Virus record (IMG/VR): IMGVR_UViG_3300028603_000003
Origin: a virus
Taxonomy: Duplodnaviria > Heunggongvirae > Uroviricota > Caudoviricetes
Strand: one strand, 5' to 3'
Length of the DNA: 64,000 bases
In this document: positions 1 to 64,000 of the stretch, one piece after another
Layout of the letters: every line of letters starts with the position of its first letter
Numbering within the stretch: position 1 is the stretch's first letter
The notes under the pieces: generated by a model
Database searches by the model: none
Told to the model about the DNA's origin: nothing
The model's input: only the letters and a program-made list of their open reading frames with translations
Made by a program: the position numbers and the translations under genes

Positions 1-2
1 AC

Positions 3-875
3 CTAAAGGAAGACGGTATGCGGGTCAATGTTACTGTCAAGGGGAAAACCGTAACTTTCGTTTCTCGTTCTGGAAAGCCAATCGAAACCCACGGAGTTCT
101 AGATGAACATTTTATCCGACTGGCAACTGCCGAATATCGAGAAGATGGAACTTCGCACGTATTGGATATTACCTTTGATGGGGAGCTTCTTGTTGTTGAC
201 GACGACGGCCTATTCATGCCTCGCAAGGCTGGCAACGGAATTTGCAACAAGGCAATCAAAGGAACAATTACCAAAGCAGAAGCAAGTAGGTTTCGGGTTT
301 CTTTGTGGGACGCCGTTTCAACCGAATATCTAGAATCCGAGATTTTCAATTTGCCGCTCAAGAAGCGTGAAGAAGTTTTGACTGAACTTTATAAGCAGTA
401 CGCTTCTGGCACTGTAGGCAATGCTCTTATCAGTCTGACTGATTACCAGTATGTCAACTCTTATGAAGAAGCAGAGAAAATTTTTAACGATTATTTGGAG
501 TTGGGGAAAGAGGGGGTTATTCTAAAAGACCCGAATTCCCCATGGGAGGCCAAACGATCAAATAGCTTCATCAAGATGAAAGCCGAGAAGACTTGTGAAC
601 TGCGGGTTACAGGTACTTTGGAAGGAACTGGGAAATACCGAGGGATGCTAGGCGCATTGACCTGTGAAACAGAGTGTGGTAAACTTGTTACAAGTGTCGG
701 ATCGGGATTTTCTGACTCTCAAAGAAAAGTTACGTGGGAGCTTGGATCAATCATTGAGGTAAAGTATAATGAAGTGATTCAGGATAAGAGCGGAAACTAT
801 TCTTTGTTTTTGCCGATCTTTCATAAGATTCGACTAGACAAGACTGTCGCTAATACTTTCGAGGAACTTTCGTGA
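3..875 (+). CDS. ATP-dependent DNA ligase, C-terminal part (5' end lies upstream of window)
   Basis: Open to window edge. Contains ligase motifs (FDGELLVVDD motif III-like; ILKDPNSPWEAKRSNSFIKMK motif V KxK). Overall resemblance to the T4 gp30 C-terminal half. No KxDG motif in the visible part, so truncated. Confidence 0.8.
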   Translation, partial: LKEDGMRVNVTVKGKTVTFVSRSGKPIETHGVLDEHFIRLATAEYREDGTSHVLDITFDGELLVVDDDGLFMPRKAGNGICNKAIKGTITKAEASRFRVSLWDAVSTEYLESEIFNLPLKKREEVLTELYKQYASGTVGNALISLTDYQYVNSYEEAEKIFNDYLELGKEGVILKDPNSPWEAKRSNSFIKMKAEKTCELRVTGTLEGTGKYRGMLGALTCETECGKLVTSVGSGFSDSQRKVTWELGSIIEVKYNEVIQDKSGNYSLFLPIFHKIRLDKTVANTFEELS

Positions 876-1055
876 TTGTAATTAAAACAGATTCTGGTTA
901 TATGCTACAGCACAAGGGAATGGAGGTGGAAGTTAATCGACATTCCCATGTTCGAGATGCTTTCGTTTGCAAGGCTCTAGACGAGTTGCGAAAAACAATA
1001 GAAGAGCTTCAGGCTACTATTAATGCCAGTGTTGATAAAATCTAGGAATCTTTAA

Positions 1056-1298
1056 ATGAATAAGCTTCTTATTTCTGCATCCATCCTTCTTAGTGTTTCT
1101 GCTTGCTCTCCAGAGTTATCAGGAAACACCGTAAATCGAGCGATATCCTTGTGTGAATCTAAGGGTGGCGTGTACGCACTGTTTGCGCCGCAACTATTCT
1201 TTGCAGGTTTCGAACTAGAAAAAATTTATACGGTCGAGTGTTCTAACGGAGAATCCCTTTCTTTGTATGGGCCTTACCTAAAACAAATTGGAGATTAA
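1056..1298 (+). CDS. small putative lipoprotein
   Basis: N-terminal signal peptide ending in lipobox-like LSVSAC. Confidence 0.35.
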   Translation: MNKLLISASILLSVSACSPELSGNTVNRAISLCESKGGVYALFAPQLFFAGFELEKIYTVECSNGESLSLYGPYLKQIGD

Positions 1299-1299
1299 T

Positions 1300-1743
1300 A
1301 TGGCTAAGCCTGTTAGTTGTGGAGTGTTGATTATCAACGAGGAAGGAGAAATTCTCGTTGGCCTTTCAACCGGAAACAACAAATACGACATTCCGAAAGG
1401 TCAACTAGAAGAAGGTGAGCGACACATAGATGCTGCGATCAGAGAGTGTAAGGAAGAAACTGGCCTCACATTCGGGGAGAATGATTTGACTTTCTTGGGT
1501 TATTTCAATTATTCTAGGTACAAAGACCTAGTTCTCTATATGGCTACGATCCGGTCCACTTCAATTCAAGTAGAAGAGTTGGTTTGCGAGTCAACATTTA
1601 AAACCAAAGACGGAAAAGAATATCCTGAACTAAGCTCTTTCAAGTGGATGCCTCCCGAAGAATACCAAACGCACATGTTCGCAAGCATGCAAAAAGTTTT
1701 ACAAACAGTGTTCGAAGAAAGTATCTGGAGAGTATATGGCTGA
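1300..1743 (+). CDS. Nudix hydrolase
   Basis: Nudix box GQLEEGERHIDAAIRECKEETGL. RBS ggaga upstream of ATG 1300. Confidence 0.85.
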   Translation: MAKPVSCGVLIINEEGEILVGLSTGNNKYDIPKGQLEEGERHIDAAIRECKEETGLTFGENDLTFLGYFNYSRYKDLVLYMATIRSTSIQVEELVCESTFKTKDGKEYPELSSFKWMPPEEYQTHMFASMQKVLQTVFEESIWRVYG

Positions 1744-2038
1744 TGGTGCGATAAATAAAACCCAAAGCTGCAAACAGTCTAGAGATCAGAAGGCTTACGA
1801 TTTTGGGTATCGCGACGGATACTGTGCTGGTTGGGAAGATGGATTTGACTACACCTGTCACGACTGCGGAAATTCCTGCGACACAGATGAACCAACAGAA
1901 TCAGAGGTTGAATTCTACTGTAGACTTTTTGAACTAATTCAATCGGGAAATGTCAAACAACTTCACACAGAATTAACAGAAAAGATTCAGGATGTGACAG
2001 GAAAGACTATTACCAATTGGAAAATTATAGGAGAGTAA
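1736..2038 (+). CDS. hypothetical Cys-rich protein
   Basis: CAGWEDGFDYTCHDCGNSCD cysteine cluster. ATG overlaps upstream stop. Confidence 0.4.
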   Translation: MADGAINKTQSCKQSRDQKAYDFGYRDGYCAGWEDGFDYTCHDCGNSCDTDEPTESEVEFYCRLFELIQSGNVKQLHTELTEKIQDVTGKTITNWKIIGE

Positions 2039-2166
2039 ATTGATTGTTTTGAAGAACACCTTGAGTGACGAATATCTTTACTGTCAAGAGTTCGTCTGCG
2101 CAAAAGAAATTGACGAGCAAAAGTTTTGTGTGGCGTATCTGGACAAAGGACTGACCCGACCCACAC

Positions 2167-2460
2167 TTGTTAACATGGAATATTGGAAGCCGAAAAAGAA
2201 TGCTAAGCCAAAGTAAAGAAGACATCAATGAGCGGTTTCTAACAGCTTCAAAGTTTGAAATGATTATAGATAAGATGGTGTTCGAGTCAGACTATACATA
2301 TGTCGAAGCCATTCTAGAATACTGTGAAGAAAACTCGCTGGACCCAGAGGACACCGTAAAGTATATTAACTCTAACCTGAAGAAGAAGATTGAAGTAGAG
2401 GCAATAACACAAAACTATTTGCCCAGAAAATCAACTCTTCAATTTGAATTGGAAGAATAA
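2167..2460 (+). CDS. hypothetical protein (occupies the gene 33/dsbA position upstream of gene 59)
   Basis: ORF only. Positional analogy to the T4 rnh-dsbA-33-59-32 cluster. No motif recognised. Confidence 0.3.
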   Translation: MLTWNIGSRKRMLSQSKEDINERFLTASKFEMIIDKMVFESDYTYVEAILEYCEENSLDPEDTVKYINSNLKKKIEVEAITQNYLPRKSTLQFELEE

Positions 2461-2662
2461 AATGCCTAGAAAAGTCGAAGTGCTTAGCAACGGAGTATTG
2501 GGTTCTGGTGATTGGGTAATCATTAAAATTGATAACGAAGTGGTGTACGAAGGCCATCAACTCGATCTTACAACTGCACTTGACATTTTCAAATTTCTTA
2601 ACGGAGATGAAGAGGTTATCAGGATTGACCTGACAGATGAAGAAATGGAGAAATACGGTTGA
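2444..2662 (+). CDS. hypothetical small protein
   Basis: ORF with start-stop overlaps typical of a T4-type operon. Confidence 0.3.
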   Translation: MNWKNKMPRKVEVLSNGVLGSGDWVIIKIDNEVVYEGHQLDLTTALDIFKFLNGDEEVIRIDLTDEEMEKYG

Positions 2663-3255
2663 ATGCTTATAAAGCATACAAATACTATATCGCCCTCAAA
2701 AATCATTTCACCACTTGGCATTACGATGCCTTTAAGTACAATCTAAAGTCCAGTGCAACTCAAGAATCTTTTGTGCGTCGCAATGACTGTATGCGGTTTG
2801 AGTCCATATCTAACAGGTATGGCGAACAGGTAGGACACTACTTCGTCGCAAATTTTGTTGAAAGATTCGAAGAGTTTCTGTATGATCCTAATAAGTCAGA
2901 CAGAATTTACCAAGACTGGCTTAAGCGTAAGACAATGAAAAACTCACTGGTACAACGAGAGATTTTAGATTTGCCCTACGCTAAATTTGGCGATATCATA
3001 AAAGTCGGCAATCAAACGCCGACCCTTCTAAAAGAATATCTTGTAAAGAACATATCTCCCGAGACTCTAGTAATACTTGACTCTCACTTCCACTTTCTAG
3101 ATAATTGGAAATCGACCATCACCCGAGATACAGTGTGGGATTCTGTTGGTCTAGTTCTTTGCAAGTATCGAAGTTTTGTGTCATTTGACAAAGACACTCT
3201 AACCCAAATAATCAACTCAAAGTTTTATCAGGAGCACTCTGAATATCATGTCTAA
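2659..3255 (+). CDS. 59: gp59 helicase-loading protein
   Basis: Alignable blocks with T4 gp59 (KYYIALKNHF..YDAFKYN; FVANFV; ETLVILDSHFHFLDNW). Sits immediately upstream of the gene 32 homolog, as in T4. Confidence 0.65.
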   Translation: MNAYKAYKYYIALKNHFTTWHYDAFKYNLKSSATQESFVRRNDCMRFESISNRYGEQVGHYFVANFVERFEEFLYDPNKSDRIYQDWLKRKTMKNSLVQREILDLPYAKFGDIIKVGNQTPTLLKEYLVKNISPETLVILDSHFHFLDNWKSTITRDTVWDSVGLVLCKYRSFVSFDKDTLTQIINSKFYQEHSEYHV

Positions 3256-3442
3256 ATTCATGCGTAAACAGCGAGAGTCACGGTTCGATGATTTCGACGG
3301 ACGCACTCGAAAGGTCGCGGGAAAAGGCAAGTCTACACGCATTCTAAATAGTTACGTTCTTGATGAAGACTATACAGAAAGCTTCGAGGAATTTGATGTC
3401 GAATTAGATTATGAGTATCTATACAAAGACACATCACACTAA
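3248..3442 (+). CDS. hypothetical small protein
   Basis: ORF overlapping the gp59 stop. Confidence 0.3.
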   Translation: MSKFMRKQRESRFDDFDGRTRKVAGKGKSTRILNSYVLDEDYTESFEEFDVELDYEYLYKDTSH

Positions 3443-3469
3443 ACACAAATCATACAAAGGAAAATATAA

Positions 3470-4420
3470 ATGGCAAATACATCAGCATTCGCACACCTAC
3501 TAGCAGCAGTTCAAAAAGAATCATCAGGCAAGAAGGATTACACCGACGATACCTTCTACAAGCTTGACCCTGACGCAGCCGGTAACACAGCAGCAGTAAT
3601 CCGCTTTCTACCTGCAACGTCGGACGACCAGCTACCATTCGTAAAATACTGGTCCTATTCTTTCCAAAACCCTGCAAACAAGCGTTGGTTTATCGAAAAT
3701 TGTCCTTCTTCTATTGGTCTTGAAAGTCCAGTTATGGAGTTCAACGGAATTCTGTGGAACGAAGTTGGTACAGAAGAAGCAAAGAATCAAGCACGTCGCC
3801 AGCGTCGTACCCTAAACTACGTCGCAAACATTCTGGTTGTAAACGACCCCAAGCATCCAGAAAAGAACGGCAAGGTTTTCAAGTTCCGTTTTGGCAAGAA
3901 GATTTTCGACAAGATTGCAGAGAAGGTTCAAGGAAACGATCTTGACGCTCCAGTCAACGTTTTCGATCTTGTTGAAGGTTGCAACTTCAAGCTTCGCATG
4001 AAGAAGATCGCTGTATCGGGACAGAAGCCTCAAGCAAACTACGATAGTTCAGAGTGGGATGTTACTTCTGCGGTTGTCAAGAGTGCGGACGAAGCCAAGG
4101 CAATCATGGCTCAAGCTCACGATCTACAATATCTTGTAGATGCAAAGAACTACAAGAGCTATGACGACCTTAAGAAGCGCCTTGAGTACGTTCTTGGTGC
4201 TACTCAACAGTCAAGCGGTGTTAGCGATCTGGCTACAGCAGTTGCCCCAACAGTTTCGAATCAGGTTGCGGCAGAAGAGTCAAAGGTGACTAGCGGAATT
4301 CCGAAGACATTTGATGAAGACGTTCCAGCAACACCAAAGCAAGAACGCAAGCCAATCATTACTATCGACGATGATGACGATGATGACGCTGCATACTTCG
4401 CAAAGCTAGCTAGCGCATAA
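3470..4420 (+). CDS. 32: gp32 single-stranded DNA-binding protein
   Basis: Conserved blocks with T4 gp32 (AAVIRFLP, YVANILVV.DP..PE..GKVFKFRFGKKI.DKI, CNFKLRMKK). Acidic C-terminal tail DDDDDDD. Confidence 0.9.
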   Translation: MANTSAFAHLLAAVQKESSGKKDYTDDTFYKLDPDAAGNTAAVIRFLPATSDDQLPFVKYWSYSFQNPANKRWFIENCPSSIGLESPVMEFNGILWNEVGTEEAKNQARRQRRTLNYVANILVVNDPKHPEKNGKVFKFRFGKKIFDKIAEKVQGNDLDAPVNVFDLVEGCNFKLRMKKIAVSGQKPQANYDSSEWDVTSAVVKSADEAKAIMAQAHDLQYLVDAKNYKSYDDLKKRLEYVLGATQQSSGVSDLATAVAPTVSNQVAAEESKVTSGIPKTFDEDVPATPKQERKPIITIDDDDDDDAAYFAKLASA

Positions 4421-4440
4421 AATCGCTAACAAGCATTCAA

Positions 4441-4464
4441 GCCCGCCACAAGCGGGCTTTTTAC
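4441..4464 (+). terminator. rho-independent terminator after gene 32
   Basis: GC hairpin gcccgccacaagcgggc followed by ttttt. Confidence 0.6.
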
Positions 4465-4466
4465 TT

Positions 4467-4495
4467 TTGATATCCTGCTAATCAGTTGATATACT
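4467..4495 (+). promoter_or_regulatory. sigma70-like promoter (TTGATA-N17-TATACT)
   Basis: Hexamers with a 17-nt spacer upstream of rnh. Confidence 0.45.
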
Positions 4496-4529
4496 GTAAT
4501 GATGCTAATGACAACACAAAGGAAAAATA

Positions 4530-5441
4530 ATGATTGGAATTGACTTTTCATCCTTCGCCATAAACACGATCACCGGAAACCTAGAAGAGAAAGACTTGGA
4601 CGGCAATGCCGACTCTCTGCCACTAATTCGTCGCGTAATCCTCACTAGCCTATTGTCGATAAAGGCAAAGTATAAAGCAAAGTTCGGCAACGAGATTGTG
4701 TTTGCAGTTGACAATAAGACTAAACCATATTGGAGAAAGTCTGTCAACCCCTATTACAAAGGAACCCGAAAAGAATCTAGAGAAAAGTCAAAGTACGACT
4801 GGTCTTACATCTTTGATTGTATGTCAACAGTTAAGGCTGAGCTTATCGAAAACTTCCCATACAAGGTTATTGAAGTAGAAGGCGCAGAAGCCGACGATGT
4901 GATCGCGGTGTTGCTGCGGTATGTCCAAGAGAATAGAAAGGTCAGAGAAGGGCTTATAGAGTCTCCAGAGCCATTTCTGATTGTGTCAGCAGATGGGGAC
5001 TACGTTCAACTACACAAGTTTGAGGGAGTTGAACAATATTCTCCTAAAAAGGGTTCGCTGATTACCGTGAAGTCCGTTAAGGAAGTCAACGAGAGTCTTC
5101 TAACAAAGATCATCAAGGGGGATGCAGGCGACGGTATTTGCAACATTCTTTCCGCACCTAACTGCTTGGTTGACAAAATTAGGCAAAAGGCTGTATCTAC
5201 TGAAAAGTTCCTAAACCCACTTCTGGAAAATTCTGACCACTCTTGGCTGACAGAAGAACAACAAGAGCGGATGCGCATAAATAGAATACTGATTGACTTT
5301 GACTACATCCCACAGGACATCCGAGATGGAATCGTAGAGGCTTACAACAGCTACGTGGTCAAGGGATCAAAAACAAAAGTTTTCGACTATCTAATTAAAA
5401 ATAGATTGAAAGTTTTATTCACTCGTGTAGACGAGTTTTAA
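4530..5441 (+). CDS. rnh: RNase H / 5'-3' exonuclease (FEN family)
   Basis: Resembles T4 RNase H: conserved acidic clusters (VFAVDNK, GAEADDVIA, VSADGDYVQL) and an H3TH-like region (IKGDAGDGI). Confidence 0.8.
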   Translation: MIGIDFSSFAINTITGNLEEKDLDGNADSLPLIRRVILTSLLSIKAKYKAKFGNEIVFAVDNKTKPYWRKSVNPYYKGTRKESREKSKYDWSYIFDCMSTVKAELIENFPYKVIEVEGAEADDVIAVLLRYVQENRKVREGLIESPEPFLIVSADGDYVQLHKFEGVEQYSPKKGSLITVKSVKEVNESLLTKIIKGDAGDGICNILSAPNCLVDKIRQKAVSTEKFLNPLLENSDHSWLTEEQQERMRINRILIDFDYIPQDIRDGIVEAYNSYVVKGSKTKVFDYLIKNRLKVLFTRVDEF

Positions 5442-5456
5442 CCATGAGGAAATACA

Positions 5457-6047
5457 ATGCGTAAATTAGTCTCAGAACTTCTAGAAGAAGTTGGAAAGTC
5501 AGAGGATAAAGTTGCAGCGATTAAGGCAGCAGCAACACAAAACCCTGCAATCGTCGATGTCATTAAAGTTGCCTTCGATCCTGACTGGGAGTTCAATCTA
5601 TCTCCGAGCTACCCTGACAAGTTTAAATTAGATAGGACAACTCCAGCGGGATTGTCCATCACCGAACTCATCAAGGATCGTAAGAAGCTTCAAATTTTTC
5701 GAAAATTTGGTCCGTATGCAACACTAGACCAATCTCGACGGGAAACAATTTTCTTGACTTTCTTGGAAAGTCTTCACTACTCGGAAGCTGAAGTTCTAGT
5801 GTTTGCGAAGGATCGTGCTCTCGAAGAGCTTTACCCTTGGCTCAACCGAGACTTCTACAATGTTCTTTTTGGTATTACTGAACCTAAGAAGGTCGAGGTG
5901 GTAGAGAAAAAGGAAGAACCCAAAAGTGAATCTCAAGAAGTTTCTGAAAAGCCTACTGAAAAAGTTGAAGAGGTGAAAAGTGAAAATAGCGAACCTGTTG
6001 AAAAGCCTAAGCGGCGCGGAAGACCCAAAAAGTCTGATAGCAAGTAA
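5457..6047 (+). CDS. hypothetical protein with K/E-rich tail ending in an AT-hook-like RGRPKK
   Basis: ORF. C-terminal low-complexity basic/acidic tail. Its central domain is paralogous to the next ORF. Confidence 0.5.
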   Translation: MRKLVSELLEEVGKSEDKVAAIKAAATQNPAIVDVIKVAFDPDWEFNLSPSYPDKFKLDRTTPAGLSITELIKDRKKLQIFRKFGPYATLDQSRRETIFLTFLESLHYSEAEVLVFAKDRALEELYPWLNRDFYNVLFGITEPKKVEVVEKKEEPKSESQEVSEKPTEKVEEVKSENSEPVEKPKRRGRPKKSDSK

Positions 6048-6357
6048 CAAGGTTCTGCAAACTCTTATCGAATACAACTTCGCAAAAGAAAAACCATTTG
6101 ACCTACCCGAAGGCTATCCTGAAGGTAGGTCTTTGTTTTTGAACGAAACGAATCTTATGCAAGAAGCCAGAAGGCTCTACATCTTCACGAAGTCGGGGCA
6201 CCCGACTTTGAAGAAAGTTCGCAGAGAGCAATTGTTCGTAGAGATGTGCGAAGGCTTTTCGAAAGAAGAAGCAGAAATCTTGATTGCAGTCAAAGACCAA
6301 AAGTTGCATGAATTGTATCCGATTTTAGAACAATTGTATTCTAAAGAAGAACAATAA
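5980..6357 (+). CDS. hypothetical protein, paralog of the preceding ORF's domain
   Basis: Alignment: EAEVLVFAKDRALEELYPWL vs EAEILIAVKDQKLHELYPIL. Overlaps the upstream ORF by about 68 nt in another frame. Confidence 0.4.
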   Translation: MKIANLLKSLSGAEDPKSLIASNKVLQTLIEYNFAKEKPFDLPEGYPEGRSLFLNETNLMQEARRLYIFTKSGHPTLKKVRREQLFVEMCEGFSKEEAEILIAVKDQKLHELYPILEQLYSKEEQ

Positions 6358-6392
6358 ATAGTAAATCTGTATATAACTGTTTTGGAATTGAC

Positions 6393-8264
6393 ATGACATT
6401 TAAGAAATTTTTTAAAGAATCCGTAGAAGACTTGCAAGAGGTTTCCCAGTCTCCAGCAAGTCTTGAAGCATTTTTGAACTCTCCTGAAGCAGAGGGCATG
6501 AGATTTGGCTTCGAGGCTGAAGTAATCATGACTGGGTTCGACGATGATAATGACTATGATGAGTCAGAGATTGTAGACGAAGATATTGGTAGGACAGAAT
6601 CTTTAAATGATGTTACGACTTTCTTTGACATCAGGCCCAGTGCCAGAAGTTACATGACCTTAGAAAGTGACTTCTACGAATGGCTTGGCGAAAAAGAATC
6701 TGAGTATACAGAAAACTATATCAGTGATAATCTAACAGACCGAGCAGAAGAATTGTTTAGCAAATTGTCTGCTGAAGAGCAAGAAGAATCTGATGTAGAA
6801 GACTTTCTCGACGACGCTAGAAGTGAATTAGAATCCGAAGCAGAAGAAGATTTTTCCTACAATGATGATTACGGATTTTATGAATTTTGTCAAGCAATGG
6901 GATATAGAACTTATTATGACTTGTCAAACGCATACGGGTTTGATTGGCCCGACGATAGATACGAAAGTTCTTCTTCGGAATATGACGAAGACACTGGATA
7001 TTCTCTAGACAGAGCGGAAGAAGTCGCCTCTGAATTAGAAGATGCATTAGACATTAGTGTAAAGGCATATAACAGTTACCATGGCGGACAACTCGGCGCA
7101 CACTCAGAGTTGTGGAGAATTGAGCCTGATGGCTCTCTGGAGACAAAAGACCCCGAGTCAGAAGCTGGAATGGAGATCATAACTCCAGACGGAGGTTTGC
7201 CGCTCAAAGAAGGCATCACTGCGATGCAACAACTATTTTCTTGGCTCAGAGCTAAGCGAGCCTACACCTCAGAAGACGCGACAACAGGACTTCACATCAA
7301 TCTTTCAATTCCTGACCAATACAAGAAGACGATTGACTATGTAAAGCTAGTGCTTTTCTCTGGTGACGAGTATGTTCTTCAACAGTTTGATAGAGTCGGT
7401 GGATACAACGACGAGTCTGCACGAGAAATCAGAAGGGCGATTGAAAGAGGAAACGTAGAAGAGGCTCTCGGGCTTATGCGGAAAGGGCTTTCCACTGCGG
7501 CTTCTACTTCTCTGATTGCAAGCAACAAAGAAAGATCGGTAACTGTAAACAAGAAAAATAACTATGTTGAATTCAGAGTGGTAGGAAACGACTATTTGAA
7601 TATGGGAGAAGTTGTCAGACTCGCAGTTCTTAGATTCGCCAGAGCGTTGACAATTGCCGCTGACCCAGAAGCATACAAAGAAGAATACGCCAAGAAACTT
7701 TACAAGGTTATAACAAATGTTTCTGGTGAGATGTTGGAAGGTCTTAATCCAGACGTGGTAAAGATGTTTGCACAAACCTTGAGTCAACTTTCTTATGGCC
7801 CACCAACGAGAGAAACCGCGCAAGGCATTGCGAACCTAAAGGCCAGACTTCTACAAACTAGAATGACTCGTAAGTCTGATACCCCAAAGTTGCCTGACCG
7901 AAAAAATGAAAGAGGCAGCACCGAAAGTCAATTCAAGGCGGAAGCTTTGTTAAACGCAAAGGCGTTGGAACTGTTCTTGAATTACAGAAAACAAACTTAT
8001 GGGGAAGATAACTCCAAGCTAAATGCATATTTGTTTTCGCTGAAGAGAGCAGACTTTAGACAAATAGCCGCAGCCTTCTCTGTTTTTTGGGAAGACGTTG
8101 ACGATTTCGGAAAGAATGTTTTGGCAGTTTTCAGCCCGATTCCGGTAATAGAAAAAGAAAAGCCGGAACTTATTGGCAGGACAGCAGGATCACCATTTTT
8201 CATTGAACTTAAACCAGAGAAAAAGAAGATTTTCCTTGCCAATGTTATCCAGAATTACTCTTAA
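6393..8264 (+). CDS. large acidic protein with putative amidoligase-like (GS/GCS-type carboxylate-amine ligase) C-terminal domain; paralog 1
   Basis: N-terminal GFEAEV motif, a long D/E-rich insert, and TGLHINLS. The C-terminal roughly 250 aa is clearly paralogous to ORF 15501..16820 (IAADPEAYKEEYAKKLYK in both). Family call from memory of the amidoligase GxExE/TGxH pattern, unverified. Confidence 0.4.
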   Translation: MTFKKFFKESVEDLQEVSQSPASLEAFLNSPEAEGMRFGFEAEVIMTGFDDDNDYDESEIVDEDIGRTESLNDVTTFFDIRPSARSYMTLESDFYEWLGEKESEYTENYISDNLTDRAEELFSKLSAEEQEESDVEDFLDDARSELESEAEEDFSYNDDYGFYEFCQAMGYRTYYDLSNAYGFDWPDDRYESSSSEYDEDTGYSLDRAEEVASELEDALDISVKAYNSYHGGQLGAHSELWRIEPDGSLETKDPESEAGMEIITPDGGLPLKEGITAMQQLFSWLRAKRAYTSEDATTGLHINLSIPDQYKKTIDYVKLVLFSGDEYVLQQFDRVGGYNDESAREIRRAIERGNVEEALGLMRKGLSTAASTSLIASNKERSVTVNKKNNYVEFRVVGNDYLNMGEVVRLAVLRFARALTIAADPEAYKEEYAKKLYKVITNVSGEMLEGLNPDVVKMFAQTLSQLSYGPPTRETAQGIANLKARLLQTRMTRKSDTPKLPDRKNERGSTESQFKAEALLNAKALELFLNYRKQTYGEDNSKLNAYLFSLKRADFRQIAAAFSVFWEDVDDFGKNVLAVFSPIPVIEKEKPELIGRTAGSPFFIELKPEKKKIFLANVIQNYS

Positions 8265-8273
8265 GGAATTGTT

Positions 8274-9416
8274 ATGAGTTTCAAAAATTTTGTTTTAACT
8301 GAAGCCAAGAAAGAGAAGTTCGGGCATATCGAACACCTTGAGGACTTCATCATCGAAGAGGGTTTGGAAGGGTTTACACTTCTGAAGAAAGCCTTGGATG
8401 GGGTCATTGACTTTTGTAACGGGAAGCCGACAGATGTTGTGGTGAGTCAGAAGATTGATGGCTCACCTAACATCACATTTGGAGTTAACGCAGAAGGTAA
8501 ATTTTGGGTGGGAACCAAATCTCTATTCAACAAGAAGACCCCAAAGATTAACTATACTCCAGAAGACATAAACCGAAATCACGAATCTCCGGGGCTGAAT
8601 AAAAAACTTAACGTTGCTCTCAGATACCTACCAATGATTCGTGCTAAAGGAATTGTTTCCGCTGATATACTATTCACCGAAGACGACATCAAACAGCAGA
8701 CGATAGACAACAAGAAGATGTTGACCTTCAAAGCAAACACTCTTGTATATGCCGCTGAAGTTGGAACTGACATCGCAAGAAAGATTTCTGTTGCTAAGAT
8801 TGGAATCGCGGTGCACACAAAGTTTGAAGGTGATCATCCTCAAAACTTTAAAGCACAATACAACCCTGCAATTTCATTCACCCCACATCAAGCAGTGTTT
8901 GTTGTAAATCCCTATGATGTGACCGTCGCCCCATTCAATCAACAAGAAATGCAAGAGTTGGAAAGATTGGGTAGCATGCAAGTTGACCCAAAAATCTTTG
9001 ACATCATAAGAGAAACAAAGAATGCCCAGATGTTCAAAAAGTATACCAATCAGTTAGTAAGAAACGGACAGATAGAAACTGATCCAAAGTCTTTCTATAC
9101 TGGATTGAAACAGTTCTTCGAAGTAAACGATAACAGAATCTTCAGACACTTTGACGACGAATTGCTGAGTCTTTGTGAAGCATACCTTAACATCATCAAG
9201 ATAAAGAAGATGATTCTGAATCACCTAAGAGACACCGAAGCATTGCGGGCTTTTGTCAAGGATGGCGACTCTTTGGTTCCAGTTAGCGGAGAAGGATTTG
9301 TCGTAGTAGTTGACAATCTACCCATAAAACTAATTGACAGATCGGTCTTTAGCAAAGCAAACTTTACACAAGAAAAGCCTTGGGATCAGCAACCACAACA
9401 AGGAATACCACAGTGA
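8274..9416 (+). CDS. putative nucleotidyltransferase-superfamily polynucleotide ligase-like protein
   Basis: Lysine-adenylation-like motif VVSQKIDGSPNITFG (KxDG). No reliable further alignment to T4 Rnl1/Rnl2 or DNA ligase. Confidence 0.35.
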   Translation: MSFKNFVLTEAKKEKFGHIEHLEDFIIEEGLEGFTLLKKALDGVIDFCNGKPTDVVVSQKIDGSPNITFGVNAEGKFWVGTKSLFNKKTPKINYTPEDINRNHESPGLNKKLNVALRYLPMIRAKGIVSADILFTEDDIKQQTIDNKKMLTFKANTLVYAAEVGTDIARKISVAKIGIAVHTKFEGDHPQNFKAQYNPAISFTPHQAVFVVNPYDVTVAPFNQQEMQELERLGSMQVDPKIFDIIRETKNAQMFKKYTNQLVRNGQIETDPKSFYTGLKQFFEVNDNRIFRHFDDELLSLCEAYLNIIKIKKMILNHLRDTEALRAFVKDGDSLVPVSGEGFVVVVDNLPIKLIDRSVFSKANFTQEKPWDQQPQQGIPQ

Positions 9417-10408
9417 TCACACAAAAACTAAAACAAGACATTGTAGCGATTCTAGAAAACAAATTTGAAGAAGACGTTAGCGTTAGAAAGGTCGCAGTAG
9501 AAAAGTCTGACCAACTGATGAAGAAATTCGATACTCCCGAAGGAACCTATTGGTTTTATCAGAAAAGGAATCTTAGGTCTAACGACAAAGACAAGATTTA
9601 CTACTTGTTGGATAATCGTGGAAATTCTATTAAGACTTGGAAGAACTCCGATCTAGACTCTATAAAGAACGATTTGAAGAAGCTTCTTCGTTTGTCTGAA
9701 GAGGTCTTGGACGAAGACTTTCGCAGTATGGCTATCGGTGCAGCCGGTCTTGGTCTTGGGGCAATCGGTGCCTATCAAATGATGGACAAAGAACCTCCGA
9801 AAGAACCGACACCGCAAGTAAGGCAGGTTCAGCAAGGGGATATCAAGAAGCCGGAACTCAAAGCCCCTGTAGCCAAGAAAAATGTGCTATCTGGAGCAAT
9901 TGATTCTCTGTCTGAGATGGAGAAATACTTCGTAAAGAAAGCAATTCAAAACGGGATCGAAGGCGTCGAGCTAGTGGCGTTCTTGGCACAAGTCGCCCAC
10001 GAGACAGGAAATTTTTCTTCTATGGTTGAACAAGGTCCGAAGAAATACTTTAGAAGATACGAACCAAAATGGAATCCTCAAACCGCCAAGATTCTCGGCA
10101 ACGTCAAACCCGGAGATGGTGAAAGATTTAAAGGAAGATCATTTGTTCAACTAACGGGTAGAGATAACTACCGAAGAGCGGGACAAGCACTTGGACTTCC
10201 ACTAGAACAAAAGCCACATCTATTAGAGAATCCTTCAGTTGGATTCAAGGCTTCTTTGTGGTATTGGAACACTAGAGTTAAATCTAAGACAAACAACTTC
10301 GAAGATATTGAACAAGTCACCAAACTAATCAACGGTGGGTTGAACGGGTTGGAAGATAGAAAGCGAAAATTCGAAAAGTACCTGTCACTACTAGAACCTT
10401 CTAAGTAG
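9380..10408 (+). CDS. glycoside hydrolase family 19 endolysin (chitinase-like lysozyme)
   Basis: GH19 catalytic signatures FLAQVAHETGNF and GRSFVQLTGRDNYRRAGQALGL...KASLWYW. N-terminal hydrophobic stretch MAIGAAGLGLGAIGAY. The true start may be internal. Confidence 0.75.
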   Translation: MGSATTTRNTTVITQKLKQDIVAILENKFEEDVSVRKVAVEKSDQLMKKFDTPEGTYWFYQKRNLRSNDKDKIYYLLDNRGNSIKTWKNSDLDSIKNDLKKLLRLSEEVLDEDFRSMAIGAAGLGLGAIGAYQMMDKEPPKEPTPQVRQVQQGDIKKPELKAPVAKKNVLSGAIDSLSEMEKYFVKKAIQNGIEGVELVAFLAQVAHETGNFSSMVEQGPKKYFRRYEPKWNPQTAKILGNVKPGDGERFKGRSFVQLTGRDNYRRAGQALGLPLEQKPHLLENPSVGFKASLWYWNTRVKSKTNNFEDIEQVTKLINGGLNGLEDRKRKFEKYLSLLEPSK

Positions 10409-10445
10409 TTGTTAATGTTAACAACAAATTTATCGATAGACAAAA

Positions 10446-12860
10446 ATGAAGAATTTCAAATCCCTGCTTTCAGAACTAAGCAATAATGCACCAAAAGAAG
10501 CTGTGTTCACCTTTGGAAGATTCCAAGGTCTGACTATCGGCCACGAAAAGCTTTTGGACTCTCTATTCGCACAACCGGGCGATCACTTTGTTTTTATATC
10601 CCAGACAAAGGATGATCAGAAAAACCCACTGACGGCAGAGGATAAGAAGAAGTTTCTTGTTGCTGCATACCCAGAAAACAAAAAGTCTTTCTCCATCGAG
10701 TATAGGACTCCCTTTGACGCGCTACAGTCTTTGATTGAAAGGGGCTACACTAAAATCAAGATGATCGTCGGCGAAGATCGAGTAGAGACTTTTAAATCAT
10801 CTTTCGACGGATTCGATTTTCCTGTCGAAGTTAAATCCGCTGGCGATAGATCAGAAGACGGAAGCAAAGTTGAACAGGCAAACGGACAGGCGATTCGCGA
10901 TCTGGCGCGTGCTGGAGCACTAAAGGATTTCAATAACCTTGCAATGTCAAAGCTAGACTCTGACAAGAAGCTAGCGATGTTCAACGAAATCAGAAAGGCT
11001 TACGGAAAAGATTCTGTAAAGATTTCAAAGGCAGAGCAGGTAAGAGAGGATTACGTTGCCGGAAAGATTTTTAATCTTGGGGATTATGTCTCAGAGGGAA
11101 CAGAACAATTCAAGATCATAGATAGAGGGTCTAACTATGTGAGGGTTGTAAACCGTGAAGGTAGGGTTTCTAGAAAGTGGCTAACAGACATCGAACCTCA
11201 CCGGCCAGCAGAGAAAACCTTCGCAGAATCGTTTAAACCCGCTTCGAAGGACTCAGTCTTCACCGTTAATGGCTACACACCAAAGTTCCACTCAAAGGCT
11301 CCTGTGCGGGCTTTTGAGAAGTCTATGGACGTGCAAGACCAGTATGCATTGTTGGAAGCGGTAAAGGAAACCGAAAAGCTGTTCAATTCCCTATCGCTCA
11401 AAGAAATGTATTCTGCATTCCAAAGATCAGGAGAGTTTTTGGAGAAGCTTGGTGTGGTTGAACTACATGAATATCGGAAGAGTTTTGAAACTGATATTGC
11501 CAAAAAACTGATCGAAAACGTTTCTTCAATTGGCGAAGTCTTCGATCACGACAAAGAAAAAATTGTGCAGTTCTTCGCAGACTTGGTTGGTGTAAATAAA
11601 AACCTAACTTTGGAATCAACAATCCAAAGATGCGTCAACAAAATTAATAACTGCGTTCTAAGCGAAGCAGAAAAATCTGTGTTTGTGCAGATCATTGACC
11701 TATTGATTTCGGAAGGCTTTGAGTTTGATTTCTACAGCCTAAAGTTTATTCGAGAGTGCTCAGTAGAAGAGGGAACCGACAGAGACTTGTTGTTGTTTGC
11801 GGATCAACTCATCGAGGGCATGACATTCGAAGACATTGTCCCCCTGTACGAAGAGAAAGACTTTGTAATCATTACCGAAGCATTTGGTAGGAAGACTGTA
11901 AAGGTTGAACAGCCACTAGACGACAGAAAGATTCAGCGCAAGGCTAAACAGATCGCAGTTCAATACATGAAGCAAAGGAAGTCTAGAAAAGCCGTTGACC
12001 AGTTGACGACTGCTGAGAAAAAGAAGATTGAAGAAATCGTCGGACAGAAGGGATCAATCCTGACAATGATTTCTAAGAAGCTTGGAAAGAAGATTAGAAA
12101 GATCGAAGCCGAAAGACTTCTGCCACCAGAACCTGTCACGCCACAAGAGCTAGTAAAGGAAGAAGCTGGTGAAGAGTACGTCGGTATCCACTATGGCAAG
12201 ACTCCGGGTGTAGGCTCTCTGTCTGGAAGTATGTGGGGCACAGGGGCCAAGGGCGCAGAGAAGGAAAGAGTTATGAACTCTTCTGACAAACGGCTGCGCA
12301 AAAGGGTCTACTTCTATCTTCAACAAACTCCCAACACACTACCAAAGCCAGAGGCAGAGGTAAGTGGAGTTCACGTATATAGAGCAAAGCTGAATAACAT
12401 CTATGATGCTACAAACGATCCAGAAGGAATTTTGAAAAGACGCAAACCCGGAACAGATTTGGAGACTGCAATTCTAGACGCGGGATACGACGGCTATCTA
12501 AACAGAGAGTTCATGGGTGGCGCGATTGTTGTTTTGAATAAGGACAAAGTAGATGTTGATTACCTCGGAACAAGAAGTGAAGCGCAGGAGAAGGTTGGAC
12601 CTATTACAGCACCTAACCAAGAAATCAGAAACTCAGGAATCAAAAAGTCAAACACTCCAGCAATCATCGACTTCAGACAAACAAGAGATGGATTCGAATC
12701 TGGATTGCTCAAAGGCGACGAATCACTATTCTTGATTAAGAACAAGAAAGAGATGGCTGAAAGATTCCCTTCATATGACATGAGAATGGGTAGAGCATTC
12801 TTCTCAAACGAGACTGAAAAGGATGAGTTTGTAGAATGGTACAGAAAAATAAATGGCTAG
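10446..12860 (+). CDS. 804-aa protein with N-terminal HIGH-motif nucleotidyltransferase (NMN/cytidylyl-transferase-like) domain and an uncharacterised 600-aa extension
   Basis: FTFGRFQGLTIGHEKLL matches the G-x-F-x-x-x-H-x-G-H signature of NMNAT/CTP-transferase-fold enzymes. No motif recognised in the remainder. Confidence 0.5.
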   Translation: MKNFKSLLSELSNNAPKEAVFTFGRFQGLTIGHEKLLDSLFAQPGDHFVFISQTKDDQKNPLTAEDKKKFLVAAYPENKKSFSIEYRTPFDALQSLIERGYTKIKMIVGEDRVETFKSSFDGFDFPVEVKSAGDRSEDGSKVEQANGQAIRDLARAGALKDFNNLAMSKLDSDKKLAMFNEIRKAYGKDSVKISKAEQVREDYVAGKIFNLGDYVSEGTEQFKIIDRGSNYVRVVNREGRVSRKWLTDIEPHRPAEKTFAESFKPASKDSVFTVNGYTPKFHSKAPVRAFEKSMDVQDQYALLEAVKETEKLFNSLSLKEMYSAFQRSGEFLEKLGVVELHEYRKSFETDIAKKLIENVSSIGEVFDHDKEKIVQFFADLVGVNKNLTLESTIQRCVNKINNCVLSEAEKSVFVQIIDLLISEGFEFDFYSLKFIRECSVEEGTDRDLLLFADQLIEGMTFEDIVPLYEEKDFVIITEAFGRKTVKVEQPLDDRKIQRKAKQIAVQYMKQRKSRKAVDQLTTAEKKKIEEIVGQKGSILTMISKKLGKKIRKIEAERLLPPEPVTPQELVKEEAGEEYVGIHYGKTPGVGSLSGSMWGTGAKGAEKERVMNSSDKRLRKRVYFYLQQTPNTLPKPEAEVSGVHVYRAKLNNIYDATNDPEGILKRRKPGTDLETAILDAGYDGYLNREFMGGAIVVLNKDKVDVDYLGTRSEAQEKVGPITAPNQEIRNSGIKKSNTPAIIDFRQTRDGFESGLLKGDESLFLIKNKKEMAERFPSYDMRMGRAFFSNETEKDEFVEWYRKING

Positions 12861-13698
12861 AAAGTTAATCGAAAAAACATGCGCAGAGTGTGGGAGCCTG
12901 TACTCTACTAGATTAAAAACGGAGTGCTGCTCAAAATCTTGTGCTAATAGAAAGTCTGCGAGAGATAGGAAACTTACAATCGATCCTGACAGTGGCTTAA
13001 CTCTGACAGAGCTTTATCATAAAAGATCAGTAGAATCTTTGCGAGAGACATATTATGGGAGCGAATCTCACAAGAATGCTGCAAGACAAAATATTTTAAA
13101 AATGGACAGAGCAGAGGCAACAGCCAAGGCGACAGAAACTAAATCCAAGGTGGATGAAGACGGGTTAACCTTGGCACAAAAGTCCACCCAAAAAGCTATA
13201 AAAACTAAAATAGCTAATGGCATGATAGTATGCGCAGAACAAGTAGAACCATTCTATAAATACACAAGAGAAGTAAGGGTCATGACAGAGAGAAACCTAA
13301 AGAGTTGGTCTGTGGATAGACTCGAACAGCGAGGCAGGCACACGTATCATGCAGACCACATCTATAGCATCTTTGATGGCTACCACAACAATGTGCCACC
13401 AGAAGTAATAGCCAATATTAAAAACATTAGGTTAATACCTGCTAAAGAAAATTTGCAAAAACAATCAAGAAGTGACATTAGTTTGATGGAGTTGTACAAG
13501 TTAGTTAACCAAAACTTTAACGAAACTGAAAATTTGGCTGAAGAACGGAAAGTTATTAAAGCTGCGCCTCACAGCCTTAATGGGAAGTCTTCGTGTAATG
13601 TGTGTGGTAAAATAACCAACCACGGAAACATAAAGAGATGGCACAATGAAAATTGCAGATTCTGGTCTTCACCAAAAGTTTCAGACTTAACAAAATAA
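12853..13698 (+). CDS. HNH endonuclease-like protein (free-standing homing endonuclease candidate)
   Basis: N-terminal Cys cluster CAECG...CCSKSC and HNH-like HADHIYSI...N...IRLIPAKEN. Confidence 0.5.
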   Translation: MARKLIEKTCAECGSLYSTRLKTECCSKSCANRKSARDRKLTIDPDSGLTLTELYHKRSVESLRETYYGSESHKNAARQNILKMDRAEATAKATETKSKVDEDGLTLAQKSTQKAIKTKIANGMIVCAEQVEPFYKYTREVRVMTERNLKSWSVDRLEQRGRHTYHADHIYSIFDGYHNNVPPEVIANIKNIRLIPAKENLQKQSRSDISLMELYKLVNQNFNETENLAEERKVIKAAPHSLNGKSSCNVCGKITNHGNIKRWHNENCRFWSSPKVSDLTK

Positions 13699-13713
13699 CA
13701 AGGATATCAAAAT

Positions 13714-15417
13714 ATGCTTATTCAGATTCTAGAAGAAGCAATGTCACACGAAGACATTCAAACTTGGGCAGAACTCCAATCATACGCTGGTTATGATGTG
13801 GAACTGACCATTAACGAAGATGTGGCTACTGTGGTCTTGGAGAGCAAGGGGGAGAAACAAAAAGTCCTTGCCAAGATCGAGAAGCCTCTCGAAGACGGGA
13901 AGACCCCTGAAGAGAAGAAAAAGAAAATCAAAGCAACTACTGTTGCTGACGAGGAAGGGTTAAAGGACATCGAAGTTAACGTTATCGGTTCACACTACAT
14001 TTACAACCACGGCAAGAAGCCAGCAGGTAATGGTAAGTGGGCTTTCGGTGTTGGCTCTCGCGAACCAAAAGACCTTTTGTTCTTTGATGGTGCCTATTCA
14101 CAAGTTTCCAAGCAAGCAGTCGAAGCTGCAAAGAAGAAAGCCAAAAAAGAAGGTAAGACTGCGGTTAAACTCTATGTCATGGAATCCAACGTTCCTTCCA
14201 TGGAAGTCGATTACAATATCTCAAAGACAGGCAAGCTAGTCGAGTGCAAGCTAAGTGTTGACGGAAAGTCTTCTGTAATTTCTGGGTTGAGCGAATCTGC
14301 TGTGGAAAAGAAGGCTCTAGAGTTAATCGAGAAAGTCGAAATTGAATTCTTGGAAGAGCGCAGTCTAACAAAGAAAGAAACAAAGAAAAAGGAAAAAGTC
14401 GTGAAGGGAATCAAGAAATCAGCAAAAGACATGAAGGCCCGTTACGGAAAAGATTGGAAGTCTGTAGCATATGGCGCAGCAACAAACATTGCCAAGAAGA
14501 GCAAACTAAAAGAGTCCTGTGACACAGAAAAAGAAGAACTTGAAGAAGCAAAAGAAAGAATCTTCAAGCTTTACTTCTTCGACAAAGACGAGCCACAAGA
14601 TGTCAGATCAGTCGAGGTTAGAGCAGAAAACCGCAAGGACGCGATGGACTATGTCTATTACAAGTTTGGTCCAGTCAGAATCCAGAGAGTTCAAGTTCTA
14701 GATGAAGCTGAAAATCCAGATGGTGTATTGATTGCTGAGCAAGTACAAACATTCGAAATTGAGTACGAAATGCAAAGCAACGACGGCACATCTAAGGGAA
14801 CCACAAAGTACAAAGCTCTGAGTGCTGGTGAGGCCCGGACAAGATTCCTAAAAGATAATCAAGGCAAGAGAGTTACTATTCGTAACGTTAGGCCCGCAAA
14901 GCCGGGTTTGAATGAGGCCGCAGGAGTTGCTATGGACGTTCATGACGTTGCAAAGCTTATTATGAGAGAAGCTTTGAAGTTTGCAAATGAAAGACTGTCA
15001 CAGAAACAAGACGACGAGTTTGATCGGGATACTGAACTAGAAGACGGCGTCAACGACTACCTTGACTTGGTTATGCATCATCTAGAAGACAACCGAGTAG
15101 AGTTGACCAGCCCAGAAGCAATCAAGTCTTACCTTGGCGAAGACTATGAATCTGGACAGTACGGGTCAAGTAAAGATGAAGTAATCGATAACCTAATTTC
15201 GAAATACCTAGATGGTGAAGAATCAGAAGAACTTCGCATTGCACTGTCAGACGCTTTCGAAGCTGGAGCAGAACTTGGAACAGGCTCGGAGCAAGAGTCC
15301 GAATGGGAATCTGAAGACATCGAAGAACTTGAAGATGAACCTAAAGAGAAGAAGGTTTCAGAGTCAACAGTCTCTATCTACGCCAAGCTAATTTCTCAAA
15401 ACAAAGCTAACATGTAA
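13714..15417 (+). CDS. hypothetical K/E-rich 567-aa protein with acidic C-terminus
   Basis: ORF with low-complexity charged regions. No motif recognised. Confidence 0.5.
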   Translation: MLIQILEEAMSHEDIQTWAELQSYAGYDVELTINEDVATVVLESKGEKQKVLAKIEKPLEDGKTPEEKKKKIKATTVADEEGLKDIEVNVIGSHYIYNHGKKPAGNGKWAFGVGSREPKDLLFFDGAYSQVSKQAVEAAKKKAKKEGKTAVKLYVMESNVPSMEVDYNISKTGKLVECKLSVDGKSSVISGLSESAVEKKALELIEKVEIEFLEERSLTKKETKKKEKVVKGIKKSAKDMKARYGKDWKSVAYGAATNIAKKSKLKESCDTEKEELEEAKERIFKLYFFDKDEPQDVRSVEVRAENRKDAMDYVYYKFGPVRIQRVQVLDEAENPDGVLIAEQVQTFEIEYEMQSNDGTSKGTTKYKALSAGEARTRFLKDNQGKRVTIRNVRPAKPGLNEAAGVAMDVHDVAKLIMREALKFANERLSQKQDDEFDRDTELEDGVNDYLDLVMHHLEDNRVELTSPEAIKSYLGEDYESGQYGSSKDEVIDNLISKYLDGEESEELRIALSDAFEAGAELGTGSEQESEWESEDIEELEDEPKEKKVSESTVSIYAKLISQNKANM

Positions 15418-15435
15418 TGTTTGCTGGCATGACGA

Positions 15436-15464
15436 AAATGGGGCCACTGGCCCCATTTTGTTTG
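15436..15464 (+). terminator. rho-independent terminator
   Basis: aaaatggggccactggccccatttt hairpin followed by a T-run. Confidence 0.55.
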
Positions 15465-15469
15465 AGAAG

Positions 15470-15477
15470 TATAAATA
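15470..15477 (+). promoter_or_regulatory. T4-type late promoter box TATAAATA
   Basis: Exact TATAAATA about 24 nt upstream of ATG 15501. Confidence 0.4.
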
Positions 15478-15500
15478 TTAGTAAAAGGAAGGGTATCTAA

Positions 15501-16820
15501 ATGCGCGTGGTAAATGAAGTAAAAATGTCTCCGTCCGTTTTCTCTAAAGGTCTAGTTACCGCTGGAGACAAGGGAGTTCTTATCGGATTTGAGTTTGAGG
15601 TTGGAGTTCCTTTGGATAACCAAGATGAACTCAACATTACCTCTTCTCGATGGACATATCTAAAAAGTATCCAAGAATTTCTGTCGTGGATCAAGGCTTC
15701 CGCAGACAGCGTAAGCGAGGACGTTGAGTTCGAAATCTCCGACGATTACACAAAGTGGGCCAAACAAAAGACAAAAGACTTTTTGGAGTCTCTTAGTGAA
15801 GATGGTTTGGACAAGCTAACATCTTTGTACGATGAAGTCTATGACAAACACTCATTGGTCAATATGACAAAGTTCGTAACATTGGGTGCGTCTACTGAAC
15901 TTCAAGCTAGACTGGCTGACTTTCTTGAGCTTAGTGAGTATGAAGAAACTGACGACTACCTTCTATTCATGGATCACATTGACGAAGTTACTAGATCGAA
16001 GCTAAACTCATTTGTTTCCGATTCCTATGGAAACATTGCTGGACTGTTTAAGAAATTTGGATTGAAATATTCGCCACAAGAAAAAGACGTTGACGATAGG
16101 TATCACTTGATTAAGAATTCTGTTAGGGATGTGACTCAAGCCGAGATTGCCAAGACACAAGTTCACGTCATTGACATCGCAAAGACAATTACAAAGAACC
16201 TCACAGACTGGTATATCGAACCAGACACAACGATTAGGCCGGACGACAAATTCAATTATACTGGAGCAGAAGTTGTCAGTCCTCCGCTTAAACCAAATGA
16301 AGCCATGGCAGCACTTGATTCATTCTATGCAGCATCCAAAAAACATGGATGGGTAACAAACAAATCAACCGGACTACACATCAACGTTTCTATTCCAGCC
16401 AAGATTGATGTTTTAAAGCTAACACTATTTTTGGGTGACAAGTATGTGTTGAAGTCATTTGGTAGAGAAGGTTCTGCGATGGCTCGCTCTGTTCTAGATG
16501 ATCTAGAGAAGGGAGCAGCGTTAGATAGCATTGTTGGTCTGACACCGGATAATATCAAGCGTCTTTCTCTGTCGGCAAAATACTTCGCAGATAACCACTA
16601 CGCATCTATTAGCTACGAAACAAACGTAGACACATTGAAAAAGAACAAGTATATCTCTTTCAGGCATGCTGGAGGGGACTACTTAAACGAGATGCAGAAG
16701 ATTAGAGATACGATTGGTAGGTTCGTTACAGCCATGATTATCGCTGCCGATCCAAATGCTTACAAAGAAGAGTACATGAAGAAACTTTATAAACTCGCAT
16801 CACCAAAGTCCGCTGAATAA
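15501..16820 (+). CDS. putative amidoligase-like protein, paralog 2
   Basis: GFEFEV, TGLHINVS and IAADPNAYKEEYMKKLYK motifs shared with ORF 6393..8264. Confidence 0.4.
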   Translation: MRVVNEVKMSPSVFSKGLVTAGDKGVLIGFEFEVGVPLDNQDELNITSSRWTYLKSIQEFLSWIKASADSVSEDVEFEISDDYTKWAKQKTKDFLESLSEDGLDKLTSLYDEVYDKHSLVNMTKFVTLGASTELQARLADFLELSEYEETDDYLLFMDHIDEVTRSKLNSFVSDSYGNIAGLFKKFGLKYSPQEKDVDDRYHLIKNSVRDVTQAEIAKTQVHVIDIAKTITKNLTDWYIEPDTTIRPDDKFNYTGAEVVSPPLKPNEAMAALDSFYAASKKHGWVTNKSTGLHINVSIPAKIDVLKLTLFLGDKYVLKSFGREGSAMARSVLDDLEKGAALDSIVGLTPDNIKRLSLSAKYFADNHYASISYETNVDTLKKNKYISFRHAGGDYLNEMQKIRDTIGRFVTAMIIAADPNAYKEEYMKKLYKLASPKSAE

Positions 16821-16866
16821 TTTTACCTAAATAGGTATAAACAAACCTTTTATAACAGGATACAAA

Positions 16867-17547
16867 ATGGATCGTCAAACACAAACCAGAGTATACGACG
16901 CGATTGCTCAGGTTCTGACCAATCAAGGCAGAATCAAAGAAGCAGTAGAAAGCGTGGTGTCAGAGAGAACTGACAAGTCAGGTCGTGACCTCTCTCAAGT
17001 AGAGTCAATGGAACGCTGGCTAAAGCCACTTAAAGAGCTTCTAGAAAGTTCGGTGTCGCCTAACGCTAAGCAACAGTTCATTCGTGAATACACAATGTGG
17101 GTTCGCTCTTTCGGACAGTTCTACTCAGCAGCAATCAAATCAAACCCCGGACTCGCAGAAGTATTCGGCACACTTGAAGATGCATTCAACATCCAAGTGA
17201 AAATCCAAAATGGAAAGACCACGAAGAACGCAAAGGATGTCAGAAAAGAATCTGTGATCAAGGAAGCAGAAGGCGACTCAGACGAGTTTGTTGACACTTT
17301 CATTGACATGATTCAAAAGATTCCTAGCTCTTCATTGAAGTCTCGTTTTGCATATCAGTTCGAGCGTTGGAAAAGAGAAAACCCAACTGAGGTTGCTCAA
17401 CTCGAAAGAAACTCACCCACTATTAATTCTTTCCTAGATAAAATTCTAACTACCATTAACCCAGATATCGACCAAGATGTTGCGGACACTGAAGTTCCTG
17501 CTGACGAAGTCGATGCAAATTCAGAAGTGCAAAACAAAGGAGTATAA
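16867..17547 (+). CDS. hypothetical protein
   Basis: ORF only. Confidence 0.45.
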   Translation: MDRQTQTRVYDAIAQVLTNQGRIKEAVESVVSERTDKSGRDLSQVESMERWLKPLKELLESSVSPNAKQQFIREYTMWVRSFGQFYSAAIKSNPGLAEVFGTLEDAFNIQVKIQNGKTTKNAKDVRKESVIKEAEGDSDEFVDTFIDMIQKIPSSSLKSRFAYQFERWKRENPTEVAQLERNSPTINSFLDKILTTINPDIDQDVADTEVPADEVDANSEVQNKGV

Positions 17548-17552
17548 CAAAA

Positions 17553-18056
17553 ATGTCAGCATGGACAAGAACCACACCCCCAACATGGTTTAGCACCGCA
17601 GTTGTCGGAAAAATGGGATGGGAAAATCCCACTACCGGAGAACTTTTGGTAGCAATCTCAAACCTACAAGCAAAGAACGCAGACGAAGTTGATCCAGTAA
17701 CAATCGTTGCAGTTACAGCAAATAACGAGCCTCTAGTTACTGGCGATTCACTGGTTGTAGTTGTACAGTTCAGCGAAGCAGTTGCCGTAATTGGAAGCCC
17801 AGAAATCGCTTTGACTGTTGGTGCAGAATCTCGGGTACTACAATTTGACTCTGCCAATTCTACGGCAACCCATGTCGCATTTAGCTACACTGTAGTTGAA
17901 GATGACGTAGCTGCGGCAGGGACAATTTCTGTGGACACTTCGATTGATCTCACAAACGGTGGAGTGTATGACATTCTTCCGGGCGGAGCACTAAGCCCAG
18001 TTGCGGCACCAATCACTTTCGTCGCACCCACAACGGCCCTAGTTTCTTTTAACTAA
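17553..18056 (+). CDS. hypothetical T/S/V-rich beta-type protein
   Basis: ORF with composition typical of Ig-like/structural accessory domains. Confidence 0.4.
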   Translation: MSAWTRTTPPTWFSTAVVGKMGWENPTTGELLVAISNLQAKNADEVDPVTIVAVTANNEPLVTGDSLVVVVQFSEAVAVIGSPEIALTVGAESRVLQFDSANSTATHVAFSYTVVEDDVAAAGTISVDTSIDLTNGGVYDILPGGALSPVAAPITFVAPTTALVSFN

Positions 18057-18070
18057 AATAAGAGTTTATA

Positions 18071-18532
18071 ATGTCTGGTCAGGTAAAATTTTCTTCAATG
18101 CCAGTGGCCCTATCCGTAAATGCGTCGGATAGGGTTCCACTACTCGTTCCTACAAGCAGCCATCAGAATCAAACAATCACAATTGAAAATTTGTTTGATG
18201 CTGTATCTGTGCCTGTAAGATTTACTGGACCTTTTGTTCATCAACAGGCACCAGACATTGTAAATTCAACTTCTGTTATTTCTCCAACTAGCAAATATGT
18301 TAGTTTGGAAAACTCAAGCGCGGCAGCGATCAATGTTAATCTAACTTCCGGCGTCGAAGGTCAAGAGGTTACATTCATTGCAAAGACTTTGACTTCTGAT
18401 GTTTACGTTTTTCCGGTTCAAAAAATTGGCTTCACTTCAATCAGATTTGCGTCTGTTGGCGCAACCGCAACACTAATATTCATTGGCTCGAATTGGGTAG
18501 TAAAGTCATATTACAATGCGATCATTAGTTGA
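18071..18532 (+). CDS. hypothetical S/T/V-rich protein
   Basis: ORF only. Confidence 0.4.
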   Translation: MSGQVKFSSMPVALSVNASDRVPLLVPTSSHQNQTITIENLFDAVSVPVRFTGPFVHQQAPDIVNSTSVISPTSKYVSLENSSAAAINVNLTSGVEGQEVTFIAKTLTSDVYVFPVQKIGFTSIRFASVGATATLIFIGSNWVVKSYYNAIIS

Positions 18533-18878
18533 TTATTACGATTCGGAATCCTACGTCGAGTTAGCCAAATTGGCATATGAGAGTCCCGAAACAAAAACAA
18601 TTGATGAATTTGTAGAAGACTTTTCTAGGTTTAAGTATGTCAAGAGGCTCATAAATAGGTATACAGAAACAGGAGAAGTCAAGGTTCAATTGATTTTGAA
18701 TCATTTGATTTTGATTTTCAATGTATTCCAAAAGGACGCTGCGGTTTATATATTAGTTGACAACAACAAAGAATCTGGACAAAAGGCACTAAAAACTTTT
18801 CTTTATTTTCTAAATCAGGTTGAAGTTTGCTACTCCGAACTGGACGACAAAATACTAAAAGAGTTAAACTCAATATGA
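18516..18878 (+). CDS. hypothetical protein
   Basis: ORF overlapping the upstream stop. Confidence 0.4.
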   Translation: MRSLVDYYDSESYVELAKLAYESPETKTIDEFVEDFSRFKYVKRLINRYTETGEVKVQLILNHLILIFNVFQKDAAVYILVDNNKESGQKALKTFLYFLNQVEVCYSELDDKILKELNSI

Positions 18879-19079
18879 GCACTAAAGATAATCTTGAAGA
18901 AGATGGCGAAGGCGGCGTTCCGACAGTCACAACATCTGCTATAGATTCTTCAACTCCGAGAATATACAAGAAAGATGCTAAACGATACAAAAGAAAAACG
19001 AAGCAGGCTTTCAAGGATTTCTACAAGGCTTCTAAAGGTAGCTAACTACTTCTTTGACCGATTAGCAGAAGCGAGCACA

Positions 19080-19268
19080 ATGCGAGCGATTGTTGTGTTG
19101 GGCGCAACAGCCGCAGGTTACACTTTAGACCAAGCCAACATAGAGCATTACATTGTAGTGGGAATTCTTGTGGCACAAACAATCGCTCTGTTGATACCAG
19201 ACAAAGTAGAAACCCACCACAAGGAAACGAAAGATGTTGATTCCGACTCTGGCATTGATAAAGAGTAA
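19080..19268 (+). CDS. small membrane protein (holin-like candidate)
   Basis: 63 aa with two hydrophobic segments, immediately upstream of the spanin pair. Start chosen at an internal Met of track ORF 18975..19268. Confidence 0.25.
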   Translation: MRAIVVLGATAAGYTLDQANIEHYIVVGILVAQTIALLIPDKVETHHKETKDVDSDSGIDKE

Positions 19269-19680
19269 CGCAAAGATATTTTTGACTCTTGCTGTAGTTG
19301 TGGGTATAGTTGGCAGTACAATGAAACTCACTCACGACTACACCAAAAACAAAGTTTCTAAAGTCTACATTGAAGAAATAGCCACTCTTAAAGAACTAGA
19401 AAACGAAAGAATCCGAGAACTAAACAAGAACTTGTTCGCGCAAATGCAAGCCAACAATATTCTTGTTAAAGAAAAACAAGAGTTTACGGTCAAAAATAAA
19501 AACTTACAGAAAGAACTGACTAGAGAAAGAGAGAAGCTTAAAAATGATTCGGAAAATTCTAAGTGGCTTTCTACTCCTATTCCCCCTGCTATCATTGACT
19601 GGTTGCAGTCTAGTGGAACCCAAACCAGAGATTCAAACGATAGTGATCAAACAGTATCCTCCCGAGGAACTTCTGAATGA
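19234..19680 (+). CDS. i-spanin (Rz-like)
   Basis: N-terminal TM helix IFLTLAVVVGIVGST, then a long coiled-coil periplasmic domain. Overlaps the downstream lipoprotein ORF in another frame. Confidence 0.5.
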   Translation: MLIPTLALIKSNAKIFLTLAVVVGIVGSTMKLTHDYTKNKVSKVYIEEIATLKELENERIRELNKNLFAQMQANNILVKEKQEFTVKNKNLQKELTREREKLKNDSENSKWLSTPIPPAIIDWLQSSGTQTRDSNDSDQTVSSRGTSE

Positions 19681-19834
19681 TTGTGTCGCGGAAGAAGTAG
19701 AATATTCAACAAATGAAAGTCTTTTGATTCAGAAACAAAACTTAGAGTCCGCTCTAGCACTCTGCAACCAAGATAAATTACTAATAAGAAAATGGAAAGA
19801 AGATGCACCAATCTCACCACAGAATTTCAGATGA
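19544..19834 (+). CDS. o-spanin (Rz1-like outer-membrane lipoprotein)
   Basis: Signal peptide plus lipobox LSLTGC, Pro-rich mature part. Start lies inside the i-spanin gene (overlapped architecture). Confidence 0.5.
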   Translation: MIRKILSGFLLLFPLLSLTGCSLVEPKPEIQTIVIKQYPPEELLNDCVAEEVEYSTNESLLIQKQNLESALALCNQDKLLIRKWKEDAPISPQNFR

Positions 19835-20210
19835 AGATGTAGTACACTCTATAGAACAAATGCTAGCAAGTGAGTCTGATCCAGAAACTCGAATGAGATT
19901 GTTGGTTCTTTATCGCATATCCGTTCTTCTAGTTGACACCATACACATCACACAGCTTACTCGAACAGAAGTAAAAGACCTCCAAACCGAAGTGTCTACT
20001 CACATCAAAGAACAAGAGCATATGGCTAACAGGATTCTTGGTGGGGCAAAGGTTATCGCAGTGGTGTTCTTGGCAATTCAAGGCGTGTTTGGCTACGTCG
20101 CCACAAAGGTGCTAGAGCAACACCAACAAAATACAATAGAAATTCACAAACTTGTTGACAACGTAAAGAAACTAGAGACAGAATTTTATACCATCAAAAA
20201 TAGCCGGTAA
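19803..20210 (+). CDS. hypothetical protein with C-terminal hydrophobic segment
   Basis: ORF. VIAVVFLAIQGVFGYV looks like a TM segment. Confidence 0.3.
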   Translation: MHQSHHRISDEDVVHSIEQMLASESDPETRMRLLVLYRISVLLVDTIHITQLTRTEVKDLQTEVSTHIKEQEHMANRILGGAKVIAVVFLAIQGVFGYVATKVLEQHQQNTIEIHKLVDNVKKLETEFYTIKNSR

Positions 20211-20228
20211 TAACAAAAACAAAAAATT

Positions 20229-20275
20229 TTGACTCTTCTTAGAGGGAGTGTGTAGAATATACACATTCCCTTTTT
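20229..20275 (+). promoter_or_regulatory. sigma70-like promoter (TTGACT..TAGAAT) overlapping a hairpin plus T-run
   Basis: TTGACT-N18-TAGAAT. Imperfect inverted repeat gggagtgtgt/acacattccc followed by tttttcttttt. Precedes the primase gene. Confidence 0.4.
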
Positions 20276-20279
20276 CTTT

Positions 20280-21314
20280 TTGGCGGTAGACTTTACTATG
20301 TTGTTCATTGATAAAAAATATGTAAGCATAATCTCTTCCAAGTTCGACGGATTCAAATGGAAGTCTTCGGATGTTGCCAACTGTCGATGCCCTCTTTGTG
20401 GAGACTCCAAAACCAAGAAGACCAAGAAAAGAGGCTATTGGTATCCTCGTGGAGACTCCTACTGGTACTCGTGCCACAATTGCGGACAGAACCAATCCCT
20501 CAGAAACTTTCTGAAGAGTTTTGACTATCCAACTTACGAAGATTATAATTTAGAGACATATAAAGAATCTTCTGGCTTCTATACTCAAAAGCCCCAAGAG
20601 CAGAAAGCGCACACCCCCCCAGAACTAATGGCATCTGCCCTAGCCCAATCAAAAATTTCCCCATACATAAACACCAAAAAGCTCTTGTCTCTCAGGGAAG
20701 ATCACCCCGCATATCAGTACGTGATCAGTAGAAAGATTCCGATTGACAGGCTAGCAGAATTCTACTATACACCAAAGTTTTTTAAGTGGGCTTCGGAGTG
20801 GAAAGAACAGTTCGAAGATATAAAACACGACCACCCAAGATTGATCATTCCCTTTAGGGACAAGTTAGGCAACGACATTGGGTTTTCTGCCAGATGTTTC
20901 GGCGATGAGCCAAACAAATACATAATGATCAAATTTGATTCTGACAGCACGGACAGGTTACAATATGGACTAGATCGAGTAAATCTATCAGATACGGTTT
21001 ATTGTGTTGAAGGTCCAGTAGATTCGATGTTTGTCAATAACTGTGTAGCCTCTTGTAATGCTGCACTTCATACAGTTGACATCGCAGACATCTTGATATA
21101 TGACAATCAACCAAGAAACAAAGAAGTGGTTGACATGATTAGTCGAGGCATTGATTCTGGCAAGGGTGTAGTCATATGGCCTGAGAGCTTCAAATACAAA
21201 GACATTAATCAAGCAGTTGTGTCTGGCGAAGAAGACATTCAAACACTGATAGACGAAAACACTTACTATGGTCTTGAGCTTAAGCTTAAATTTACACAAT
21301 GGAAAAAACTTTAG
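20280..21314 (+). CDS. 61: DNA primase gp61
   Basis: N-terminal zinc ribbon CRCPLCGDSKTKKTKKRGYWY...CHNC, very similar to T4 gp61 (CPVCGDSKTDQNKARGWYY). Toprim-like VYCVEGPVDSMF. TTG at 20280 or ATG at 20298. Confidence 0.85.
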   Translation: MAVDFTMLFIDKKYVSIISSKFDGFKWKSSDVANCRCPLCGDSKTKKTKKRGYWYPRGDSYWYSCHNCGQNQSLRNFLKSFDYPTYEDYNLETYKESSGFYTQKPQEQKAHTPPELMASALAQSKISPYINTKKLLSLREDHPAYQYVISRKIPIDRLAEFYYTPKFFKWASEWKEQFEDIKHDHPRLIIPFRDKLGNDIGFSARCFGDEPNKYIMIKFDSDSTDRLQYGLDRVNLSDTVYCVEGPVDSMFVNNCVASCNAALHTVDIADILIYDNQPRNKEVVDMISRGIDSGKGVVIWPESFKYKDINQAVVSGEEDIQTLIDENTYYGLELKLKFTQWKKL

Positions 21315-21322
21315 GAGAAAGA

Positions 21323-22237
21323 ATGGCAAACCCAACAGCAAAAATTCTAGCAGATAGCATTTCACCACAAGGAAAGCGAATCACGACTTTTGAAATTACA
21401 CTTCCCAAATGCCTTCTAGCAGAATACAACACACACGCACTAGTTGCTCGAAACTTTTCAAGCGCCCGAGCAATCCCCGTTAACAGAAACGTAGAGATTG
21501 AATCTTTCTATCCTATCAGGTGGGGAAAGAATCAGGCGGGGATGGTTGCAAAGGATGAGGACATCGATGATGTAACTGCCGCTCAAGACATTTGGTCGCA
21601 GGCAATCGAGTCTGCAAAGCAATACTCCAAGGCGCTGAATGAACTCCAACTACACAAGCAGTGGAGCAATCGCCTAAACGACTGGCACACCATGGCGAAG
21701 GGTGTGACAACAGCAACCGAATTCGAAAACTTCTTCTGGCTTCGAGATGCAGAGGACGCACAACCCGAAATTGCTGAGTTGGCTCGTCAGATGAAGAATC
21801 TCCGGGAAGAAAATGAACCTACGCTGTTGTATCCCGGTGAATGGCATCTTCCATACATCACAACATATCGAGGCGAGTATTGTGAATGGTCAGACTACAT
21901 TGACCCTCTAAGTGGAGAGTCGCTGTCACTAGAAACCGCCAGAACCGTTTCTATGGCCCGTTGTGCAGCAGTATCATACCGAACAGAAGATATCGGCTTG
22001 GAGAAGGCACAGGACATTTATACAAAGCTTTTCAGCGGTCAGAAGGTACACGCTTCACCCGCAATGCACCAAGCAACTCCAATGGAAGACTTGCCAACAA
22101 TCACAAAGAAGCTAGAGTATATGTTCGAAACCGAAGGGGTAACTCACCTAGATCGTTTTGGGGCACTGTGGTCTGGCAATCTTCAAGGCTGGATTCAATA
22201 TCGACAACTTCTACCTAATCACTACAAGCGAGGCTAA
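21323..22237 (+). CDS. hypothetical protein with weak ThyX-like motif remnant
   Basis: Strong RBS aggagaaaga before ATG 21323. TFEITLPK...YNTHALVARNFSSARA aligns loosely to the ThyX RHR-x7-S-x-RY region (Ser and second Arg kept, both RHR arginines replaced). Speculative. Confidence 0.3.
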   Translation: MANPTAKILADSISPQGKRITTFEITLPKCLLAEYNTHALVARNFSSARAIPVNRNVEIESFYPIRWGKNQAGMVAKDEDIDDVTAAQDIWSQAIESAKQYSKALNELQLHKQWSNRLNDWHTMAKGVTTATEFENFFWLRDAEDAQPEIAELARQMKNLREENEPTLLYPGEWHLPYITTYRGEYCEWSDYIDPLSGESLSLETARTVSMARCAAVSYRTEDIGLEKAQDIYTKLFSGQKVHASPAMHQATPMEDLPTITKKLEYMFETEGVTHLDRFGALWSGNLQGWIQYRQLLPNHYKRG

Positions 22238-22238
22238 C

Positions 22239-22499
22239 ATGAAAGAAGATTTGCAAAGCCCTCTAGACCTTAGATACACTGTGTTCAAGCATTCTGATCT
22301 TGAGTGTCTGACTGATACTGAATATCAAATTTTGCTGACTCTTTATGACAAAGTCAACGAGCACCGAGCGGCAAACAACAAGCGCCCCTTATTTGGGGTG
22401 TTTGTTAATCGGGATTGGGGTTGCTTTGACGATGTTGCAAAAATTTTAACCAAATACATTAATGAACAAGAAGGAAGTAAGAATGACAAAGCCAGTTAA
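22239..22499 (+). CDS. hypothetical protein
   Basis: ORF only. Confidence 0.35.
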   Translation: MKEDLQSPLDLRYTVFKHSDLECLTDTEYQILLTLYDKVNEHRAANNKRPLFGVFVNRDWGCFDDVAKILTKYINEQEGSKNDKAS

Positions 22500-22884
22500 C
22501 TCTCTAAACTGTGGTAGCTCTGTATGGGACTTCATGCAGGCATGTGCCCAACAAACAAACGATGTTCCTACCGAGTGTTGGGAGTCTCAAGGATTCTCAA
22601 TCTACAAGAAGCTGGTAGAAGAAGAGTTTGACGAAGTTATGGAAGCGATTGAGAACAGGGACATTAAGAATCTAACTCAAGAGCTAGTTGACCTGATCGT
22701 GGTTTCTCTTGGTCTAGCACACACAATGGGGCTTCCCATGCAAGCAATGTGGGATGAAGTTGCGCGAGCTAATGCATCGAAGGTCGATCCGGTAACTGGA
22801 AAGGTTACTCGTCGAGAAGACGGCAAGATTCTTAAAGGTCCATCATTTGTTCCTGTTAGTTTGGATAGAGTCTTCGAAAAGTAA
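22483..22884 (+). CDS. MazG-like nucleoside triphosphate pyrophosphohydrolase
   Basis: EEFDEVMEAIEN and ELVDLIVVSLGLAH motifs (EExxE/D metal-binding helix pair) typical of MazG/HisE-like all-alpha NTP-PPases. T4 gp56 dCTPase belongs to this fold. Confidence 0.65.
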   Translation: MTKPVNSLNCGSSVWDFMQACAQQTNDVPTECWESQGFSIYKKLVEEEFDEVMEAIENRDIKNLTQELVDLIVVSLGLAHTMGLPMQAMWDEVARANASKVDPVTGKVTRREDGKILKGPSFVPVSLDRVFEK

Positions 22885-22905
22885 AAATAAAACGACTAAA
22901 TACTA

Positions 22906-22936
22906 ATCCCGACTTGTAGCTTGGTCGGGATTTTCA
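22906..22936 (+). terminator. rho-independent terminator
   Basis: atcccgac..gtcgggat hairpin followed by tttt. Confidence 0.5.
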
Positions 22937-22958
22937 TTAATAACATTCGAGGAAAGAA

Positions 22959-25900
22959 ATGAGCGTTATCCCATTGCAGGAAACCTCCCAAGAAATTTGG
23001 GAGAAAAAGTATAGGCTATTAGATGATCATCGTAACCCAGTTGACAAGGACATTTCAGACACATACGACCGAGTAGCTTCTGCGCTGGCAAAGGTAGAAT
23101 CAGACTACGAATATTGGAAAGAACAATTCAAATACGCTTTAGAGAATGGGGCAACTCCTGCTGGCCGCATTCTGTCTAACGCAGGAGCAGAACAGTACAA
23201 GCCCGCAACCAGCTTGATTAACTGTTTGGCAGGTGACACTCCAGTTGTTACTCGCAGCGGCATCTTACCAATCAGAGAACTTGTCGGTAAGGATGTGGAG
23301 ATTCTTAATGGTAACGGACAATGGACAGTTGCACCATTCAAAAGCTTTGGAGAGCAAGAAACATTCAAAGTAACTCTTCGTTGGGGAGACAATAAGCTAA
23401 CAAAGACTGAAATTTTTGCAACAAAGGACCATCGTTGGTTTCTAAGTGATGGTCGAGTTGTGACCACTGAATTTTGGATGACTGGCGGACTTTCGAACAA
23501 GACAAGAACAATCCCACATTTATTCATCCCCAAAGAGAAATTTGTACAAAGCGAATGGGATTCCGGTTTTATCCATGGCCTTGTCTATGGGGACGGTTCT
23601 GACATTTCTACTCCTAACACATATTACTTGAACCTTTGTGGTGAAAAGCAAGAACTAGTTGGCAAAGTAAAAAGCATTCTTGGACTGTCGCCTTCCGTCT
23701 ATGAGGAATCACAAACCTCTCGGTTCACTCTTAAGAGCGAGGCTAATCTAAAAGAAGTCCCTTATGACTACACTTACAGTTATTTGCGGGGCTTCATCGC
23801 GGGGGTTTTAGCCACAGACGGCAGCGTAACCAAAAACAGCAAAGGCTGTTATATTGCGCTTTATGGAAAGAAAGAGCTAGTAGACTTTATTCTTGGCAAT
23901 TCGATATATTGTGGTATCATGCCAACTCATTCTCGCAAGAGCGCGGGGCGAGGTCAGATCACAAATTTTGGTATTCGAAAACAAGACCTTTGGATGGTAG
24001 CACTGCACCCAACTACAATTGAAGAGTCAGACATTATTAGAACAGCACACTCTGCCAATTTCAAGAAGACTGTTAACGGTGAAGCTAAAGTTAACAAGTG
24101 GACAGTGGAAAGCGTGTCGCTTGATCCTGTAGTGCAAGAAGTTTTTTGTTGCCACGAATACGAAACCACAGCATTCGCAATTGCTAATGGTATGAAGACC
24201 GGACAGTGCACGGTATCCGAAATCATCGAAGATTCGATGTATGGAATTCTGCATTCTACGCTTCAATCTGGCCTCACATTGAAGGCGGGCTGCGGCATTG
24301 GATACGAGTTTTCAACCCTACGCCCAAAAGATGCATTCGTTCGCGGTGCGGGGGCAACCACTTCTGGCCCCCTGCCTTTTATGGATATCTTCGACAAGAC
24401 TTGCTTTACAGTAAGCAGTGCGGGCGGACGTAGGGGTGCGCAAATGGCGACGTTTGCCGTGTGGCACCCCGACGTAGAAGATTTCATCAAGGCTAAACGG
24501 GAAGATGGAAGACTTCGACAGTTTAACATGTCTCTACTAATTGATGACGAGTTCATGGAAGCAGTCAAGAACAAGTCAGAGTATAAGCTAGTATTTCCAG
24601 TAAAGAAGACAGAAATTGATTCGGGTCTGGTTACTGGCGAGCTAGTTAAGAAGAAGCTTTTCTGGCAAAAAGAGTATTGTCTATCTCAAGACTATATCAT
24701 CGATGATAACGATCTTATCACATGCATGGTGTACAAGACTGTAAATGCGGGCGACCTATGGTCAACCATCATGCAGTCAACATATGACTTCTCTGAACCC
24801 GGATTCCTTTTGATTGACCGAATCAACGAGCTAAACAATAACTGGTTCTGCGAAAAGATTCGAGCTACAAATCCGTGTGGTTAAATTTACCAGCCTCACG
24901 TTAAAAACTCTGTGAATTCAGGGGAACGCTAGAACAGCCAATCCTGAGCCAAGCCAAGTCGGCGACGATTTGGAAGGTGCAACGACTAGGACATACGAAC
25001 TCTACGAGTTTATGAAGTCTATAGGATCAAGTGATCCGAAGCGCAGAGAACAACATAAATTATGTTGTTATGATATAGTCTGGACTGCATAGGAATATGC
25101 AGAAGTGTAAGATGCGATTCTGCCATAGGAGAATTATGAGAGAATGCGCATCATGTAAAGAGAGCATTCCCATAGAGGAATTTACTTGGAGAGGCGGAGG
25201 TAGAAAGGGTTTGCAATCTACTTGTAAATTCTGCACCTTAGAAAGATTAAGAGAACATCGAGCGTACACTAGACGACTCGTTGGAAGATGGAAACTTAGG
25301 AAAGGGTGTAGTAGGTGTGGGTTCAAGGCTGAGCATTCTTGCCAGCTAGACTTAGACCATATAGACCCAACAACAAAAAATAGTAAGTGTAACGGAAGAG
25401 CGTTTGAACCTTCTTGGAGTGTAAAGAGGATCAAAGAAGAGTTATCTAAATGTGTCGTTCTATGTAAGAACTGCCATGCTCTCAAAACTTACGAAAACAA
25501 AGACTATCTATAAACTTAATCGCATCTTACACTGGCCGGGATTAACGAACCCGGTTGAACATAACGGAACAACCTTTGCCCCCAGAGGGGTCGTGTCTAC
25601 TTGGAAGCGTAAACGTCGCATTTTTCGTTGACAATCCATTTACCCCACAAGCTTCTTTTAATTGGGAAAAGTATAAGAAGGTCGTCAGAATTTTCACCCG
25701 GATGCTTGACAACGTTGTCGAGTTTAATGGGCTTCCACTTGAAGGGCAGCGAAAAGAAATTGAAAGAAAGCGCAGGCACGGCATGGGAATTCTCGGAGTC
25801 GGCAGCGCATTCTCTCTGTTGGGCATTCGTTATGGGAGCAAAGAGTCAGTAGAGCTTGTATCAGAGTGGATGAAGGTCATGGCTGTGACTGGATTTGAAG

Positions 25901-26658
25901 TTGGTATCGAGTTGGCTAAAGAAAAGGGTTGCGCACCAATCTTTAACGAATTCACAGAGATTGACGGAAACTTAGAGAGCAACAAAACTTTGTGGGCCAA
26001 CGGCAAGTACATGCAAAGAATTTGGGAAGTTGCTCCACATCTGAAGGCACAGGCAATTCAACATGGTTGCAGATTTACGCACCACACTTCAATTGCTCCA
26101 ACAGGGACTATTTCGCTGTCAGTCAACAACAATGTGAGCAATGGAATTGAACCTTCTTTCTCTTTGAAATACACCAGAAACGTTATCGAGCAAGGCAAGA
26201 AAACAAAGAGAGCGGTTGATGTTTATAGCTACGAGCTTTTGTTGTATAAACACATTACAGGCTCTGACGAAGCGCCAGATTACTTCAGCACCTCGGACAC
26301 TGTAAAAACCTACGAGCACGTTGACATTCAGGCGGCAGCACAATATTGGTGTGATAGCAGCATTAGCAAGACAATCAACGTGCCCTCCGACATTCCGTTC
26401 GAAGAGTTCAAAGAAGTTTACATTTATGCTTATGAAAAAGGACTGAAGGGTGCCACCACATTCAGGTTTAACCCTGCCGCATTCCAAGGCGTACTTGTAA
26501 AGGAAGATGACTTGGCTAAGACCGAGTATGTTTTCCGGCTGGAAGATGGCTCAGAAGTTGTGGCTAAGGGTAACGATTCAATCGTTTATGACGGAGAGGA
26601 ACACACCGCAGCGAACTTGTTCGATGCGATTAAGGAAGGCTACTATGGCAAGTTTTAA
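22959..26658 (+). CDS. ribonucleotide reductase catalytic subunit, interrupted by an intein (23223..24206) and a group I intron (24882..25566). Exon 1 is 22959..24881 and exon 2 is 25567..26658
   Basis: RNR motifs ILSNAG...SLIN-C, GCGIGYEFSTLRPK, SGPLPFMDIFD, GGRRGAQMATFAVWHPDVEDFI. NPCG at the exon 1 end and EQPLPPEGSCLLGSVNV at the exon 2 start together rebuild the canonical NPCGE...CNLGS[LI]N motif. Class (I versus II) is not resolved. No ATP cone. Confidence 0.85.
23223..24206 (+). mobile_element. intein with LAGLIDADG homing-endonuclease domain inside the RNR gene
   Basis: Starts CLAGDTPVV (block A) and has a TKDH block B. Two LAGLIDADG motifs: GFIHGLVYGDGSD and YLRGFIAGVLATDGSV. Ends ..AFAIANGMKTGQ, followed by +1 Cys. 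Host sequence resumes CTVSEIIEDSM. Confidence 0.75.
24882..25566 (+). mobile_element. group I intron in the RNR gene, carrying an HNH endonuclease ORF
   Basis: Exon 1 ends in U directly after NPCG, followed by an in-frame TAA. Exon 2 starts with GAA (Glu) right after a G at 25566. No RBS or ATG for exon 2. The intron sits in the most conserved codon string. Confidence 0.7.
25097..25513 (+). CDS. intron-encoded HNH homing endonuclease
   Basis: Multiple CxxC pairs plus an HNH core (DLDHIDP...N...CKNCH). Confidence 0.7.
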   Translation: MQKCKMRFCHRRIMRECASCKESIPIEEFTWRGGGRKGLQSTCKFCTLERLREHRAYTRRLVGRWKLRKGCSRCGFKAEHSCQLDLDHIDPTTKNSKCNGRAFEPSWSVKRIKEELSKCVVLCKNCHALKTYENKDYL

Positions 26659-27250
26659 TATTACCAAAAAGATCGTTTCAGTTCATCTAGGAGAGGGCGA
26701 AAAGCCCTCTTCAAAAGACTTTGATGGAGTCATCGTAACCGATGTCAAGCTACCGACAGACGCTCAAGCAAGACTTAAAACATTGAAGGCAGAGGGCAAA
26801 AAGTGGTATCTTACGGTTGCCTATCATCCAGATTCAGAATTGCCCTTTGCGATGTTCTGCCACACCAACCACAAAGAGAAGGGAGCACAAACTTCTGACG
26901 CTGTCACAAGGCTAGTAGCACTGGCTAGGTCAAGCGGAATTTTGGAAGAACACGTCAAGGGTCTTGAAGATAAGATTGACCAAGACAACAACGTGTCGAA
27001 GCTTACCCGAGTAATCAGCATGCTTCTTCGCCACCGAGTCAAGATCGCAAACATTGTAAGAGAGCTTGACAAAATGGAAGACATCTATGTTGGGTCATTT
27101 TTGTTTCAAATCAAGAAGTTTCTATCACAATACATCAAGGACGGCGAAGCTGTAGAGGGCGCGAAGTGTTCTGAATGTGGTAGCACAAACGTTGTATTCT
27201 CTGAGGGATGCAATCGATGTAATGATTGCGGCAGTTCGAAATGCGGGTGA
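26646..27250 (+). CDS. hypothetical protein with C-terminal C4 zinc ribbon
   Basis: RBS aggaagg before ATG 26646. C-terminus CSECGSTNVVFSEGCNRCNDCGSSKCG. The same frame is open further upstream (track ORF begins 26507), overlapping the RNR 3' end. Confidence 0.45.
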
Positions 27251-27253
27251 TAC

Positions 27254-27676
27254 ATGCCCACACTTCGTGAACTAGACCAATGCTACATGGCAGTCGCCCT
27301 CGGCCACGCCAAGCTAAGCAAAGCCAAACGGAAACAGGTTGGGGCTTGCTTGGTGACTTCGAGTGGCATTATAATCCCCGGCTATAACGGAACTCCGAGC
27401 GGGAGTTCGAACGAGTGCGAAGAGTTGATCGACGGGGTTCTTGTAACAAAGCCTGAAGTGATACACGCGGAACTCAACTGTATCTTGAAAGCTGCGCGAG
27501 AAGGGGTTAGTGTTGTTGGCAGTAGGCTATATGTTACACTGTCACCATGTAAGCCATGCGCGGCAATGATCGTGCAGGCAGGAGTCAAAGAAGTCGCCTA
27601 TCTTCAAACCTACAGGTGCACAGGTGGCCTGTCCCTGCTTGTTGATGCTGGAGTTGAAGTCAGGCAGATTGTTTGA
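27254..27676 (+). CDS. cd: dCMP deaminase
   Basis: Zinc-binding cytidine/dCMP deaminase motifs HAELNCI and SPCKPCAAMI. Confidence 0.85.
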   Translation: MPTLRELDQCYMAVALGHAKLSKAKRKQVGACLVTSSGIIIPGYNGTPSGSSNECEELIDGVLVTKPEVIHAELNCILKAAREGVSVVGSRLYVTLSPCKPCAAMIVQAGVKEVAYLQTYRCTGGLSLLVDAGVEVRQIV

Positions 27677-27685
27677 AAATTCTCA

Positions 27686-27723
27686 AAAAGGGGCTTGACG
27701 GCCCCTTTTTCTTTTGGTACAAT
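27686..27723 (+). promoter_or_regulatory. PeSL-like cassette copy 1: terminator-type hairpin whose loop carries the -35 (TTGACG), then a 17-nt spacer and TACAAT
   Basis: aaaaaggggcTTGACGgccccttttttcttttggTACAAT. Identical core at 38796, 44834, 55579 and 59739. Confidence 0.6.
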
Positions 27724-28445
27724 ACTCAAAAATCAAACAGGGAACCAAAAACACGAAAGCGCCGAAACAAATGGTTGATGTGGTTAAGGGATTCCCGAGA
27801 TGCCATCGGACGCCGCAGCGCCGCAGCAGCGGAAGTAACGTTTGTTCTTAGTTAATCTTTTTGGTGGAAGAAAATGCAAGAGAAAAAGTTACATGTTTCT
27901 GACGTGCAACAGTTGTTGCACTTCAACAACAAGTACAACCAGATTAGGAAGTATGTTATGCTTCTGACTCCAAATGGCCCAATGTACTTTCAGCAGAGAT
28001 GGTATGGACAATGAGCGAGCAATCGTGTCTGAGCATTCCTGAAGTGGTTATCGCCGCGATCTTCAAGCGGCACTCCAAAGACTATAACAAAATCAAGAAC
28101 CGCTTTGGTGGGATGACTTCTTTCTACGGAGTCAACTACACTTCCCTCTTGGATTTTTTGGACTCTGAGGGAATTCAATACAAAATTTTTGACGGCTATG
28201 CGGAAACCATTGACTTTAATGGGTGATTGAGATGTTAACTCTGAATAAGATCAACTCCATCGCAAGGGCCAGAAATCCACACTTCTCTTTGTATAAGGGA
28301 GAGGGATACTTCTACCTTGTCTTTGACGACGGAGTTAGGTTCGAAACTTTATCAGTCTGCGTCTATAGAATAAATCACTTGACACTTGAGCAATGGCAAG
28401 ATAGAATAACCGAACTTGAAGACTTGATCAAATCCTGAATTTATT

Positions 28446-28886
28446 ATGCTAGTCTATCGAATTGAAAATGCTTCTGGTGGTGGTATGTATCGCCCAGACG
28501 GACTTTCTTCCTACACTTGTCCATTGGAAGAAATCATGGATGAGTTCCCCGACCCTCACATGTATGAAGAAGCTCTGAGTAATATTTTGGGGCGGGACGA
28601 ATATGACTACAGTTCTATACACGTTTCCCCTGCTGATGACTTTCCGAGGGAAGTTTGGCGATACCTACCTTGCACCGTTCAGTGGGAGTACAGTTTCGCC
28701 TTTCCGACAATTGTCTCACTTCTTTCTTGGGTTTATCTGAAGGAATGGAGAGAAGAGCTTCATCGCAGGGGATTTAAAGTTTCGGTGTATGAAGCGGAAG
28801 CAATCGTTTCGGATTCTGGCGCTCAAGCAATCTTCAAGAAGAAGCACTCCAAGAAAGTTGGTGAGATTTCTTTACTTGAAGTTTAA
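28446..28886 (+). CDS. hypothetical protein
   Basis: ORF only. Three ORFs under 90 aa at 27999..28438 are not listed separately. Confidence 0.4.
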   Translation: MLVYRIENASGGGMYRPDGLSSYTCPLEEIMDEFPDPHMYEEALSNILGRDEYDYSSIHVSPADDFPREVWRYLPCTVQWEYSFAFPTIVSLLSWVYLKEWREELHRRGFKVSVYEAEAIVSDSGAQAIFKKKHSKKVGEISLLEV

Positions 28887-28921
28887 AGTGTTGGATAACT
28901 TAAAATCAATGGGAGTTTGAC

Positions 28922-29230
28922 ATGCCTGTAGGTCCAGAAGTAACGCAAGAAATTGACAAAGCTTGGTTGAATTATGCTTTCGAAGAAATTGACAGAAAGC
29001 TAAAAAGCACAAAGTGGGTTTCCGAACACAGGATGGAATCTATTGATGGAAAAACCCAATGTTGGAAATTCTTGCTGGCCCGAGCCGGGGTTTCTAGCTC
29101 GACAATCGCAGAGCTAGCAGTAGCGTACAAAAAAGTTGGTTGGACTGAGGTACTAACTGAAGTTGTTGAAGAGTCTGGTCGTCCACCTACAGTCTCGGTT
29201 ATTCTTAAATTTGTGGAAAACAAGGAATGA
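28922..29230 (+). CDS. hypothetical protein
   Basis: ORF only. Confidence 0.35.
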   Translation: MPVGPEVTQEIDKAWLNYAFEEIDRKLKSTKWVSEHRMESIDGKTQCWKFLLARAGVSSSTIAELAVAYKKVGWTEVLTEVVEESGRPPTVSVILKFVENKE

Positions 29231-29475
29231 AAATGAAAAACCCTTTGTCTAAACTTACTCTTTGGCTTAAGCGAGACACTACTAGATGGTTCGAACTATT
29301 CTGCTATTTTTGGGTAGCGGGTTGTTTTGTGCTTCTCGCTTACTATAGGCCGGATGTTGTGATTGCGATGCTTTTTTCCGTCATGACCTGTGCTTCTATC
29401 GGAGTTGTATTCTTCAAAGTTATGAAGTATTTGGACTCTAGGATTGGCTCTTCAAAGGGGAGTGAAACGAAATGA
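29227..29475 (+). CDS. small membrane protein
   Basis: Two hydrophobic segments. Confidence 0.35.
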   Translation: MKMKNPLSKLTLWLKRDTTRWFELFCYFWVAGCFVLLAYYRPDVVIAMLFSVMTCASIGVVFFKVMKYLDSRIGSSKGSETK

Positions 29476-29897
29476 ATCTATTTGCTAGTAGCACACCAGA
29501 GTTTATCGATCTTTCCAGAAAGTTCACTGAGCTAAAGATTGAAAACGCAAGGCTGAATGTCGAACTAAAAGAAGAGCGAGAGAAGCACAAGTATGCCGAG
29601 TATGCCGCTCTCGCTGCCGAAGCAGAAGCACGAGATGTGGACACTCTAAACGAGTTACTGAGACAGGCTTACGAAGAATTAGATCACATCAAACAGGTAG
29701 AATTTCCTAGACGAGTCGAGCTTGTCGCAAAAGGCTGGCGGGAAAAGGTATCTAGACTTGAATCCGAACTCGAAGAACTCAAAAAATTGAATCTAGAAGG
29801 CAATACCAAGGTAAGCTGTGTGGTTGAACCTGCATTCGAGTTTAAGTATACCAGAAACATTCTCGAACAGGAGATGAGCAAATACCATGAAGACTGA
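29472..29897 (+). CDS. hypothetical coiled-coil protein
   Basis: ORF with heptad-like charged repeats. Confidence 0.4.
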   Translation: MNLFASSTPEFIDLSRKFTELKIENARLNVELKEEREKHKYAEYAALAAEAEARDVDTLNELLRQAYEELDHIKQVEFPRRVELVAKGWREKVSRLESELEELKKLNLEGNTKVSCVVEPAFEFKYTRNILEQEMSKYHED

Positions 29898-30258
29898 AGA
29901 ACTCGTTTATAACGCAATGTGCAAAGCTTTTAACCTAGGCCAAAGGAATCGGGAATTGTCTTCTTCAGAAGACTTTACTTGGAAAAAGGCAGACGAACTC
30001 ATAGACGAGTTCATTAAGCTTGCAGAAAACACAAAAAAACTGGTTAGCTCCCAAGAAGAAAAACAAGAACCGCAGATTGCTTTGTCTGGTCGGAAATTTT
30101 CTCTTTCGAAAACCGGAGATTTCATCCAAGACGAAAAGTTTGACTTCGACGCTGGCTTTAAGCTTAGCGGAGATTTCGTGTCCGAAGAACAACAGCGAGC
30201 GTATGCCAATATGATTGTCGATGCTCTAAACGAAGCTGCCAAGGGGGCCGCAAAATGA
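29887..30258 (+). CDS. hypothetical protein
   Basis: ORF only. Confidence 0.4.
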   Translation: MKTEELVYNAMCKAFNLGQRNRELSSSEDFTWKKADELIDEFIKLAENTKKLVSSQEEKQEPQIALSGRKFSLSKTGDFIQDEKFDFDAGFKLSGDFVSEEQQRAYANMIVDALNEAAKGAAK

Positions 30259-30518
30259 AAGTAGTTGTCAATAAAGAAGATTGTTTTAAGCCCGTCACGT
30301 TCAACATCACCTGCGAAACTCCAGAAGAGTTGTTTGCACTTTGGTACAGGTTTAACCTCCATTACAATAAGGTGATTTCTAATTCTAAATTTTCTACCAC
30401 AAGGCAGGGAAGGGTTCCAACCGGAATTATAGATGACCGCGTCCCTAATACCTACCCCGTCTTTGATGCCATTAATGAGGTTGTTTGCGAATATTTGGAA
30501 AGTCTTGAGGATAATTGA
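30255..30518 (+). CDS. hypothetical protein
   Basis: ORF only. Confidence 0.35.
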   Translation: MKVVVNKEDCFKPVTFNITCETPEELFALWYRFNLHYNKVISNSKFSTTRQGRVPTGIIDDRVPNTYPVFDAINEVVCEYLESLEDN

Positions 30519-30521
30519 ACT

Positions 30522-30764
30522 ATGGAAAATCAATCAAACAATATCAAAAAAGAAATCGTGCAGACCGCTCTCAATCTGTTAGAATATGATGATGCGTTTC
30601 CCCAAGTTGGTATGGGGATGAACTATCGAACCGCAGTCTTCGAGGCCATTAAAGTCGTCAAGTCACAGGCACTAACATTTGGCTTGACACTTGAAGTGGA
30701 TTCTACTATAATTGACTCTGCTGTGAACGAAGTAGCTGAACAACGATCATACAGAATTCGATAA
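30522..30764 (+). CDS. hypothetical protein
   Basis: ORF only. Confidence 0.35.
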   Translation: MENQSNNIKKEIVQTALNLLEYDDAFPQVGMGMNYRTAVFEAIKVVKSQALTFGLTLEVDSTIIDSAVNEVAEQRSYRIR

Positions 30765-30783
30765 TAAACGCACAGGAGCAGTC

Positions 30784-31050
30784 ATGGACACCAAGCTGAA
30801 TCACGCACAAGTCAAGCGAGAAGTAATCGAAGACTTGATCAAAGTTTTCGAGGCTTCTGGGGTTGAATACACTTGCAGGGCAGTTTTCGTTTCTGTGGTG
30901 CGCCCAAAAGCGAACTACTACGCCCACACCCTGTGGGCTGCTGGCTACACATTCAGCAGGTCCAGTTATTTTCCAGTAACTGCGGCACGAGACAACTTTG
31001 CGAGTTGGGCGGCGAACGAATACCATGAGAGGTACTTTAACTTTAAATGA
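30784..31050 (+). CDS. hypothetical protein
   Basis: ORF only. Confidence 0.35.
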   Translation: MDTKLNHAQVKREVIEDLIKVFEASGVEYTCRAVFVSVVRPKANYYAHTLWAAGYTFSRSSYFPVTAARDNFASWAANEYHERYFNFK

Positions 31051-31268
31051 AGTCTCTCTCCATTTGGATTGTCGTCATCTTGGCCGCGTCATATGCTGTC
31101 GGCTACTTCTTCGAGCGACAGATTAACGATTCACAAAAATATTGTGAATCTTATGGTGGTAAGCTGGAGAAGACTCGCAGAGGATATGTTTGTCTCCGCG
31201 AAGACGGAACAGAAATTGACATTTGGACAAAGCCGAGTCATAATATTTGGAGTGTAATTAATGGATAA
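31047..31268 (+). CDS. small protein with N-terminal TM/signal segment
   Basis: N-terminus SLSIWIVVILAASYAVGYFF. Confidence 0.35.
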   Translation: MKSLSIWIVVILAASYAVGYFFERQINDSQKYCESYGGKLEKTRRGYVCLREDGTEIDIWTKPSHNIWSVING

Positions 31269-31411
31269 TCAAACAAAAGAAATCATTGCCCAACTTCGCG
31301 AACAGTTCAAAAAGGAAGTTTCAGCTAAAAACTCTTGGGGCAAGAACGAAGTCCTTGTCATGTACGACAAGGTTGTTGCGGATGTGCTAATCTCTCGGCT
31401 CGGACAGTAAA

Positions 31412-31951
31412 ATGGCAGAAACCTTCATCATTTCTGACACGCACTGGGGCCACGCCAACTCTCTAACTTTTAAGAAGTCAGACGGATCGCCGCTGCGAGA
31501 CTTCGCTTCTGTGCAAGAAATGGACGAGCACATGGTCCAGTGTTGGAACTCTGTTGTACGTCCACAAGACAAAGTCATCCATCTTGGGGATGTGGTGATT
31601 AACAAGAAGTATCTGGAGATTCTTCGTCGTCTGAACGGAAAGAAGAAGCTTATCATGGGAAACCATGACATCTTCGACATGAAGTATTATACCGAACACT
31701 TCTACGAGATGAAGGCTTATCGAGTATTTGACAAGCACATCATGAGCCACATTCCGGTCCACAAGTCTTCCATCGGTCGATTTGTAGCAAACGTTCACGG
31801 ACACACTCACTCGGAGAAGGTTCTACTCGAAGACGGCACCGTCGATCCGTATTACATTTCGATGTGTGTTGAGCAAAAGCACGTCAACTACACTCCGGTT
31901 CCTTGGTATCGGGTAAAAGAAATTCTAAAGGCTCGGGGGATTTATGACTGA
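31412..31951 (+). CDS. calcineurin-like metallophosphoesterase (YfcE/MJ0936-like)
   Basis: Metal-binding motifs ISDTHWGH, HLGDVV, GNHD, GHTH. Confidence 0.7.
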   Translation: MAETFIISDTHWGHANSLTFKKSDGSPLRDFASVQEMDEHMVQCWNSVVRPQDKVIHLGDVVINKKYLEILRRLNGKKKLIMGNHDIFDMKYYTEHFYEMKAYRVFDKHIMSHIPVHKSSIGRFVANVHGHTHSEKVLLEDGTVDPYYISMCVEQKHVNYTPVPWYRVKEILKARGIYD

Positions 31952-32162
31952 AGCGTTTGAAGACCTTAAACAAAAGGTCGCCAAGAAAGTCAAGCTAATC
32001 CAGAAGCACAAAGAAGAGCTTAGCAAGCTGTACGCTAAGTGTACGCACGAAGAGACATACAAGAAAGAGTGGTATTTTGCGGAGGACGGTTACAACAGCT
32101 ATACAACTATTGACACTAAGTGTGTTGTATGTGATAAAGTTCTACAGTCTGTAGACAGGTGA
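31944..32162 (+). CDS. hypothetical protein with CxxC pair
   Basis: ORF only. Confidence 0.3.
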   Translation: MTEAFEDLKQKVAKKVKLIQKHKEELSKLYAKCTHEETYKKEWYFAEDGYNSYTTIDTKCVVCDKVLQSVDR

Positions 32163-32172
32163 TTCCGCATAG

Positions 32173-32382
32173 ATGACAATTATTCGACTCTTCCACGATG
32201 TTGCCAACTTTGACGAACTCTTAGACACGATGCCCGAAGAAACCTTGACTGAGTTTAAGGACATGTGGTTTAATGATCTTCGGGATTATGAGCACGAGAC
32301 AGACGAAAGTTTTAAGGACTCTGCCAACAATATCCTTTCTTATTTCGGAAGTTGTTGGCAGAGTCCTCGAATTTTCTTATGA
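32173..32382 (+). CDS. hypothetical acidic small protein
   Basis: ORF only. Confidence 0.3.
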   Translation: MTIIRLFHDVANFDELLDTMPEETLTEFKDMWFNDLRDYEHETDESFKDSANNILSYFGSCWQSPRIFL

Positions 32383-32432
32383 CCATAAACTAGACGCATT
32401 TGTCTGGCTTTGTCAATATGTTGGGACAGACT

Positions 32433-32888
32433 TCATTGATTAAAAAGAAACTCCCTAAACTCTGCGATGTCTTGTTTGCCGAGCGCCCAGTTCTTGTAAA
32501 TTTTACTTCTAATATTGGAATTTAAAAAATCTTCGGACTCTAGTGCGCCATAAAAGTATAACGCGAACTCTTCACAGTAAAGCAAGCTTGACTTAGAGTA
32601 ACAAAAATTTAGAATCTCTCTGGTAAAATTTTGTGTCCCTCCGTCTTCGGCAATCATTTCCTTGATTGTGGGTGACGAAGACCAATAGGTTTTCCAGTCA
32701 GATTCTTTTTTTATTTTCTTCTTTACACCCTTCACCGTCTTGGTTCCGGCAGCTTGAAGTAGCTTCTTGCCAATGTATCTCTTTCCAGTTGGCTTGTGCA
32801 CGATCAGATAGATGAAGCCTAGAGCTTCGCGGTGCTTTTCTGGGATGTCTTCTAGAGTGTTGATTTCTTGATCTTTGTATTTCCACAT
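32433..32888 (-). CDS. GIY-YIG domain protein (free-standing homing endonuclease candidate)
   Basis: GFIYLIVHKPTGKRYIGKK matches GIY-x10-YIG. It is the only convincing minus-strand gene in a + strand block, as expected for an HE insertion. Confidence 0.5.
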   Translation of the reverse strand: MWKYKDQEINTLEDIPEKHREALGFIYLIVHKPTGKRYIGKKLLQAAGTKTVKGVKKKIKKESDWKTYWSSSPTIKEMIAEDGGTQNFTREILNFCYSKSSLLYCEEFALYFYGALESEDFLNSNIRSKIYKNWALGKQDIAEFREFLFNQ

Positions 32889-32896
32889 GTTATAAT
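32868..32896 (+). promoter_or_regulatory. sigma70-like promoter TTGATC-N17-TATAAT for the downstream + strand genes
   Basis: Lies inside the 5' end of the minus-strand GIY-YIG gene. Confidence 0.4.
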
Positions 32897-32929
32897 GTAC
32901 CTCAAGTTAGATGATTGGAGAAACTATTT

Positions 32930-33190
32930 ATGAAGCTGGTAGACGTGAATGAGCACACCCTGCGAGATGTTGGAGTCAAACAATGTTTCGAATGGGTAAA
33001 GACTGGAAAGTGGAAGTTTGTGCATTATCTACAATGGCTTAAGGCTAAAGGCATCAATAGTGATAGGGACGTGTTTTTCGGGAGAACTTTAATTCACACC
33101 CCGAACGCGGCACTATCCTACGAGCGAATCAAAGTTGGGTTGTGGGGCACTCGACAGTTCACTATTTGGCTCAATCAAAAGTTTTTCTGA
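32930..33190 (+). CDS. hypothetical protein
   Basis: ORF with ATG 32930. Confidence 0.35.
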   Translation: MKLVDVNEHTLRDVGVKQCFEWVKTGKWKFVHYLQWLKAKGINSDRDVFFGRTLIHTPNAALSYERIKVGLWGTRQFTIWLNQKFF

Positions 33191-33200
33191 GGATATAGAA

Positions 33201-33407
33201 ATGGAATTCGTAAAGGTTGTTGTGACTTCGAAGAATCATCTTGAAGCAAAAGATCGAAAGAAGATTATTAACTTCCTCAATCGAGAGATTTCTTATCCTT
33301 GGGGGATTAAGTTTCAAGTTGGTGTACCTCGGGTTGAGATAAGCGAACATCCAAATCTTTCAAATGAATCGACCGAGCGTTTCCTAGACATTCTCCATGG
33401 AATCTAA
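33201..33407 (+). CDS. hypothetical protein
   Basis: RBS gaggatatagaa before ATG. Confidence 0.35.
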   Translation: MEFVKVVVTSKNHLEAKDRKKIINFLNREISYPWGIKFQVGVPRVEISEHPNLSNESTERFLDILHGI

Positions 33408-33606
33408 TCTTAGTTCAACAAAGCCGAAGTTGTATAGGGTCGGCACAGTACACATCGGCCAAACAGAATTTCTTGAATCAGACGTTGTGGTTGGGTACAA
33501 TATCAGTGATGCCATAACACAGGCAGGAAAGCTATTCGAACTCGGCCACGACAAAACATTCATGGCTGAACAATTACTATGGAGTTACAATGTCAGAATT
33601 TTTTAA
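33397..33606 (+). CDS. hypothetical protein
   Basis: ORF only. Confidence 0.3.
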   Translation: MESNLSSTKPKLYRVGTVHIGQTEFLESDVVVGYNISDAITQAGKLFELGHDKTFMAEQLLWSYNVRIF

Positions 33607-33925
33607 GAGCGATTACAACGAAACAAAGAAGGCGCAGTTTGAACGAGATGTGGACGCGGTTCTAAAGGACATTGGCGATCTTCTTAAGAAGAAGAACGCT
33701 TCTTATGGTGACAGTGTTCTTGACCCTGTCCGAATCTTCTCTAAGGCTAGTCCAACAGAGCAGCTAAGGGTCAGAATTGACGATAAGCTATCGCGACTTG
33801 CTCGTGGAGAACCGGGGCTTATCAAGGAAGACGTTGTTAAAGACCTGATTGGGTATCTGATTATCGACCAGATTGCTGCACTCAGAGCGGTCAGAGCGGA
33901 AAAAGGTTGGAATCCAGCAGGCTAA
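33590..33925 (+). CDS. hypothetical protein (occupies the rpbA position upstream of gene 45)
   Basis: ORF. Positional analogy only. Confidence 0.35.
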   Translation: MSEFFKSDYNETKKAQFERDVDAVLKDIGDLLKKKNASYGDSVLDPVRIFSKASPTEQLRVRIDDKLSRLARGEPGLIKEDVVKDLIGYLIIDQIAALRAVRAEKGWNPAG

Positions 33926-33942
33926 CAAAAAAGGAATACATT

Positions 33943-34674
33943 ATGAATCTATCGCAACAAACAACACAGCTACTAAAAAACTTCTCACACATCAACTCAA
34001 ATCTGATTGTCAAGGCGGGTAATCAGCTTCGCACAATTTCCGTGACAAAGGAAACTTTTGTCAAGGCTACACTACCCGAAGAGTTTGAACGAGACTTCCA
34101 GATTTATGACCTCAACGAATTTCTCGGGGTCATGTCGATGTTTGATTCTCCCGACATCCAATTCTTCAACAATTACCTTACAGTTTCTAAGGGTAATGCT
34201 GCTGTTAAGTATCACTATGGCGACCTTGACGTTTTCCGCCCGGACCCAAGCAAGACCGACATCTATAAGCTGAATGTCAAGATGCCTGCGCCAGAAGTGC
34301 AGTTCGTACTAACACAAAACGATTTACAGGCTCTACAACGGGCTTGTAACCTTCTCAAGCTACCGAGCATCGTATTCGAGGCGAAGGGCGACGGCAAGGT
34401 CTGTGCTCGCGTCCTAGACCCCAATTCTCCGCTATCTAACAACTATTCGGTTGAACTGGACTGCGTGCATTATAACAAGTTCCAGTTTATCTATGCTGTG
34501 GAAAATCTTCGCCTAATTCCGGGGGAGTACAAGGTAAGTCTGTCTTCTCACAAGATCAGCCTCTTTGAGCTTCAAGGCGTTGACGGCTACGTGGTGGAAT
34601 ACTACATTGCCCCCCACATGGATTCTACCTACGATGCAGATTCCGAAGCTGAAGAAGATGACCCTCCATTCTAA
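33943..34674 (+). CDS. 45: gp45 sliding clamp
   Basis: TTQLLKNFSHINSNLIVKAG and IYDLNEFLGVMS align to T4 gp45 TTALLKNFATINSGI and IYDLNGFLGILS. Acidic C-terminal tail. Confidence 0.85.
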   Translation: MNLSQQTTQLLKNFSHINSNLIVKAGNQLRTISVTKETFVKATLPEEFERDFQIYDLNEFLGVMSMFDSPDIQFFNNYLTVSKGNAAVKYHYGDLDVFRPDPSKTDIYKLNVKMPAPEVQFVLTQNDLQALQRACNLLKLPSIVFEAKGDGKVCARVLDPNSPLSNNYSVELDCVHYNKFQFIYAVENLRLIPGEYKVSLSSHKISLFELQGVDGYVVEYYIAPHMDSTYDADSEAEEDDPPF

Positions 34675-34916
34675 AAACAAAAGTAAGATTGTTACTAGCT
34701 ACACTGTTTGCAAACCAATCCCCGGAATTTGCAAACAGTGGGCAGTGTGGATTCATGTTGAAAGTGCAGAAGGTGGGGAGTATTCTTCACCCTTAATCTA
34801 CCTACAACGACCAAAGTGGTTCACAGACGACGAAGAGTGGGAGAAGGTTTGCAACAGCGTGCATGTGGAGAACATTACTCGCGACATGCTTAGAAATATT
34901 TGACTGCGCACCCAAA

Positions 34917-34956
34917 GGGATGTTACCTTTTATAACTGAGGGTGGCATCCCTTTTC
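34917..34956 (+). terminator. hairpin plus T-run between genes 45 and 44
   Basis: gggatg-N23-catccc followed by ttttcaattt. Confidence 0.4.
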
Positions 34957-34975
34957 AATTTGATGGAGAAAATTT

Positions 34976-35929
34976 ATGACTGATGTAAGCGTTAACCTTA
35001 AAGAATTCTTGTGGTTTCAGAAGTATCGCCCAAACAAGGTAAAAGAAACAATTCTTCCCGATAACATCAAGACCGCATTCCAAGGATTTGTTGATCAGGA
35101 TCGAGTACCAAATCTGATTCTGAATGGCTCTCGTGGTATCGGCAAGACTACAATTGCTATTGCGATGTGTGAAGAAGTCGGCGCAGATTACCTATTCATC
35201 AATGCTTCAGAAGACTCTGGCATCGACACGATCCGAACCACGATTCGGAACTTTGCTTCTTCCTATTCTATCTCCAAGTCACAGAAGGTAATCATCCTAG
35301 ACGAAGCAGACGGACTAAGTCCAAACGCGCAGGGCGCACTTAAGTCGAGCATTGAGGAATTTTCCAAGTCCTGTTCGTTCATCTTTACTTGCAATCTTTT
35401 AAACAAAATCATCGAACCAATTCAATCGCGGTGCTCTGTGATCGACTTCAAGATTGCCCCTTCAGAGAAACCAAAACTGGCAGGTGAATTCTATAAGCGT
35501 TGCTGTCAGATTCTGAAGCTAGAAGAAGTTAGCTTTAACAAGACTGTGGTTGCAGAGGTTGTCACCAAGCACTTCCCCGACTTTCGACGAGTCCTTAACG
35601 AACTTCAGCGGTATTCTATTGGCAAGGTGCTAGACGTTGGTGTGCTCGCAAATCTTGAAGATGAAAAGTTTGCAGAGCTAATTTCTGCGCTGAAGGAAAA
35701 GCGTTTCAACGATGTTCGCAAATGGGTGGCTAACAACTCTGACATCGATTCAGACACTCTCTATCGAGAGCTATATGACAAGTCAGCAGAAGTTTGTCAA
35801 CCACAATCAATCCCAGAACTGGTGATGGTGATCGCAGACTATGCTTACAAATCGGCATTTGTTATCGACAAGGAAATCAACACCATGGCTTGTATGACTG
35901 AACTAATGCTAAAGGTAAATTGGAAATGA
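34976..35929 (+). CDS. 44: gp44 clamp-loader large subunit (AAA+)
   Basis: Walker A LILNGSRGIGKTTIA, Walker B VIILDEADG, and an SRC/sensor region. Confidence 0.85.
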   Translation: MTDVSVNLKEFLWFQKYRPNKVKETILPDNIKTAFQGFVDQDRVPNLILNGSRGIGKTTIAIAMCEEVGADYLFINASEDSGIDTIRTTIRNFASSYSISKSQKVIILDEADGLSPNAQGALKSSIEEFSKSCSFIFTCNLLNKIIEPIQSRCSVIDFKIAPSEKPKLAGEFYKRCCQILKLEEVSFNKTVVAEVVTKHFPDFRRVLNELQRYSIGKVLDVGVLANLEDEKFAELISALKEKRFNDVRKWVANNSDIDSDTLYRELYDKSAEVCQPQSIPELVMVIADYAYKSAFVIDKEINTMACMTELMLKVNWK

Positions 35930-36153
35930 AGCCCGCCAATTGTCCTCTGTGTGGACACCACATGGAATTCGACTACCATGGAACTGCACTGGAAATCTAC
36001 GGAAATGTTTATCAGAGCGTGATTCTTGAGTGCTCGAACGACAAGTGTGAAACAAGTTTTGGTGCTTCCACTGACCTGACCGTGTTCGAAATAACAGAGT
36101 CTCAGATTGTATCCGCTTGGAATTTGATTGTGAACGGGGTAAATTGGAAATGA
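35926..36153 (+). CDS. small zinc-ribbon protein inserted between gene 44 and downstream genes
   Basis: CPLCGHH...C..DKC. Bracketed by the 17-nt direct repeat ggtaaattggaaatgaa (35914 and 36138). Both copies supply the VNWK-stop of one gene and the ATG of the next. Confidence 0.45.
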   Translation: MKPANCPLCGHHMEFDYHGTALEIYGNVYQSVILECSNDKCETSFGASTDLTVFEITESQIVSAWNLIVNGVNWK

Positions 36154-36476
36154 ACAAAGAAGATATTAAGCTTTTGAAGAAGGCTGCTAATGCTGCTGGT
36201 CTAGAAGTAATTGGCTATAGTGCAAAGACGGGGCTTCGGGTTCGAGCAAAGGAAAGTGAAACCGGGTACAAATGGAATCCACTAAAAAACTTGGGTGATG
36301 CTTTATGGTTGGCTATTACACTTGAGATGGACTTGGACCTAAGCATTGCAATGCAACCAGAAGCCGACGTTTCCGCCGCTGTTTACTACGAAGATACCGT
36401 TAGCATTGACTGTGAAGGCGACCCCTACTCTGCAACATGTAGAGCAATTGTTATGGCTGCTGCCTCTACAGTGTGA
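36150..36476 (+). CDS. hypothetical protein
   Basis: ATG inside the second repeat copy. Confidence 0.4.
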   Translation: MNKEDIKLLKKAANAAGLEVIGYSAKTGLRVRAKESETGYKWNPLKNLGDALWLAITLEMDLDLSIAMQPEADVSAAVYYEDTVSIDCEGDPYSATCRAIVMAAASTV

Positions 36477-36482
36477 AGAAAA

Positions 36483-36668
36483 ATGATGACTCATGAAGAA
36501 CTACTTGACTCGGAAATAGATAAGGCAATAGACAGTCTGCCAGAAGACATCGAAGCGATGTACGCAATGTTCGGAGACAGGCTTCCAAATCCAAATCAAT
36601 ACCCGAGATGCTTTCAACACTACGCTAAGCTTTACTTACATATGAAAAGGTTGAAGAATGAAATTTAA
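36483..36668 (+). CDS. hypothetical small protein
   Basis: ORF only. Confidence 0.3.
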   Translation: MMTHEELLDSEIDKAIDSLPEDIEAMYAMFGDRLPNPNQYPRCFQHYAKLYLHMKRLKNEI

Positions 36669-37452
36669 ACTAGTAGAATCTGGCAATCCATACACCAAAC
36701 AACTTTCCTTTGGCATTCGCAGTCTAGACGAAGAAAGAGGATTCAATCAAATTTGGTTGTACCTTTTTAATAGATTCTGGTACTGGAATATCGACAAGCA
36801 AATTGTCAAATCTCAGAAGAAGTGGGTTGACACTTCGCATTACGAATGGGCCACCAAGGACGAAAATGGAAAGTCTGGATACACAGACTATATTCAAGTA
36901 GAGTATAGCATTGCAATTCGAAACGACAGTATTTCTTTGCAATGTGGACCAAAGTTAGATTGTTGGCCGAACAAATATTCAAAGTACATCAGCTTTCCGT
37001 GGAAGGATGCCCGGACAACTTCTGTCACGTTCTTTGAATACAACCCAAAAACCAAGGAACTAAAGACGTTTAAGCGACTAGGAGAAGAAAAGACTCCCAT
37101 TCTCGAAATCATGGAAATAGAAAAGGAAGTTCCAAAGTTTAAGATTGCTTTTAATGATTACGACGGAACAGAGGTTGTAGCAACATGCTACGTCCAAGAG
37201 CGTAGATGGAAGTACGGTGTGAGGTGGACAAAGTTTCTTGGGCTGTTCCAAAAAGAAAACGTCCGCAGAGTTGTCTACTTCAGGTTCGACAAGGAAACCG
37301 GAACTGAAAAGGGTAGCTGGAAGGGCGGAACTCTTGGGTCTGGGTGTGACTTAGAAATTGGACAAGACCCCTTCGAGGCGTTTAAAATCTACGCTGCATC
37401 CAATAGCCATGACAAGCGACCTTTCACCAATGTAAGACTTCTAGAGGAATAA
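36658..37452 (+). CDS. hypothetical W-rich protein
   Basis: ORF only. Confidence 0.45.
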   Translation: MKFKLVESGNPYTKQLSFGIRSLDEERGFNQIWLYLFNRFWYWNIDKQIVKSQKKWVDTSHYEWATKDENGKSGYTDYIQVEYSIAIRNDSISLQCGPKLDCWPNKYSKYISFPWKDARTTSVTFFEYNPKTKELKTFKRLGEEKTPILEIMEIEKEVPKFKIAFNDYDGTEVVATCYVQERRWKYGVRWTKFLGLFQKENVRRVVYFRFDKETGTEKGSWKGGTLGSGCDLEIGQDPFEAFKIYAASNSHDKRPFTNVRLLEE

Positions 37453-37455
37453 TCC

Positions 37456-37851
37456 GTGAGCGAAAATCAAAAATCAAGTCCCTTCGATTATGTAAGAGCG
37501 ATCAGGACCAAGAAAGGGACTTGGTCTGATTTCGACTCTAAGCAATACATCCCTTACATTGTGAACCGCGCACTGTCATTTGACATGCAGAGTTTGTTTC
37601 ATGCAAATGAAATGAACAAACAAACGGTCTTGCCGCACAAGGCGCAGTTCGAATTCTATCTAAATAGTGTCAGCAAACTTAGCGGATACAGTCCTTGGAT
37701 CAAGGCAGAGAAGGTAGAAAACATTCAATACGTCAAGTCCTTTTATGATGTGTCCACTGAGAAAGCTAAGGAAATCTTGAATCTTCTTAGCGAGGATCAG
37801 GTTGATTATATAAAAACAAAAGTGACGAACAAGGACACAAAAAATGAATGA
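37456..37851 (+). CDS. 62: clamp-loader small subunit gp62 (divergent)
   Basis: GTG start with gagga RBS. Blocks KQYIPYIVNRALSF and SGYSPWIK align to T4 gp62 KDYSKFMVENALSQF and GKRYGKWAK. Directly upstream of regA, as in T4. Confidence 0.45.
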   Translation: MSENQKSSPFDYVRAIRTKKGTWSDFDSKQYIPYIVNRALSFDMQSLFHANEMNKQTVLPHKAQFEFYLNSVSKLSGYSPWIKAEKVENIQYVKSFYDVSTEKAKEILNLLSEDQVDYIKTKVTNKDTKNE

Positions 37852-38248
37852 AGATGTATTTAAAGGATATGGCATTGAAGTTGAACTAACCGATCCTGAT
37901 GACTTTCTAATCCTAAGAGAAACCCTTACTCGAATTGGAATCCCTAGCTCCACAGAGAAGAAGCTTACACAGTCTTGCCACCTGCTACACAAACGAGGCA
38001 GATATGCCATCATGCACTTTAAAGAGATGTTTGGCATCGATGGCAAGAAAGCCACTATTGAGGAAGACGACCTCCTAAGACGAAACACGGTGGCATTTCT
38101 TCTTGAAGACTGGGGGCTGTGCAAAATTTTAAATCCTGTTTCAATCAAAAACCGACTCGAACTTTCAAAAATCAAGATTGTGCCATACGAGGACAAAAAG
38201 AGTTGGGAACTGGTTCCCAAGTATCATTTCGGTACAGGTAAAAAGTAA
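37844..38248 (+). CDS. regA: translational repressor RegA
   Basis: Extensive identity to T4 RegA (DFLILRETLTRIGI, QSCHLLHKRGRYAIMHFKEMFGIDGK, VAFLLEDWGL, WELVPKY). Confidence 0.9.
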   Translation: MNEDVFKGYGIEVELTDPDDFLILRETLTRIGIPSSTEKKLTQSCHLLHKRGRYAIMHFKEMFGIDGKKATIEEDDLLRRNTVAFLLEDWGLCKILNPVSIKNRLELSKIKIVPYEDKKSWELVPKYHFGTGKK

Positions 38249-38324
38249 AAGGCCAAGTTGAAGTGCCTTGGACTTCTAAAACTTCAACAAACTTTACTTG
38301 CTTAATATAAAGGAGTATTATAAA

Positions 38325-38768
38325 ATGACCACACTATTCGATCTACACAAGGCTACCACTCGGGACATCAAGAGCATTTTTGATCACGCCGAGGAACTTC
38401 TTCGCGCTACACAAAAGCAAATGGAAATCAAGTGGCCCCCATACGACATCGTCAAGACAGACGAAAACAAGTATGTAATCCGACTCGCTGTTGCAGGTTT
38501 CGGGGAACAAGACATTGAGATTGATGTTTCTGGCGATGTTCTAACTGTCAAGGCTGATGCGAAGAAGACTGAGACAGACGAAGAAGTAATCTACAAGGGA
38601 ATCGCAAATCGAGGTTTTGTTCGCGCTTGGACACTTAACGACAAGGTTGAGGTCAAGAACGCGACACTCGTTAACGGAATGCTATCAGTTTATCTAGAAA
38701 AGATGAAGGAAATTAATGATAGCTTCAAGGTTCCCATCAACGGGAAACAAACTCTTCTGAACGAGTGA
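38325..38768 (+). CDS. small heat-shock protein (Hsp20/IbpA-like)
   Basis: Aligns with E. coli IbpA: YPPYN..DENHYRIAIAVAGF versus WPPYDIVKTDENKYVIRLAVAGF. ACD motif GIANRGFVRAW. Confidence 0.8.
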   Translation: MTTLFDLHKATTRDIKSIFDHAEELLRATQKQMEIKWPPYDIVKTDENKYVIRLAVAGFGEQDIEIDVSGDVLTVKADAKKTETDEEVIYKGIANRGFVRAWTLNDKVEVKNATLVNGMLSVYLEKMKEINDSFKVPINGKQTLLNE

Positions 38769-38795
38769 TGATCTATCGATAAGGTTCAGGAAATC

Positions 38796-38834
38796 AAAAA
38801 GGGGCTTGACGGCCCCTTTTTCTTTTGGTACAAT
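38796..38834 (+). promoter_or_regulatory. PeSL-like cassette copy 2
   Basis: Identical hairpin/-35/spacer/TACAAT, followed by the cctctaCATCAACT leader. Confidence 0.6.
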
Positions 38835-38864
38835 CCTCTACATCAACTCGCAACTGAAACTGAC

Positions 38865-39128
38865 ATGAACAAAAATCTTAGATTTCACAGTGAAATTTGC
38901 AGCTTCGCAGTGATCACCGCGTATATTGAGGCAGGTCACGGAAAGCGAGCAGCAGCTAAGGCGGGAAGAGTTGTTTCTGGGCTTCTCGTTGCGGCAGCGA
39001 AATCTGGGGAGATTGCTGCAATCCGCAGACACAATCCGGTAACTGGGGCGAGCACCTCCTATGTAATTTCTGAAGAACAAGTAGAAAAAATCCGCGCAGA
39101 AGCAATTGCTCGCGCAGGTCGCAGATAA
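38865..39128 (+). CDS. hypothetical protein
   Basis: First ORF after the promoter cassette. Confidence 0.4.
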   Translation: MNKNLRFHSEICSFAVITAYIEAGHGKRAAAKAGRVVSGLLVAAAKSGEIAAIRRHNPVTGASTSYVISEEQVEKIRAEAIARAGRR

Positions 39129-39151
39129 TAAACCAAAAGGAAATATATATC

Positions 39152-39346
39152 ATGTTTAGCACTATTGTTGCGGTACTAGCCTTTGTTTTCACAACTTTTT
39201 GTTTTTGTGTGTGGCTATACTCTTTTTGTTTTGATCCCAAGATCGAGGCCCATCGCCAGATGGGCATAGATTTTAAAATTAAGTGGAATGTTATTGCACT
39301 CGCCTTTGTTGTTTGGTTTGTCAGCGGCGTTTATCTTTGGGGATGA
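39152..39346 (+). CDS. small membrane protein
   Basis: Two TM-like segments. Confidence 0.35.
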   Translation: MFSTIVAVLAFVFTTFCFCVWLYSFCFDPKIEAHRQMGIDFKIKWNVIALAFVVWFVSGVYLWG

Positions 39347-39348
39347 AA

Positions 39349-39540
39349 ATGTTTGAACGGATTGTGTTTGAAACGGAGCACCACCCCTCAATATCTGTTA
39401 GATTTGATGAGGAATGCCCGATTCCAAATCTCGGAGATTTTGTTGCAATTGGTGAGCGACCAAACCACATTGAGGGAAAGGTCGTTGAGCGAACTTTTCG
39501 CTACGATTACAAGGCAATTTATATCAAACTGGAGGCATAA
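39349..39540 (+). CDS. hypothetical small protein
   Basis: ORF only. Confidence 0.3.
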   Translation: MFERIVFETEHHPSISVRFDEECPIPNLGDFVAIGERPNHIEGKVVERTFRYDYKAIYIKLEA

Positions 39541-39708
39541 TGCTAGAGGTCGATACCAAGAAAGAAGCAATCGAAACCATCAAGAGAATCTGGAAAGAAC
39601 AGGTAGCTCTTGCAAACGACGATCCCAACAGCTATAATGCAGGTGCTCGCGACGTTGCCTTCAAGATCGGCAGCGAACTTTTTGGTGAAGAATTTAATAG
39701 GGGTTGAA

Positions 39709-40155
39709 ATGTCTAAAAATTCTGAAGAACTGGTTTTGGTTGATATCAAGAATTGCCATCGGAAAGAACTCGACTGGGCGTGCGCTATGTGGGTCGAGCC
39801 GGTCCTTGACCCTGAACGGTGCAAGAAGAAGGGACACAAAGTTGTTTATAGTGACTATAGAGGCAAGGGTGGAACGCTTCAAGTTTTTGTAGCTGAGAAG
39901 CGACTCAGCTATGACTTCAGCGTTGGACCACATCGGGCGGTCGAATACGCGAAGCATTTCGGACTAGAGCTTCATATGAATAACGGAATTACCACAGCAG
40001 TGTTTGATGGTGAGACTGTTTTTGTTGGGGCCAGCTTCGGCGAAGTGGTGGCTCGCGCTGCACTTTATGCGTGTGTTCGCCATCGAGGAACTGTGGGTTC
40101 TGTCCTTGTGCCTGAAGGACTTCACCTGATCTGCGAACAGCCCAAGAATGGCTAG
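39709..40155 (+). CDS. hypothetical protein
   Basis: ORF. Alternative longer start at 39610. Confidence 0.4.
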   Translation: MSKNSEELVLVDIKNCHRKELDWACAMWVEPVLDPERCKKKGHKVVYSDYRGKGGTLQVFVAEKRLSYDFSVGPHRAVEYAKHFGLELHMNNGITTAVFDGETVFVGASFGEVVARAALYACVRHRGTVGSVLVPEGLHLICEQPKNG

Positions 40156-40417
40156 ACCTAAAAAGGTTATAGTAGAGGGGTTCGCCCTAGAAGACTTGGT
40201 CAAGAAGCTTCGCCCATTTGCAGTGGAGCCATGGCTAATGGGCTACTTCACTTCGGAAGAAGTTCTGGCCCTGTATGAATACGGTGCGGGCCTTCCTATT
40301 AGCTGGAACATTGAAACCACCAAACTTTTGATTGAACGTGACCCAACTCGTAGAGTCATCTTCTGGTTCAATCCATCAAAACAAATACAGAAGGAATATG
40401 ATGAATCCCTGCGTTAA
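40148..40417 (+). CDS. hypothetical protein
   Basis: ORF only. Confidence 0.35.
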   Translation: MARPKKVIVEGFALEDLVKKLRPFAVEPWLMGYFTSEEVLALYEYGAGLPISWNIETTKLLIERDPTRRVIFWFNPSKQIQKEYDESLR

Positions 40418-40669
40418 GTGCCTGCACTACTCGGAGACAAACGACCCTTATGACAACCGCCGTGTAAACAAGATTTGTATGAGGCCAACAACAAAGACTG
40501 ATCTGGTCACAGGGAAACAATTACCTCAATTTGTCGAGTGTTATACAGAACGCTCTAAGACTTGGGCACTTTTTGGTGGGTGTGGCCCAAGCGGAAAGTT
40601 TTTCGTTAAACGGCCAGTTGTCAAACTAAACCCACCGGGAAAAGAATAAACTACCGGATAGAAAAGTGC

Positions 40670-40698
40670 TTGACAGCGGGGTCGCGTGGGGATATAAT
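40670..40698 (+). promoter_or_regulatory. consensus sigma70 promoter TTGACA-N17-TATAAT
   Basis: Followed by tcactCCATCAACTAcac and a ggag RBS for a 55-aa GTG-start ORF (40731..40895). Confidence 0.5.
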
Positions 40699-40910
40699 TC
40701 ACTCCATCAACTACACAACTGGAGCGAATCGTGACCCAAGACAACACCCATTGGATGTACTATGACAATCAACTGGTGGTGCCCTTTGTTGTGGCTGACG
40801 ATGGAACTCTGGTTGCAACCCACTGGGAACAATTCGCAACCTTCTTCAACAACGAATTCGAAACCATTTCTGCCGGTATTGAATACTGGGCTTAATCAAA
40901 AGGAAATATT

Positions 40911-41285
40911 ATGCTGATCACTGCCAATTTTATTGACGCCATCAAAGTAAAATTCAAGAAACCGATCTGCGAAGAAGACTTTCCTGAAAAGGGAATGAAG
41001 GCTTGGCTTGTGGATGTTGAATGGGATCAAAAATGCGAATGCTATAAGCTTTACTTTGATTTCTCCGAGTTCGAGGAACACAACGCAAAGTATTTTAAGG
41101 CGGACTATCACCCCAATGTTCACACGCAAGAACTCGGACTCAAAACTGGGCGAAAGAAATTCACCGCAATCGAGGCTGGATGTTACAATCCGAAGTATGA
41201 CGTGTATTTCTCATTCGAAGGTCTGGTTACTCGGGATGACGAGGCATTCAAGCGAGAAATTCTGGCTTACTTGCAAGTGGTGTAA
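40911..41285 (+). CDS. hypothetical protein
   Basis: ORF only. Confidence 0.4.
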   Translation: MLITANFIDAIKVKFKKPICEEDFPEKGMKAWLVDVEWDQKCECYKLYFDFSEFEEHNAKYFKADYHPNVHTQELGLKTGRKKFTAIEAGCYNPKYDVYFSFEGLVTRDDEAFKREILAYLQVV

Positions 41286-41291
41286 AAGCCA

Positions 41292-41320
41292 TTGACAACA
41301 AGCCTGAGTAGAGATACAAT
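41292..41320 (+). promoter_or_regulatory. sigma70 promoter TTGACA-N17-TACAAT
   Basis: Hexamers and spacer. Confidence 0.5.
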
Positions 41321-41350
41321 AGCGACATCTTAACTTGACTCGAAAACAAA

Positions 41351-41893
41351 ATGAACCGCCAACAAATCATCGCTGAAGTTCAAAGCCTGTTCGAAAAAGT
41401 TACTGCCCGTCGAGAGTTTGCAGACATGCAGTTCCCGAATATTGTCTTCGAGGTTGACACTCCGAGGATTTTTGGTCGCGCTTTTCTTTCCAGTAACAAA
41501 CTGGACTTTAACGAAAAAGTCGCGTCCGTTAGTGGGCAAGACTACGTTGACACCGTTCGCCACGAGTTCGCACACCTCATGGTTCAACATGTTTACAAGG
41601 GCAGGAACAAGCAAGCGCACGGCCCCGAGTTTCGCATGATGTGTAGTCTTATCGGATGTTCGGGTAAGACCTACGCAGACATTTCTGAGCTAAAGGGTCA
41701 GATTCAGATTAAGCGAAACAAGGTAACTCGGCTCGCGTTCAAGTGCAATTGTGGGACGCACTACTTTACCAAGCAACAAGGCATCAAGATTCTCGCCTAT
41801 GGTTCAAAGTGCATGTCTTGCAATTCTTCGCCGAAGCATGTAAAATCTGTTGTTGTTGCTTCTAACCATCCTCGATTCCTTAAGGGAGCTTAA
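41351..41893 (+). CDS. SprT-like zinc metalloprotease domain protein
   Basis: HEFAHLMVQH (HExxH), and a C-terminal Cys-rich ribbon CNCGTHY...CMSCN. Confidence 0.6.
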   Translation: MNRQQIIAEVQSLFEKVTARREFADMQFPNIVFEVDTPRIFGRAFLSSNKLDFNEKVASVSGQDYVDTVRHEFAHLMVQHVYKGRNKQAHGPEFRMMCSLIGCSGKTYADISELKGQIQIKRNKVTRLAFKCNCGTHYFTKQQGIKILAYGSKCMSCNSSPKHVKSVVVASNHPRFLKGA

Positions 41894-42031
41894 AATGAAA
41901 TTCGCAATTATTGATTCTCGCACTGGAAAGATTCTCATCAAGTCTGGTTCCGAAGAAATTGTTCGTGAAGCATACAAGGCTTACAGCCAAGGGTGGGGCC
42001 GACTTTCTGGCTACGTCGTTGTGGGGACCAA

Positions 42032-42301
42032 ATGAATAATCAGCGTTATGTTCGCGTGGCTCGCGGAAGAGCAATATACTTTGTACGCGAAGAGTCTTTA
42101 AAGGTGCACAATTCCGGTGCAGATTATTTTGTTCTTCGAATGATCAGCGATTTTGTAGTCGAGGACAATAAACTTTTGAAGTCAAGAATGTCTGTGTTGG
42201 ATATGGTAGATGCCCACATAGAAAGCCACCTAAAATCAGAAGTCATCACCGAAGCACAGTTCGATTCGGAAAAGATCAAAGAACACTATTTGGAGTTTTA
42301 A
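42032..42301 (+). CDS. hypothetical protein
   Basis: ATG overlapping the upstream TGA. Confidence 0.35.
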   Translation: MNNQRYVRVARGRAIYFVREESLKVHNSGADYFVLRMISDFVVEDNKLLKSRMSVLDMVDAHIESHLKSEVITEAQFDSEKIKEHYLEF

Positions 42302-42535
42302 TGGTGTGTTTGGTCATTAACTCACATTTGACTGGTAACTAAAAATGGAATATAGTAGAACCCTAGAGTTTTATGACTCTGACACAGAAGATCGGTTTAG
42401 GGTGGGGCTGAGCGTTATCGAAGGTCAGCGGCTTTTCTTCTTGGAAACCAAAACAGAATCCTGCACAACTTCGTTAAATAAAGCTCAACTTGAAGAACTA
42501 AAAAAGTTTGTAAATAACCTTTGAGGAAAATTTAA

Positions 42536-43417
42536 ATGATGAATATTAAGACCGCACTAGTTACTGTAGCAGCTTCGATTGGCCTTGTCGCTTGTGGGCA
42601 GCAGGTTGAAGTTCCCGCAGCACACGTTGCCAAGATCATGACCAAGGACGGCTATAAGGCCGACACAATCGGTACGTCAAAGTTCCGACTGGACTGGTGT
42701 TGGGCCTATTGCGACAAGCTGGTTCTGCTTGACGCTTCTGACCAGTCAGTCTCTGAGAAGATGGAACTGTTCATGCCACAAGACAAGCTGAACATGAGTT
42801 TTGATCTTCGCCTGACCATGATTGTCAATCCGAAGAAGTACGAAGAACTCTTTGCTCGCATTCCGCCTGTGAATCAAAACGGAGTGGATTTCATTTCTTG
42901 GAACCGCACTTATCAAACTTATGCTCAACAGATCGTCCGTAGCGAGGCCCGAGAGTTCCTGAGTGGCTTCACCATTGCCGAGATTGCTTCGAGTCGAGAA
43001 GCCATCAATGCTCAGCTTAGCGAACGACTGACTAAGAGCATTAACGAAAAGACTCCCTTCCAAGTTCGATATGTTGGTCTGGCTGATATCCAGTATCCAG
43101 AAATCATCGTAAAGGCACAGGAGAATGCGGCGGAGCGACGGGAGCAGATTCAGCAAGAGGAAGCCCAACTAGAAATTTCTCGGGTTCAACTTGAACGCAA
43201 TCTGCAAGAACAGCAACTCCAACGAAAGGTTGATGTAGAGCGAGCACAAGCAGAGGCGGAAGTTGCCCGAATTCAATCCCAGTCGCTTACTCCACAATAC
43301 ATTCGCTACCGCGAACTGCAAATTCTGGAGAAGATGGCTTCGAGTGAGAACAAGATTTTTGTTCCTAGCTCGATGCTAGACTCGGTTGCAGGACAAGTGC
43401 AGGTTGGTCGCCAATAA
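42536..43417 (+). CDS. SPFH/band-7 (prohibitin/HflKC-like) domain lipoprotein
   Basis: Signal peptide plus lipobox LVAC. SPFH-like core, then a long Q/E-rich coiled-coil tail. Confidence 0.55.
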   Translation: MMNIKTALVTVAASIGLVACGQQVEVPAAHVAKIMTKDGYKADTIGTSKFRLDWCWAYCDKLVLLDASDQSVSEKMELFMPQDKLNMSFDLRLTMIVNPKKYEELFARIPPVNQNGVDFISWNRTYQTYAQQIVRSEAREFLSGFTIAEIASSREAINAQLSERLTKSINEKTPFQVRYVGLADIQYPEIIVKAQENAAERREQIQQEEAQLEISRVQLERNLQEQQLQRKVDVERAQAEAEVARIQSQSLTPQYIRYRELQILEKMASSENKIFVPSSMLDSVAGQVQVGRQ

Positions 43418-43460
43418 ATCTTGATGGGAAGGGGGAGGCGAAAGTTTCCCCTTTGTTTAT

Positions 43461-43880
43461 ATGAGCAATCCAAAGTTTTCGATGACTGTTGCAGATGCCA
43501 GTTCAATTCTGAATGCCTGTTGTGGTCAATACTACAAAGATAAAGAAGCAAGAGTGCATGCACGCAGAGAAGAGCTAGTATTGCATTGCTTGAATGATCT
43601 ACAAAACGGGTTCTTTTATCGGTTGAAACGCAAGATTTTCAAACTACCAGAACCAACTCGATTTGATGCGATCATCAAACTACGAAAAACTTATCCCGGA
43701 AATTCGAAAGTTTCTGTCTGGAATTCTGTGTATGACGGAGAGTCCGACAAGGACGAGATTGCCGAGTCGCTTTATTGCTTGGCCTCACTCCACAATAAGT
43801 TGACAGATTCGCCTATCACGTTGTATGATTCCCACTTGTTGTTTTACTTGTTCTACGCTGCATTTGACGGGAGAGATTGA
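43461..43880 (+). CDS. hypothetical protein
   Basis: ORF only. Confidence 0.4.
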   Translation: MSNPKFSMTVADASSILNACCGQYYKDKEARVHARREELVLHCLNDLQNGFFYRLKRKIFKLPEPTRFDAIIKLRKTYPGNSKVSVWNSVYDGESDKDEIAESLYCLASLHNKLTDSPITLYDSHLLFYLFYAAFDGRD

Positions 43881-44158
43881 TGGAAGAGTTTCTTGTTTTG
43901 TGGGCTTTGGGGTTTTTCGCTTGTAACATTTTGGGTTTCTTGTTCGTGTATTTGTCTTGTCGATATAATACAGTTCGACATGGCATGTATGTTTTTTGTT
44001 TCGCTCTTCTTCCGGGAGTAAACCTTGTAGTTGCTCTGTATGCATTGGCGTTTTCGCTAACTATTTTGGCTTCTATTTTTTTGGATGCGTTCGAACGCAA
44101 ATACGAGAAAACTCTAGACCAACCATTGTCCACCCTTTTTAAAAGGAATTCAAAGTGA
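43877..44158 (+). CDS. small membrane protein
   Basis: Three hydrophobic segments. Confidence 0.4.
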   Translation: MMEEFLVLWALGFFACNILGFLFVYLSCRYNTVRHGMYVFCFALLPGVNLVVALYALAFSLTILASIFLDAFERKYEKTLDQPLSTLFKRNSK

Positions 44159-44451
44159 TTAAGCAATATCGCAAAAAGCCTGTTGTGATTGAGGCAGTAA
44201 AATTCGAATACTCCGAAGCGGGCATTAAGGAATTGCAAGATTTCTGTGGTAAGTGTTTGGTCAAGTGGGGAAAGGTTCGCGGATTATCCGCCGTTGGGTG
44301 GGCGCACATCGGCACGCTTGAAGACGGAGATAAGAACTCCTTTCAAGTAGAGCACATTGCGACTGAAGGCGATTACATTGTTAAGGGGGTTTCTGGAGAG
44401 TTTTACGCCTGCAAGCCAGACATCTTCGAAAAAACTTACGAATCAATTTAA
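44155..44451 (+). CDS. hypothetical protein
   Basis: ORF only. Confidence 0.4.
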   Translation: MIKQYRKKPVVIEAVKFEYSEAGIKELQDFCGKCLVKWGKVRGLSAVGWAHIGTLEDGDKNSFQVEHIATEGDYIVKGVSGEFYACKPDIFEKTYESI

Positions 44452-44460
44452 AGGAATCAA

Positions 44461-44830
44461 AATGGAACTACTGATTGCATATGCCACTAACGTTCTGCTT
44501 TCTTGGGGAATCTACTTTGCGGTCGGACTGTGTGCAGTTGCCGTTGTGATGGCAACTGAAAGCGTGACCGCAGATAGTCTAGAAGCAATCGGGCTGAAGA
44601 AGCGAATCTACCAAGTAGTCGGATTCTGGTGGCTGGCTACACTCTTGTTCTGTGCATTCAGCCCTGCCAATACTCCCAAGCGAGAACACCACGACAAGGT
44701 AGAATTGAACCAGAAGATTGAAACCCAGAATCTAACTCGCGAGGCTCCACAAGTAGTTGATCGAACTCGAAAGCCAGAAAAGACTACGGAAGAGCGAAAG
44801 GAAGACTTCAAAGATTTGGTTAAGTATTAA
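44461..44830 (+). CDS. membrane protein
   Basis: Two TM segments. Internal Met of track ORF 44357. Confidence 0.4.
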
Positions 44831-44833
44831 TTT

Positions 44834-44871
44834 AAAAGGGGCTTGACGGCCCCTTTTTCTTTTGATACAAT
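44834..44871 (+). promoter_or_regulatory. PeSL-like cassette copy 3
   Basis: Same hairpin/-35, but -10 is gaTACAAT. Followed by cttcatcgtCAACTAacc. Confidence 0.6.
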
Positions 44872-44905
44872 CTTCATCGTCAACTAACCAAACGGGGAAA
44901 TTTAA

Positions 44906-45202
44906 ATGAGCGGCTACAAATTCAATGTTGGCGACAGAGTGAAATACGTCGGACCCTTTGCATACTGTGAAGAAAACGAATTGGGAACTGTGGTCCGCCT
45001 CGAATTAGGCGGATACCTGCTTGTGCGATGGGACGAAGATGGGTGTACTTGCATGGTCCAGAAAAGAAACGTCGTTAAACAATTTCCAAAACAGAGTCCC
45101 GATGAAATGACTGTCGGTGAATTAAAGAATATTTTGGCACAATACACTGAAGATGTTGGCGTGTCAAAAGCTCTCTCAGAAATTTTTAACCGCACCTATT
45201 GA
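44906..45202 (+). CDS. hypothetical protein
   Basis: ORF downstream of the cassette. Confidence 0.4.
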   Translation: MSGYKFNVGDRVKYVGPFAYCEENELGTVVRLELGGYLLVRWDEDGCTCMVQKRNVVKQFPKQSPDEMTVGELKNILAQYTEDVGVSKALSEIFNRTY

Positions 45203-45227
45203 CTGAAACAAATCTTCAAAGTATAAT
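45199..45227 (+). promoter_or_regulatory. consensus sigma70 promoter TTGACT-N17-TATAAT
   Basis: Followed by tctctCCATCAACTAacc. Confidence 0.55.
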
Positions 45228-45261
45228 TCTCTCCATCAACTAACCAAAAGGAAATACGAAA

Positions 45262-45477
45262 ATGTCCAGCAACATTCCTCTTCGCGACTTTCTGGCCGCA
45301 TCCATCAGCAACAGCGACTTCAACCTTGACGGAGACACCGACCTTGCGGCAGAACTAGTCGGTCGCCCCCTCCCAAGCGGCGCAATCGAACAGATCGAGT
45401 GGGCATTTGAACTAGATGCCAAAATTCGCTACATGCGAGCAGACGCAATGATCCGGGTTTCTCGCTCAACTGATTGA
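45262..45477 (+). CDS. hypothetical small protein
   Basis: ORF only. Confidence 0.35.
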   Translation: MSSNIPLRDFLAASISNSDFNLDGDTDLAAELVGRPLPSGAIEQIEWAFELDAKIRYMRADAMIRVSRSTD

Positions 45478-45502
45478 CAGTCACGAACAATTGCTGTAGA
45501 AT
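45474..45502 (+). promoter_or_regulatory. sigma70 promoter TTGACA-N17-TAGAAT
   Basis: Followed by tcttcaCATCAACTAccc. Confidence 0.5.
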
Positions 45503-45535
45503 TCTTCACATCAACTACCCAATCAAGGAAAGATC

Positions 45536-45919
45536 ATGAAGGCCACCATCTTCCGCGCTGCCCACTACTACGGTGCTTCTACTTACGAGGTTGAACCTGA
45601 AGTGTTTGAATGCCACTACGCTCCTAGCCTGAAGATTGACCCTGACCTTCCTGACGGCGAGTTGTTCGAAGCCTGTCTCCACAGTATGGCTATTCGCGCT
45701 AGTAGCACTGGTCAAATCGCCCACCACAAGGGTTCGATGTCTCGTAACGGAAGTGTTCGTCGCAGTGAACGCGGGTTTGTGACTGTCAAGGGCGACGGCT
45801 GGATTTGCCAGTTTGCTTCTCCCGAAGTTTTGGAACTCGAAAAGAGCTTTTTGAAGTCTGGCGATTATCAGAAGGCGGTCGCCATTCGTGAACCGATTTC
45901 TGTCAGCCATTTCAACTAA
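45536..45919 (+). CDS. hypothetical protein
   Basis: ORF only. Confidence 0.4.
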   Translation: MKATIFRAAHYYGASTYEVEPEVFECHYAPSLKIDPDLPDGELFEACLHSMAIRASSTGQIAHHKGSMSRNGSVRRSERGFVTVKGDGWICQFASPEVLELEKSFLKSGDYQKAVAIREPISVSHFN

Positions 45920-45924
45920 ACCAG

Positions 45925-45953
45925 TTGACAGTTGGTTGAACTAGAAGTATAAT
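45925..45953 (+). promoter_or_regulatory. consensus sigma70 promoter TTGACA-N17-TATAAT
   Basis: Followed by cctcttCATCgACTgac. Confidence 0.55.
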
Positions 45954-45988
45954 CCTCTTCATCGACTGACACCTGAAGGAACGCAAAA

Positions 45989-46408
45989 ATGATCCACCTT
46001 AAACTCGAACAGGACAAAGTTGTTGGAATTCGCACTTCTTGGGATTCCAGCATGAACCCTAAAGAGTGGGTATCTCGTTGGGATTGGACTAGCTACGAGG
46101 AAGTCGAGAATATTGCCAAGCTGGTATCGGAATACTCAGGTCAAAAGTATCTCCCGGTTGATTGTGGAGAACATGTGAGTCCTCGCTTTGACATCGTAAA
46201 GGCTCCGGTTATTGGAGAAGAAGTTAGCCAGTATTTCAACGGGGATAGCTACCCCGAAGGCGTTGTGGTCAAGATTTCTGACAGTTACAAGATTATCACC
46301 ACTTCTACCGGAAAGAAGTTTTATCGTCGCAAACTTACCGGCTCTTGGCTGAGCCATGGTTGGTCCTTGATCTTGGGCCACCACAAAGAACTTAACCCCC
46401 ACTTCTAA
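45989..46408 (+). CDS. hypothetical protein
   Basis: ORF only. Confidence 0.4.
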   Translation: MIHLKLEQDKVVGIRTSWDSSMNPKEWVSRWDWTSYEEVENIAKLVSEYSGQKYLPVDCGEHVSPRFDIVKAPVIGEEVSQYFNGDSYPEGVVVKISDSYKIITTSTGKKFYRRKLTGSWLSHGWSLILGHHKELNPHF

Positions 46409-46420
46409 GGACAAACAATA

Positions 46421-46660
46421 ATGCAAGAAATCATTGTTTACCGCAATCCACTGGAAGCCCAATTTTGGGGAGCATTGTCTTCGGGCCAGTTGTTTCCGAT
46501 TATCATTGGTGTGATTGTGGCTGTGGCTATGGTTGTTATAGCGGAATGGGCATTTGGAAAAATTTTTGGCGTGCATCGTCGTCCGAAGTGGACTAGTAAT
46601 GCTAGTCTGTTCATCGGTGCTTTTGTTGGAATTTTTACTTCTTACTTTATGTGGATTTAA
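46421..46660 (+). CDS. small membrane protein
   Basis: Two TM segments. Confidence 0.4.
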   Translation: MQEIIVYRNPLEAQFWGALSSGQLFPIIIGVIVAVAMVVIAEWAFGKIFGVHRRPKWTSNASLFIGAFVGIFTSYFMWI

Positions 46661-46663
46661 AAC

Positions 46664-47119
46664 ATGATTGAAAATATTGGTCTGTTCATCTACCTTTACA
46701 CGATTCTTGAGAAGCTGATCTTTGCGGGGAGATTTGCGTTTTTCGCGTCCATTGTTGTAGCAGGTTTTACTTTGTTTACTACGGCAATGTTTCTAGATAC
46801 AAACTCTACCGCTTGGAATACAACCCAAGATCAGCGAAACACAAAAGAAGCTGAAATTAAAAACATCAGAAACAAAATCCTTAAAGCGTGTGCTATGTTT
46901 GGTGTAATCGGGGCACTACTAGTCACATTCATCCCCACTCGCGAAGATGCCAAACTAATTGCAGGCGTTGTGATTGGGGTTAACGTCGCCGAGAAAACAA
47001 TCGAGGCTGTCAACAAGTCTGAGCTAGTCGGGAAAGTGCTTGACATCGTTGAGAAAAAGATCGATAATACACTCATCGAACTTGACGCGGAAACCCAAAA
47101 GCTGAAGGAACAAAAGTGA
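46664..47119 (+). CDS. membrane protein
   Basis: Three or four hydrophobic segments. Confidence 0.4.
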   Translation: MIENIGLFIYLYTILEKLIFAGRFAFFASIVVAGFTLFTTAMFLDTNSTAWNTTQDQRNTKEAEIKNIRNKILKACAMFGVIGALLVTFIPTREDAKLIAGVVIGVNVAEKTIEAVNKSELVGKVLDIVEKKIDNTLIELDAETQKLKEQK

Positions 47120-47321
47120 TGGTTTTTGAATTGACTCACCTCTTTTTTAAGAGTGCGCCAGCTAAGACCTTCACCGAAAATAAGGCCCCAGACTGGCTGA
47201 CTTCTGAAAATACAATTCCGGGTTCTACGATGGATTATCGTTGGTTCTGGAAAGATCATGTATGTAAGCTAGAAGTCGGAAAGTTCATCGATACAGATTT
47301 TAACCGAATAAAGAGGATCAA

Positions 47322-47912
47322 ATGAAAGAGAATCTAGGTGAAAAGTTGGCGGAACTGGAAGCGCAACGTGCGGTGATCTGCAATGAAATCGAAAGGCTCG
47401 GTGAACAATCAGAAAGGCTCTATGACGAGATCAGCCTGCTCAAAGACAAAATCTTTGAGCGCGAACTTTCCAAGACCGGCGAGGATAACTGGCCGCTGCT
47501 TCTCAAAGAGCAAAACAGTATGGCCTCTATAAAAGCACTTGACAAGGCTCTCGCCAAATACGAAATGATGTCGTCCGGCTATCGCCACACGACGATGCAG
47601 CGCGTCGTTCAGATCAGCCTGTACAAGTACGCCCCTGATAGCGCCGCGAAGCTCGAAAAGACCTTCGATGGCTTGCAGAAGATTCTACCGCATATCAAAC
47701 CTGTCGATGGTTGGAAGATCATCGACATCCTAGAAAGCACACTTGCTCAGCTTGGCTTTTACACCCTATACATCGGCGAAAAAGACTGCGAGCTTCGCAA
47801 GTGCACCTTCGGAAGCGAGCGGACGATCTTCAAGTCAAAAAGCTTGCGAGAAGTTCTTGAGTATATTCGGAAGAATCATCCTTACGACATTCCCGAAGAC
47901 CGTCGATACTAA
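47322..47912 (+). CDS. hypothetical protein
   Basis: ORF only. Confidence 0.4.
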   Translation: MKENLGEKLAELEAQRAVICNEIERLGEQSERLYDEISLLKDKIFERELSKTGEDNWPLLLKEQNSMASIKALDKALAKYEMMSSGYRHTTMQRVVQISLYKYAPDSAAKLEKTFDGLQKILPHIKPVDGWKIIDILESTLAQLGFYTLYIGEKDCELRKCTFGSERTIFKSKSLREVLEYIRKNHPYDIPEDRRY

Positions 47913-47926
47913 AGAAATCAAACCCA

Positions 47927-47955
47927 TTGACTACAGACCCGAAAAGAGTTATACT
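47927..47955 (+). promoter_or_regulatory. sigma70 promoter TTGACT-N17-TATACT
   Basis: Followed by cttctCCATCAACTAcc. Confidence 0.5.
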
Positions 47956-47990
47956 CTTCTCCATCAACTACCAATCACGAGGAACGAAAA

Positions 47991-48419
47991 ATGAATGATT
48001 CTAACTTTAGTGCAGAGTGCGCCCGTCTTCGACAGCATGCAATGGAAGTTAAGCTTGTGGGCGGATTTATGGAAGTCTCCCCCTCCGATATTGTTTTTCT
48101 GCTAGACAAAATCGAATCTTTGGAGAAAGAACTTGAAGTAGCGCGCAAAAGTATTGTCGAAGAACCCACACCCAAAGTTGACAACCAAGAGACTTTTACT
48201 GCGTGGCTTAGGAATACCGGACAATGCCTAGTTCCTGATCAGGGCAATACGACAATTGAAGTAAGCTTGCGAGATGGTACTGTTCAAAGGGGACGGGCAA
48301 ACGAATTTGATTGGCGCATTATCGGCGACGGAGGGGATATCCTTCACTATCGCGGAACCTTTACAAAGATCAATGTTCTCGCTGACATGGACAACACAAA
48401 CAAGGAAGACAAAAAATGA
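47991..48419 (+). CDS. hypothetical protein
   Basis: ORF only. Confidence 0.4.
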   Translation: MNDSNFSAECARLRQHAMEVKLVGGFMEVSPSDIVFLLDKIESLEKELEVARKSIVEEPTPKVDNQETFTAWLRNTGQCLVPDQGNTTIEVSLRDGTVQRGRANEFDWRIIGDGGDILHYRGTFTKINVLADMDNTNKEDKK

Positions 48420-48865
48420 CCGCCAACGACAACGAAACCAAAATGGAACACCCAAACAAAGACATGATCGTGGCGTGGGCCTCTGGCAAAAAGCTGCAAT
48501 TCAAGCACCCACTGTGGGATAATTGGAAAGATTGGGGCTATGGGTTTGATCGACTCCCCGACCTCCTTGTCCGGGCCGATGGCGCACACGAGTGGCGAGT
48601 GAAGCCGGAAGTAACTTTCTGCGAAGAGCGTGGGTATAAAGTCGGAGATCGATTCTTGGTCGATGCTGGAAGAGACTACGCCCCGTTTCCACCAAAAGAA
48701 GGCGAATGCGCGTTTTCAATGATTGTTGAGCTTTCCCTTGACGATGGCTCTATGGTCCCACAATTCACAATCCTCGTGCCGACCAAACATCGCCGCGCAG
48801 GAGAACGCACTTTTATTCTCCTAAATCACGTGAAAAAGATTGAACTCTTTGGGGAAGAAAAGTGA
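48416..48865 (+). CDS. hypothetical protein
   Basis: ORF only. Confidence 0.4.
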   Translation: MTANDNETKMEHPNKDMIVAWASGKKLQFKHPLWDNWKDWGYGFDRLPDLLVRADGAHEWRVKPEVTFCEERGYKVGDRFLVDAGRDYAPFPPKEGECAFSMIVELSLDDGSMVPQFTILVPTKHRRAGERTFILLNHVKKIELFGEEK

Positions 48866-49530
48866 AAGTTAAAATTGGGAAGCCTGTAAATTGGATCGGC
48901 CCCTATCAGATTGCAGAAACGCTAATGTTTTGGGTAGACAAATATGACTACAAAGATCATCGCGCACACAACTTTGGCAAGTGGCTAGCCACCAATAAAA
49001 ATGGCGAAGACTCTTGGCTAAGCCGTGTTTGTCAGTGGATTCACAACAAGAAGAAGCAGAAGGTCAAGGTAAAGGTTGATCCTTGGGATGTCTGGAGTGT
49101 AGATGATACGCTTTCAATGCTCATTCTACCCGTTCTACTGGCTTATCGGGAAGCCATCAATGGCGGACCCTACGTCGATGACTCGGACGTTCCAGAACAC
49201 CTCAGAGCAAATCTGGGGGAAGACCAGTGCATGTTAGAAAACCCTGACGATAAATGGCATGCTCGATGGGAATGGGTTGTCGATGAAATTATCTGGACAT
49301 TCCAGCAACTCCAACCAGACTACGACTGGGAAGAACAATATCGTTCAGGGGAGATTGACATTGTCTGGAAACCTGTTACAATGGAAGCCGGTGAAGGACA
49401 GTTCTTCAGGATGTGTAAGGGACCGAACGACACCTACACAGCAGATTACGACGCCATCAAGAAGCACCAAGAACGCATCAACAACGGACTCCGACTCTTC
49501 GGAAAATACTATCAAGGACTGTGGATTTAA
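48862..49530 (+). CDS. hypothetical W-rich protein
   Basis: ORF only. Confidence 0.4.
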   Translation: MKVKIGKPVNWIGPYQIAETLMFWVDKYDYKDHRAHNFGKWLATNKNGEDSWLSRVCQWIHNKKKQKVKVKVDPWDVWSVDDTLSMLILPVLLAYREAINGGPYVDDSDVPEHLRANLGEDQCMLENPDDKWHARWEWVVDEIIWTFQQLQPDYDWEEQYRSGEIDIVWKPVTMEAGEGQFFRMCKGPNDTYTADYDAIKKHQERINNGLRLFGKYYQGLWI

Positions 49531-49531
49531 A

Positions 49532-50728
49532 ATGCTGAAAGTTCAAGAATACCTCGTAAACAAATCCAATGAAATCGGGACCAAGCTTGGCGCGCTGGAG
49601 GCACTTAAGCAAGAATTTGGAATCAAGTACCGACTTTACCCTGAAGACTCGATGGTACTTCTTGACTACGATCAGATCAACTCCCCAAAGTCTCACCCGA
49701 TTGTCATCGAGTGCCGATCTCTGATTCTCTGCTGCCATACCTTCGGCGTGGTTTCGCGAAAGTTTGACCGCTTCTTCAACTATGGTGAATGCCCCGAGTA
49801 TTACGAAGACTTCGACTTCTCCAAGGCTCAAGTATTCGAAAAAGTTGACGGATCGCTGATCGGCATTTACTATAACTTCTTCACCGATAAGTGGGAAATC
49901 TCGACTCGCGGAATGGCAAAGGCTGAAGGCCCGCACTCTTTCTATCCTTCTTTCCGTGATTGTGTGCTGGATACTTTCGGGTTCCGCGACGAGGATCACT
50001 TCCAAACAGTGTTTGGTGATCTTAGCCTCCGACACTGGACATACGAAGAAGCAATTGAGTGTGAGCGCATTGACCGCCGATACTACACCTTTGTTTTTGA
50101 GTGCATTGGCCCGAAGAACAAGTGTGTTAAGCGATACGACGACGCAGAAATGGTTTGCCTTGGTGTCATTGAAAATTTTACTGGAAAGACCCTACACAAA
50201 AAAGATATTTACGTTGAGCACATCCTGTCGCGAGACTTTGGACTGTACGTTCGTCTTCCGAAGGTCTATGAAGCTTCGGATGCAGAGTCTATCGTAAAGA
50301 TGGTTTCTGAGTTCAAAGACCTCGATGAAGGTGTGGTGGCTTTTGATCCTGTCTCCAATAAGCGAGTCAAGATCAAGTCGGCGACTTACGTTGCTGCGCA
50401 TAAGCTTCGCGGAAACGATCCTGTGCCCACGAAGAAGAACCTTCTTACTGTTATCTTCGAAGGCGAGGTTGACGAGCTTCTGGCGTATTTTCCAGAGTTC
50501 AAAGAATACGTTTATCCGATTGTGGAAGAGGTAAATAGCACCAAGGCTGAACTGTCTCGAATTTGGGAAGAAGTTCAGAACATCGAAACTCAGAAAGACT
50601 TTGCCCTTGCGGTGAAGAACTTCAAGTTTTCCAATGTTCTTTTCGAGGCTCGAAAGACGCAACAAGCAGTCGAAAAGGTTTTCGAAGGAATGTCCCTCAA
50701 CTATAAGCTAAAGCTTTTTGGAGCTTAA
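49532..50728 (+). CDS. RNA ligase (Rnl family)
   Basis: Motif I EKVDGSLIGIY, compare T4 Rnl1 TKEDGSLVSTY. Size about 398 aa, similar to T4 RnlA. Confidence 0.6.
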   Translation: MLKVQEYLVNKSNEIGTKLGALEALKQEFGIKYRLYPEDSMVLLDYDQINSPKSHPIVIECRSLILCCHTFGVVSRKFDRFFNYGECPEYYEDFDFSKAQVFEKVDGSLIGIYYNFFTDKWEISTRGMAKAEGPHSFYPSFRDCVLDTFGFRDEDHFQTVFGDLSLRHWTYEEAIECERIDRRYYTFVFECIGPKNKCVKRYDDAEMVCLGVIENFTGKTLHKKDIYVEHILSRDFGLYVRLPKVYEASDAESIVKMVSEFKDLDEGVVAFDPVSNKRVKIKSATYVAAHKLRGNDPVPTKKNLLTVIFEGEVDELLAYFPEFKEYVYPIVEEVNSTKAELSRIWEEVQNIETQKDFALAVKNFKFSNVLFEARKTQQAVEKVFEGMSLNYKLKLFGA

Positions 50729-51309
50729 ATGGAACTAAAGCATTGGTCTTGTGTTTACTATCTTAACGGGGAAGAGTACAATATCTGTCTGTTCGGAACA
50801 CGGCTACAGGCAGAGAAAGTCTGTAGCCAGTTCGGCTTCATCATTGAGGGTGAACTGGTTCACTCTGAGTTTATCCCAGACAGCACAGCAGAGCTTATGT
50901 TAAAAATTTTCGGGAGCAAAAAGTGAATATGCCAATTGAGATTGTGAAGATAGTTGTCTCTGCGATCCTCATGTTTTCTTTATTGCTTCTACTAGTGTTC
51001 GCCACTGGTAACACGTTCGGACAAAGATGCTCTGCGCTCGGATATCCCACAGGATCAGAGGAATGGAAAAATTGTATTCAAGAACTTAAAACTGGAAGCA
51101 AAAAGTGAGCATTCTAAATCAAAAGAAGCTTGTCAAATTCGACATCAACAACAAGAAGCACCTCGAAGAAGCTAAGCACTTCTTCGATAATAGTCGATGG
51201 AAAACTTCTTGTCCGTTTGAGGTGGAAGCCGACTACATTAGCATTCCACACATGATCGCAGACAAGCTTGCTGTAGCGTTTCTTAACAACAAACTAAAGG
51301 TAAAGTAAT

Positions 51310-51570
51310 ATGCAAATTCTAAAATTCTATGCCGACTGGTGCGTTCCTTGTCGCCAACTGGAAAAGACAATCGCAGAATCCGAACTTCCGGTGCCAGTTG
51401 AAAGCATCGACGTTGACTCAAGTAGCGATCTTCCCCCAAAGTACAAGGTTCGCGGAGTTCCCACTCTTGTCTTTGTTGACTCTGAAGGTAACGAGATTTC
51501 TCGAAAGGTCGGTAGCATCATGAAGCAAGAGCTTCAGTCTTGGGTGGAAAACTGCCTTAACGCCAACTAA
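51310..51570 (+). CDS. thioredoxin
   Basis: WCVPC active site plus the cis-Pro region GVPTLVF. Confidence 0.8.
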   Translation: MQILKFYADWCVPCRQLEKTIAESELPVPVESIDVDSSSDLPPKYKVRGVPTLVFVDSEGNEISRKVGSIMKQELQSWVENCLNAN

Positions 51571-51598
51571 ATAATTGTTTAACCACAAACTATGAACA

Positions 51599-52075
51599 AT
51601 GAAAAGGAACCTCAAGCAATTAATAATGGTTTGCGCCCTATCAGTTGCAACACACTCTCAAGCAACTGAGCACAACAAGTCCTTGACTTTTTCTGAAAAA
51701 GAAATTGACTGTCTCGCCAGAAACATCTATCATGAGTCTTATGGCGAGCCTCATCAGGGACAGAGAGCGGTAGCCTATGTTACAATCAACAGAGTCCTAA
51801 ACGGTAAATACCCAGACAGCATTTGCGAAGTAGTAAAAGAGCGCAATCAGTTCGAATGGGTCCGAATGGGAAAGTGGAGCGTCAATAACAAGAAAGCGTA
51901 CAAAGACGCTCTCATGATTGCATTCAGTGTCACAATAAACTATGACAAATCCAAAGACCCCACAAAGGGCGCAACGATGTTTCACGCCAAGCACGCAAGG
52001 CCAAAGTGGAATTGGAGAAAGCTGGTCATGACAACAAGAATCGGGAACCACATTTTTTATAAGGAAATTGCATGA
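51599..52075 (+). CDS. SleB/CwlJ-like cell-wall hydrolase with signal peptide
   Basis: Signal peptide, then CLARNIYHESYGEP..GQRAVAYVTINR (Hydrolase_2 signature). Confidence 0.65.
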   Translation: MKRNLKQLIMVCALSVATHSQATEHNKSLTFSEKEIDCLARNIYHESYGEPHQGQRAVAYVTINRVLNGKYPDSICEVVKERNQFEWVRMGKWSVNNKKAYKDALMIAFSVTINYDKSKDPTKGATMFHAKHARPKWNWRKLVMTTRIGNHIFYKEIA

Positions 52076-52836
52076 TTAAACAATTAGAAACCTCTATGAT
52101 CGAAAGCAAGAAAGTCGCAATTCTTGTTGAGCGATTCTTCGGACACGCGGCTAAGCAGAAAGACTTTGAAGGCGTCTATCTAGCTGGCGGCGCAATCTCT
52201 TCAATCTTTTCGGGTCTTGGTGTAAATGATCTAGACTTCTACTGTGAATCTAAGGAAGTAGCTGATCGGTTTGTCGCTTCACTAACAGAAGTCTATGGGT
52301 ACAAGTCGGCATGTACCACGGAAAATGCACAGACATTCTACAAGCACGTTGGCAAGCGCAAGCGAGAAGTTCAAGTGATCACCCGATTCGTCGGATCACC
52401 CGAAGAAATTTTGAATACATTCGACTTCACTTGTGTGATGGGACTGTGGAACTTCAAGGAAGGAAATTTTTATGCACACGAACACTTCCTGCGAGACATT
52501 GCCCGTCGTCGTCTAGTCTATTCGAATAAGAGCCAATATCCAATCTGTGCTTTGTATCGCACCAAGAAGTACGTCGAGCGAGGCTATGAATTTCCCGGCT
52601 CAACATTGGTTGCAATCTCCCTTGCAATTCATAGTCTACAACTCAACACTTACAAAGACTTGAAGGACCAGCTTCTAGGCATCGACACGTCAATGTTCAA
52701 AGAGATCACAGAAAACATGGACCTCGGCAAGAAGTTTGAAGCGGACGAATTTGTTCAAGACTGGTTTGATGTGATGGAGTGTTCTTCCTTTGGTGGCATC
52801 TTCACAGAACTAGACACAAAGTCTGAAGAAGACTAA
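52072..52836 (+). CDS. putative nucleotidyltransferase-fold protein
   Basis: LAGGAISSIFSGLGVNDLDFY resembles a GG...G..DxD Pol-beta/CCA-type head motif. Weak. Confidence 0.3.
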   Translation: MIKQLETSMIESKKVAILVERFFGHAAKQKDFEGVYLAGGAISSIFSGLGVNDLDFYCESKEVADRFVASLTEVYGYKSACTTENAQTFYKHVGKRKREVQVITRFVGSPEEILNTFDFTCVMGLWNFKEGNFYAHEHFLRDIARRRLVYSNKSQYPICALYRTKKYVERGYEFPGSTLVAISLAIHSLQLNTYKDLKDQLLGIDTSMFKEITENMDLGKKFEADEFVQDWFDVMECSSFGGIFTELDTKSEED

Positions 52837-52843
52837 AAACCTG

Positions 52844-52872
52844 TTGACAAGCCTCCGTAGTTTGGATATAAT
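52844..52872 (+). promoter_or_regulatory. consensus sigma70 promoter TTGACA-N17-TATAAT
   Basis: Followed by ttgtCCATCAACTAcgg. Confidence 0.55.
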
Positions 52873-52902
52873 TTGTCCATCAACTACGGAGGCTTTTTCA
52901 AT

Positions 52903-53112
52903 ATGTCCATCAACATCTTCAACACCGAATCGAACTTCAACGGTCTGAAAGACCGGATTCGAAATGAAGCGTTTGCTTCTGAGCACACTCTTTCTGAGTT
53001 CTTCGAAATCCATTACGGTCTGAACTGGGCCGACTATGATGACGACGGGCATCTGCTGGAAATTATTCTTACCGATGCTGCAATGATTGAAGCTTCAAAC
53101 TTCTTCAAGTGA
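52903..53112 (+). CDS. hypothetical small protein
   Basis: ORF only. Confidence 0.35.
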   Translation: MSINIFNTESNFNGLKDRIRNEAFASEHTLSEFFEIHYGLNWADYDDDGHLLEIILTDAAMIEASNFFK

Positions 53113-53113
53113 C

Positions 53114-53419
53114 ATGAGTGTGAGGCTTTATCGGGCCATGTGTGACGAAGAGTTCCAAGATACAATGAAACACAAATCATTGTCTTGGAACTCCAAGTTT
53201 AAATGGTTTGGCACAAAAGACTTTGTCCTGTCCAGAGTCAGAGATGGGAAATTCAACAACTCAAAGTTTGTTCCTGATCGTTACAAAAATCTTCTAGAAT
53301 TCGAAGTCGAAGAAGAAAGCCTGAAACACTTTTCAAAGTGTGGCAATCGAGAATTCATGTTGAATGTGCGCAAGGCACCTCTAGTGAAGATTGTCTCAAT
53401 CAGGGTTCTAAATAGTTGA
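53114..53419 (+). CDS. hypothetical protein
   Basis: ORF only. Confidence 0.35.
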   Translation: MSVRLYRAMCDEEFQDTMKHKSLSWNSKFKWFGTKDFVLSRVRDGKFNNSKFVPDRYKNLLEFEVEEESLKHFSKCGNREFMLNVRKAPLVKIVSIRVLNS

Positions 53420-53420
53420 A

Positions 53421-54860
53421 TTGTCTAAAAACAACGGAACAATAAAAATGCAATTCAAAGATTTCATTAGTGAAGCAAGACGCAATCCAGACCAGAATCC
53501 AAAGATTCCTGTGATTCAACAATTGAAGAAAATCTTCAAGGACAACTATGAGTACGACGATCCCAAAGATGTTGTAAGGGAAGGCCACGACGATCTATAC
53601 TTTGTCTCCATGACCAAAGTGGACAAGCTTGGCATCAATCCAACCTCAAAGTATAACACTCCACTGGGAATCTATGCATATCCATTGTCATACGTTCTAT
53701 ATCAAGTTGAACTGAGAAACGATTCTGAAGGAACAGAAACTTTAAAGAGTTTGCCGTTTGCTGGAGGAAGCCCATTCGCAAACGTATTCAAGACTGACTA
53801 CAACAGAAACCTTGTCTGCCTGAACAAAGAAAACTTTGATTCTGTTACTTTCAACCACTATGTTCGGAAAGTTGGCAACTTCCTTGCACGCTTCAGAATC
53901 GCACAAATGGAAAAGCGTTTCGTCGATAAGATGGACGACGAGAAGCGAGAAATCTATTGGAAGAATTCTGTTGACATGGTCGAAGAATGGGCGGATAAAT
54001 CAGAAGGCAGTGCCAGAGTTCAAACTTGGGGAGGAAGATTCTGGTACGTCACAATGAAAGCTGCCATCATGATGGCAATGTCTTCTGGCAAAGAGCAGAA
54101 GGAAGGCAAGGTCTCTCCAGATTCTTTGCTTTGGAATAAGCTATTCCGAGAGATTGGGATTGATGGTGTAGTTGATTATGGTGAAGGCATCATTCACAGC
54201 GCAGAGCCAACTCAAGCCGTGTTCTTCTCCAAAGAACCAATTGAAGTTGTCGCAAGGTTTGACAACAAAGATTACAAGCCATCTGATGCTGCGGCTGCGA
54301 AAATTTTAGGCAAAGCAAATGAATACGTTATTGTTGGGTTGCTCTACGATGACCAGAAAAAGGCTGAACGAGGGGCCAATCTTTTCAAATCATTTTTCAA
54401 GAAAGATTTGGGAGAGCAGTTTAAGTCTTCCGGGTTTTCTATTATGCGGAATTTCGGGTTCATATACAATGTAATAGGAAACATTTTAAATAAAGTGTAC
54501 GAAGAGGCAGTGCCTTCCCCAAAGCAAAGCAAAAAGGCGGTTGACTTGATTCAGAAGTCGATGGGCCTAGCAAATATAAAGCAGCTAGATCAGGAGTATA
54601 TCAAAAATACTGTATACGTTAGCCCATTTGTCAAGGTTTTCCCTCTACTACAGTTCGCCTCGGACGAGAATCTAGAAAAGCTAGTGAGAGAAAATCTTAC
54701 TACTATTTTTGACGAAGTTGGCAACTCGCCAGAAATCGAGGATGCAGTTAAAGCTCTGCCTAGAGTTTGGCAAGCAATTGTAGATGTGGTAGAGTATAAG
54801 AAGGGCAAAGGAAACTTTGAAGCAACATTCGACAAATATAGGCACTGGAAACATGATTAA
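53421..54860 (+). CDS. hypothetical 470-aa protein with CTS-like N-terminus
   Basis: TTG at 53421 or ATG at 53448. From ATG 53448 it begins MQFKDFISEA, matching the shared N-terminal motif. Confidence 0.45.
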   Translation: MSKNNGTIKMQFKDFISEARRNPDQNPKIPVIQQLKKIFKDNYEYDDPKDVVREGHDDLYFVSMTKVDKLGINPTSKYNTPLGIYAYPLSYVLYQVELRNDSEGTETLKSLPFAGGSPFANVFKTDYNRNLVCLNKENFDSVTFNHYVRKVGNFLARFRIAQMEKRFVDKMDDEKREIYWKNSVDMVEEWADKSEGSARVQTWGGRFWYVTMKAAIMMAMSSGKEQKEGKVSPDSLLWNKLFREIGIDGVVDYGEGIIHSAEPTQAVFFSKEPIEVVARFDNKDYKPSDAAAAKILGKANEYVIVGLLYDDQKKAERGANLFKSFFKKDLGEQFKSSGFSIMRNFGFIYNVIGNILNKVYEEAVPSPKQSKKAVDLIQKSMGLANIKQLDQEYIKNTVYVSPFVKVFPLLQFASDENLEKLVRENLTTIFDEVGNSPEIEDAVKALPRVWQAIVDVVEYKKGKGNFEATFDKYRHWKHD

Positions 54861-55046
54861 AGACTTCTTGATTTATCTTCTGACTCGTGATAGTATGAGA
54901 GCAAGTGTTGTAGCAATCAACGTCGGACAAGACATGAGCGCGAAAGACTTGCGAGGGATAGCTGATTACTACTCGGGTCTAGCAGACAACCGAGAGTATA
55001 AAGAATCTATTTCTGCTTATTATCAATAAACAAAAGGAATTTTATT

Positions 55047-55577
55047 ATGAGCAAACTAACTACAGCAGGAACCCAAATCACTAAAGACCTTTACCTTTCA
55101 CACATGGGGGACAAAGCGGCTGTGCTGAATGCGGGGACTTGGGAATTTACTACAGTAGATGTTTTCTATGATGTGGAAAACGATGGCGCAAATGTTGATG
55201 AAGTTCTAAAGGCGTATTTTGATCTGACTGGTCGAGGGGCAGAAATGCCATCTGGCGAGCCTGTAGTTCGATACGACCGCATCACACGTTTCAACCCTGT
55301 GACCCGAAAGGTTATGAACTCGGTTCTAACTGTTGCTGCGAACATCAACTATGCAGAAATGACTATGACTTTTGGTTGGTCCGTGTGTTCACCACAAGAC
55401 AACTTTTGCAAGGAAGTTGGACGAGAGCAGGCGATTTCTAGGCTGAACTCTGAAGATGCAGTAACTATCCCATACAATGCCGGAATGTCAATTCGCGACA
55501 ACATCTATTGCCGACGCGATGAAAATGAGGGTGTGTGGAATCGAGGGTTGACTCGACATCTAAACGGACAGTTTTAA
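55047..55577 (+). CDS. hypothetical protein
   Basis: ORF only. Confidence 0.4.
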   Translation: MSKLTTAGTQITKDLYLSHMGDKAAVLNAGTWEFTTVDVFYDVENDGANVDEVLKAYFDLTGRGAEMPSGEPVVRYDRITRFNPVTRKVMNSVLTVAANINYAEMTMTFGWSVCSPQDNFCKEVGREQAISRLNSEDAVTIPYNAGMSIRDNIYCRRDENEGVWNRGLTRHLNGQF

Positions 55578-55578
55578 A

Positions 55579-55616
55579 GAAAGGGGCTTGACGGCCCCTT
55601 TTTCTTTTGGTAAGAT
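55579..55616 (+). promoter_or_regulatory. PeSL-like cassette copy 4 (-10 TAAGAT)
   Basis: Same hairpin/-35/spacer, but the -10 differs and there is no CATCAACT leader. Confidence 0.55.
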
Positions 55617-55639
55617 ATGGGATAAAATAGGAGATAACA

Positions 55640-56689
55640 ATGGGTGGAAACGCGCTAAATTTTGAGACTCGCAGGATTGAGTCTCAAAAGGAATTTTACA
55701 ATCTATACGAAAAGATTGTAAAGAAGCTTTCGAAAATTGGCATTTACGGGTGTCTGATTCCATTCTATGCATCCAAAGAATCTTTTGGTGACATGGACAT
55801 TCTAGTTAACAAGGGACTAAACTTTCCTGATAATTGGACTGATAAGGTTGTGTCTGCGTTCAATCCAAAGTCAACATTCAAAAACGGAAGCTGCTTTTCT
55901 TTCGACTTCGAAGACTTCCAGATTGACCTGATCCTTTCCCCTAGCGAAGAGTTTTCTTATAGCTACAACTACTTTGCATACAACGACCTCGGAAACTTTA
56001 TCGGTAGGACTGCGCATCGTCTGGGATTCAAGCACGGCCACGATGGTTTGTGGTATACTCTGCGAGATGAAGAAAATCCAGACCGAGTTGTAAAAGAAAT
56101 TCTGGTAACTAGAGATTATTCTGATGCTCTAGAATTTCTAGGATTCCTATATTTGAGAGGACTTCCAAAGTTTAAAACTCCAGAAGATATTTTCGAGTTT
56201 GCTGCTTCTTCAAAGTATTTTGATCCTAAACAATTTCTTCTTGTCAACCGATCATATGCGGCAAGAGTACGAGACAAGAAGCGCAAGATGTACAACGGCA
56301 TGCTAGAATGGATTAGAGGTCGTTGGCCCGATTTGAAAGACGATGACGCCCCAGAACCCGTTGACAAGGGAGAACACCTCCAGAGGGCTTTTAAACAATT
56401 CCCTGAGTTCGAAAATGCATACAACGAAGCCTACGCACAACACCAACACACAAAAGCCCTCAAACAAAAGTTTAATGGTGAGTTTGTTGCTTTGATGTTC
56501 AACGAGAAGCCGACAGGCAAGGAACTGGGCAACATTATGAAAGAGCTTCGAGAAAAGATCGAGAGGTACAATCTAGAGCAACTTATTATTGACATTGACG
56601 AAGCGCAGTGCTATAATCTGTTTTATAATGTCCTTTTGAAAAATAACAGTTACAGAGAAAGAGACTTTCTAAACTCTCTGGAGTGCTGA
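55640..56689 (+). CDS. putative nucleotidyltransferase-fold (Pol-beta superfamily) protein
   Basis: YASKESFGDMDILV ([GA]S-x-GD-x-D) and a downstream DFQIDLIL third acidic strand. Weak. Confidence 0.35.
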   Translation: MGGNALNFETRRIESQKEFYNLYEKIVKKLSKIGIYGCLIPFYASKESFGDMDILVNKGLNFPDNWTDKVVSAFNPKSTFKNGSCFSFDFEDFQIDLILSPSEEFSYSYNYFAYNDLGNFIGRTAHRLGFKHGHDGLWYTLRDEENPDRVVKEILVTRDYSDALEFLGFLYLRGLPKFKTPEDIFEFAASSKYFDPKQFLLVNRSYAARVRDKKRKMYNGMLEWIRGRWPDLKDDDAPEPVDKGEHLQRAFKQFPEFENAYNEAYAQHQHTKALKQKFNGEFVALMFNEKPTGKELGNIMKELREKIERYNLEQLIIDIDEAQCYNLFYNVLLKNNSYRERDFLNSLEC

Positions 56690-56691
56690 TC

Positions 56692-57027
56692 ATGTACCAT
56701 AAGAAGTACAAAACTGACAAAGGTAGGAAGTTTGGAGTTCAACGAACAAAGTCTGACGCTCGTCACTGGTGGTACGAGTGCATGGAATTTTTTGGGTGGT
56801 GCGCGACTCTGAGGCAAAAGAAACCCAGAACAGATAATCCTGTTAGAATAAAGTTCCGAGGCAGAGAAAATTGTGATATAGTATTTGTCGGGTACGACTC
56901 TGAACGAAACTGGAAACACAAAAGGTTTATCGTTGAACGATACGCAGATTCAAAGTCAACGAAGGTTAGAAGTAAAAAGTTTCTATACAAAGTTGGTTGG
57001 CGAAAAGCAGCTTACGGAGAATATTGA
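56692..57027 (+). CDS. hypothetical basic protein
   Basis: ORF only. Confidence 0.35.
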   Translation: MYHKKYKTDKGRKFGVQRTKSDARHWWYECMEFFGWCATLRQKKPRTDNPVRIKFRGRENCDIVFVGYDSERNWKHKRFIVERYADSKSTKVRSKKFLYKVGWRKAAYGEY

Positions 57028-57380
57028 TGTTGGATTGTATCAATGAGATTAATGTTCTTGCTGCTAAGTCACAAGAAACTCTAACAGCACTATACAAAAA
57101 GCAATCATCTATTGACGCGGAGATCAATGATCTGTATCATGTGATCGAGTACGTTTCTGTCTCTGCCGTTGAGATGGTAAAGATTTACAATCGACTAAAG
57201 AAGAAGCTAGCAGAACGGCGACAGGTAAAAGACGACATTTCTTTGGCTATGAGCTTCACACAAAAGCTTGGAGATGTAGCCAACTTAGCGAATGACGCTG
57301 CAAAGCGAGCGGAAAACAGAAAGCAAAAGTATAAGCAAGAGTCAAACATTTCTTACCAAAAAATTAAAAGGGAACTTTAA
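57027..57380 (+). CDS. hypothetical coiled-coil protein
   Basis: ORF only. Confidence 0.35.
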   Translation: MLDCINEINVLAAKSQETLTALYKKQSSIDAEINDLYHVIEYVSVSAVEMVKIYNRLKKKLAERRQVKDDISLAMSFTQKLGDVANLANDAAKRAENRKQKYKQESNISYQKIKREL

Positions 57381-57381
57381 T

Positions 57382-57633
57382 ATGAAGACTTGCATCATTT
57401 TCGAAGAAATTCCAGAAAACACTTTATTCTACATTTTGGATGGGGACTATTCACATTTGAATGGGGTGTTCATCAATCTTGTCTCTGCAAACAAAGATCA
57501 TCAGGATGAACTGTGCGACCTTATATATAACGAACAGGGCTACTACAGACAACTAAGTTGTGATTTGCAACAAATTCGCGATGCACTTCTGAATCCCGAG
57601 AACAAGCTTATCATGTGTGGTATGTATCTTTGA
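57382..57633 (+). CDS. hypothetical protein
   Basis: ORF only. Confidence 0.3.
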   Translation: MKTCIIFEEIPENTLFYILDGDYSHLNGVFINLVSANKDHQDELCDLIYNEQGYYRQLSCDLQQIRDALLNPENKLIMCGMYL

Positions 57634-57643
57634 GGAAGAAAGG

Positions 57644-57949
57644 ATGACTCGAATCCACCACATAGCTATTGAGGCTAAGAACATCCAAGAGAGTGTGAAG
57701 TATTACACCGAAAACTTTTCGTGTGTGGTTAAGTACCAAGACGAAACTTGGGCACTGCTTGGCTTTGAAAATGTTGACCTTGCATTGGTAACTCCCGGTC
57801 AGCACGACCCTCACATTGGGTTTGAGTGTAAGCTAGTGACTTGCTCTCACGAAGGTTGGAAAACTCACCGTGATGGTGTAGAATACATCTACAAGAAAGA
57901 CCCTAGCGAAAACACAGTTGAACTTCTAAATTATTGGAGCCTGTATTAA
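57644..57949 (+). CDS. glyoxalase/VOC-family protein
   Basis: HHIAIEAKN at the N-terminus (metal-binding His) and a later HIGFE. Confidence 0.5.
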   Translation: MTRIHHIAIEAKNIQESVKYYTENFSCVVKYQDETWALLGFENVDLALVTPGQHDPHIGFECKLVTCSHEGWKTHRDGVEYIYKKDPSENTVELLNYWSLY

Positions 57950-58350
57950 TGAAATACATTAAAAACAAAGCTGAACTTTCTATCCGAGATGCTGACACAA
58001 ACAAAGTTCTTCTGAAGCTCAATTCGGCTCTAGTGGAACAACGTAAACTTTCCACGGCCAATGTCATTGAGATTCTAGACCTTCATGCTGAGCGTCTTGG
58101 CCTTCTGGAAGATATGAGTTCTTGTGATCCTACGAATACCGTTGAGAAGCTTGTTCTTCGCAGGCTTGCTGAAGAACACCGAGACATCCAATTCAAGCTA
58201 CAAGAAGCGTGGGGCTTCGAGAAAAACCACCTCTATCACGATTGGTTCGAAGTTCCCTACTGCACCTGTCCGAAAGAAGATAATCGAGAGCGGAAGGGAA
58301 CCTCCTATCAGATCATCAATCTGGGCTGTCCGATTCACGGCGAACTGTAA
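57949..58350 (+). CDS. hypothetical protein with CxxC...C..H cluster
   Basis: ORF only. Confidence 0.35.
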   Translation: MKYIKNKAELSIRDADTNKVLLKLNSALVEQRKLSTANVIEILDLHAERLGLLEDMSSCDPTNTVEKLVLRRLAEEHRDIQFKLQEAWGFEKNHLYHDWFEVPYCTCPKEDNRERKGTSYQIINLGCPIHGEL

Positions 58351-58370
58351 CCAAACTAGGATAAATAAAA

Positions 58371-58676
58371 ATGAAACTAAAGCTTTTGGCCCTTGGCCTA
58401 GCAACAACACTGTCTCTTTCAGCTAACGCTTTGGAGTTTGCCACTATCCAAATGGACAATGGGTCTTATGTGATCCTGACAGACATTAAATGTCCGTATG
58501 GCAAAACATCTGAGCCGAAGTTTGGGTATGTAGTGAAAAACACAAACGATTACGTTGACAATGTTTGTTGGATGGTAGTTCAAGATCGAATTCTTGTTGT
58601 TACCCGCCAAGGCGAATATCAAGACTATCCGGTTGAAGTCACCAAGCCTATCGGAGACAACAAGCCAAAACTATAA
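58371..58676 (+). CDS. secreted small protein
   Basis: Signal peptide LLALGLATTLSLSANA. Confidence 0.4.
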   Translation: MKLKLLALGLATTLSLSANALEFATIQMDNGSYVILTDIKCPYGKTSEPKFGYVVKNTNDYVDNVCWMVVQDRILVVTRQGEYQDYPVEVTKPIGDNKPKL

Positions 58677-58685
58677 AGGAAACAC

Positions 58686-59447
58686 ATGGCAATCGATTTA
58701 GACATAGATTCAATCACCAGCGTCGGCGATCTTTCTTCTGCCATTAGCTCGACCCTAAGCCCTCAGATTTCAAGCTTCTCGGAAGAAGTATCTGGCGGAT
58801 TGGGGGAGCTTGTCATGGGAGCAGGAGGAAATTGCGACATATTTGGTGGCGCAATGGGGATGGCTAGAAGTGCCTCCGAAGGATTCAGAAGCAATTTTAA
58901 AGAATTAACCAAGAACGTTCAAGGGGCATTCGCAACTGTTGCAACTTTGGCTGGAACAATGATCAAAGCGGTTTCAGGTACACTTGGGCTAGTGCAACAA
59001 AAGCTATCAGAATTTTCCGCGTGGCTATCAACACAAGCAGAATCTGTGCTAAACTCAGCTAAGAGTGTTTTGAACTCTCTAAAGTCTGTTGTAAATAGTT
59101 CTTTCTCCGCAGTGGCCTCTGCTATGGCTTCGTGCATTTCTTTCCTACCAGAAATAAAAAACAAGATGCTTGAAGCTGTGTCTGCCATTCCAGTTAGAAG
59201 TTGCTCTCCCATTGCTGGAGCAATCGGAAACATTGGTTTTGGTGCAGGCATTGATTCTGTTGTTAGTCTTGTGACTGAACCGAATGTTGGAAAATTTTCG
59301 GAAATTGCCTTGAGTGGTTTGACTGGAAGTTTGGAAGGAATTTATACTTCAGTCAACGACATCGTCGGCGACATTCCAGACCCAAACAACACTAACAGCC
59401 AATTGTCGTCTATCATGGCGAACATTGACTCGTTGATGGGAGCTTGA
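58686..59447 (+). CDS. hypothetical Ser/Ala/Gly-rich repetitive protein
   Basis: SVLNSAKSVLNSLKSVVNS repeats. Confidence 0.4.
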   Translation: MAIDLDIDSITSVGDLSSAISSTLSPQISSFSEEVSGGLGELVMGAGGNCDIFGGAMGMARSASEGFRSNFKELTKNVQGAFATVATLAGTMIKAVSGTLGLVQQKLSEFSAWLSTQAESVLNSAKSVLNSLKSVVNSSFSAVASAMASCISFLPEIKNKMLEAVSAIPVRSCSPIAGAIGNIGFGAGIDSVVSLVTEPNVGKFSEIALSGLTGSLEGIYTSVNDIVGDIPDPNNTNSQLSSIMANIDSLMGA

Positions 59448-59448
59448 C

Positions 59449-59739
59449 GTGCGAGGCATAGCTAGACTCGGGGACGCCACACAAGGAATCTGCTACTGTC
59501 ATGACAGTCCGATAAATGTAAGCGGAAAGATCATAACAGCTTCAGAGGATCACTTTACTAACGGCAGAGGGACCGCCAGACTTGGAGACTTGGTCATGGC
59601 TGATTGTGGTCACACTGGAAGAATCATTTCCGCCAAAGAAAATGAATTTGTCAACGGACGTGGAGTGGCTAGACTAGCAGATCAGTTTGAAGGATGTTAC
59701 AAAGGAAAAATAATTTCTGCATCAGAGGACACATTTTAA
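59449..59739 (+). CDS. PAAR-repeat protein (gp5.4-like spike tip)
   Basis: Three repeats of ARLGD / GRGTARLGD / GRGVARLAD, about 96 aa like T4 gp5.4. GTG start. Confidence 0.6.
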   Translation: MRGIARLGDATQGICYCHDSPINVSGKIITASEDHFTNGRGTARLGDLVMADCGHTGRIISAKENEFVNGRGVARLADQFEGCYKGKIISASEDTF

Positions 59740-59776
59740 AAAGGGGCTTGACGGCCCCTTTTTCTTTTGGTACAAT
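59739..59776 (+). promoter_or_regulatory. PeSL-like cassette copy 5
   Basis: Identical to copy 2 and followed by cctctCCATCAACTAgac. Coordinates approximate (plus or minus 1). Confidence 0.6.
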
Positions 59777-59811
59777 CCTCTCCATCAACTAGACAAACGA
59801 GGAAACACAAA

Positions 59812-60081
59812 ATGAATCGCAACATCAACTCCAAGTATTCTCGCATGGACGATGACATTCGCATGAATGTGTCTGATCGCATTAATTGTACTGGCTGGCA
59901 CGTCCTTGCGCGCAACATCGAGCTTCGTCCTGAATTTGGGATGTTCGATTTTAGTGTCGTTCCCCTCGACGCTCCCGACTCAATTTCTGCTGGAGCCAGC
60001 CGCAAAGGTGGAGTTTATGTCGGGTACAAGCCCACCGGGCAGCATCTCAACCGCGAATTTAGTTTTAACCGGAGGTTTTAA
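59812..60081 (+). CDS. hypothetical protein
   Basis: First ORF after cassette copy 5. Confidence 0.4.
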   Translation: MNRNINSKYSRMDDDIRMNVSDRINCTGWHVLARNIELRPEFGMFDFSVVPLDAPDSISAGASRKGGVYVGYKPTGQHLNREFSFNRRF

Positions 60082-60269
60082 TGTACAAGTATTTTGACTT
60101 TAAGTGTGGCGAGTGCGAACACGAATTCGAACGAATGGTGAAGGGCGATTCTTTGCCGAAGTATTGCCCTGAGTGTGGAGCAGAAAAGGTTGTGAAGGTT
60201 CCCTCTCGGGCTGGAGCTTTGAAGTTCAAGGGAATCGCAGCAACATCAACTATGCGAATCGAGGACTAA
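60081..60269 (+). CDS. FmdB-like zinc-ribbon protein
   Basis: FKCGECEHEFE...CPECG. Confidence 0.45.
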   Translation: MYKYFDFKCGECEHEFERMVKGDSLPKYCPECGAEKVVKVPSRAGALKFKGIAATSTMRIED

Positions 60270-60272
60270 AGT

Positions 60273-60581
60273 ATGCCTTACTTTTTTGTTTTAATTGGCG
60301 TTTTCGTGACCTTCTTTGGGATTGATTCTCCCAACACGGGCGGTCAAGGGCATCTTTATGTTGTCACATTGCAAATTCTCGCAATATTCTATCTCGTCTG
60401 TGCAACCTACTTTGTAGTCTACGATTTTCATTTGGATGCGACTTTTGCTTCCGAAACTCAGATTTTCCACCAATACCTTGAAGAATCTCAAGAAGCAACA
60501 GACAAAGAAGATTTTGAACGCTGTGCTGTGTTAGCAGAAGCATACGATAAATTTGCGATTAGCCGAGGGAGGATGTTTTGA
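60273..60581 (+). CDS. membrane protein
   Basis: Two TM segments. Confidence 0.35.
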   Translation: MPYFFVLIGVFVTFFGIDSPNTGGQGHLYVVTLQILAIFYLVCATYFVVYDFHLDATFASETQIFHQYLEESQEATDKEDFERCAVLAEAYDKFAISRGRMF

Positions 60582-60916
60582 TGTTCAAACTTTTTGAGAA
60601 GTTGGCAAATCGCCTCAACAAAAATACGCCAGAAGAATTCGGCGTGTCTTATTCGCCACCGGAAAAATCGAGAGTATACACTCTCAAAGAATTTTTGGTT
60701 GTTCTGCGAAACGGAGAAAAGATTACAGTATTTTCTCATTGCTTTGACGTGCAGTATGGAAAAAAGCAAGATGTCATGTTTTGGCTTGTTGATAAGCATG
60801 GCTTTCGAGATATTGGGGTTGCGTACTTCCGCCTAGATGATGTACACTACATCCTAGATGAAGGCATGCGCGAAGCTTACACTGTAAACGAAAAGGACGA
60901 AGAAAATGCTGGTTGA
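60578..60916 (+). CDS. hypothetical protein
   Basis: ORF only. Confidence 0.35.
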   Translation: MMFKLFEKLANRLNKNTPEEFGVSYSPPEKSRVYTLKEFLVVLRNGEKITVFSHCFDVQYGKKQDVMFWLVDKHGFRDIGVAYFRLDDVHYILDEGMREAYTVNEKDEENAG

Positions 60917-61226
60917 TCTGTTTGGCACGAACGACCGTGGAACGGTAAAGGAATACGACGGGCTGGCGTTTGACATTACTGAAGACGGTCTGTATGCGCT
61001 CTCAGCCGAGATTGTGGTGCTGGCTGAAGAGTACAACATCTTCCGAATTTATGTCTGGCTTGACGATGGAGAATCTGTTAACCTGTCGCTGGTAGAAAAA
61101 GTCAAGGACATTGTTTTGGAGGAATGCGACAAGCCTCTTGATGTCATGATCGTTCCGAGCGGAGAAGATTTCGCACCCGAAGAAAAATACATTGTCGAAG
61201 ATAAAAAACTTGTGAAGGTGTATTGA
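60906..61226 (+). CDS. hypothetical acidic protein
   Basis: ORF only. Confidence 0.35.
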   Translation: MLVDLFGTNDRGTVKEYDGLAFDITEDGLYALSAEIVVLAEEYNIFRIYVWLDDGESVNLSLVEKVKDIVLEECDKPLDVMIVPSGEDFAPEEKYIVEDKKLVKVY

Positions 61227-61251
61227 CAGGTCTGGTGATACAAGATACAAT
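61223..61251 (+). promoter_or_regulatory. sigma70 promoter TTGACA-N17-TACAAT
   Basis: Hexamers and spacer. Confidence 0.5.
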
Positions 61252-61277
61252 ACAGCCTAACTTGATCGGAGATTAAC

Positions 61278-61556
61278 ATGGCAAAGAAAATCACTGTAGA
61301 CGAAATCAAGGCTTACATGAAAAACCTTGGCTACGTTGAAGATCGATATGGCAATCTCCGCAAAGAGGCTGGCGGAAAGATTTACCGATTCAAATTCCAA
61401 GATATCAGTGTTCGTTTCGAGCATGGATATCACTCTGAGATTGACGGCAAGCTGAAGTGGGTCAAGGTTGGTGGTGACTACTTCAAAAACATTCGCTGGC
61501 ACGAAGACGGTCGCTTGATCATCGGCAGCAAGATTTTTCGAAAAGGGGCAGCGTGA
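61278..61556 (+). CDS. hypothetical protein
   Basis: ORF only. Confidence 0.35.
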   Translation: MAKKITVDEIKAYMKNLGYVEDRYGNLRKEAGGKIYRFKFQDISVRFEHGYHSEIDGKLKWVKVGGDYFKNIRWHEDGRLIIGSKIFRKGAA

Positions 61557-61756
61557 TGGATAAAGTTTCTTTGGCTCAGAGTTTGGGGCTTGAATATTGC
61601 GGATACGAGACAAATTATCGAGAGTTCGATTTTCACGGAGAAAAGATTAAAGTTTTTGAATGGCAAGCAGAAACCATTTCCGAAGCTTTTGAGTTTGCTT
61701 CTGAACGGGTTTTAGAAGCTCTTGTTAACTCCATCAAACAAAATCTTAAGGGATAA
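61553..61756 (+). CDS. hypothetical protein
   Basis: ORF only. Confidence 0.3.
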   Translation: MMDKVSLAQSLGLEYCGYETNYREFDFHGEKIKVFEWQAETISEAFEFASERVLEALVNSIKQNLKG

Positions 61757-61760
61757 CATT

Positions 61761-62108
61761 ATGGCTCTGTCTTACGCAAAGAAGCGGGAAAAACTTCAAG
61801 ACTTCATGTGGTCTACGAAGAAAGAATACCACAAGCCGAAAGTTCTCGGCAGTCTTTGTCTGACTTACGATGTACTTGGGAGTCACCGCACTGCCATCCG
61901 TAGCTTGGATGGCGAAACACACATCTATCTGATTCATTGGGAAAAGCATCGCCCCAAGTTCAAACAAAAGAAATGCAAGGACGGAAAGACTGTAAGCAAG
62001 CGCATCAAGGACGGCTATTGGGTCATGAAGACCTACCGATTCCCTCGCGACCGCGTGCTGTCGTGCAAACAACACACCCGACACTTTGACATTGTTTTGA
62101 AGTATTGA
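61761..62108 (+). CDS. hypothetical basic protein
   Basis: ORF only. Confidence 0.35.
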   Translation: MALSYAKKREKLQDFMWSTKKEYHKPKVLGSLCLTYDVLGSHRTAIRSLDGETHIYLIHWEKHRPKFKQKKCKDGKTVSKRIKDGYWVMKTYRFPRDRVLSCKQHTRHFDIVLKY

Positions 62109-62117
62109 CACAAACTA

Positions 62118-62671
62118 TGAACATCAAAAAAGAAGTTTCTGCCGCAATGGACATGATTCGAGTGGAACATCTTGGAGTGTTCCCAGAAATTATGGTGGAA
62201 GAAGCCAAGGAATTAGTTCAACTTCATGAAAAAAGAGCAGAAGGATTGCGCGCAATCGCTGGACCTCTTAAAAAGTTCAGAAAGACTTTTGTGCGGGCAT
62301 TGGCTTCTTCCTCCGAAAAAACTAAGCATAGACGGAAGCTCGAAGCGAGCAGAGTAGCACGTCGCGCACATGGTCTAGATGCCTATTCAGAATATTGCAC
62401 AGCAACATACAATGTCAGTAAGTTCAGAGACATTGGAAAACTCATTTCTCTGCGCCAATCTGGAATGCTAGAATTGATGTTACACAAAAATTTCGATGAA
62501 GTTTATTCTTTGATGACGCTTCTTCGAAAACAAAAAGTGGGCGACTTCGAAGGCAGACAAAATCCAGATATGGAGCGACTATACAGAAAGTTTAATTTTA
62601 ACATTGTTGGTGACGAATATTTGCTTGAGGTTCTAGCCAAGCAACTTCAACTCTTATCAAAAAGTCGTTGA
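62118..62671 (+). CDS. hypothetical protein
   Basis: ORF only. Confidence 0.4.
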
Positions 62672-62696
62672 CTGCTATTGGAAGTTGCGTTATAAT
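62668..62696 (+). promoter_or_regulatory. consensus sigma70 promoter TTGACT-N17-TATAAT
   Basis: Followed by cctttCCATCAgtTAacg. Confidence 0.5.
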
Positions 62697-62731
62697 CCTT
62701 TCCATCAGTTAACGACTTAGAGGTACTTGTG

Positions 62732-63523
62732 ATGAATGGCGACATGGAACTCAAGAACGTTTTTATCTCTACGGGTGAAAAGTTCGGATTCTACACTCTT
62801 CGCGGAACCTATCTCGTGAAGATTTGCTGGAAAGGCGAAACTCGGATCATCCAGAAAGATTACTTCTTTCGCAATCTTTCGACTGACAAGGCGAAAGCAG
62901 AAACCCTCGCCCAAGAATACGCCGAACACTATGGCGTCCCTTTTGTGGGCAACGCAGACTTTACGCTCGAAGAGATTCAGCGCCGCAAGGCAGAAGAGGA
63001 TCGGGAGCACAAAGAACGCATCGAGCGTCTTGTTCGGGAAGCTGAAGAGCGGGCCAAAGAAGAATACGCTCGTGTCGTCCAAGAGGGCGTGTTTGTTACC
63101 GGAAAGTATCTTGGCATGACCCCTTCGGAGGTTGATGTCGTTAATCGCAAGTATCTTTTCTGGGCCGCTGAGCAGTTCATCGAAGGGCTGCACGCCAACA
63201 AGTTTAACGTCAACTGTGCACTGGCAAAGAAGTATCTTGAAGAAAACAACATCCAACCTAGCGATTTCGTTGGTGTAGAGGGAGAACAAATTGAACTGAC
63301 CTTGACTCTGCGCGAAGCTTACTGGACTCGCGGCCAGTTTCCTTCTATTCAGTTCCTTTGCTTTGACGAGAACGGAAATGACGTTTGCTTCTTCTCTACG
63401 GCAAAGGGATTCAAAGCCTTGAAGAACGGTGAGAAGTTTTCCATCCGTGGCTTGGTGAAGCAGCACTACACCAACTGGAAAGGTGAGAAGTCCACCACGA
63501 TCAACAAACCTAAGATGATTTGA
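62732..63523 (+). CDS. hypothetical protein
   Basis: + strand ORF directly after the promoter. Preferred over the antisense ORF 62717..63466. Confidence 0.45.
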   Translation: MNGDMELKNVFISTGEKFGFYTLRGTYLVKICWKGETRIIQKDYFFRNLSTDKAKAETLAQEYAEHYGVPFVGNADFTLEEIQRRKAEEDREHKERIERLVREAEERAKEEYARVVQEGVFVTGKYLGMTPSEVDVVNRKYLFWAAEQFIEGLHANKFNVNCALAKKYLEENNIQPSDFVGVEGEQIELTLTLREAYWTRGQFPSIQFLCFDENGNDVCFFSTAKGFKALKNGEKFSIRGLVKQHYTNWKGEKSTTINKPKMI

Positions 63524-63530
63524 GGAAAAT

Positions 63531-63797
63531 ATGGAAAACGAAAATATGCGGGATGTGGTACTGGAGTCTAGCTACAACTCATACGACTCTGGAACTGGAG
63601 TCGAAGCTTCTATCGGCGATCCGGTCGAAATTTTAAATGTGAATTCAGATCAACTCCAAGGAAAGCGAGGGTTTATTGTGGGGTGGGCAACCTCCGACAA
63701 GTACATTGCAATTGTGTTGTTTGATTCTAAGTTAGAGTCTGGAGAGCTAGCGGTATGCGTCCCTGTACCTTGTTTGAGGCTGCTGGTTCAACCATGA
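63531..63797 (+). CDS. hypothetical protein
   Basis: ORF only. Confidence 0.35.
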   Translation: MENENMRDVVLESSYNSYDSGTGVEASIGDPVEILNVNSDQLQGKRGFIVGWATSDKYIAIVLFDSKLESGELAVCVPVPCLRLLVQP

Positions 63798-64000
63798 AGA
63801 CATACTATCGACTTCGAGATTACTATACGAACTATGGAACAACCATAGAACTAGAAAAGTTTTATGTGGTAAAAGAAACTCCTTGCGGAGTATGGGTCAA
63901 AAGTCAATATGCACCACAGTGGTACAGCTACGAAGATTTGAAGAAACACCGTTATCTGAAGTGGGTGCACAACACCGCAACAAAAAAGCACTGCTATCCA
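63792..64000 (+). CDS. hypothetical protein, 3' end outside window
   Basis: ATG overlaps the upstream TGA. Open to the window end. Confidence 0.3.

Follow-up and report, generated by a model that had tools for sequence, protein, structure and literature searches.

The window analysed here, a stretch of 64,000 nt, derives from an uncultured, marine, T4-like phage. T4-type genes seen in it include those for gp32, gp59, gp33, RNase H, ligase, primase and RnlA, and its nearest gp32 relatives are cyanomyoviruses. As the gp33-type coactivator (Table 1) shows, the phage uses late transcription of the T4 type. No prohead protease or scaffold genes were found within the window, the head genes lying outside it; judging from its T4-like character, the phage probably has both. 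Four genes, three in one cluster and the fourth 37 kb away, encode proteins that begin with a similar short peptide, here called the tag. The surroundings of the tagged genes are replication genes, an observation that was counted against packaging in the head.

Table 1. Coordinates of the tagged genes, their neighbours and late-promoter-like motifs in the window.
Feature	Position	Strand	Remarks
gp33-type late-transcription coactivator	2167..2460	+	Pfam Trans_coact, E=6.3e-21
Late-promoter-like AATAAATAG, = AATAAATA(G)	6353..6360	+	40 nt 5′ of amidoligase-1 ATG
Tag of amidoligase-1, MTFKKFFKE	6393..6419	+	
Amidoligase-1, 623 aa, predicted cargo	6393..8264	+	Pfam Amidoligase_2, E=3.4e-8, 34.1 bits (cutoff 22)
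Tag of DUF6267 protein, MSFKNFVLTE	8274..8303	+	
DUF6267 protein, 380 aa, ligase-like, predicted cargo	8274..9416	+	Pfam DUF6267, E=3.6e-77
GH19 muramidase/chitinase-like protein with hydrophobic segment	9413..10408	+	
Tag of cytidylyltransferase fusion, MKNFKSLLSE	10446..10475	+	Exact T4 register (F4, L7, L8, E10)
Cytidylyltransferase/NMNAT-like fusion, 804 aa, predicted cargo	10446..12860	+	PHROG 3041/395 'cytidyltransferase', E=6e-42
281-aa ORF, untagged	12853..13698	+	phrog_5104, function unknown
567-aa acidic protein, N-terminus MLIQILEEAMS	13714..15417	+	
Strict T4 late-promoter consensus TATAAATA	15470..15477	+	31 nt 5′ of amidoligase-2
Amidoligase-2 paralogue, 439 aa, without aromatic tag	15501..16820	+	
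Late-promoter-like CTAAATA(G), variant TCTAAATAG	53408..53414	+	40 nt 5′ of ATG 53448
Tag of 470-aa protein, MQFKDFISE	53448..53474	+	Family-wide core ARRNPDQNPK immediately after
470-aa protein, predicted cargo	53448..54860	+	Large metagenomic family, 649 hits

The decapeptide starts quoted in the first-pass annotation (for amidoligase-1, MTFKKFFKES) were checked against the window translations, and all four sequences were confirmed. The length of 479 aa given there for the protein at 53448 counts from an upstream TTG at 53421; from its ATG the protein has 470 aa. The pattern M-x-F-K-x-F-[ILV]-[ST]-E, taken literally, is matched by the 470-aa protein only, though all four match once the spacing is made flexible. 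L/I-x-E had been placed at residues 8–10, which is correct for the DUF6267 protein and the 804-aa fusion, but it lies at residues 7–9 in the 470-aa protein, and amidoligase-1 has F-K-E there, so that P3 relative to its first Glu is F and not L/I. Amidoligase-1 has a second, canonical L-Q-E at residues 14–16 (ending at nt 6440), directly followed by its conserved core VSQSPASLEAF.

In the DUF6267 protein, K60-x-D62-G63 (KxDG) is invariant across alignment columns; the top matches in a fold search were RNA ligases, below significance. The score of the 804-aa fusion against Pfam CTP_transf_like was under that family's cutoff. Tag-like N-termini were found in most amidoligase-1 homologues (n = 145), and [L/I/V]-x-E abuts the core in all 92 with a recognisable core. 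The cytidylyltransferase family consensus reads MKNYKQLIKE-LPSKK-VVFAFGRF (tag, linker, core), and the 470-aa family starts with M[RK]xx[ED][FI][ILT]xE followed by ARRNPEQNPK. It may be that the conserved Glu belongs to the cores of the respective families.

When the 128 ORFs (20,640 aa) were searched with FK.[FLY][FILV].{1,2}E, four matches were obtained, all at residue 3–4 and none internal. A broader expression, built from T4 and cyanophage tags and run on all starts in six frames, matched the same four gene starts, one internal TTG and nothing else. By chance ~0.39 tags would be expected per 128 N-termini, versus the 4 observed (P ~7e-4 to 1e-3). The four proteins are otherwise unrelated (blastp E>3), and the underlying nucleotides differ, with just 50–60% identity among tags and unrelated DNA upstream, both as originally described. 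Strict tags occur at 8–35% of homologue N-termini versus 0.2% at internal Met, and a PSSM from one family placed window proteins of other families at ranks 1–5 of 1774 candidate starts. Distant homologues in all four families bear a like tag with a variable linker behind it, the tag being separable from the catalytic cores, and it is conserved among homologues at 30–35% identity. Comparison of orthologues revealed synonymous changes within the tag codons, and thus selection acts on the tag at the amino-acid level. The tag is therefore non-random, and it behaves as a portable module because some DUF6267 homologues do without it (the majority are tagged; ~20 begin right at the HLEHLED core). AF2 models, with pLDDT for residues 1–10 of 48 in the DUF6267 protein (versus ~94 for its core) and 49 in the 470-aa protein, place the tag outside the folds.

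It had been noted that among these genes only amidoligase-2 has a T4-type late promoter immediately upstream. The strict consensus does occur solely at 15470, but variants lie exactly 40 nt 5′ of two tagged genes, and that at 6353 is also present 5′ of the amidoligase-1 orthologue in a close relative, L006. The calls at 6353, 53408 and 15470 were made from consensus matches of 7–8 nt alone; the window has 20 copies of TAAATA on its + strand and 3 on the − strand. Late-promoter variants of the form [AT]ATAAATA are known from T4-like phages, and a CTAAATA late promoter has been described in one of them, Aeh1 (PMC1524935).

The capsid targeting sequence of T4 IPI, IPII and IPIII has been reviewed (PMC9026906, PMC3012670; Mullaney and Black, 1996); its residues 4 and 7 set targeting, while 8 and 10 set processing (PMC9026906). 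At T4 positions 4/7 the window tags have F/F, F/F, F/L and F/F, plus [ILVF]-x-E, in a register that is the same or one residue shorter. Both systems have a ~10-aa N-terminal peptide on otherwise unrelated proteins of T4-type phages, an aromatic residue at 4, an aromatic or hydrophobic residue at 7, I/L at 8 and E at 10 (MKTYQEFIAE in T4 IPII/IPIII versus MKNFKSLLSE and MSFKNFVLTE), and the prohead-protease motif [L/I]-x-E. They differ in that T4 has Y-Q-E-F where the window consensus is F-K-x-[FL], and in that the T4 cargo consists of small basic proteins, whereas the predicted cargo here is large enzymes of 380–804 aa. The resemblance, as judged from sequence, is that of a short motif.

Published mass spectrometry of mature, CsCl-purified virions detected tagged cytidylyltransferase homologues in three T4-like cyanophages, S-SZBM1, S-CREM2 and S-SCSM1, from 2–3 peptides each, such that a co-purifying protein is possible. 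Tagged proteins detected in virions include S-SZBM1_140 (MRFRQFIIE), S-CREM2 gp154 (MKNFSSFLTE) and S-SCSM1 ORF91 (MKSFLQFLKE). The reports on NMNAT/cytidylyltransferase-like virion proteins of S-SCSM1, S-CBWM1, S-SZBM1 and S-CREM2 (PMC9602691, PMC9146016, PMC10665884) give the detection and mention no N-terminal signal, and in the open-access literature no paper tying the capsid targeting sequence to cyanophages was found, one T4 review aside. The N-terminal domain of the 804-aa fusion is a homologue of these cyanophage proteins, which share the neighbourhood and tag of the fusion, but the window protein has ~550 more C-terminal residues. A search for the motif on unrelated cargo in related phages, suggested in the first-pass annotation, was positive: in S-CREM2 virions the tag is also carried by gp6 (SAM hydrolase, MKDFDSFLEE), gp14 (kinase, VKRFDAFLTE), gp13 (MKDLHSFLTE) and gp136 (MQTFSMFFSE), and tagged CDS were detected more often (5/7) than CDS overall (52/219; P=0.009). 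The untagged DUF6267 homologue S-SZBM1_141 was undetected, unlike its tagged neighbour _140. In the available virion proteomes a tag is neither required for detection nor enough for it: S-SZBM1_191, S-SZBM1_192, S-CREM2 gp30 and gp175 are tagged yet not reported in virions, and some virion-detected, non-structural proteins (e.g. S-SZBM1_139 and S-CREM2 gp12) lack a clear tag where their start is annotated.

The close match of the tag to the T4 head-loading signal makes it probable that the four enzymes travel inside the virion and are injected together with the phage DNA. We put the probability that the shared peptide is a T4-type capsid targeting sequence, with the whole mechanism set out below, at roughly 0.7. 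Packaging in the head followed by clipping by the prohead protease, as first proposed, is well supported, if indirectly, because the phage is T4-like, the conserved, portable tag has the T4 register and tagged homologues are present in relatives' virions. We infer scaffold binding, cleavage, injection, expression timing and a role for the enzymes in the host, which may include the anti-defence function first suggested. The tagged genes would be transcribed, at least partly, from gp55/gp33-type late promoters. An amphipathic N-terminal helix (aromatic residue 3/4, hydrophobic pair 6/7–7/8) would bind the scaffolding core while the prohead assembles, and the enzymes would so be enclosed, after which a gp21-type protease would cut after the Glu of [L/I/V]-x-E and free the mature enzymes inside the head. 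Predicted cut sites are E10 (DUF6267 protein, cytidylyltransferase), E9 (470-aa protein) and E9 and/or E16 (amidoligase-1). At infection the enzymes would exit with the DNA and act ahead of any phage gene expression. The mechanism is already known; the cargo is new and apparently unreported.

Were the peptide a docking or regulatory handle without a capsid role, joining the amidoligase, ligase-like protein and nucleotidyltransferase in a single complex, or a pro-sequence that a protease removes for cytoplasmic activation, this would fit the adjoining of the three enzyme families in many phages, the fusion of DUF6267 to CTP_transf_like in P0080, P0081 and P0085, a nucleotidyltransferase–amidoligase fusion in P0327, and the short amphipathic helix formed by the tag in AF2 models. 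We consider this unlikely, since the S-CREM2 carriers (SAM hydrolase, kinase, small proteins) are functionally unrelated and have virion detection as their common property, the tag fits the T4 signal at experimentally defined positions, and the gene for the 470-aa protein is remote from the cluster. It is quite improbable that the tag targets the prohead but the proteins serve there as assembly or structural components, which may modify scaffold, capsid or DNA, and not as injected effectors: relatives' mature virions retain the tagged enzymes, and T4 IPs, with the exact tag type, and Alt are injected (PMC9026906, PMC3012670), although the T4 core proteins gp67, gp68, gp22 and gp21 also have short N-terminal hydrophobic, Glu-containing segments. 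As far as the packaging step, this explanation is largely the same as capsid targeting.

A common translation-initiation context had also been raised as a possible cause of the likeness. Lys and Asn codons after ATG are common in this A+T-rich phage and the motif is short; but A/T-rich early codons, or chance, are a very improbable source of a tag found well above expectation and, in its narrow form, never internally, whose key Phe, Leu, Ile and Glu use different codons, and whose amino acids persist in divergent homologues while orthologue codons change synonymously.

T4 Alt, an ADP-ribosyltransferase of 682 aa, is likewise a large head-packaged enzyme with an N-terminal propeptide processed by gp21, and once injected it works on the host at once; its start, MELITELFDE, differs in failing the tag expression. 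The syntenic cluster of L006 includes an Alt-like gene of the ART-PolyVal type (E=2e-22; synteny comparison), at a slot where the window has no ART gene and holds the 281-aa ORF. Propeptides of phiKZ-like phages and SPN3US are long, with the motif S/A/G-x-E, and we know of no common decapeptide described for their head-internal proteins. Two reports describe removal of propeptides after Glu from many head-internal (inner-body) proteins of these giant phages by a T4-related prohead protease (PMC5694885, PMC7411985), a likeness to the cut predicted here. Polyvalent proteins are multidomain enzymes with predicted delivery alongside phage DNA (Iyer et al., 2017; PMC5512222). Residues 575–720 of the 804-aa fusion form a domain that recurs in giant proteins (2000–3900 aa), and the ART-PolyVal gene of L006 is a further link; the window proteins differ in having one to few domains, and N-terminal-tag delivery, as proposed here, is not in the definition of polyvalent proteins.

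Among the untagged neighbours, the GH19-like gene has a probable GTG start that overlaps the DUF6267 TGA stop; its N-terminus, MITQKLKQDIVAILE, differs from the tag, and the L006 orthologue begins, at an ATG, with MITEKLKQDIQAILE. The 281-aa ORF has an H-x-D-H...N region that is HNH-like by eye. Profile searches (Pfam, PHROG) gave no family match for the 567-aa acidic protein, whose N-terminus, kept in an orthologue as MIVQILEEAMS, may, on weak grounds, be a different kind of propeptide. In amidoligase-2 a short MRVVNE sits right before the core VKMSPS.

The four large proteins that share an N-terminal peptide of approximately 10 residues (hereafter the tag) are encoded in a window of 43% G+C, with genes nearly all on the + strand. 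All four N-termini read as quoted by the first-pass annotation at 6393, 8274, 10446 and 53448; for the last protein, the N-terminus stood but the length of 479 aa did not, since 479 counts the ORF from an upstream TTG and the protein is 470 aa from its ATG. Pfam Amidoligase_2 (PF12224) matched the 6393 and 15501 proteins with 34.1 and 27.0 bits, respectively (gathering cutoff 22). DUF6267 (PF19782) matched over the full length of its protein (260.7 bits, cutoff 27), and K60-x-D62-G63 in this protein was invariant among the 30 homologues compared; a PDB profile search gave no sequence match for it, and in Foldseek RNA ligases came out on top at a non-significant level (E of at least 0.03, TM about 0.2). 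The 804-aa protein matched the PHROG 'cytidyltransferase' at E = 6e-42, contains GRFQGLTIGHE as a candidate HxGH-type motif, and scored 16.9 bits against Pfam CTP_transf_like, under the cutoff of 21. After removal of the first 12 residues, the four proteins had no mutual similarity (E > 3), as had been claimed, and the sole related pair was the two amidoligases (38% identity). A correspondence between the C-terminal half of the 804-aa protein and S-SZBM1_139, a virion-detected neighbour in the cyanophage S-SZBM1, was considered and rejected, there being no similarity. The C-terminal domain of the 804-aa protein (residues 575–720) matches inner segments of proteins of 2000–3900 aa (e.g., P0388, P0391, P0413, P0481) at 43–58% identity, and these giants resemble polyvalent proteins.

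Tagged proteins and the amidoligase paralogue in the window, with tagged virion proteins of the T4-like cyanophage S-CREM2
Protein	Coordinates	Strand	N-terminus	Length, family or status
Amidoligase-1	6393-8264	+	MTFKKFFKES	623 aa, Pfam Amidoligase_2
DUF6267 protein	8274-9416	+	MSFKNFVLTE	380 aa, Pfam DUF6267
Cytidylyltransferase/NMNAT-like fusion	10446-12860	+	MKNFKSLLSE	804 aa, PHROGs 'cytidyltransferase'
470-aa protein	53448-54860	+	MQFKDFISE	without family match
Amidoligase-2 paralogue	15501-16820			Pfam Amidoligase_2
S-CREM2 gp6, SAM hydrolase			MKDFDSFLEE	virion-detected, non-structural
S-CREM2 gp13			MKDLHSFLTE	virion-detected, non-structural
S-CREM2 gp14, kinase			VKRFDAFLTE	virion-detected, non-structural
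S-CREM2 gp136			MQTFSMFFSE	virion-detected, non-structural
S-CREM2 gp154, cytidylyltransferase			MKNFSSFLTE	virion-detected, non-structural

The narrow motif FK.[FLY][FILV].{1,2}E was found four times in the 20,640 residues of 128 ORFs, always at residue 3–4 after the initiator Met and never internally. A broader regex derived from T4 and cyanophage tags (M, 1–2 residues, [FYWL], 2 residues, [FYWLM], [ILVFM], 1–2 residues, E) was applied to every ATG, GTG and TTG in six frames with at least 40 codons after it, and matched only the four tagged gene starts and one internal TTG; the chance expectation, from internal windows and shuffles, was about 0.39 per 128 N-termini (P about 7e-4 to 1e-3). 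The nucleotides underlying the four tags differ, as noted earlier: they are only 50–60% identical, the level that the common residues require, and the 40 nt upstream are unrelated between genes, so that an origin of the shared 5′ ends from a DNA repeat or by recombination was rejected. In orthologues on a related contig, tag codons were exchanged synonymously (TTC/TTT, AGT/AGC, CTG/CTC, GAA/GAG), which argues for selection on the peptide and not on an initiation context, and amino acid replacements were conservative only and confined to two variable positions.

In the T4 record, IPII and IPIII start with MKTYQEFIAE, Alt with MELITELFDE, gp22 with MLKEQLIAEA and gp21 with MNEPQLLIET. The first 10 residues of IPIII are enough for encapsidation, and the T4 capsid targeting sequence (CTS) carries targeting information at residues 4 and 7 and processing information at residues 8 and 10 (PMC9026906). 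The cytidylyltransferase tag (F4, L7, L8, E10) is in exact T4 register, T4 itself having Y4/F7, whereas the DUF6267 tag has its aromatics one residue earlier (F3, F6, V7, then L8-T9-E10), and the tags of the 470-aa protein (F3, F6, I7, E9) and amidoligase-1 (F3, F6, F7, E9) are shorter in register by one residue. Aromatic or hydrophobic determinants equivalent to T4 positions 4 and 7 are present in all four. An [L/I]-x-E motif, the putative prohead-protease site, reads L-T-E, L-S-E and I-S-E in the DUF6267 protein, cytidylyltransferase and 470-aa protein, respectively, while amidoligase-1 has F-K-E at 7–9 and a canonical L-Q-E at 14–16; the earlier placement of L/I-x-E at residues 8–10 is therefore right for the DUF6267 protein and cytidylyltransferase but not for the other two. 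In AF2 models, pLDDT was 48–49 at residues 1–10 versus about 90 in the cores, and the tag is modelled as a loosely attached helix.

The tag is portable, being carried by four unrelated proteins, and recurs in their homologues. Among 104 DUF6267 homologues, the core starts at (N/K)xHLEHLED; most of the ~400-aa members carry a 10–25-aa extension (MKSFKAYLKE, MLSFKEILNE, MKSLNTFLVE, MTTFKNFLIE) and ~20 start at the core without one (e.g., MKNLHIEHPED), so the tag is a separable module. Nearly all of the 649 matches in the 470-aa family start with M-[RK]-x-x-[ED]-[FI]-[ILT]-x-E directly followed by ARRNPEQNPK (e.g., MRAYEFITEARKNPEQNPK); apart from very large phage-like contigs, this family was absent from GenBank phage records. 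The cytidylyltransferase consensus, built on representatives sharing at most 50% identity, is MKNYKQLIKE-LPSKK-VVFAFGRFQPPTxGHE. Amidoligases mostly start with MRY[ST][EQ]I..., MRAKEFIAE or MKYLEITEQ, and the extension ahead of the core is 9–38 aa; wherever the core could be recognised ([VIL]x[MQ]SPxxL; 92 sequences), the three residues just before it are LxE (46), IxE (44) or VxE (2). Across families, the strict tag was found at 8–35% of homologue N-termini versus 0.2% of internal Met positions, and the loose tag at 27–72% versus 1.5%. When a PSSM was made from distant homologues of one family, window proteins of the other families ranked 1–5 among 1774 candidate starts (z = 4–5), the DUF6267 protein lower because of its two-residue spacer.

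Homologues with tag-like N-termini were found on contigs of 160–520 kb. On an unrelated 160-kb phage contig (L013, JGI Ga0207193_1000069), four adjacent + strand genes at 6201–11248 start with MKISEILVEQ, (..)MKLSEILRES, MKSHEFLPE and MKITEILTE, and are read as a second tagged gene cluster, whose consensus is a variant one. Tag-like starts (MRYNEIINE...) also occur on amidoligase and 470-aa family members of the very large phage-like contigs L014 (JGI Ga0597921_000001, 522 kb) and LR756501 (735 kb).

Tagged homologues reside in virions of T4-like cyanophages. LC-MS of CsCl-purified S-SZBM1 virions detected 'one enzyme (cytidylyltransferase)', S-SZBM1_140 (PMC9146016), which starts with MRFRQFIIEA; the DUF6267 homologue adjoining it, S-SZBM1_141, is untagged, starts at the core and is not in the virion list. 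Of three tagged S-SZBM1 proteins, the published list of 30 includes only one, which is not significant by itself. The NMNAT-like ORF91 of S-SCSM1, a virion protein, starts with MKSFLQFLKE and lies in a cluster of virion proteins (ORF89–93) in the same genomic neighbourhood. Cytidylyltransferase homologues with the tag have thus been detected in three cyanophage virion proteomes, the third being that of S-CREM2, for which coordinates are published (Table 3 of PMC10665884). Over the whole S-CREM2 genome, seven annotated starts carry the tag, and five of the seven proteins were in the proteome, compared with 52 of 219 CDS overall (hypergeometric P = 0.009). The first-pass annotation had suggested looking for the tag on unrelated cargo of related phages, and it is found here on a SAM hydrolase, a kinase and a cytidylyltransferase. 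Tagged proteins unreported in virions are S-SZBM1_191, S-SZBM1_192, S-CREM2 gp30 and S-CREM2 gp175, and S-SZBM1_139 and S-CREM2 gp12 are virion-detected without a clear N-terminal tag. A miscalled start was considered for gp12 ('Cas9-like'), which has a tag-like LRFASFMAE from residue 17, and is unsupported because the codon there is CTG. The S-CREM2 paper (PMC10665884) nowhere mentions an N-terminal signal, and full-text searches gave no paper tying a CTS or propeptides to cyanophages except one T4 review.

The reading of the tag as a T4-type CTS is supported, indirectly, by the tag itself, its portability and T4 register, the T4-like nature of the phage and the virion residence of tagged homologues in relatives. 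The most likely mechanism is the known one of the T4 CTS: during prohead assembly, the tag would bind the scaffolding core, the prohead protease would then cleave after the tag Glu, and the mature enzymes would remain with the DNA and be injected. Cleavage, ejection and the function of the tagged enzymes are what we infer here, as are a gp21-type prohead protease and a scaffolding core in this genome, expected from its T4-like core genes, with the head genes beyond the 64-kb window; relatives encode the protease as S-SZBM1_178 and S-CREM2 gp143. The shared N-terminus could instead be produced by chance or by a common translation-initiation context, the latter raised in the first-pass annotation, and both are disfavoured by the deep conservation of the tag, by its codon changes and by the number of matches relative to expectation. 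A cytoplasmic docking or activation peptide is improbable, as it would leave unexplained the same tag on unrelated virion-detected S-CREM2 proteins. It is also possible that the tag targets proteins to the head without ejection.

Judged by the searchable literature, it is new that the tag is conserved among marine T4-like phages, that it would account for 'non-structural' enzymes in cyanophage virion proteomes, and that the amidoligase, DUF6267, NMNAT-like and 470-aa families are probable injected cargo. If the CTS reading is true, a simple N-terminal rule would predict head-borne injected proteins of T4-like cyanophages and other marine myoviruses and probably extend to some huge phages, and the repeated unexplained occurrence of enzymes (NMNAT-like, SAM hydrolase, kinase) in cyanophage virions would be explained. 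Three or four enzyme families would moreover become candidates for effectors of host takeover or counter-defence in the first minute, and natural targeting peptides would be available to load foreign proteins in non-coliphage capsids. The amidoligase, DUF6267 and nucleotidyltransferase families are neighbours in many phages, and metagenomic fusions of DUF6267 with nucleotidyltransferase (P0080, P0081, P0085, P0088) and of nucleotidyltransferase with amidoligase (P0327) suggest one pathway, the three probably acting together. As a speculation that we consider rather unlikely, the tag may mark a widespread, sequence-readable injected set in T4-like marine and much larger uncultured phages, with this trio as a pre-packaged pathway, possibly rebuilding or modifying a nucleotide cofactor or repairing or modifying RNA seconds after injection and countering abortive infection before phage expression.

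T4-like phages have described late promoters of the types [A/T]ATAAATA and CTAAATA (PMC1524935). The strict motif TATAAATA occurred on the + strand only at 13255 (within a gene) and at 15470, 31 nt ahead of amidoligase-2. The variants AATAAATAG (6353) and TCTAAATAG (53408) lie exactly 40 nt upstream of the ATGs of amidoligase-1 and the 470-aa protein, and CCTAAATAG (16827) lies 40 nt upstream of 16867. The caveat that only the second amidoligase has a late promoter thus holds for the strict motif and is weakened by these variants. TAAATA was counted 20 times on the + strand and three times on the − strand, and 5 of 13 ATAAATA/CTAAATA sites were 31–40 nt upstream of a gene start (about 0.4 expected by our own estimate). 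The same motifs are present at the orthologues on the close-relative contig L006. These sites are predicted promoters, matched by consensus. Genes 8274 and 10446 are not immediately preceded by a late-promoter-like motif and may be expressed by co-transcription.

The phage is T4-like: the window encodes T4-type ligase, gp32, RNase H, primase, ThyX, split class I RNR and an RnlA-like ligase, together with a gp33-type late-transcription coactivator and gp59. The closest gp32 proteins are those of cyanomyoviruses and Methylophilales phage Melnitz (about 41–43% identity); in megablast, the region had no match among GenBank phages, leaving it without an annotated near relative. L006 (Logan contig SRR31093302_12947, 105 kb) is syntenic, with ligase, gp33, gp59, gp32, RNase H, DUF6433, two amidoligases, DUF6267, GH19, an 801-aa cytidylyltransferase, an ART-PolyVal gene (E = 2e-22), a 594-aa protein and a third amidoligase. 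The ART-PolyVal gene is a predicted Alt-like ADP-ribosyltransferase; Alt is the classic packaged enzyme of T4. This 348-aa gene (L006 17115–18161, start VKVTESFIETY) occupies the position of a 281-aa ORF in the window (12853–13698), in which an H-x-D-H...N region looks HNH-like by eye, and a packaged ART may have been lost or replaced there. The following 567-aa acidic protein (13714–15417) starts with MLIQILEEAMS and its L006 orthologue (18175–19959) with MIVQILEEAMS; this conserved, hydrophobic, Glu-containing N-terminus differs in type from the tag, is loosely like those of T4 Alt, gp22 and gp21, and may be another propeptide.

Inside the cargo cluster, a GH19 (chitinase/endolysin-like) protein (9413–10408), whose probable start codon GTG shares bases with the stop of DUF6267 (GTGA), has a ~130-aa N-terminal domain and the hydrophobic segment MAIGAAGLGLGAIGAYQMM, and may act as a lysin that is virion-associated or anchored in the membrane. 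Just upstream of the cluster are two tandem DUF6433 paralogues (5457–6047 and an ORF of uncertain start ending at 6357). The T4-type RnlA-like RNA ligase (49259–50728; Pfam RNA_lig_T4_1, E = 1.6e-10) shares the window with the ligase-like DUF6267 protein. The class I RNR large subunit (22959–26658) is split between an ORF at 22959–24884 (Pfam Ribonuc_red_lgC positions 3–213), with a weak LAGLIDADG match inside, and one at 25555–26658 (positions 213–522), separated by a gap of ~670 nt that contains a 138-aa ORF (25097–25513), an arrangement suggesting that an intron and/or intein has been inserted.

Follow-up and report, generated by a model that had tools for sequence, protein, structure and literature searches.

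Two open reading frames (ORFs) on the plus strand of the window (the whole 64,000-nt stretch analysed, from an uncultured T4-like phage), designated here par1 (6393..8264, 623 aa) and par2 (15501..16820, 439 aa), are paralogs that diverged long ago and belong to a large subfamily of Amidoligase_2 specific to phages. The reading that we prefer, with a probability of roughly 0.55, is that they encode ATP-dependent amidoligases that are packaged in the capsid and probably delivered with the DNA, like Alt of phage T4. Because the family has a T4-style capsid tag and was detected in the virions of a cultured relative, virion-borne enzymes are probable, and the two proteins are most likely cargo rather than steps of a pathway shared with the neighbouring genes.

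Both ORFs are present as initially annotated, and a BLASTP alignment of 476 columns with 30% identity (E=5e-36) shows their homology. The initial annotation placed the shared part in a C-terminal domain of ~250 aa; the sharing was borne out but the limit was not, as residues 14–446 of par1 align with residues 4–439 of par2. Hence, homology covers the whole of par2, with a peak in the last ~200 aa, and the motifs quoted earlier, GFEAEV/GFEFEV, WRIEPD/WYIEPD, TGLHIN, FRVVG/FRHAG, and AADPxAYKEEY, are found in both proteins.

Par1 is a long-type amidoligase of the glutamine-synthetase (GS) fold with a C-terminal extension, recognised by PF12224 and the family HMM (E=3e-99), and has orthologs with 48–54% identity at four related loci (L001, L087, L088, and L089). 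Its first catalytic strand, GFEAEV, an ExE metal-ligand-type motif (6507..6524), corresponds to the invariant columns G29/E31/E33 of par2. The acidic insert noted earlier is real: residues 47–235 (6531..7097) are 30.7% D+E, split the ligase core after strand 1, and have a counterpart that is helical in the predicted structure of par2 (H57–H215). Throughout the subfamily the core is interrupted past the first strand (GFExE) by such a helical, acidic insert of 160–190 residues. The main catalytic core (7098..7730), delimited by homology, profile and conserved motifs, includes WRIEPD (7113–7130), GMEIITP (7167–7187), TGLHIN (7284–7301), FDR (7386–7394), FRVVG (7572–7586), and AADPEAYKEEY (7656–7688). 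The C-terminal extension (aa 447–623; 7731..8261) is typical of family members of 600–770 aa and is missing from par2; a conserved C-terminus, ...FLxNVIQNYS, is common to par1 and the L001 paralogs. Par2 is a short-type GS-fold amidoligase with GFEFEV at 15585–15602, WYIEPD at 16209–16226, TGLHIN at 16368–16385, and FRHAG at 16659–16673.

The amidoligase-like assignment held up, as both ORFs score above the Pfam PF12224 cut-off (34.1 bits for par1 against a cut-off of 22), and the nearest BFVD structures are auto-named 'Amidoligase enzyme'. The family is large (2,414 clusters at 50% identity) and so far unstudied. The residues of the predicted active site are well conserved: in 37 diverse members G29-E31-E33, E240-D242, E257, H293-N295, and R322 are strictly conserved, and R388-H389 is near-invariant (≥90%). 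We infer from this analysis that the proteins are ATP-dependent carboxylate-amine ligases. By analogy with GS, GCL and PafA, two Mg2+ held by the invariant Glu and His residues would let ATP activate a carboxylate as an acyl-phosphate, and attack by an amine would then give an amide or isopeptide bond, a chemistry predicted from the superfamily. Repeated fusions to and neighbourhoods with gamma-glutamyl cyclotransferase (GGCT) point to gamma-glutamyl-type amide chemistry.

Par1 begins with a CTS-like leader, MTFKKFFKESVEDLQE/VSQSP (6393..6440), in which E9, E16 or both are predicted to end a hydrophobic-x-Glu cleavage motif. Starts of the form M.FK.F occur in three ORFs of the window against 0.04 expected (P=9e-6), namely par1 (MTFKKFFKE), the DUF6267 protein described below (MSFKNFVLTE, a leader of the window's lineage that was not found on cyanophage DUF6267), and a 470-aa ORF outside the initially annotated interval (53448..54860, plus strand), a predicted further cargo whose leader MQFKDFISE↓ARR is comparable with MKTYQEFIAE↓ARV of T4 IPII. 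The N-terminus of par2, MRVVNE↓VKMSP, has hydrophobic-x-Glu at residue 6, like ITE-6 of T4 Alt. Nearly all of 120 homologs start with M-[RK]-x-x-[EDQ]-hydrophobic, followed by a variable stretch that closes with hydrophobic-x-E↓[AV]xMNP. N-terminal GGCT or GNAT fusions enter downstream of this leader, and thus the leader is portable. In 82 related loci it is present on 54% of amidoligases and 64% of GH19 proteins but on 16% of other ORFs (~1% expected), with E at position 9 in 50% versus 8%; 73% of the leader ORFs adjoin another, and the amidoligases are found in islands of unrelated genes with a common leader. ART-PolyVal proteins of relatives bear MSSFKKFFYE or MK(I/V)TESFIE. Against the cargo reading, the MxFKxF leader of the window's lineage departs from the MRAxEF consensus at positions 2–5, and the N-terminus of par2 is just 6 residues. 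Several leader-bearing GH19 proteins run on into a Tat-like SRRGFL signal, a feature more in keeping with an exported endolysin than with cargo of the capsid.

A family member, gp196 of Agrobacterium phage Atu_ph07 (family HMM E=1e-57, 57.93 kDa), was identified among the virion proteins of that phage from 14 unique peptides that cover 30% of it (Attai 2018 Table S5). The virions were PEG-purified, and obvious contaminants (RNR, SSB, RecA-like) show 1–3 peptides. Atu_ph07 encodes a gp21-type protease, and all 15 leader-bearing CDSs examined there yielded virion proteins, as compared with 18 of 66 others (Fisher p=1.3e-7, a value inflated by gp53–62 paralogy); the leader was present in 0 of 48 undetected proteins examined. 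In the source phage, the CTS-like leader with its T4 gp21-type cleavage motif would steer the proteins into the prohead, where trimming, storage with the DNA and delivery into the next host would follow, on the model of Alt and the internal proteins in T4. Inside the host, the amidoligases would draw on its ATP supply to modify one of its proteins or metabolites. Against packaging in this phage, the 64,000-nt window holds no head genes or protease.

Presence in virions would also fit mainly structural internal head proteins, in which a vestigial ligase fold is combined with an acidic insert that serves as scaffold, charge balance or DNA mimic. The core and internal peptides of T4 are acidic, as is the par1 insert. 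However, residues of catalytic type are invariant or nearly so in a family of ~2,400 clusters with less than 35% identity, and conservation is lowest in the insert, which is nearly missing in one homolog (P0059). A mainly structural role is very unlikely.

Between the paralogs lie five genes on the plus strand. The KxDG ligase-like protein (8274..9416) was confirmed as DUF6267 (Pfam E=4e-77), an RNA-ligase-like covalent nucleotidyltransferase (K60xDG, E340GxV). It is followed by the GH19 lysozyme recognised earlier, a muramidase/chitinase-type lysin (9413..10408, likely GTG start at 9413; profile E=6e-13, PHROG endolysin 8e-40) whose interior includes a hydrophobic stretch rich in Gly and Ala, AIGAAGLGLGAIGAY. 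The HIGH-nucleotidyltransferase fusion (10446..12860, 804 aa) is likewise supported, its N-terminus matching PHROG 'cytidyltransferase' (6e-42), with a Pfam CTP_transf_like score of 16.9, under the cut-off of 21. It begins with a HIGH-type (cytidylyl/adenylyl)transferase-like region (aa 1–250); after an intervening stretch comes a C-terminal domain (aa ~569–800), which L089 encodes as a separate gene of 249 aa. Its N-terminus is also kept in pelagiphage HTVC008M and may simply be part of the nucleotidyltransferase fold, not a leader. Neither Pfam nor NCBIfam profiles supported the assignment of an HNH gene: the sole match of this 281-aa ORF with Zn-ribbon/HNH-like motifs (12853..13698) is PHROG 5104. 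The ORF occupies the ART-PolyVal slot of relatives, its final 15 aa match the ART-PolyVal C-terminus, and it is missing from the corresponding position in L001, L002, L087, and L089; as judged from these comparisons of predicted proteins, it has replaced an ART-PolyVal gene. The 567-aa charged protein (13714..15417) is present as described, has a variable middle, and gave no family match in profile searches. Its gene is directly upstream of the par2 orthologs in L001, L002, and L087; the L089 contig stops inside its copy, ahead of any par2 gene.

The initial annotation suggested that this block could be an effector module ligating peptides or metabolites; as a single co-functional unit, its nucleotidyltransferases would supply substrate activation and its amidoligases the ligation step. 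The gene order is indeed kept in the closest relatives (L001, L087, L088/L089), and the genes of the interval are all on one strand with tight spacing. A shared pathway did not stand, since phyletic patterns are decoupled. DUF6267 and the nucleotidyltransferase pair or fuse in ~470 phages lacking this amidoligase subfamily and are almost never in amidoligase neighbourhoods elsewhere; the two genes form a unit of their own, kept together in about 470 T4-like phages of marine origin. Homing-endonuclease-type genes and ART-PolyVal appear and disappear within the block, and a terminator-like hairpin and a promoter-like box part par2 from the upstream genes. A single co-functional module is thus largely refuted by comparative genomics and has very little probability left.

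The exact T4 late-promoter consensus TATAAATA annotated before par2 is present at 15470–15477 (plus strand, 23 nt before the ATG), a motif match only and not significant alone, with 2 copies in the window versus 1.1 expected. The looser box xTAAATA[G/T] is strand-biased in the window (8 on the plus strand versus 1 on the minus strand) and lies 38–40 nt upstream of par1, w_226, and ORF 53448 (at –40 in the last) and 30 nt upstream of par2. The par1 copy, ATAAATAG (6354..6361, plus strand), is a motif match 39 nt upstream of the ATG. Between the 567-aa gene and par2 there is an intrinsic-terminator-like hairpin on the plus strand (15431..15462; A-tract, GGGGCC-ACT-GGCCCC, T-tract; –22.5 kcal/mol, z=–3.5). 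These predicted elements would separate par1 and par2 from the nearby replication genes.

The position of the block between RNase H and primase/ThyX/RNR would suit enzymes that couple amino acids or amines to nucleotides or hypermodified bases, and cytidine/dCMP-deaminase-like domains recur as neighbours (7/149) and fusion partners. The deaminase domains, however, are carried by giant proteins of the polyvalent type, a hint at effector roles. Within the block, no kinase, aGPT-Pplase-type or glycosylase-type partner for base modification was detected, we know of no GS-fold ligase in the known thymidine hypermodification pathways, and virion presence is left unexplained; nucleotide modification is hence highly improbable.

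GH19 is the only gene of the block recurrently linked to these amidoligases. It abuts one (3 nt or less) in at least six independent loci (L019, L026, L039, L041, L054, and L058), is fused to one in P0059 and, together with GGCT, is the commonest neighbour (8/149 each). This linkage would be expected if the amidoligases worked together with the lysin late in the cytoplasm, targeting the gamma-D-Glu/mDAP carboxylates of stem peptides or of peptidoglycan precursors. Such a system would be a reduced form of the 'peptidoglycan modification cassette' of podoviruses, for which envelope remodelling or a block to superinfection has been proposed and in which the literature places Amidoligase_2 with GGCT (PMC5498523; PMC3890496). 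On the other hand, COOH-NH2_lig, ATP-grasp, Gn_AT_II, and GGCT were not found in the block or in about 40 other scanned ORFs of the window, and tblastn revealed no GGCT. The portable leader, the leader-gene islands and gp196 in virions are not accounted for, and T4 lysozyme e adjoins ipII and ipIII without functional coupling. Cell-wall modification is therefore possible but unlikely. Under the capsid-cargo reading, the block would be a plastic 'arsenal' that interrupts the replication module, containing leader-tagged amidoligases, ART-PolyVal (in relatives) and possibly the RNA-ligase-like DUF6267, plus the GH19 lysin and a mobile gene.

Among known systems, the PF12224 proteins of LUZ24-, tf-, phiEco32-, RIO-1-, and CW02-like podoviruses (Iyer et al. 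2009; Hardies et al. 2013) belong to the same Pfam family above the gathering score and have the GS-like fold, the ExE/H/R signature, and the AIG2/GGCT association given in the Pfam description. In contrast, the present subfamily aligns with no more than about half of the Pfam profile, as its core is split by the 160–190-aa insert. Its members have 440–770 aa or more, as compared with ~270–400 aa, lack the podovirus partners COOH-NH2_lig, ATP-grasp, and Gn_AT_II, and add the CTS-like leader, C-terminal extension, multi-paralog arrays, and GH19 linkage; unlike the podovirus proteins, they occur in T4-related myoviruses and jumbo phages. Foldseek gave E ~1e-3 to the phage tf/CW02 amidoligases versus ~1e-22 within the subfamily. 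PafA/Dop, glutamine synthetase, gamma-glutamylmethylamide/polyamine synthetases, YbdK/GCS2, and gamma-glutamylcysteine ligase share 9–16% identity with the amidoligases, and no PDB chain was matched at the sequence level. As compared with the PafA/GS group, the amidoligases have a monomer-type architecture with a helical insert, and no Pup-like or partner gene was identified.

The T4 internal proteins have only the CTS in common; gp21 cuts off their N-terminal propeptides, and Alt is cleaved at ITE-6 (PMC3012670; PMC5694885). IPII and IPIII start with MKTYQEFIAE↓A and IPI with MKTFKEF. The resemblance to Alt, IPI, IPII, and IPIII lies in a short N-terminal leader of like pattern with a hydrophobic-x-Glu end, which alone is common to otherwise unrelated proteins, and in genes located in plastic regions beyond the head-gene cluster, beside a lysozyme gene. 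Alt is a precedent for enzyme cargo, virion presence here being known for a homolog. Beyond the leader there is no sequence homology with the amidoligases, and the predicted chemistry is ATP-dependent amide ligation, as compared with ADP-ribosylation (Alt) or nuclease inhibition in T4 cargo.

Polyvalent proteins (Iyer et al. 2017) are similar in concept, as enzymes entering with the invading DNA, although amidoligase, COOH-NH2 ligase, and GGCT domains are not mentioned in that work. ART-PolyVal genes lie within the relatives' version of the block, and in some relatives the amidoligase domain is found in multidomain proteins of 1,500–2,900 aa with deaminase, NTase, ParB or GNAT domains, whereas the proteins of the window are single-enzyme polypeptides. 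Polyvalent proteins are reportedly marked by a MuF-type head-morphogenesis domain; the amidoligases appear to be targeted via a T4-type leader instead.

The two ORFs that the initial annotation described as amidoligase-like paralogs, 6393..8264 (par1, 623 aa) and 15501..16820 (par2, 439 aa), are real, and all motifs quoted for them were found in par1 and par2 alike. They are homologous, as proposed (BLASTP E=5e-36, 30% identity), but the similarity is not limited to the C-terminal 250 aa, since the alignment spans essentially all of par2. The poly-acidic insert described for par1 was located at residues 47–235, of which 30.7% are Asp or Glu. Par1 and par2 scored 34.1 and 27.0 bits, respectively, against Pfam Amidoligase_2 (PF12224; gathering threshold 22), with only profile columns ~17–131 matched in both because of a long insert after the first strand. 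In an alignment with 37 diverse members, G29-x-E31-x-E33, W237-x-x-E240-P-D242, E257, T290-G-x-H293-I-N295 and R322 are invariant, and R388-H389 are near-invariant (≥90% conserved). Putative metal-/ATP-binding residues (ExE on strand 1, a further Glu, His and Arg) are kept by both paralogs. In the AlphaFold2 model of par2 (pLDDT 85.4, pTM 0.74), the conserved residues sit on strands 27–37, 237–240, 253–259, 291–297 and 384–391, and a helical domain (residues 57–215) lies between strand 1 and the remainder. Profile search and predicted structure thus place the ORFs in the ligase class, with a glutamine-synthetase (GS)-like catalytic fold and not an unrelated one, and their enzyme class as GS-fold amidoligases is established. 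By analogy with the superfamily, they would use an acyl-phosphate mechanism, and ATP-dependent amide-bond formation is the predicted activity.

Sequence and profile searches of the PDB gave no sequence-level match for the amidoligases; the amidoligase and DUF6267 alignments returned chance-level hits only, and fold comparison was needed. Structural neighbours in BFVD are automatically named 'Amidoligase enzyme'; amidoligases of the classical podovirus type (phage tf, CW02) lie much further away there than the nearest neighbours. PHROGs includes no family for par1 or par2. The family name itself was already known from automatic annotation in Pfam and UniProt. Predictions of phage amidoligase cassettes date from 2009–2013 (PMC5498523; PMC3890496), and a jumbo-phage survey cites the 2009 amidoligase paper solely for ATP-grasp RNA ligases. 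A literature search revealed no paper on the insert-bearing subfamily, its leader (see below) or leader-tagged gene islands, and none on virion presence of the subfamily or its linkage to GH19. A word search gave 409 subfamily clusters at 90% identity, and an exhaustive profile search 2,414 representatives at 50% identity, of which 1,301 had E≤1e-30. Two to five amidoligase paralogs are often present per locus.

Nearly every family member starts with M-[RK]-x-x-[EDQ]-hydrophobic, followed by a variable stretch and then hydrophobic-x-E/[AV]-x-M-N-P right before the ligase domain (the slash marks the predicted gp21-type cleavage point). N-terminally fused GGCT or GNAT domains sit between this leader and the hydrophobic-x-E junction; therefore, the leader is a portable N-terminal element outside the fold. 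A stretch of ~6–16 aa with a hydrophobic-x-Glu end, resembling the T4 capsid-targeting sequence (CTS), is found in par1, par2 and the family-wide profile. Par1 starts MTFKKFFKE...LQE16/VSQSP, and the pattern M-x-x-[LV]-[NT]-E6/VKMSP opens par2 and its orthologs. The latter start, with Glu at residue 6, mirrors that of T4 Alt: the protease gp21 cuts N-terminal propeptides off Alt and the internal proteins (IPs), always after Glu, and Alt is cut at ITE-6 (PMC5694885). T-even internal proteins are diverse proteins with only the CTS in common (PMC3012670). In the T4 genome record, IPII and IPIII start MKTYQEFIAE/A and IPI starts MKTFKEF; the ipII and ipIII genes adjoin the lysozyme gene e.

Many neighbouring proteins of unrelated kinds also have the leader: its frequency in the related loci is 54% among amidoligases, 64% among GH19 proteins and 16% among the remaining ORFs, as compared with ~1% expected from composition. 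The consensus is M1-R/K2-A3-x4-E/D5-F6-[LIV]7-x8-E9-[ASG]10, with Glu at position 9 in 50% of leader-bearing ORFs vs 8% of others; individual leaders, from Atu_ph07 and the window among others, include MRWEQLTE, MTFKKFFKESVEDLQE and MQFKDFISE. A leader-bearing neighbour lies next to 73% of leader-bearing ORFs, and there are runs of 4–7 consecutive genes. An origin of the shared N-termini from a repeated DNA cassette was rejected, as the upstream regions have only a short box in common. M.FK.F starts occur in three of the 129 window ORFs vs 0.04 expected (P=9e-6). The DUF6267 protein starts MSFKNFVLTE/AKK. A 470-aa ORF with no family match (start 53448, region 53408–54860, + strand) starts MQFKDFISE/ARR, nearly identical to the T4 IPII/IPIII leader; it has relatives in two other loci (L075 and L054) and is predicted from its sequence to be an additional cargo protein. 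The N-terminus of the 804-aa protein of the block was also considered as a leader, but this was weakened by the similar start of the nucleotidyltransferase of pelagiphage HTVC008M.

Virion evidence comes from the cultured Agrobacterium jumbo phage Atu_ph07, which has 16 T4 core genes including one for a gp21-type protease. Its family member AUZ94978.1 (family HMM E=1e-57; GFEFE, WIFEPD and TGFHIN motifs) carries the leader MRWQDISSKKLTE, followed after the predicted cleavage point by LKMN, and was identified as gp196 from its place in the gene order and its exact mass (57.93 kDa by computation, 57,94 tabulated). Labelled 'hypothetical protein' in the proteome paper, gp196 was detected in virions with 14 unique peptides (30% coverage), as compared with 20 peptides for the portal protein (Attai et al. 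2018). The published virion list was matched by molecular weight to 81 annotated CDSs in two regions of the Atu_ph07 genome. All 15 leader-bearing proteins in these regions (gp43, 46, 47, 53–62 with MRWEQLTE, MKWHQLTE and similar starts, 196 and 199) are in the list, and none of the 48 undetected proteins has a leader (Fisher p=1.3e-7, to be read with the paralogy of gp53–62 in mind). Virion purification was by PEG, and a small number of evident contaminants are present at 1–3 peptides. Ten consecutive genes, gp53–gp62 (L086, 39484–49507), all start M[RK]W.QL[TN]E and comprise the larger gp53 and gp54 followed by eight ~30-kDa paralogs, all abundant in the published proteome; this uncharacterised internal-protein family could serve as a test bed for the leader. 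The window derives from an uncultured phage and contains no head genes; virion presence is documented for the homolog gp196. The proteome of Ralstonia phage RsoM2USA consists of only 10 gel bands; ORF26 is not among them, and these data are hence uninformative on packaging.

The window comes from a distant T4-like myovirus, and all its genes lie on the + strand. A search of the block against GenBank phages gave no nucleotide-level relative, and the RNase H shares no more than ~40% identity with the cyanophage and Aeromonas phage enzymes. T4-type genes for DNA ligase, Nudix, gp59-like protein, gp32, RNase H and two DUF6433 proteins precede the block, and those for primase, ThyX, a split RNR, and then gp45 and gp44 follow it. 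The tandem DUF6433 paralogs (5457–6047 and 5980–6357) overlap slightly directly upstream of par1, an arrangement kept in L087 and L088. The RNR large subunit is split into ORFs 22959–24884 and 25702–26658, with a LAGLIDADG-like match in the first and the same split in a relative, L002, which suggests interruption by an intein or homing endonuclease. Elsewhere, ORF 36658–37452 matches Pfam Acb3 (CBASS inhibitor, E=1e-32) and is likely an anti-CBASS gene judging from this match.

The initial annotation suggested that the whole interval, paralogs included, could be one module, which did not hold: the distribution of DUF6267 and the nucleotidyltransferase is decoupled from that of the amidoligases, the slot of the 281-aa ORF is variable, and a hairpin followed by a box isolates par2. 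DUF6267 occurs in 467 GenBank records and the HIGH-type nucleotidyltransferase, which forms the N-terminus of the 804-aa protein, in 483. Their distributions are nearly identical and consist almost wholly of marine T4-like cyanophages, with pelagiphage HTVC008M and Methylophilales phages in addition. There, the pair lie side by side, or two short ORFs apart (HTVC008M), at the same position in the replication module, and are fused in some metagenomic proteins. The amidoligase subfamily is absent from these genomes, and tblastn with par2 gave two jumbo phages only; DUF6267 and the HIGH nucleotidyltransferase are a gene pair of their own, independent of the amidoligases. The reading of DUF6267 as a KxDG ligase-like protein was borne out by KxDG as motif I, motifs IV/V and the ligase adenylyltransferase fold. 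This is the first structural assignment of the DUF6267/'cytidylyltransferase' pair, widespread in cyanophages, as an RNA-ligase-like enzyme and a HIGH nucleotidyltransferase. A 489-aa ORF (49259–50728) matches T4 RNA ligase 1 (Pfam RNA_lig_T4_1, E=2e-10) and, with DUF6267 counted in, brings the RNA-ligase-type enzymes of the phage to two. For the C-terminal domain of the 804-aa protein, only two homologs and no family were found, and an ART fold suspected for it gained no support.

The call of the 281-aa Cys-rich ORF (12853–13698, + strand) as HNH lacks a Pfam or NCBIfam match and would have to rely on a visible H-x-D-H...N...N pattern and Cys clusters. NCBIfam likewise gave nothing for the 567-, 804- and 470-aa proteins. 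In four relatives (L001, L002, L087 at 13876–14922 and L089 at 8826–9875), the same slot is occupied by an ART-PolyVal ADP-ribosyltransferase gene; proteins of this type start MSSFKKFFYE, MNTFKKWY or MK(I/V)TESFIE/A. The 281-aa ORF keeps the last 15 codons of the ART-PolyVal gene (87% identity), and therefore gene replacement occurred. From its sequence, the ORF looks like an in-frame replacement, probably by a mobile endonuclease-like gene, and the Alt-like ART was therefore lost from the window phage. Between DUF6267 and GH19, the presence of GIY-YIG/NUMOD3 genes likewise varies from relative to relative.

The identification of the GH19 gene (9413–10408) was upheld (PF00182, 49.6 bits vs a threshold of 25.5; PHROG endolysin, 8e-40), and GH19 is the only block neighbour genuinely linked to the amidoligase family. 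At six or more independent loci, it abuts an amidoligase gene (≤3 nt apart), with either gene first, and in one related protein, P0059, an amidoligase is fused through a Gly/Ala-rich hydrophobic segment to GH19. Of the 149 non-redundant ORFs that lie no more than 3.5 kb from an amidoligase gene at 82 related loci, GH19 and GGCT/AIG2 were found 8 times each, cytidine/dCMP-deaminase-like proteins 7, ferritin-like 5, DUF6267 2 and cytidylyltransferase 0 times. The GH19 linkage would fit the main rival reading, a less probable one, of a peptidoglycan-directed role for the amidoligases. The window differs from the podovirus 'peptidoglycan modification' cassette in its gene content: Pfam detected none of the cassette partners COOH-NH2_lig (PF14395), ATP-grasp, class-II glutamine amidotransferase and GGCT in the block and ~40 other window ORFs, and tblastn found no GGCT in the window. 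In three loci (L006 15132–15776, L046 14899–15573, L036 4636–5277), a GH19 lysin beside an amidoligase has an MRxxEF leader and, directly after it, a twin-arginine-like SRRGFLGALGAGA segment, in place of which the window GH19 has a Gly/Ala-rich hydrophobic segment after an N-terminal region of ~115 aa. A Tat-like SRRGFL after the leader, as in some leader-bearing GH19 proteins, fits simple capsid cargo awkwardly.

The RsoM2USA locus (L003, 3795–8608) has an amidoligase homolog adjoining a complete PrkA/DUF444 (YeaH)/SpoVR (YcgB) operon and an NMNAT-Nudix fusion beside it, a context unusual for a phage. Neither this context nor that in Atu_ph07 (RlaP) is conserved at other loci.

Par1 and par2 each have a single enzymatic domain, as compared with the two to fifteen effector domains per polypeptide of polyvalent proteins. 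Multidomain relatives occur in L067 (8015–14260), L078 (8603–14620), L006 (9971–14719) and L050 (8177–12562), and as P0225 and P0251; these giants are 1,460–2,940 aa in size, and the largest multidomain family members reach 2,938 aa. One has a cytidine/dCMP-deaminase domain above the Pfam threshold, and others give sub-threshold matches to Pol-beta NTase, ParB_N and GNAT. The giants are polyvalent-protein-like, with architectures unreported for the amidoligase domain; the 2017 polyvalent-protein paper (Iyer 2017) includes no amidoligase, COOH-NH2 ligase or GGCT domains.

Par2 is separated from the upstream genes by a strong hairpin (−22.5 kcal/mol, z=−3.5 on direct folding) followed by TATAAATA; the hairpin escaped a generic terminator scan, owing to pairing of its A/T tracts. 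This exact T4 late box is present before par2 as annotated but does not serve as a late-promoter marker, occurring twice in the window vs 1.1 times expected. Late-box-like motifs are found at fixed spacing before par1 and par2. The form xTAAATA[G/T] occurs 8 times on the + strand (6354, 15471, 16827 and 53408, also 3344, 5277, 18651 and 37660) vs once on the − strand, and four copies lie 30–40 nt upstream of start codons, including an xTAAATAG 40 nt before the 470-aa ORF. Similar boxes lie at orthologous positions in L001 and L002, and xTAAATA[G/T] is a candidate lineage-specific variant of the late promoter.

Phage amidoligases have hitherto been assumed to be cytoplasmic and cell-wall-modifying. 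They have been annotated since 2009, and we know of none with a demonstrated substrate. The evidence best supports a reading in which par1 and par2 belong to a capsid-cargo family as catalytically competent amidoligases, for which we infer packaging in this phage, leader cleavage, ejection and enzyme activity. In this reading, the block is a plastic arsenal region, made up of leader-tagged enzymes and set into the replication module. Gamma-glutamyl-type amides are the product suggested by the GGCT fusions and neighbours. At a probability of roughly one in three, the leader (M-[RK]-x-x-[ED]-F-hydrophobic-x-E/A and lineage variants) would be a short capsid-targeting element, recognisable from sequence, that marks a large and so far overlooked set of enzymes packaged in the virions of T4-related and jumbo phages. 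Within this set, GS-fold amidoligases (~2,400 clusters) would enter the cell with the DNA and, as infection begins, modify host proteins or metabolites by ATP-dependent amide or isopeptide bonds (e.g. gamma-glutamylation, a Pup-like tag). Such chemistry, for host takeover or anti-defence, would form a new delivered class beside ADP-ribosylation.

If the subfamily is capsid cargo, the leader would provide a sequence rule by which to predict the proteins packaged by T4-related and jumbo phages that are uncultured, with leader-tagged islands containing hundreds of unknown proteins, and Atu_ph07 (gp196, gp53–62) would be a tractable cultured model for direct tests. To our knowledge, the chemistries of virion-delivered phage effectors have to date comprised ADP-ribosylation, nuclease inhibition and virion RNA polymerases, and ATP-dependent amide ligation would then join them. 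The window block is analogous to the alt and ip loci of T4, and the ART-PolyVal genes of its relatives are the direct analogue of Alt.

Follow-up and report, generated by a model that had tools for sequence, protein, structure and literature searches.

The locus raises the question of how a phage ribonucleotide reductase (RNR) gene can still yield an enzyme when it is interrupted at two active-site residues. The gene spans positions 22959–26658 (+) of the window, the whole 64,000-nucleotide stretch of Caudoviricetes DNA that was analysed, and it holds an intein as well as a group I intron. The reading frame 22959..24884 encodes 641 aa and was matched by the Pfam RNR all-alpha domain and by positions 3–213 of the RNR barrel profile, while barrel positions 216–522 were matched by the frame that resumes at 25567. 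On the comparisons given below it is highly probable that two mobile self-splicing elements, independent of each other, have entered this nrdJa gene, which most likely still gives a functional enzyme by way of two successive splicing steps.

Table. Predicted features of the interrupted nrdJa locus (positions in the window)
Feature	Position	Strand	Description
nrdJa exon 1, N-extein	22959..23222	+	88 aa, ending ...KPATSLIN; Pfam Ribonuc_red_lgN
Intein, LAGLIDADG type	23223..24206	+	328 aa, 36.6 kDa; CLAGDT...MKTGQ; absent from L001 and L006
nrdJa exon 1, C-extein first part	24207..24881	+	Pfam barrel positions 3-213
P1	24874..24900	+	exon strand CGUGUGGU (24874-24881) : internal guide GCCUCACG (24893-24900)
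Group I intron, IA2-like	24882..25566	+	685 nt; Rfam RF00028; exactly absent from L011
Ribozyme core P3-P9	24908..25102	+	Rfam alignment and covariation
P3	24908-24914 with 25042-25048	+	
P7	24984-24988 with 25076-25080	+	GACUA with UAGUC; invariant across compared introns
P7.1/P7.2	24989-25041	+	helices 8-10, between P7 5' and P3'; covarying
P9 hairpin	25085-25102	+	
P9.1	25104..25533	+	perfect 16-bp stem, 25104-25119 with 25518-25533; RNAduplex -26 kcal/mol
HNH homing-endonuclease ORF	25136..25513	+	125 aa from ATG 25136; GGAG 25128-25131
P9.2 hairpin	25536..25554	+	CCGGG-AUUAACGAA-CCCGG; conserved UAACGA loop
nrdJa exon 2	25567..26658	+	363 aa and stop; starts EQPLPPEGSC (Glu314, Cys323)
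nrdJb-like ORF	26645..27250	+	201 aa; TSCPD domain and CxxC...CxxC tail; Pfam TSCPD

The removal of both elements in silico gave a protein of 676 aa and 76.2 kDa, in agreement with an earlier sequence-only reading that had expected about 676 aa for the spliced product and about 37 kDa for the intein. The spliced protein scored 540.6 bits against the NCBIfam equivalog TIGR02504 (NrdJ_Z, cut-off 399.95) in one stretch covering profile positions 2–604 of 606. The N-extein is colinear with uninterrupted homologues. The C-extein starts with Cys89 (mature numbering), which aligned with the LSSC cysteine of class I NrdA (5im3), and its first part ends in ATNPCG, with Gly313 as the last residue and Cys312 as the thiyl-radical cysteine. 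The NPCGE motif aligned with that of T. maritima NrdJ, as did exon 2, and all three members of the cysteine triad (Cys89, Cys312 and Cys323) aligned to known active-site cysteines. The first 14 nt of the nrdJb-like ORF run over the nrdJa stop, and the ORF matches positions 613–759 of NCBIfam PRK08665. By sequence the reductase belongs to class II and is an NrdJ encoded in two parts, a and b, and the earlier description of a T4-like nrd gene had to be abandoned on the TIGR02504 score. Genes for T4-like replication proteins (gp32-like, clamp loader, RnlA-like) are present elsewhere in the 64 kb window; to our knowledge T4 itself has no class II nrdJ-type nrd gene. A further intron or intein elsewhere in nrdJa was excluded because the alignments to phage phiYS40 and to TIGR02504 are unbroken single stretches. 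The possibility that a DNA polymerase near 55640 is also split or invaded was dropped, as that locus carried a PHROG label alone, without Pfam support.

The boundaries of both elements could be fixed because natural empty sites match them to the nucleotide. L011, a phage contig with 92–96% DNA identity to the window (94% in the flanks), lacks exactly 24882–25566 and joins positions 24880/25567, so that exon 2 directly follows exon 1. The proposed placing of the HNH intron, a group I element, between the Gly and Glu codons of NPCGE is confirmed. L001, a homologue with 66% identity, lacks exactly 23223–24206. At the intein site of L006, a 58%-identical relative, the sequence reads SLVN-CTTGKIVEDS without interruption, and a different, contiguous intein is found between the NP and C of its thiyl-radical motif. 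The insertion site proposed for the intein, before the conserved cysteine of SLIN-C, was correct, but the cysteine at 23223 is Cys1 of the intein and the host cysteine lies at 24207. Among the relatives recovered none with more than 66% protein identity was free of the intein, all closer ones carrying it. A search of the GenBank phage collection for near-identical DNA gave no match; the phage is an uncultured one whose relatives were found only in metagenome assemblies, and the same arrangement occurs in at least three independent assemblies.

The intein contains the N-terminal Cys1 (CLAGDT), the block B Thr..His pair (ATKDH) and, directly after its end, the Cys+1 expected of class 1 inteins, together with VFCCHEYE in block F and the LAGLIDADG motifs GLVYGDGS and GVLATDGS. 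Residues C1, T67, H70, D124, D199 and Cys+1 are invariant in seven family members, and the predicted junction in the spliced protein is SLIN-CTVSEIIEDSMYGILHSTLQSGLTLK. The canonical C-terminal His-Asn of blocks G:6 and G:7 is absent, the intein ending in Gly-Gln. Inteins that terminate in Gln or lack the penultimate His can splice, although some with such atypical ends do so slowly (PMC4031507). Each of the two departures is on record in inteins that splice (PMC4031507), so the Gly-Gln end bears on the status of the element as canonical and not on its status as an intein. Relatives at the same site with 63–98% identity all end in TGQ before the +1 Cys, while more distant family members have TGN before the Cys and keep the penultimate Gly.

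Recognition of the intein and of the HNH ORF came from PHROGs, profile searches against PDB sequences and structure prediction, with Pfam giving either no match or scores below cut-off. For the intein the best matches in the PDB profile search were themselves inteins. NCBIfam intein_Nterm scored 23.2 bits, just below its cut-off of 24.5, and Pfam LAGLIDADG_3 reached 19.9 bits where 22.5 are required. The AF2 model of the intein (pLDDT 86.6) matched PI-SceI in Foldseek with an E value of 3.9e-12, as well as TliVMA and PI-PfuI, with E values of 4e-12 to 4e-9 and query-normalised TM scores of 0.55–0.68 for this group. The predicted model has the same two-domain fold as these proteins, a Hint splicing domain with a LAGLIDADG endonuclease, and also resembles mini-inteins and free LAGLIDADG enzymes. 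At 328 aa the window intein is smaller than PI-SceI, PI-PfuI and TliVMA, shares 9–16% identity with them and resides in another host protein. A more speculative possibility is that the placement of a Cys-rich, Gln-terminal intein on a redox-active cysteine may make maturation of the reductase redox-dependent.

The intron was matched by Rfam RF00028 at 24857–25102 with 79.2 bits (gathering score 50, E value 1.8e-18, model positions 1–253), the sole Rfam match within the window; the covariance-model search proposed by the sequence-only reading thus recovered a group I core from P3 to P9, with the P3/P7 pseudoknot and with P8 present. Exon 1 ends in AAT CCG TGT GGT with an in-frame TAA directly after it, and the intron ends in G25566, after which exon 2 opens with GAA CAA CCT in frame. 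The U at the end of exon 1 (U24881) and the G at the end of the intron were both as anticipated, and the predicted joined-exon sequence is CCGUGUGGU followed by GAACAACC. The splice-site wobble in P1 is U24881.G24893 (helix 1 of the RNAalifold structure), and in the related intron of L028 the exon and guide strands show a compensatory change (CCU.. with ..CAAG). The HNH ORF lies in the loop of P9.1 together with the ribosome-binding site in front of it, and counterpart stems of different sequence in L019, L022, L028 and L021 provide covariation. After P9.2 (helix 13), which has compensatory changes in five of its eight pairs, come the tail UUGAACAUAACG and then G25566 as the last intron base.

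Over 13 helices, 97.4% of cells were paired in the named structure in a covariation set of only five related introns, the structure being derived from the same alignment. When the partners were slid as a control 33–43% of cells were paired, and none of 500 shuffles reached the observed values. Changes on both sides of a pair were seen in 35 of the 71 intron pairs across the five introns. The P7.1/P7.2 hairpins make the intron IA2-like. The weak points of the fold are a conserved U24878.U24896 mismatch within P1 and a P10 of at best 3 bp; P10 was not claimed, as only about 3 bp could be drawn (GAA with UUU 24886–24888).

The HNH ORF was matched by PHROG 2255 with an E value of 6.5e-28 and by three more HNH PHROGs, and it contains the motif DLDHIDP...LCKNCH (DH...N...CH). 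Pfam, including PF01844, gave no match to the window ORF; PF01844 is recorded for the relatives P0023 and P0047. The start at ATG 25097 taken over from the mechanical ORF (138 aa) was rejected, because that codon lies within the P9 stem, the 60 homologues (mostly 125–140 aa) begin to align at about residue 13, and a GGAG precedes ATG 25136, which is probably the true start. A further ATG at 25112 falls in the P9.1 stem. In ten fetched loci of HNH relatives the ORF was always located between two RNR halves and within 5 nt of the same RNR site, at three insertion positions. In-silico splicing of all ten gave NPC(G/A)EQPLPP, exact and in frame.

The observed anatomy, boundaries, conservation and presence or absence in relatives, together with the predicted folds, suggest how splicing, DNA cleavage and homing would proceed. 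In the pre-mRNA the last eight bases of exon 1 would pair with the guide of the IA2-like ribozyme to form P1, a free guanosine would attack after U24881, and the freed exon end would attack after G25566, joining GGT to GAA. The TAA that forms the first intron codon would keep ribosomes out of the ribozyme, and the 16-bp P9.1 stem would loop out the HNH gene so that the 3' splice site comes to lie beside the core. Translation of the spliced mRNA would give a 1004-aa, 113-kDa precursor. As a class 1 intein, the element would form a thioester at Cys1, transfer the N-extein to Cys+1 and free itself when its C-terminal Gln, which stands where an Asn is usual, cyclises. This would leave a 676-aa NrdJa in which Cys89 is re-established, and the 36.6-kDa LAGLIDADG endonuclease as a separate protein. 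In mixed infections this endonuclease would cut intein-less alleles and the HNH protein would nick or cut intron-less alleles near NPCGE; through recombinational repair the cut allele would then acquire the element and adjoining exon sequence.

It is very improbable that the intron is dead, or the HNH gene effectively free-standing, and that the two halves are translated separately and assemble non-covalently in the manner of NrdA-a/NrdA-b of the Aeromonas phage Aeh1. Such a gene in pieces has this precedent in a T4-like phage (PMC3045599, PMC3653736), gene callers in public assemblies treat exon 2 as a separate gene, and an in-frame TTG lies at 25555, just upstream of exon 2. This TTG, however, is the only in-frame candidate start, is located in the intron tail immediately 3' of the P9.2 hairpin, and neither it nor 25567 is preceded by a Shine-Dalgarno sequence; the absence of a ribosome-binding site or ATG at exon 2 and its resumption in frame had already been remarked on, and both held. 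The break also splits NPCGE, an active-site motif of five residues, the ribozyme is intact and supported by covariation, and the junction is exact and in frame at all three insertion positions of the ten related loci. Only slightly less improbable is a decaying gene, in which the Gly-Gln end leaves the intein splicing-defective and nrdJa is a relic in a phage that uses dNTP synthesis of its host. The missing His-Asn, the slow splicing of some Gln-terminal inteins (PMC4031507) and the degenerating intein-bearing nrdA of Campylobacter phages (PMC3653736) are in keeping with decay. The conservation of TGQ among close relatives and of the penultimate Gly among distant ones argues against it, as does the intein of the Chilo iridescent virus (CIV) RNR, in which Gln supports splicing better than Asn does (PMC4031507). 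Neither frameshifts nor stops turned up, and dN/dS relative to L011 was 0.10 for the intein and 0–0.03 for the exteins.

It is also unlikely, though less so, that both elements splice while one or both endonucleases are inactive here, so that inheritance is now vertical only. The homing cycle predicts decay of the endonuclease after fixation (PMC2814812), the HNH protein is small and unrecognised by Pfam, and the closest intein-less relative found is as distant as L001. Against this, the catalytic residues of both nucleases are intact, dN/dS of the LAGLIDADG endonuclease part was 0.11, and the HNH intron is polymorphic for presence at 94% flank identity. Synonymous divergence from L011 was 0.30–0.43 around the intron sites and 0.10–0.14 elsewhere; this tripling shows signs of gene conversion, as expected from co-conversion.

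The ORF of the T4 sunY intron is positioned 3' of the catalytic core, and that of the window intron is placed likewise. The introns of T4 nrdD (sunY, with I-TevII), T4 nrdB (I-TevIII) and Twort nrdE (I-TwoI) are of group IA type, encode endonucleases and interrupt conserved codons, with HNH enzymes in the nrdB and Twort introns (PMC3653736, PMC3984707). They differ from the window intron in having class I or III hosts, other sites and other endonuclease lineages. The combination of two elements had been called unusual, but an intron and an intein were already known in one RNR large-subunit gene, nrdE (bnrdE) of the Bacillus subtilis phage SPbeta (Lazarevic et al. 1998, cited in PMC3653736). 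That gene is class Ib and belongs to a temperate siphovirus, whereas the present one, a class II nrdJa, comes from a phage whose replication genes are T4-like. Its elements are also inserted elsewhere, an HNH gene is encoded by its intron, and Gln is the last residue of its intein.

The thiyl-radical cysteine is the commonest intein site in RNRs (Dassa et al. 2009, PMC2677866), and the inteins there and the NrdJ-1 split intein target the same NPCGE region as the window intron. In the window this site holds an intron after the Gly codon and no intein, the intein being at the other active-site cysteine, that of SLIN-C. The inteins of CIV RNR and Pyrococcus abyssi PolII are class 1 with a C-terminal Gln that undergoes cyclisation (PMC4031507). 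The window intein shares this terminal Gln, but its penultimate residue is Gly rather than His and its block F contains Cys-Cys. Thermus phage phiYS40 encodes its class II reductase as two consecutive ORFs, nrdJ-a and nrdJ-b (PMC3653736), and among phages it matched the spliced protein best, with 42% identity across 99% of the sequence. Its nrdJ-a is uninterrupted, being covered by a single tblastn piece, unlike nrdJa of the window.

The suggestion that the gene is a homing hotspot was strongly borne out by the relatives, in which other introns occur 3 and 5 nt away, a further intron lies between GGRRG and A, and an intein separates NP from C. One HNH family (50–78% identity) occupies the P9.1 loop of IA2-like introns in the window, L019, L022, L028 and L021, and P8 of a different, Rfam-negative intron in L014, L015, L020 and L027. 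These type B introns were analysed by hand and with RNAalifold; those of L014 and L015 gave no Rfam match even at an E value of 0.1, probably as a result of the ORF lying within the core. Each scaffold has two or more insertion points, all inside 5 nt, and its guide is re-targeted, as in L021, L015 and L020, where the introns lie 3 or 5 nt upstream. L011, the one close allele that lacks this intron, may not be a substrate of the HNH enzyme, because its target differs at three wobble positions in adjacent codons (CCC TGC GGC for CCG TGT GGT, all synonymous). A tentative proposal, given somewhat less than an even chance, is that the NPCGE codons of nrdJ are an arena of ongoing association between one HNH lineage and two unrelated group I scaffolds, in which the changes in L011 would abolish P1 pairing and probably cleavage.

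The current understanding of introns, inteins and RNRs is unchanged by this locus. It provides a fully delimited case of double parasitism of a gene of essential function, in which self-splicing elements "guard" the two catalytic cysteines of the class II reductase and close alleles differ in their load, the window carrying the HNH intron, L011 a LAGLIDADG one and L006 an intein at the thiyl Cys. The locus helps to correct gene calls, since public assemblies annotate it as three or four separate ORFs, and it is useful for the biochemistry of Gly-Gln-terminated inteins and convenient for work on uncultured phages that concerns homing, co-conversion and resistance at the target site. If the arena proposal is true, the locus would be a natural record of endonuclease genes and ribozymes pairing, sliding and being resisted.

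The interrupted nrdJa gene lies in two reading frames on the same strand. In the upstream ORF Pfam detected the all-alpha domain of RNR together with barrel positions 3-213, and in the downstream frame barrel positions 216-522, so that the two reductase pieces abut within two profile positions. In-silico removal of the intein and the intron gave a 676-aa protein of 76.2 kDa and an excised intein of 328 aa and 36.6 kDa, the same figures as those given for both products by the sequence-only reading. The boundaries were set independently of motif reading by natural empty alleles. L011, a Logan contig with a DNA identity of 92-96% to window positions 15584-30696, fuses 24880 directly to 25567 and lacks exactly the 685-nt intron. 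In the L001 homologue (66% protein identity) 23222 is followed directly by 24207, a gap that corresponds precisely to the intein; the intron is absent there too. At the intein site a third locus, L006 (58% identity), has the sequence SLVN-CTTGKIVEDS. The presence of both an intein and an intron in nrdJa is thus confirmed, and the interpretation first placed on them is supported with corrections.

Coordinates of the features in and around nrdJa (window positions unless a related locus is named)
Feature	Position	Description
nrdJa, upstream ORF	22959..24884	641 aa
nrdJa, downstream frame	25567-26658	same strand
Intein	23223-24206	CLAGDT...MKTGQ
Group I intron	24882-25566
5' junction	24870-24884	...AAT CCG TGT GGT|TAA...
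3' junction	25563-25575	...AACG|GAA CAA CCT...
P1	24874-24881 with 24893-24900	exon CGUGUGGU with guide GCCUCACG; U.G wobble at splice site
P9.1 (named in this analysis)	25104-25119 with 25518-25533	16-bp perfect stem bracketing the ORF
nrdJb-like ORF	26645-27250	same direction as nrdJa; TSCPD domain and zinc-finger tail (CxxC...CxxC)
L011 insert	L011 9480-10338	at window 24437/24438, after GGRRG; 859 nt with LAGLIDADG_2 ORF
L006 intein	within L006 nrdJa (5989-9108)	at NP|CGE; canonical (…HAHN|C), different from the window intein
Repeated element (~45 nt, five copies)	27686-27730, 38797-38848, 44834-44885, 55580-55612, 59739-59793	AAAAAGGGGC-TTGACG-GCCCCTTTTTCTTTTGGTACAAT
Two large Amidoligase_2 proteins and an 804-aa cytidyltransferase-like protein	6393-8264, 15501-16820, 10446-12860

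The spliced product matched the NCBIfam equivalog TIGR02504 (NrdJ_Z) in a single stretch over profile positions 2-604 of 606, scoring 540.6 bits where the cut-off is 399.95. The best solved relative was NrdJ of Thermotoga maritima (E 2.7e-52), in which NPCGE aligned on NPCGE and the Cys eleven residues further was also aligned. In mature numbering the intein lies on Cys89. This residue is aligned with the cysteine of the LSSC motif in class I NrdA, which is established in RNRs as pairing with the second redox-active Cys. The intron lies between G313 and E314, two residues past the thiyl-radical Cys312. The nrdJb-like ORF shares 14 nt with the end of nrdJa, stop codon included, and matches the C-terminal region (613-759) of full-length B12 reductases, indicating that the enzyme is split into NrdJa and NrdJb. 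The reductase of Thermus phage phiYS40 is likewise reported to be split (PMC3653736), but its gene is uninterrupted, as are the best phage matches to spliced NrdJa; phiYS40 aligned as one tblastn piece, residues 6-675, at 42% identity. The neighbours of nrdJ are thyX, mazG and a dCMP deaminase gene. Replication genes of a T4-like kind are present, the window encoding gp32-like, clamp-loader and RnlA-like genes, but the earlier description of a T4-like nrd gene does not fit the reductase, which is of the NrdJ type.

Across the whole window Rfam returned one family only, the group I intron, which scored 79.2 bits over 24857-25102 (E 1.8e-18, gathering score 50), and the helices P3-P9 were recovered, bearing out the group I assignment. 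Four comparison introns (L019, L022, L028 and L021) were found via their HNH proteins, and RNAalifold analysis of the five ORF-deleted introns gave P1, P3, P4, P5, P6/6a, P7.1, P7.2, P8, P9 and P9.2. With the P7 pseudoknot added, standard pairs occupied 97.4% of cells in these five sequences, the structure being taken from the same alignment, compared with only 33-43% when partners were slid by 1-3 columns. Changes on both sides were seen in 35 of 71 pairs, and none of 500 shuffles equalled any observed pairing measure. The architecture is IA2-like, as judged from two hairpins between P7 and P3'. The P9.1 stem is present in all four relatives, in other sequences that are still complementary. 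P1 also contains a conserved U.U mismatch; this mid-helix position (24878/24896) is kept, and is not Watson-Crick, in all GGT|GAA introns of both scaffolds.

The intron-encoded protein belongs to an HNH nuclease family (PHROG 2255, E 6.5e-28). The first two ATGs of its ORF fall inside stems, 25097 in P9 and 25112 in P9.1. The homologues, mostly of 125-140 aa, align from residue ~13, near ATG 25136, which is preceded by GGAG at 25128-25131. ATG 25097 was therefore rejected as the start and a 125-aa reading preferred.

The intein scored just below the cut-offs of Pfam LAGLIDADG_3 (19.9 bits) and NCBIfam intein_Nterm (23.2 bits). When a profile built from seven members of its family was compared with PDB sequences, inteins ranked top (Npu DnaE, E 0.0014; PI-PfuI), and the AlphaFold model (pLDDT 86.6, pTM 0.86) matched PI-SceI (E 3.9e-12, TM 0.64-0.68), TliVMA and PI-PfuI. 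Across these members there is no variation at Cys1, at the Thr and His of block B, at either LAGLIDADG aspartate or at Cys+1. The C-terminus is Gly-Gln, not His-Asn, and TGQ|C is kept in all four relatives at the SLIN|C site (98-63% identity). More distant members, one at this site in an archaeal RNR, one in a TSCPD/NrdJb-like protein and a third, have the same Gly but Asn last. In the comparison with L011 the intein showed a dN/dS of 0.10 and its endonuclease part one of 0.11; in the exteins the value was 0-0.03. [quoted passage not shown] Because of this conservation, fold, dN/dS and published precedent, the window element is probably an active, if atypical, class 1 intein. The member in the TSCPD/NrdJb-like protein (P0005, 37% identity) ends TGN|C and is inserted at ...EIFIN|C; the family has thus spread to both parts of the split reductase, inserting at local sequences (IN|C) that resemble one another.

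The gene had been called a homing hotspot, a view upheld by other introns and inteins in related nrdJ genes and by HNH relatives sharing a site preference. The group I score of the L011 insert is weak (35 bits, E 5e-7), and two more distant relatives, L012 (9479-9685) and L013 (3142-3348), carry a clear group I intron at the GGRRG site (76 bits). The L006 intein sits at the thiyl-radical Cys, two codons upstream of the window intron site, NP|C being the most frequent RNR intein site (PMC2677866). Ten loci have an HNH ORF between two RNR barrel halves, and junctions were resolved at nucleotide level in nine. The IA2-like intron occupies GGT|GAA in L019, L022, L028 and the window, and TGT|GGC in L021. 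A second scaffold, group I-like and Rfam-negative, places the ORF ahead of the 3' strand of P7 and encodes an HNH protein homologous to that of the window; it lies at GGT|GAA in L014 and, with a re-targeted guide, 5 nt upstream at CCGT|GT in L015, L020 and L027, this guide also occurring in L029 at CCGT. In every resolved case guide and exon match each other, and joining the exons gives back NPC(G/A)EQPLPP. Three remoter HNH homologues, L016-L018, lie outside RNR genes.

Synonymous divergence between the window and L011 was 0.10-0.14 in the N-extein and intein and rose about 3-fold, to 0.30-0.43, over the exon stretch that separates the intein from the HNH-intron site (24207-24881); 15 mismatches were counted within 150 nt on the upstream side of the intron site of L011 (binomial p 0.002). 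For this one sequence pair, the raised divergence near intron sites is consistent with the remnant expected of co-conversion from diverged donors. The empty site of L011 (10774-10782) reads CCC TGC GGC|GAA, compared with CCG TGT GGT|GAA at window 24873-24881, so that the P1 exon strand differs at each of its three wobble positions and the splice-site U is lost. This may be a homing-resistant target; seven other intron-less alleles retain GGT.

Elsewhere in the window, the repeated element looks like an intrinsic terminator hairpin with a -35 box (TTGACG) in its loop and a -10 box, TACAAT, 17 nt later, and would serve as terminator and promoter in one at the borders of cassettes; its first copy ends the thyX-mazG-nrdJ-dCMP deaminase block. 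The Amidoligase_2 and cytidyltransferase-like proteins are possibly involved in nucleotide or DNA modification.

The nrd genes of phages are a classic setting for group I introns that bear homing endonucleases, examples being T4 nrdB and nrdD and Twort nrdE, and SPbeta nrdE carries an intron and an intein together (PMC3653736, PMC3984707), as does nrdJa of the window. Such selfish elements favour conserved active-site codons (PMC2814812, PMC2677866). We infer that all four catalysts, the ribozyme, the intein and the two nucleases, are active. The window nrdJa is a new, well-delimited example of an already known arrangement. It is mildly unusual in two respects: its intein ends in Gly-Gln, and a single HNH lineage is carried on two ribozyme scaffolds at shifting positions.
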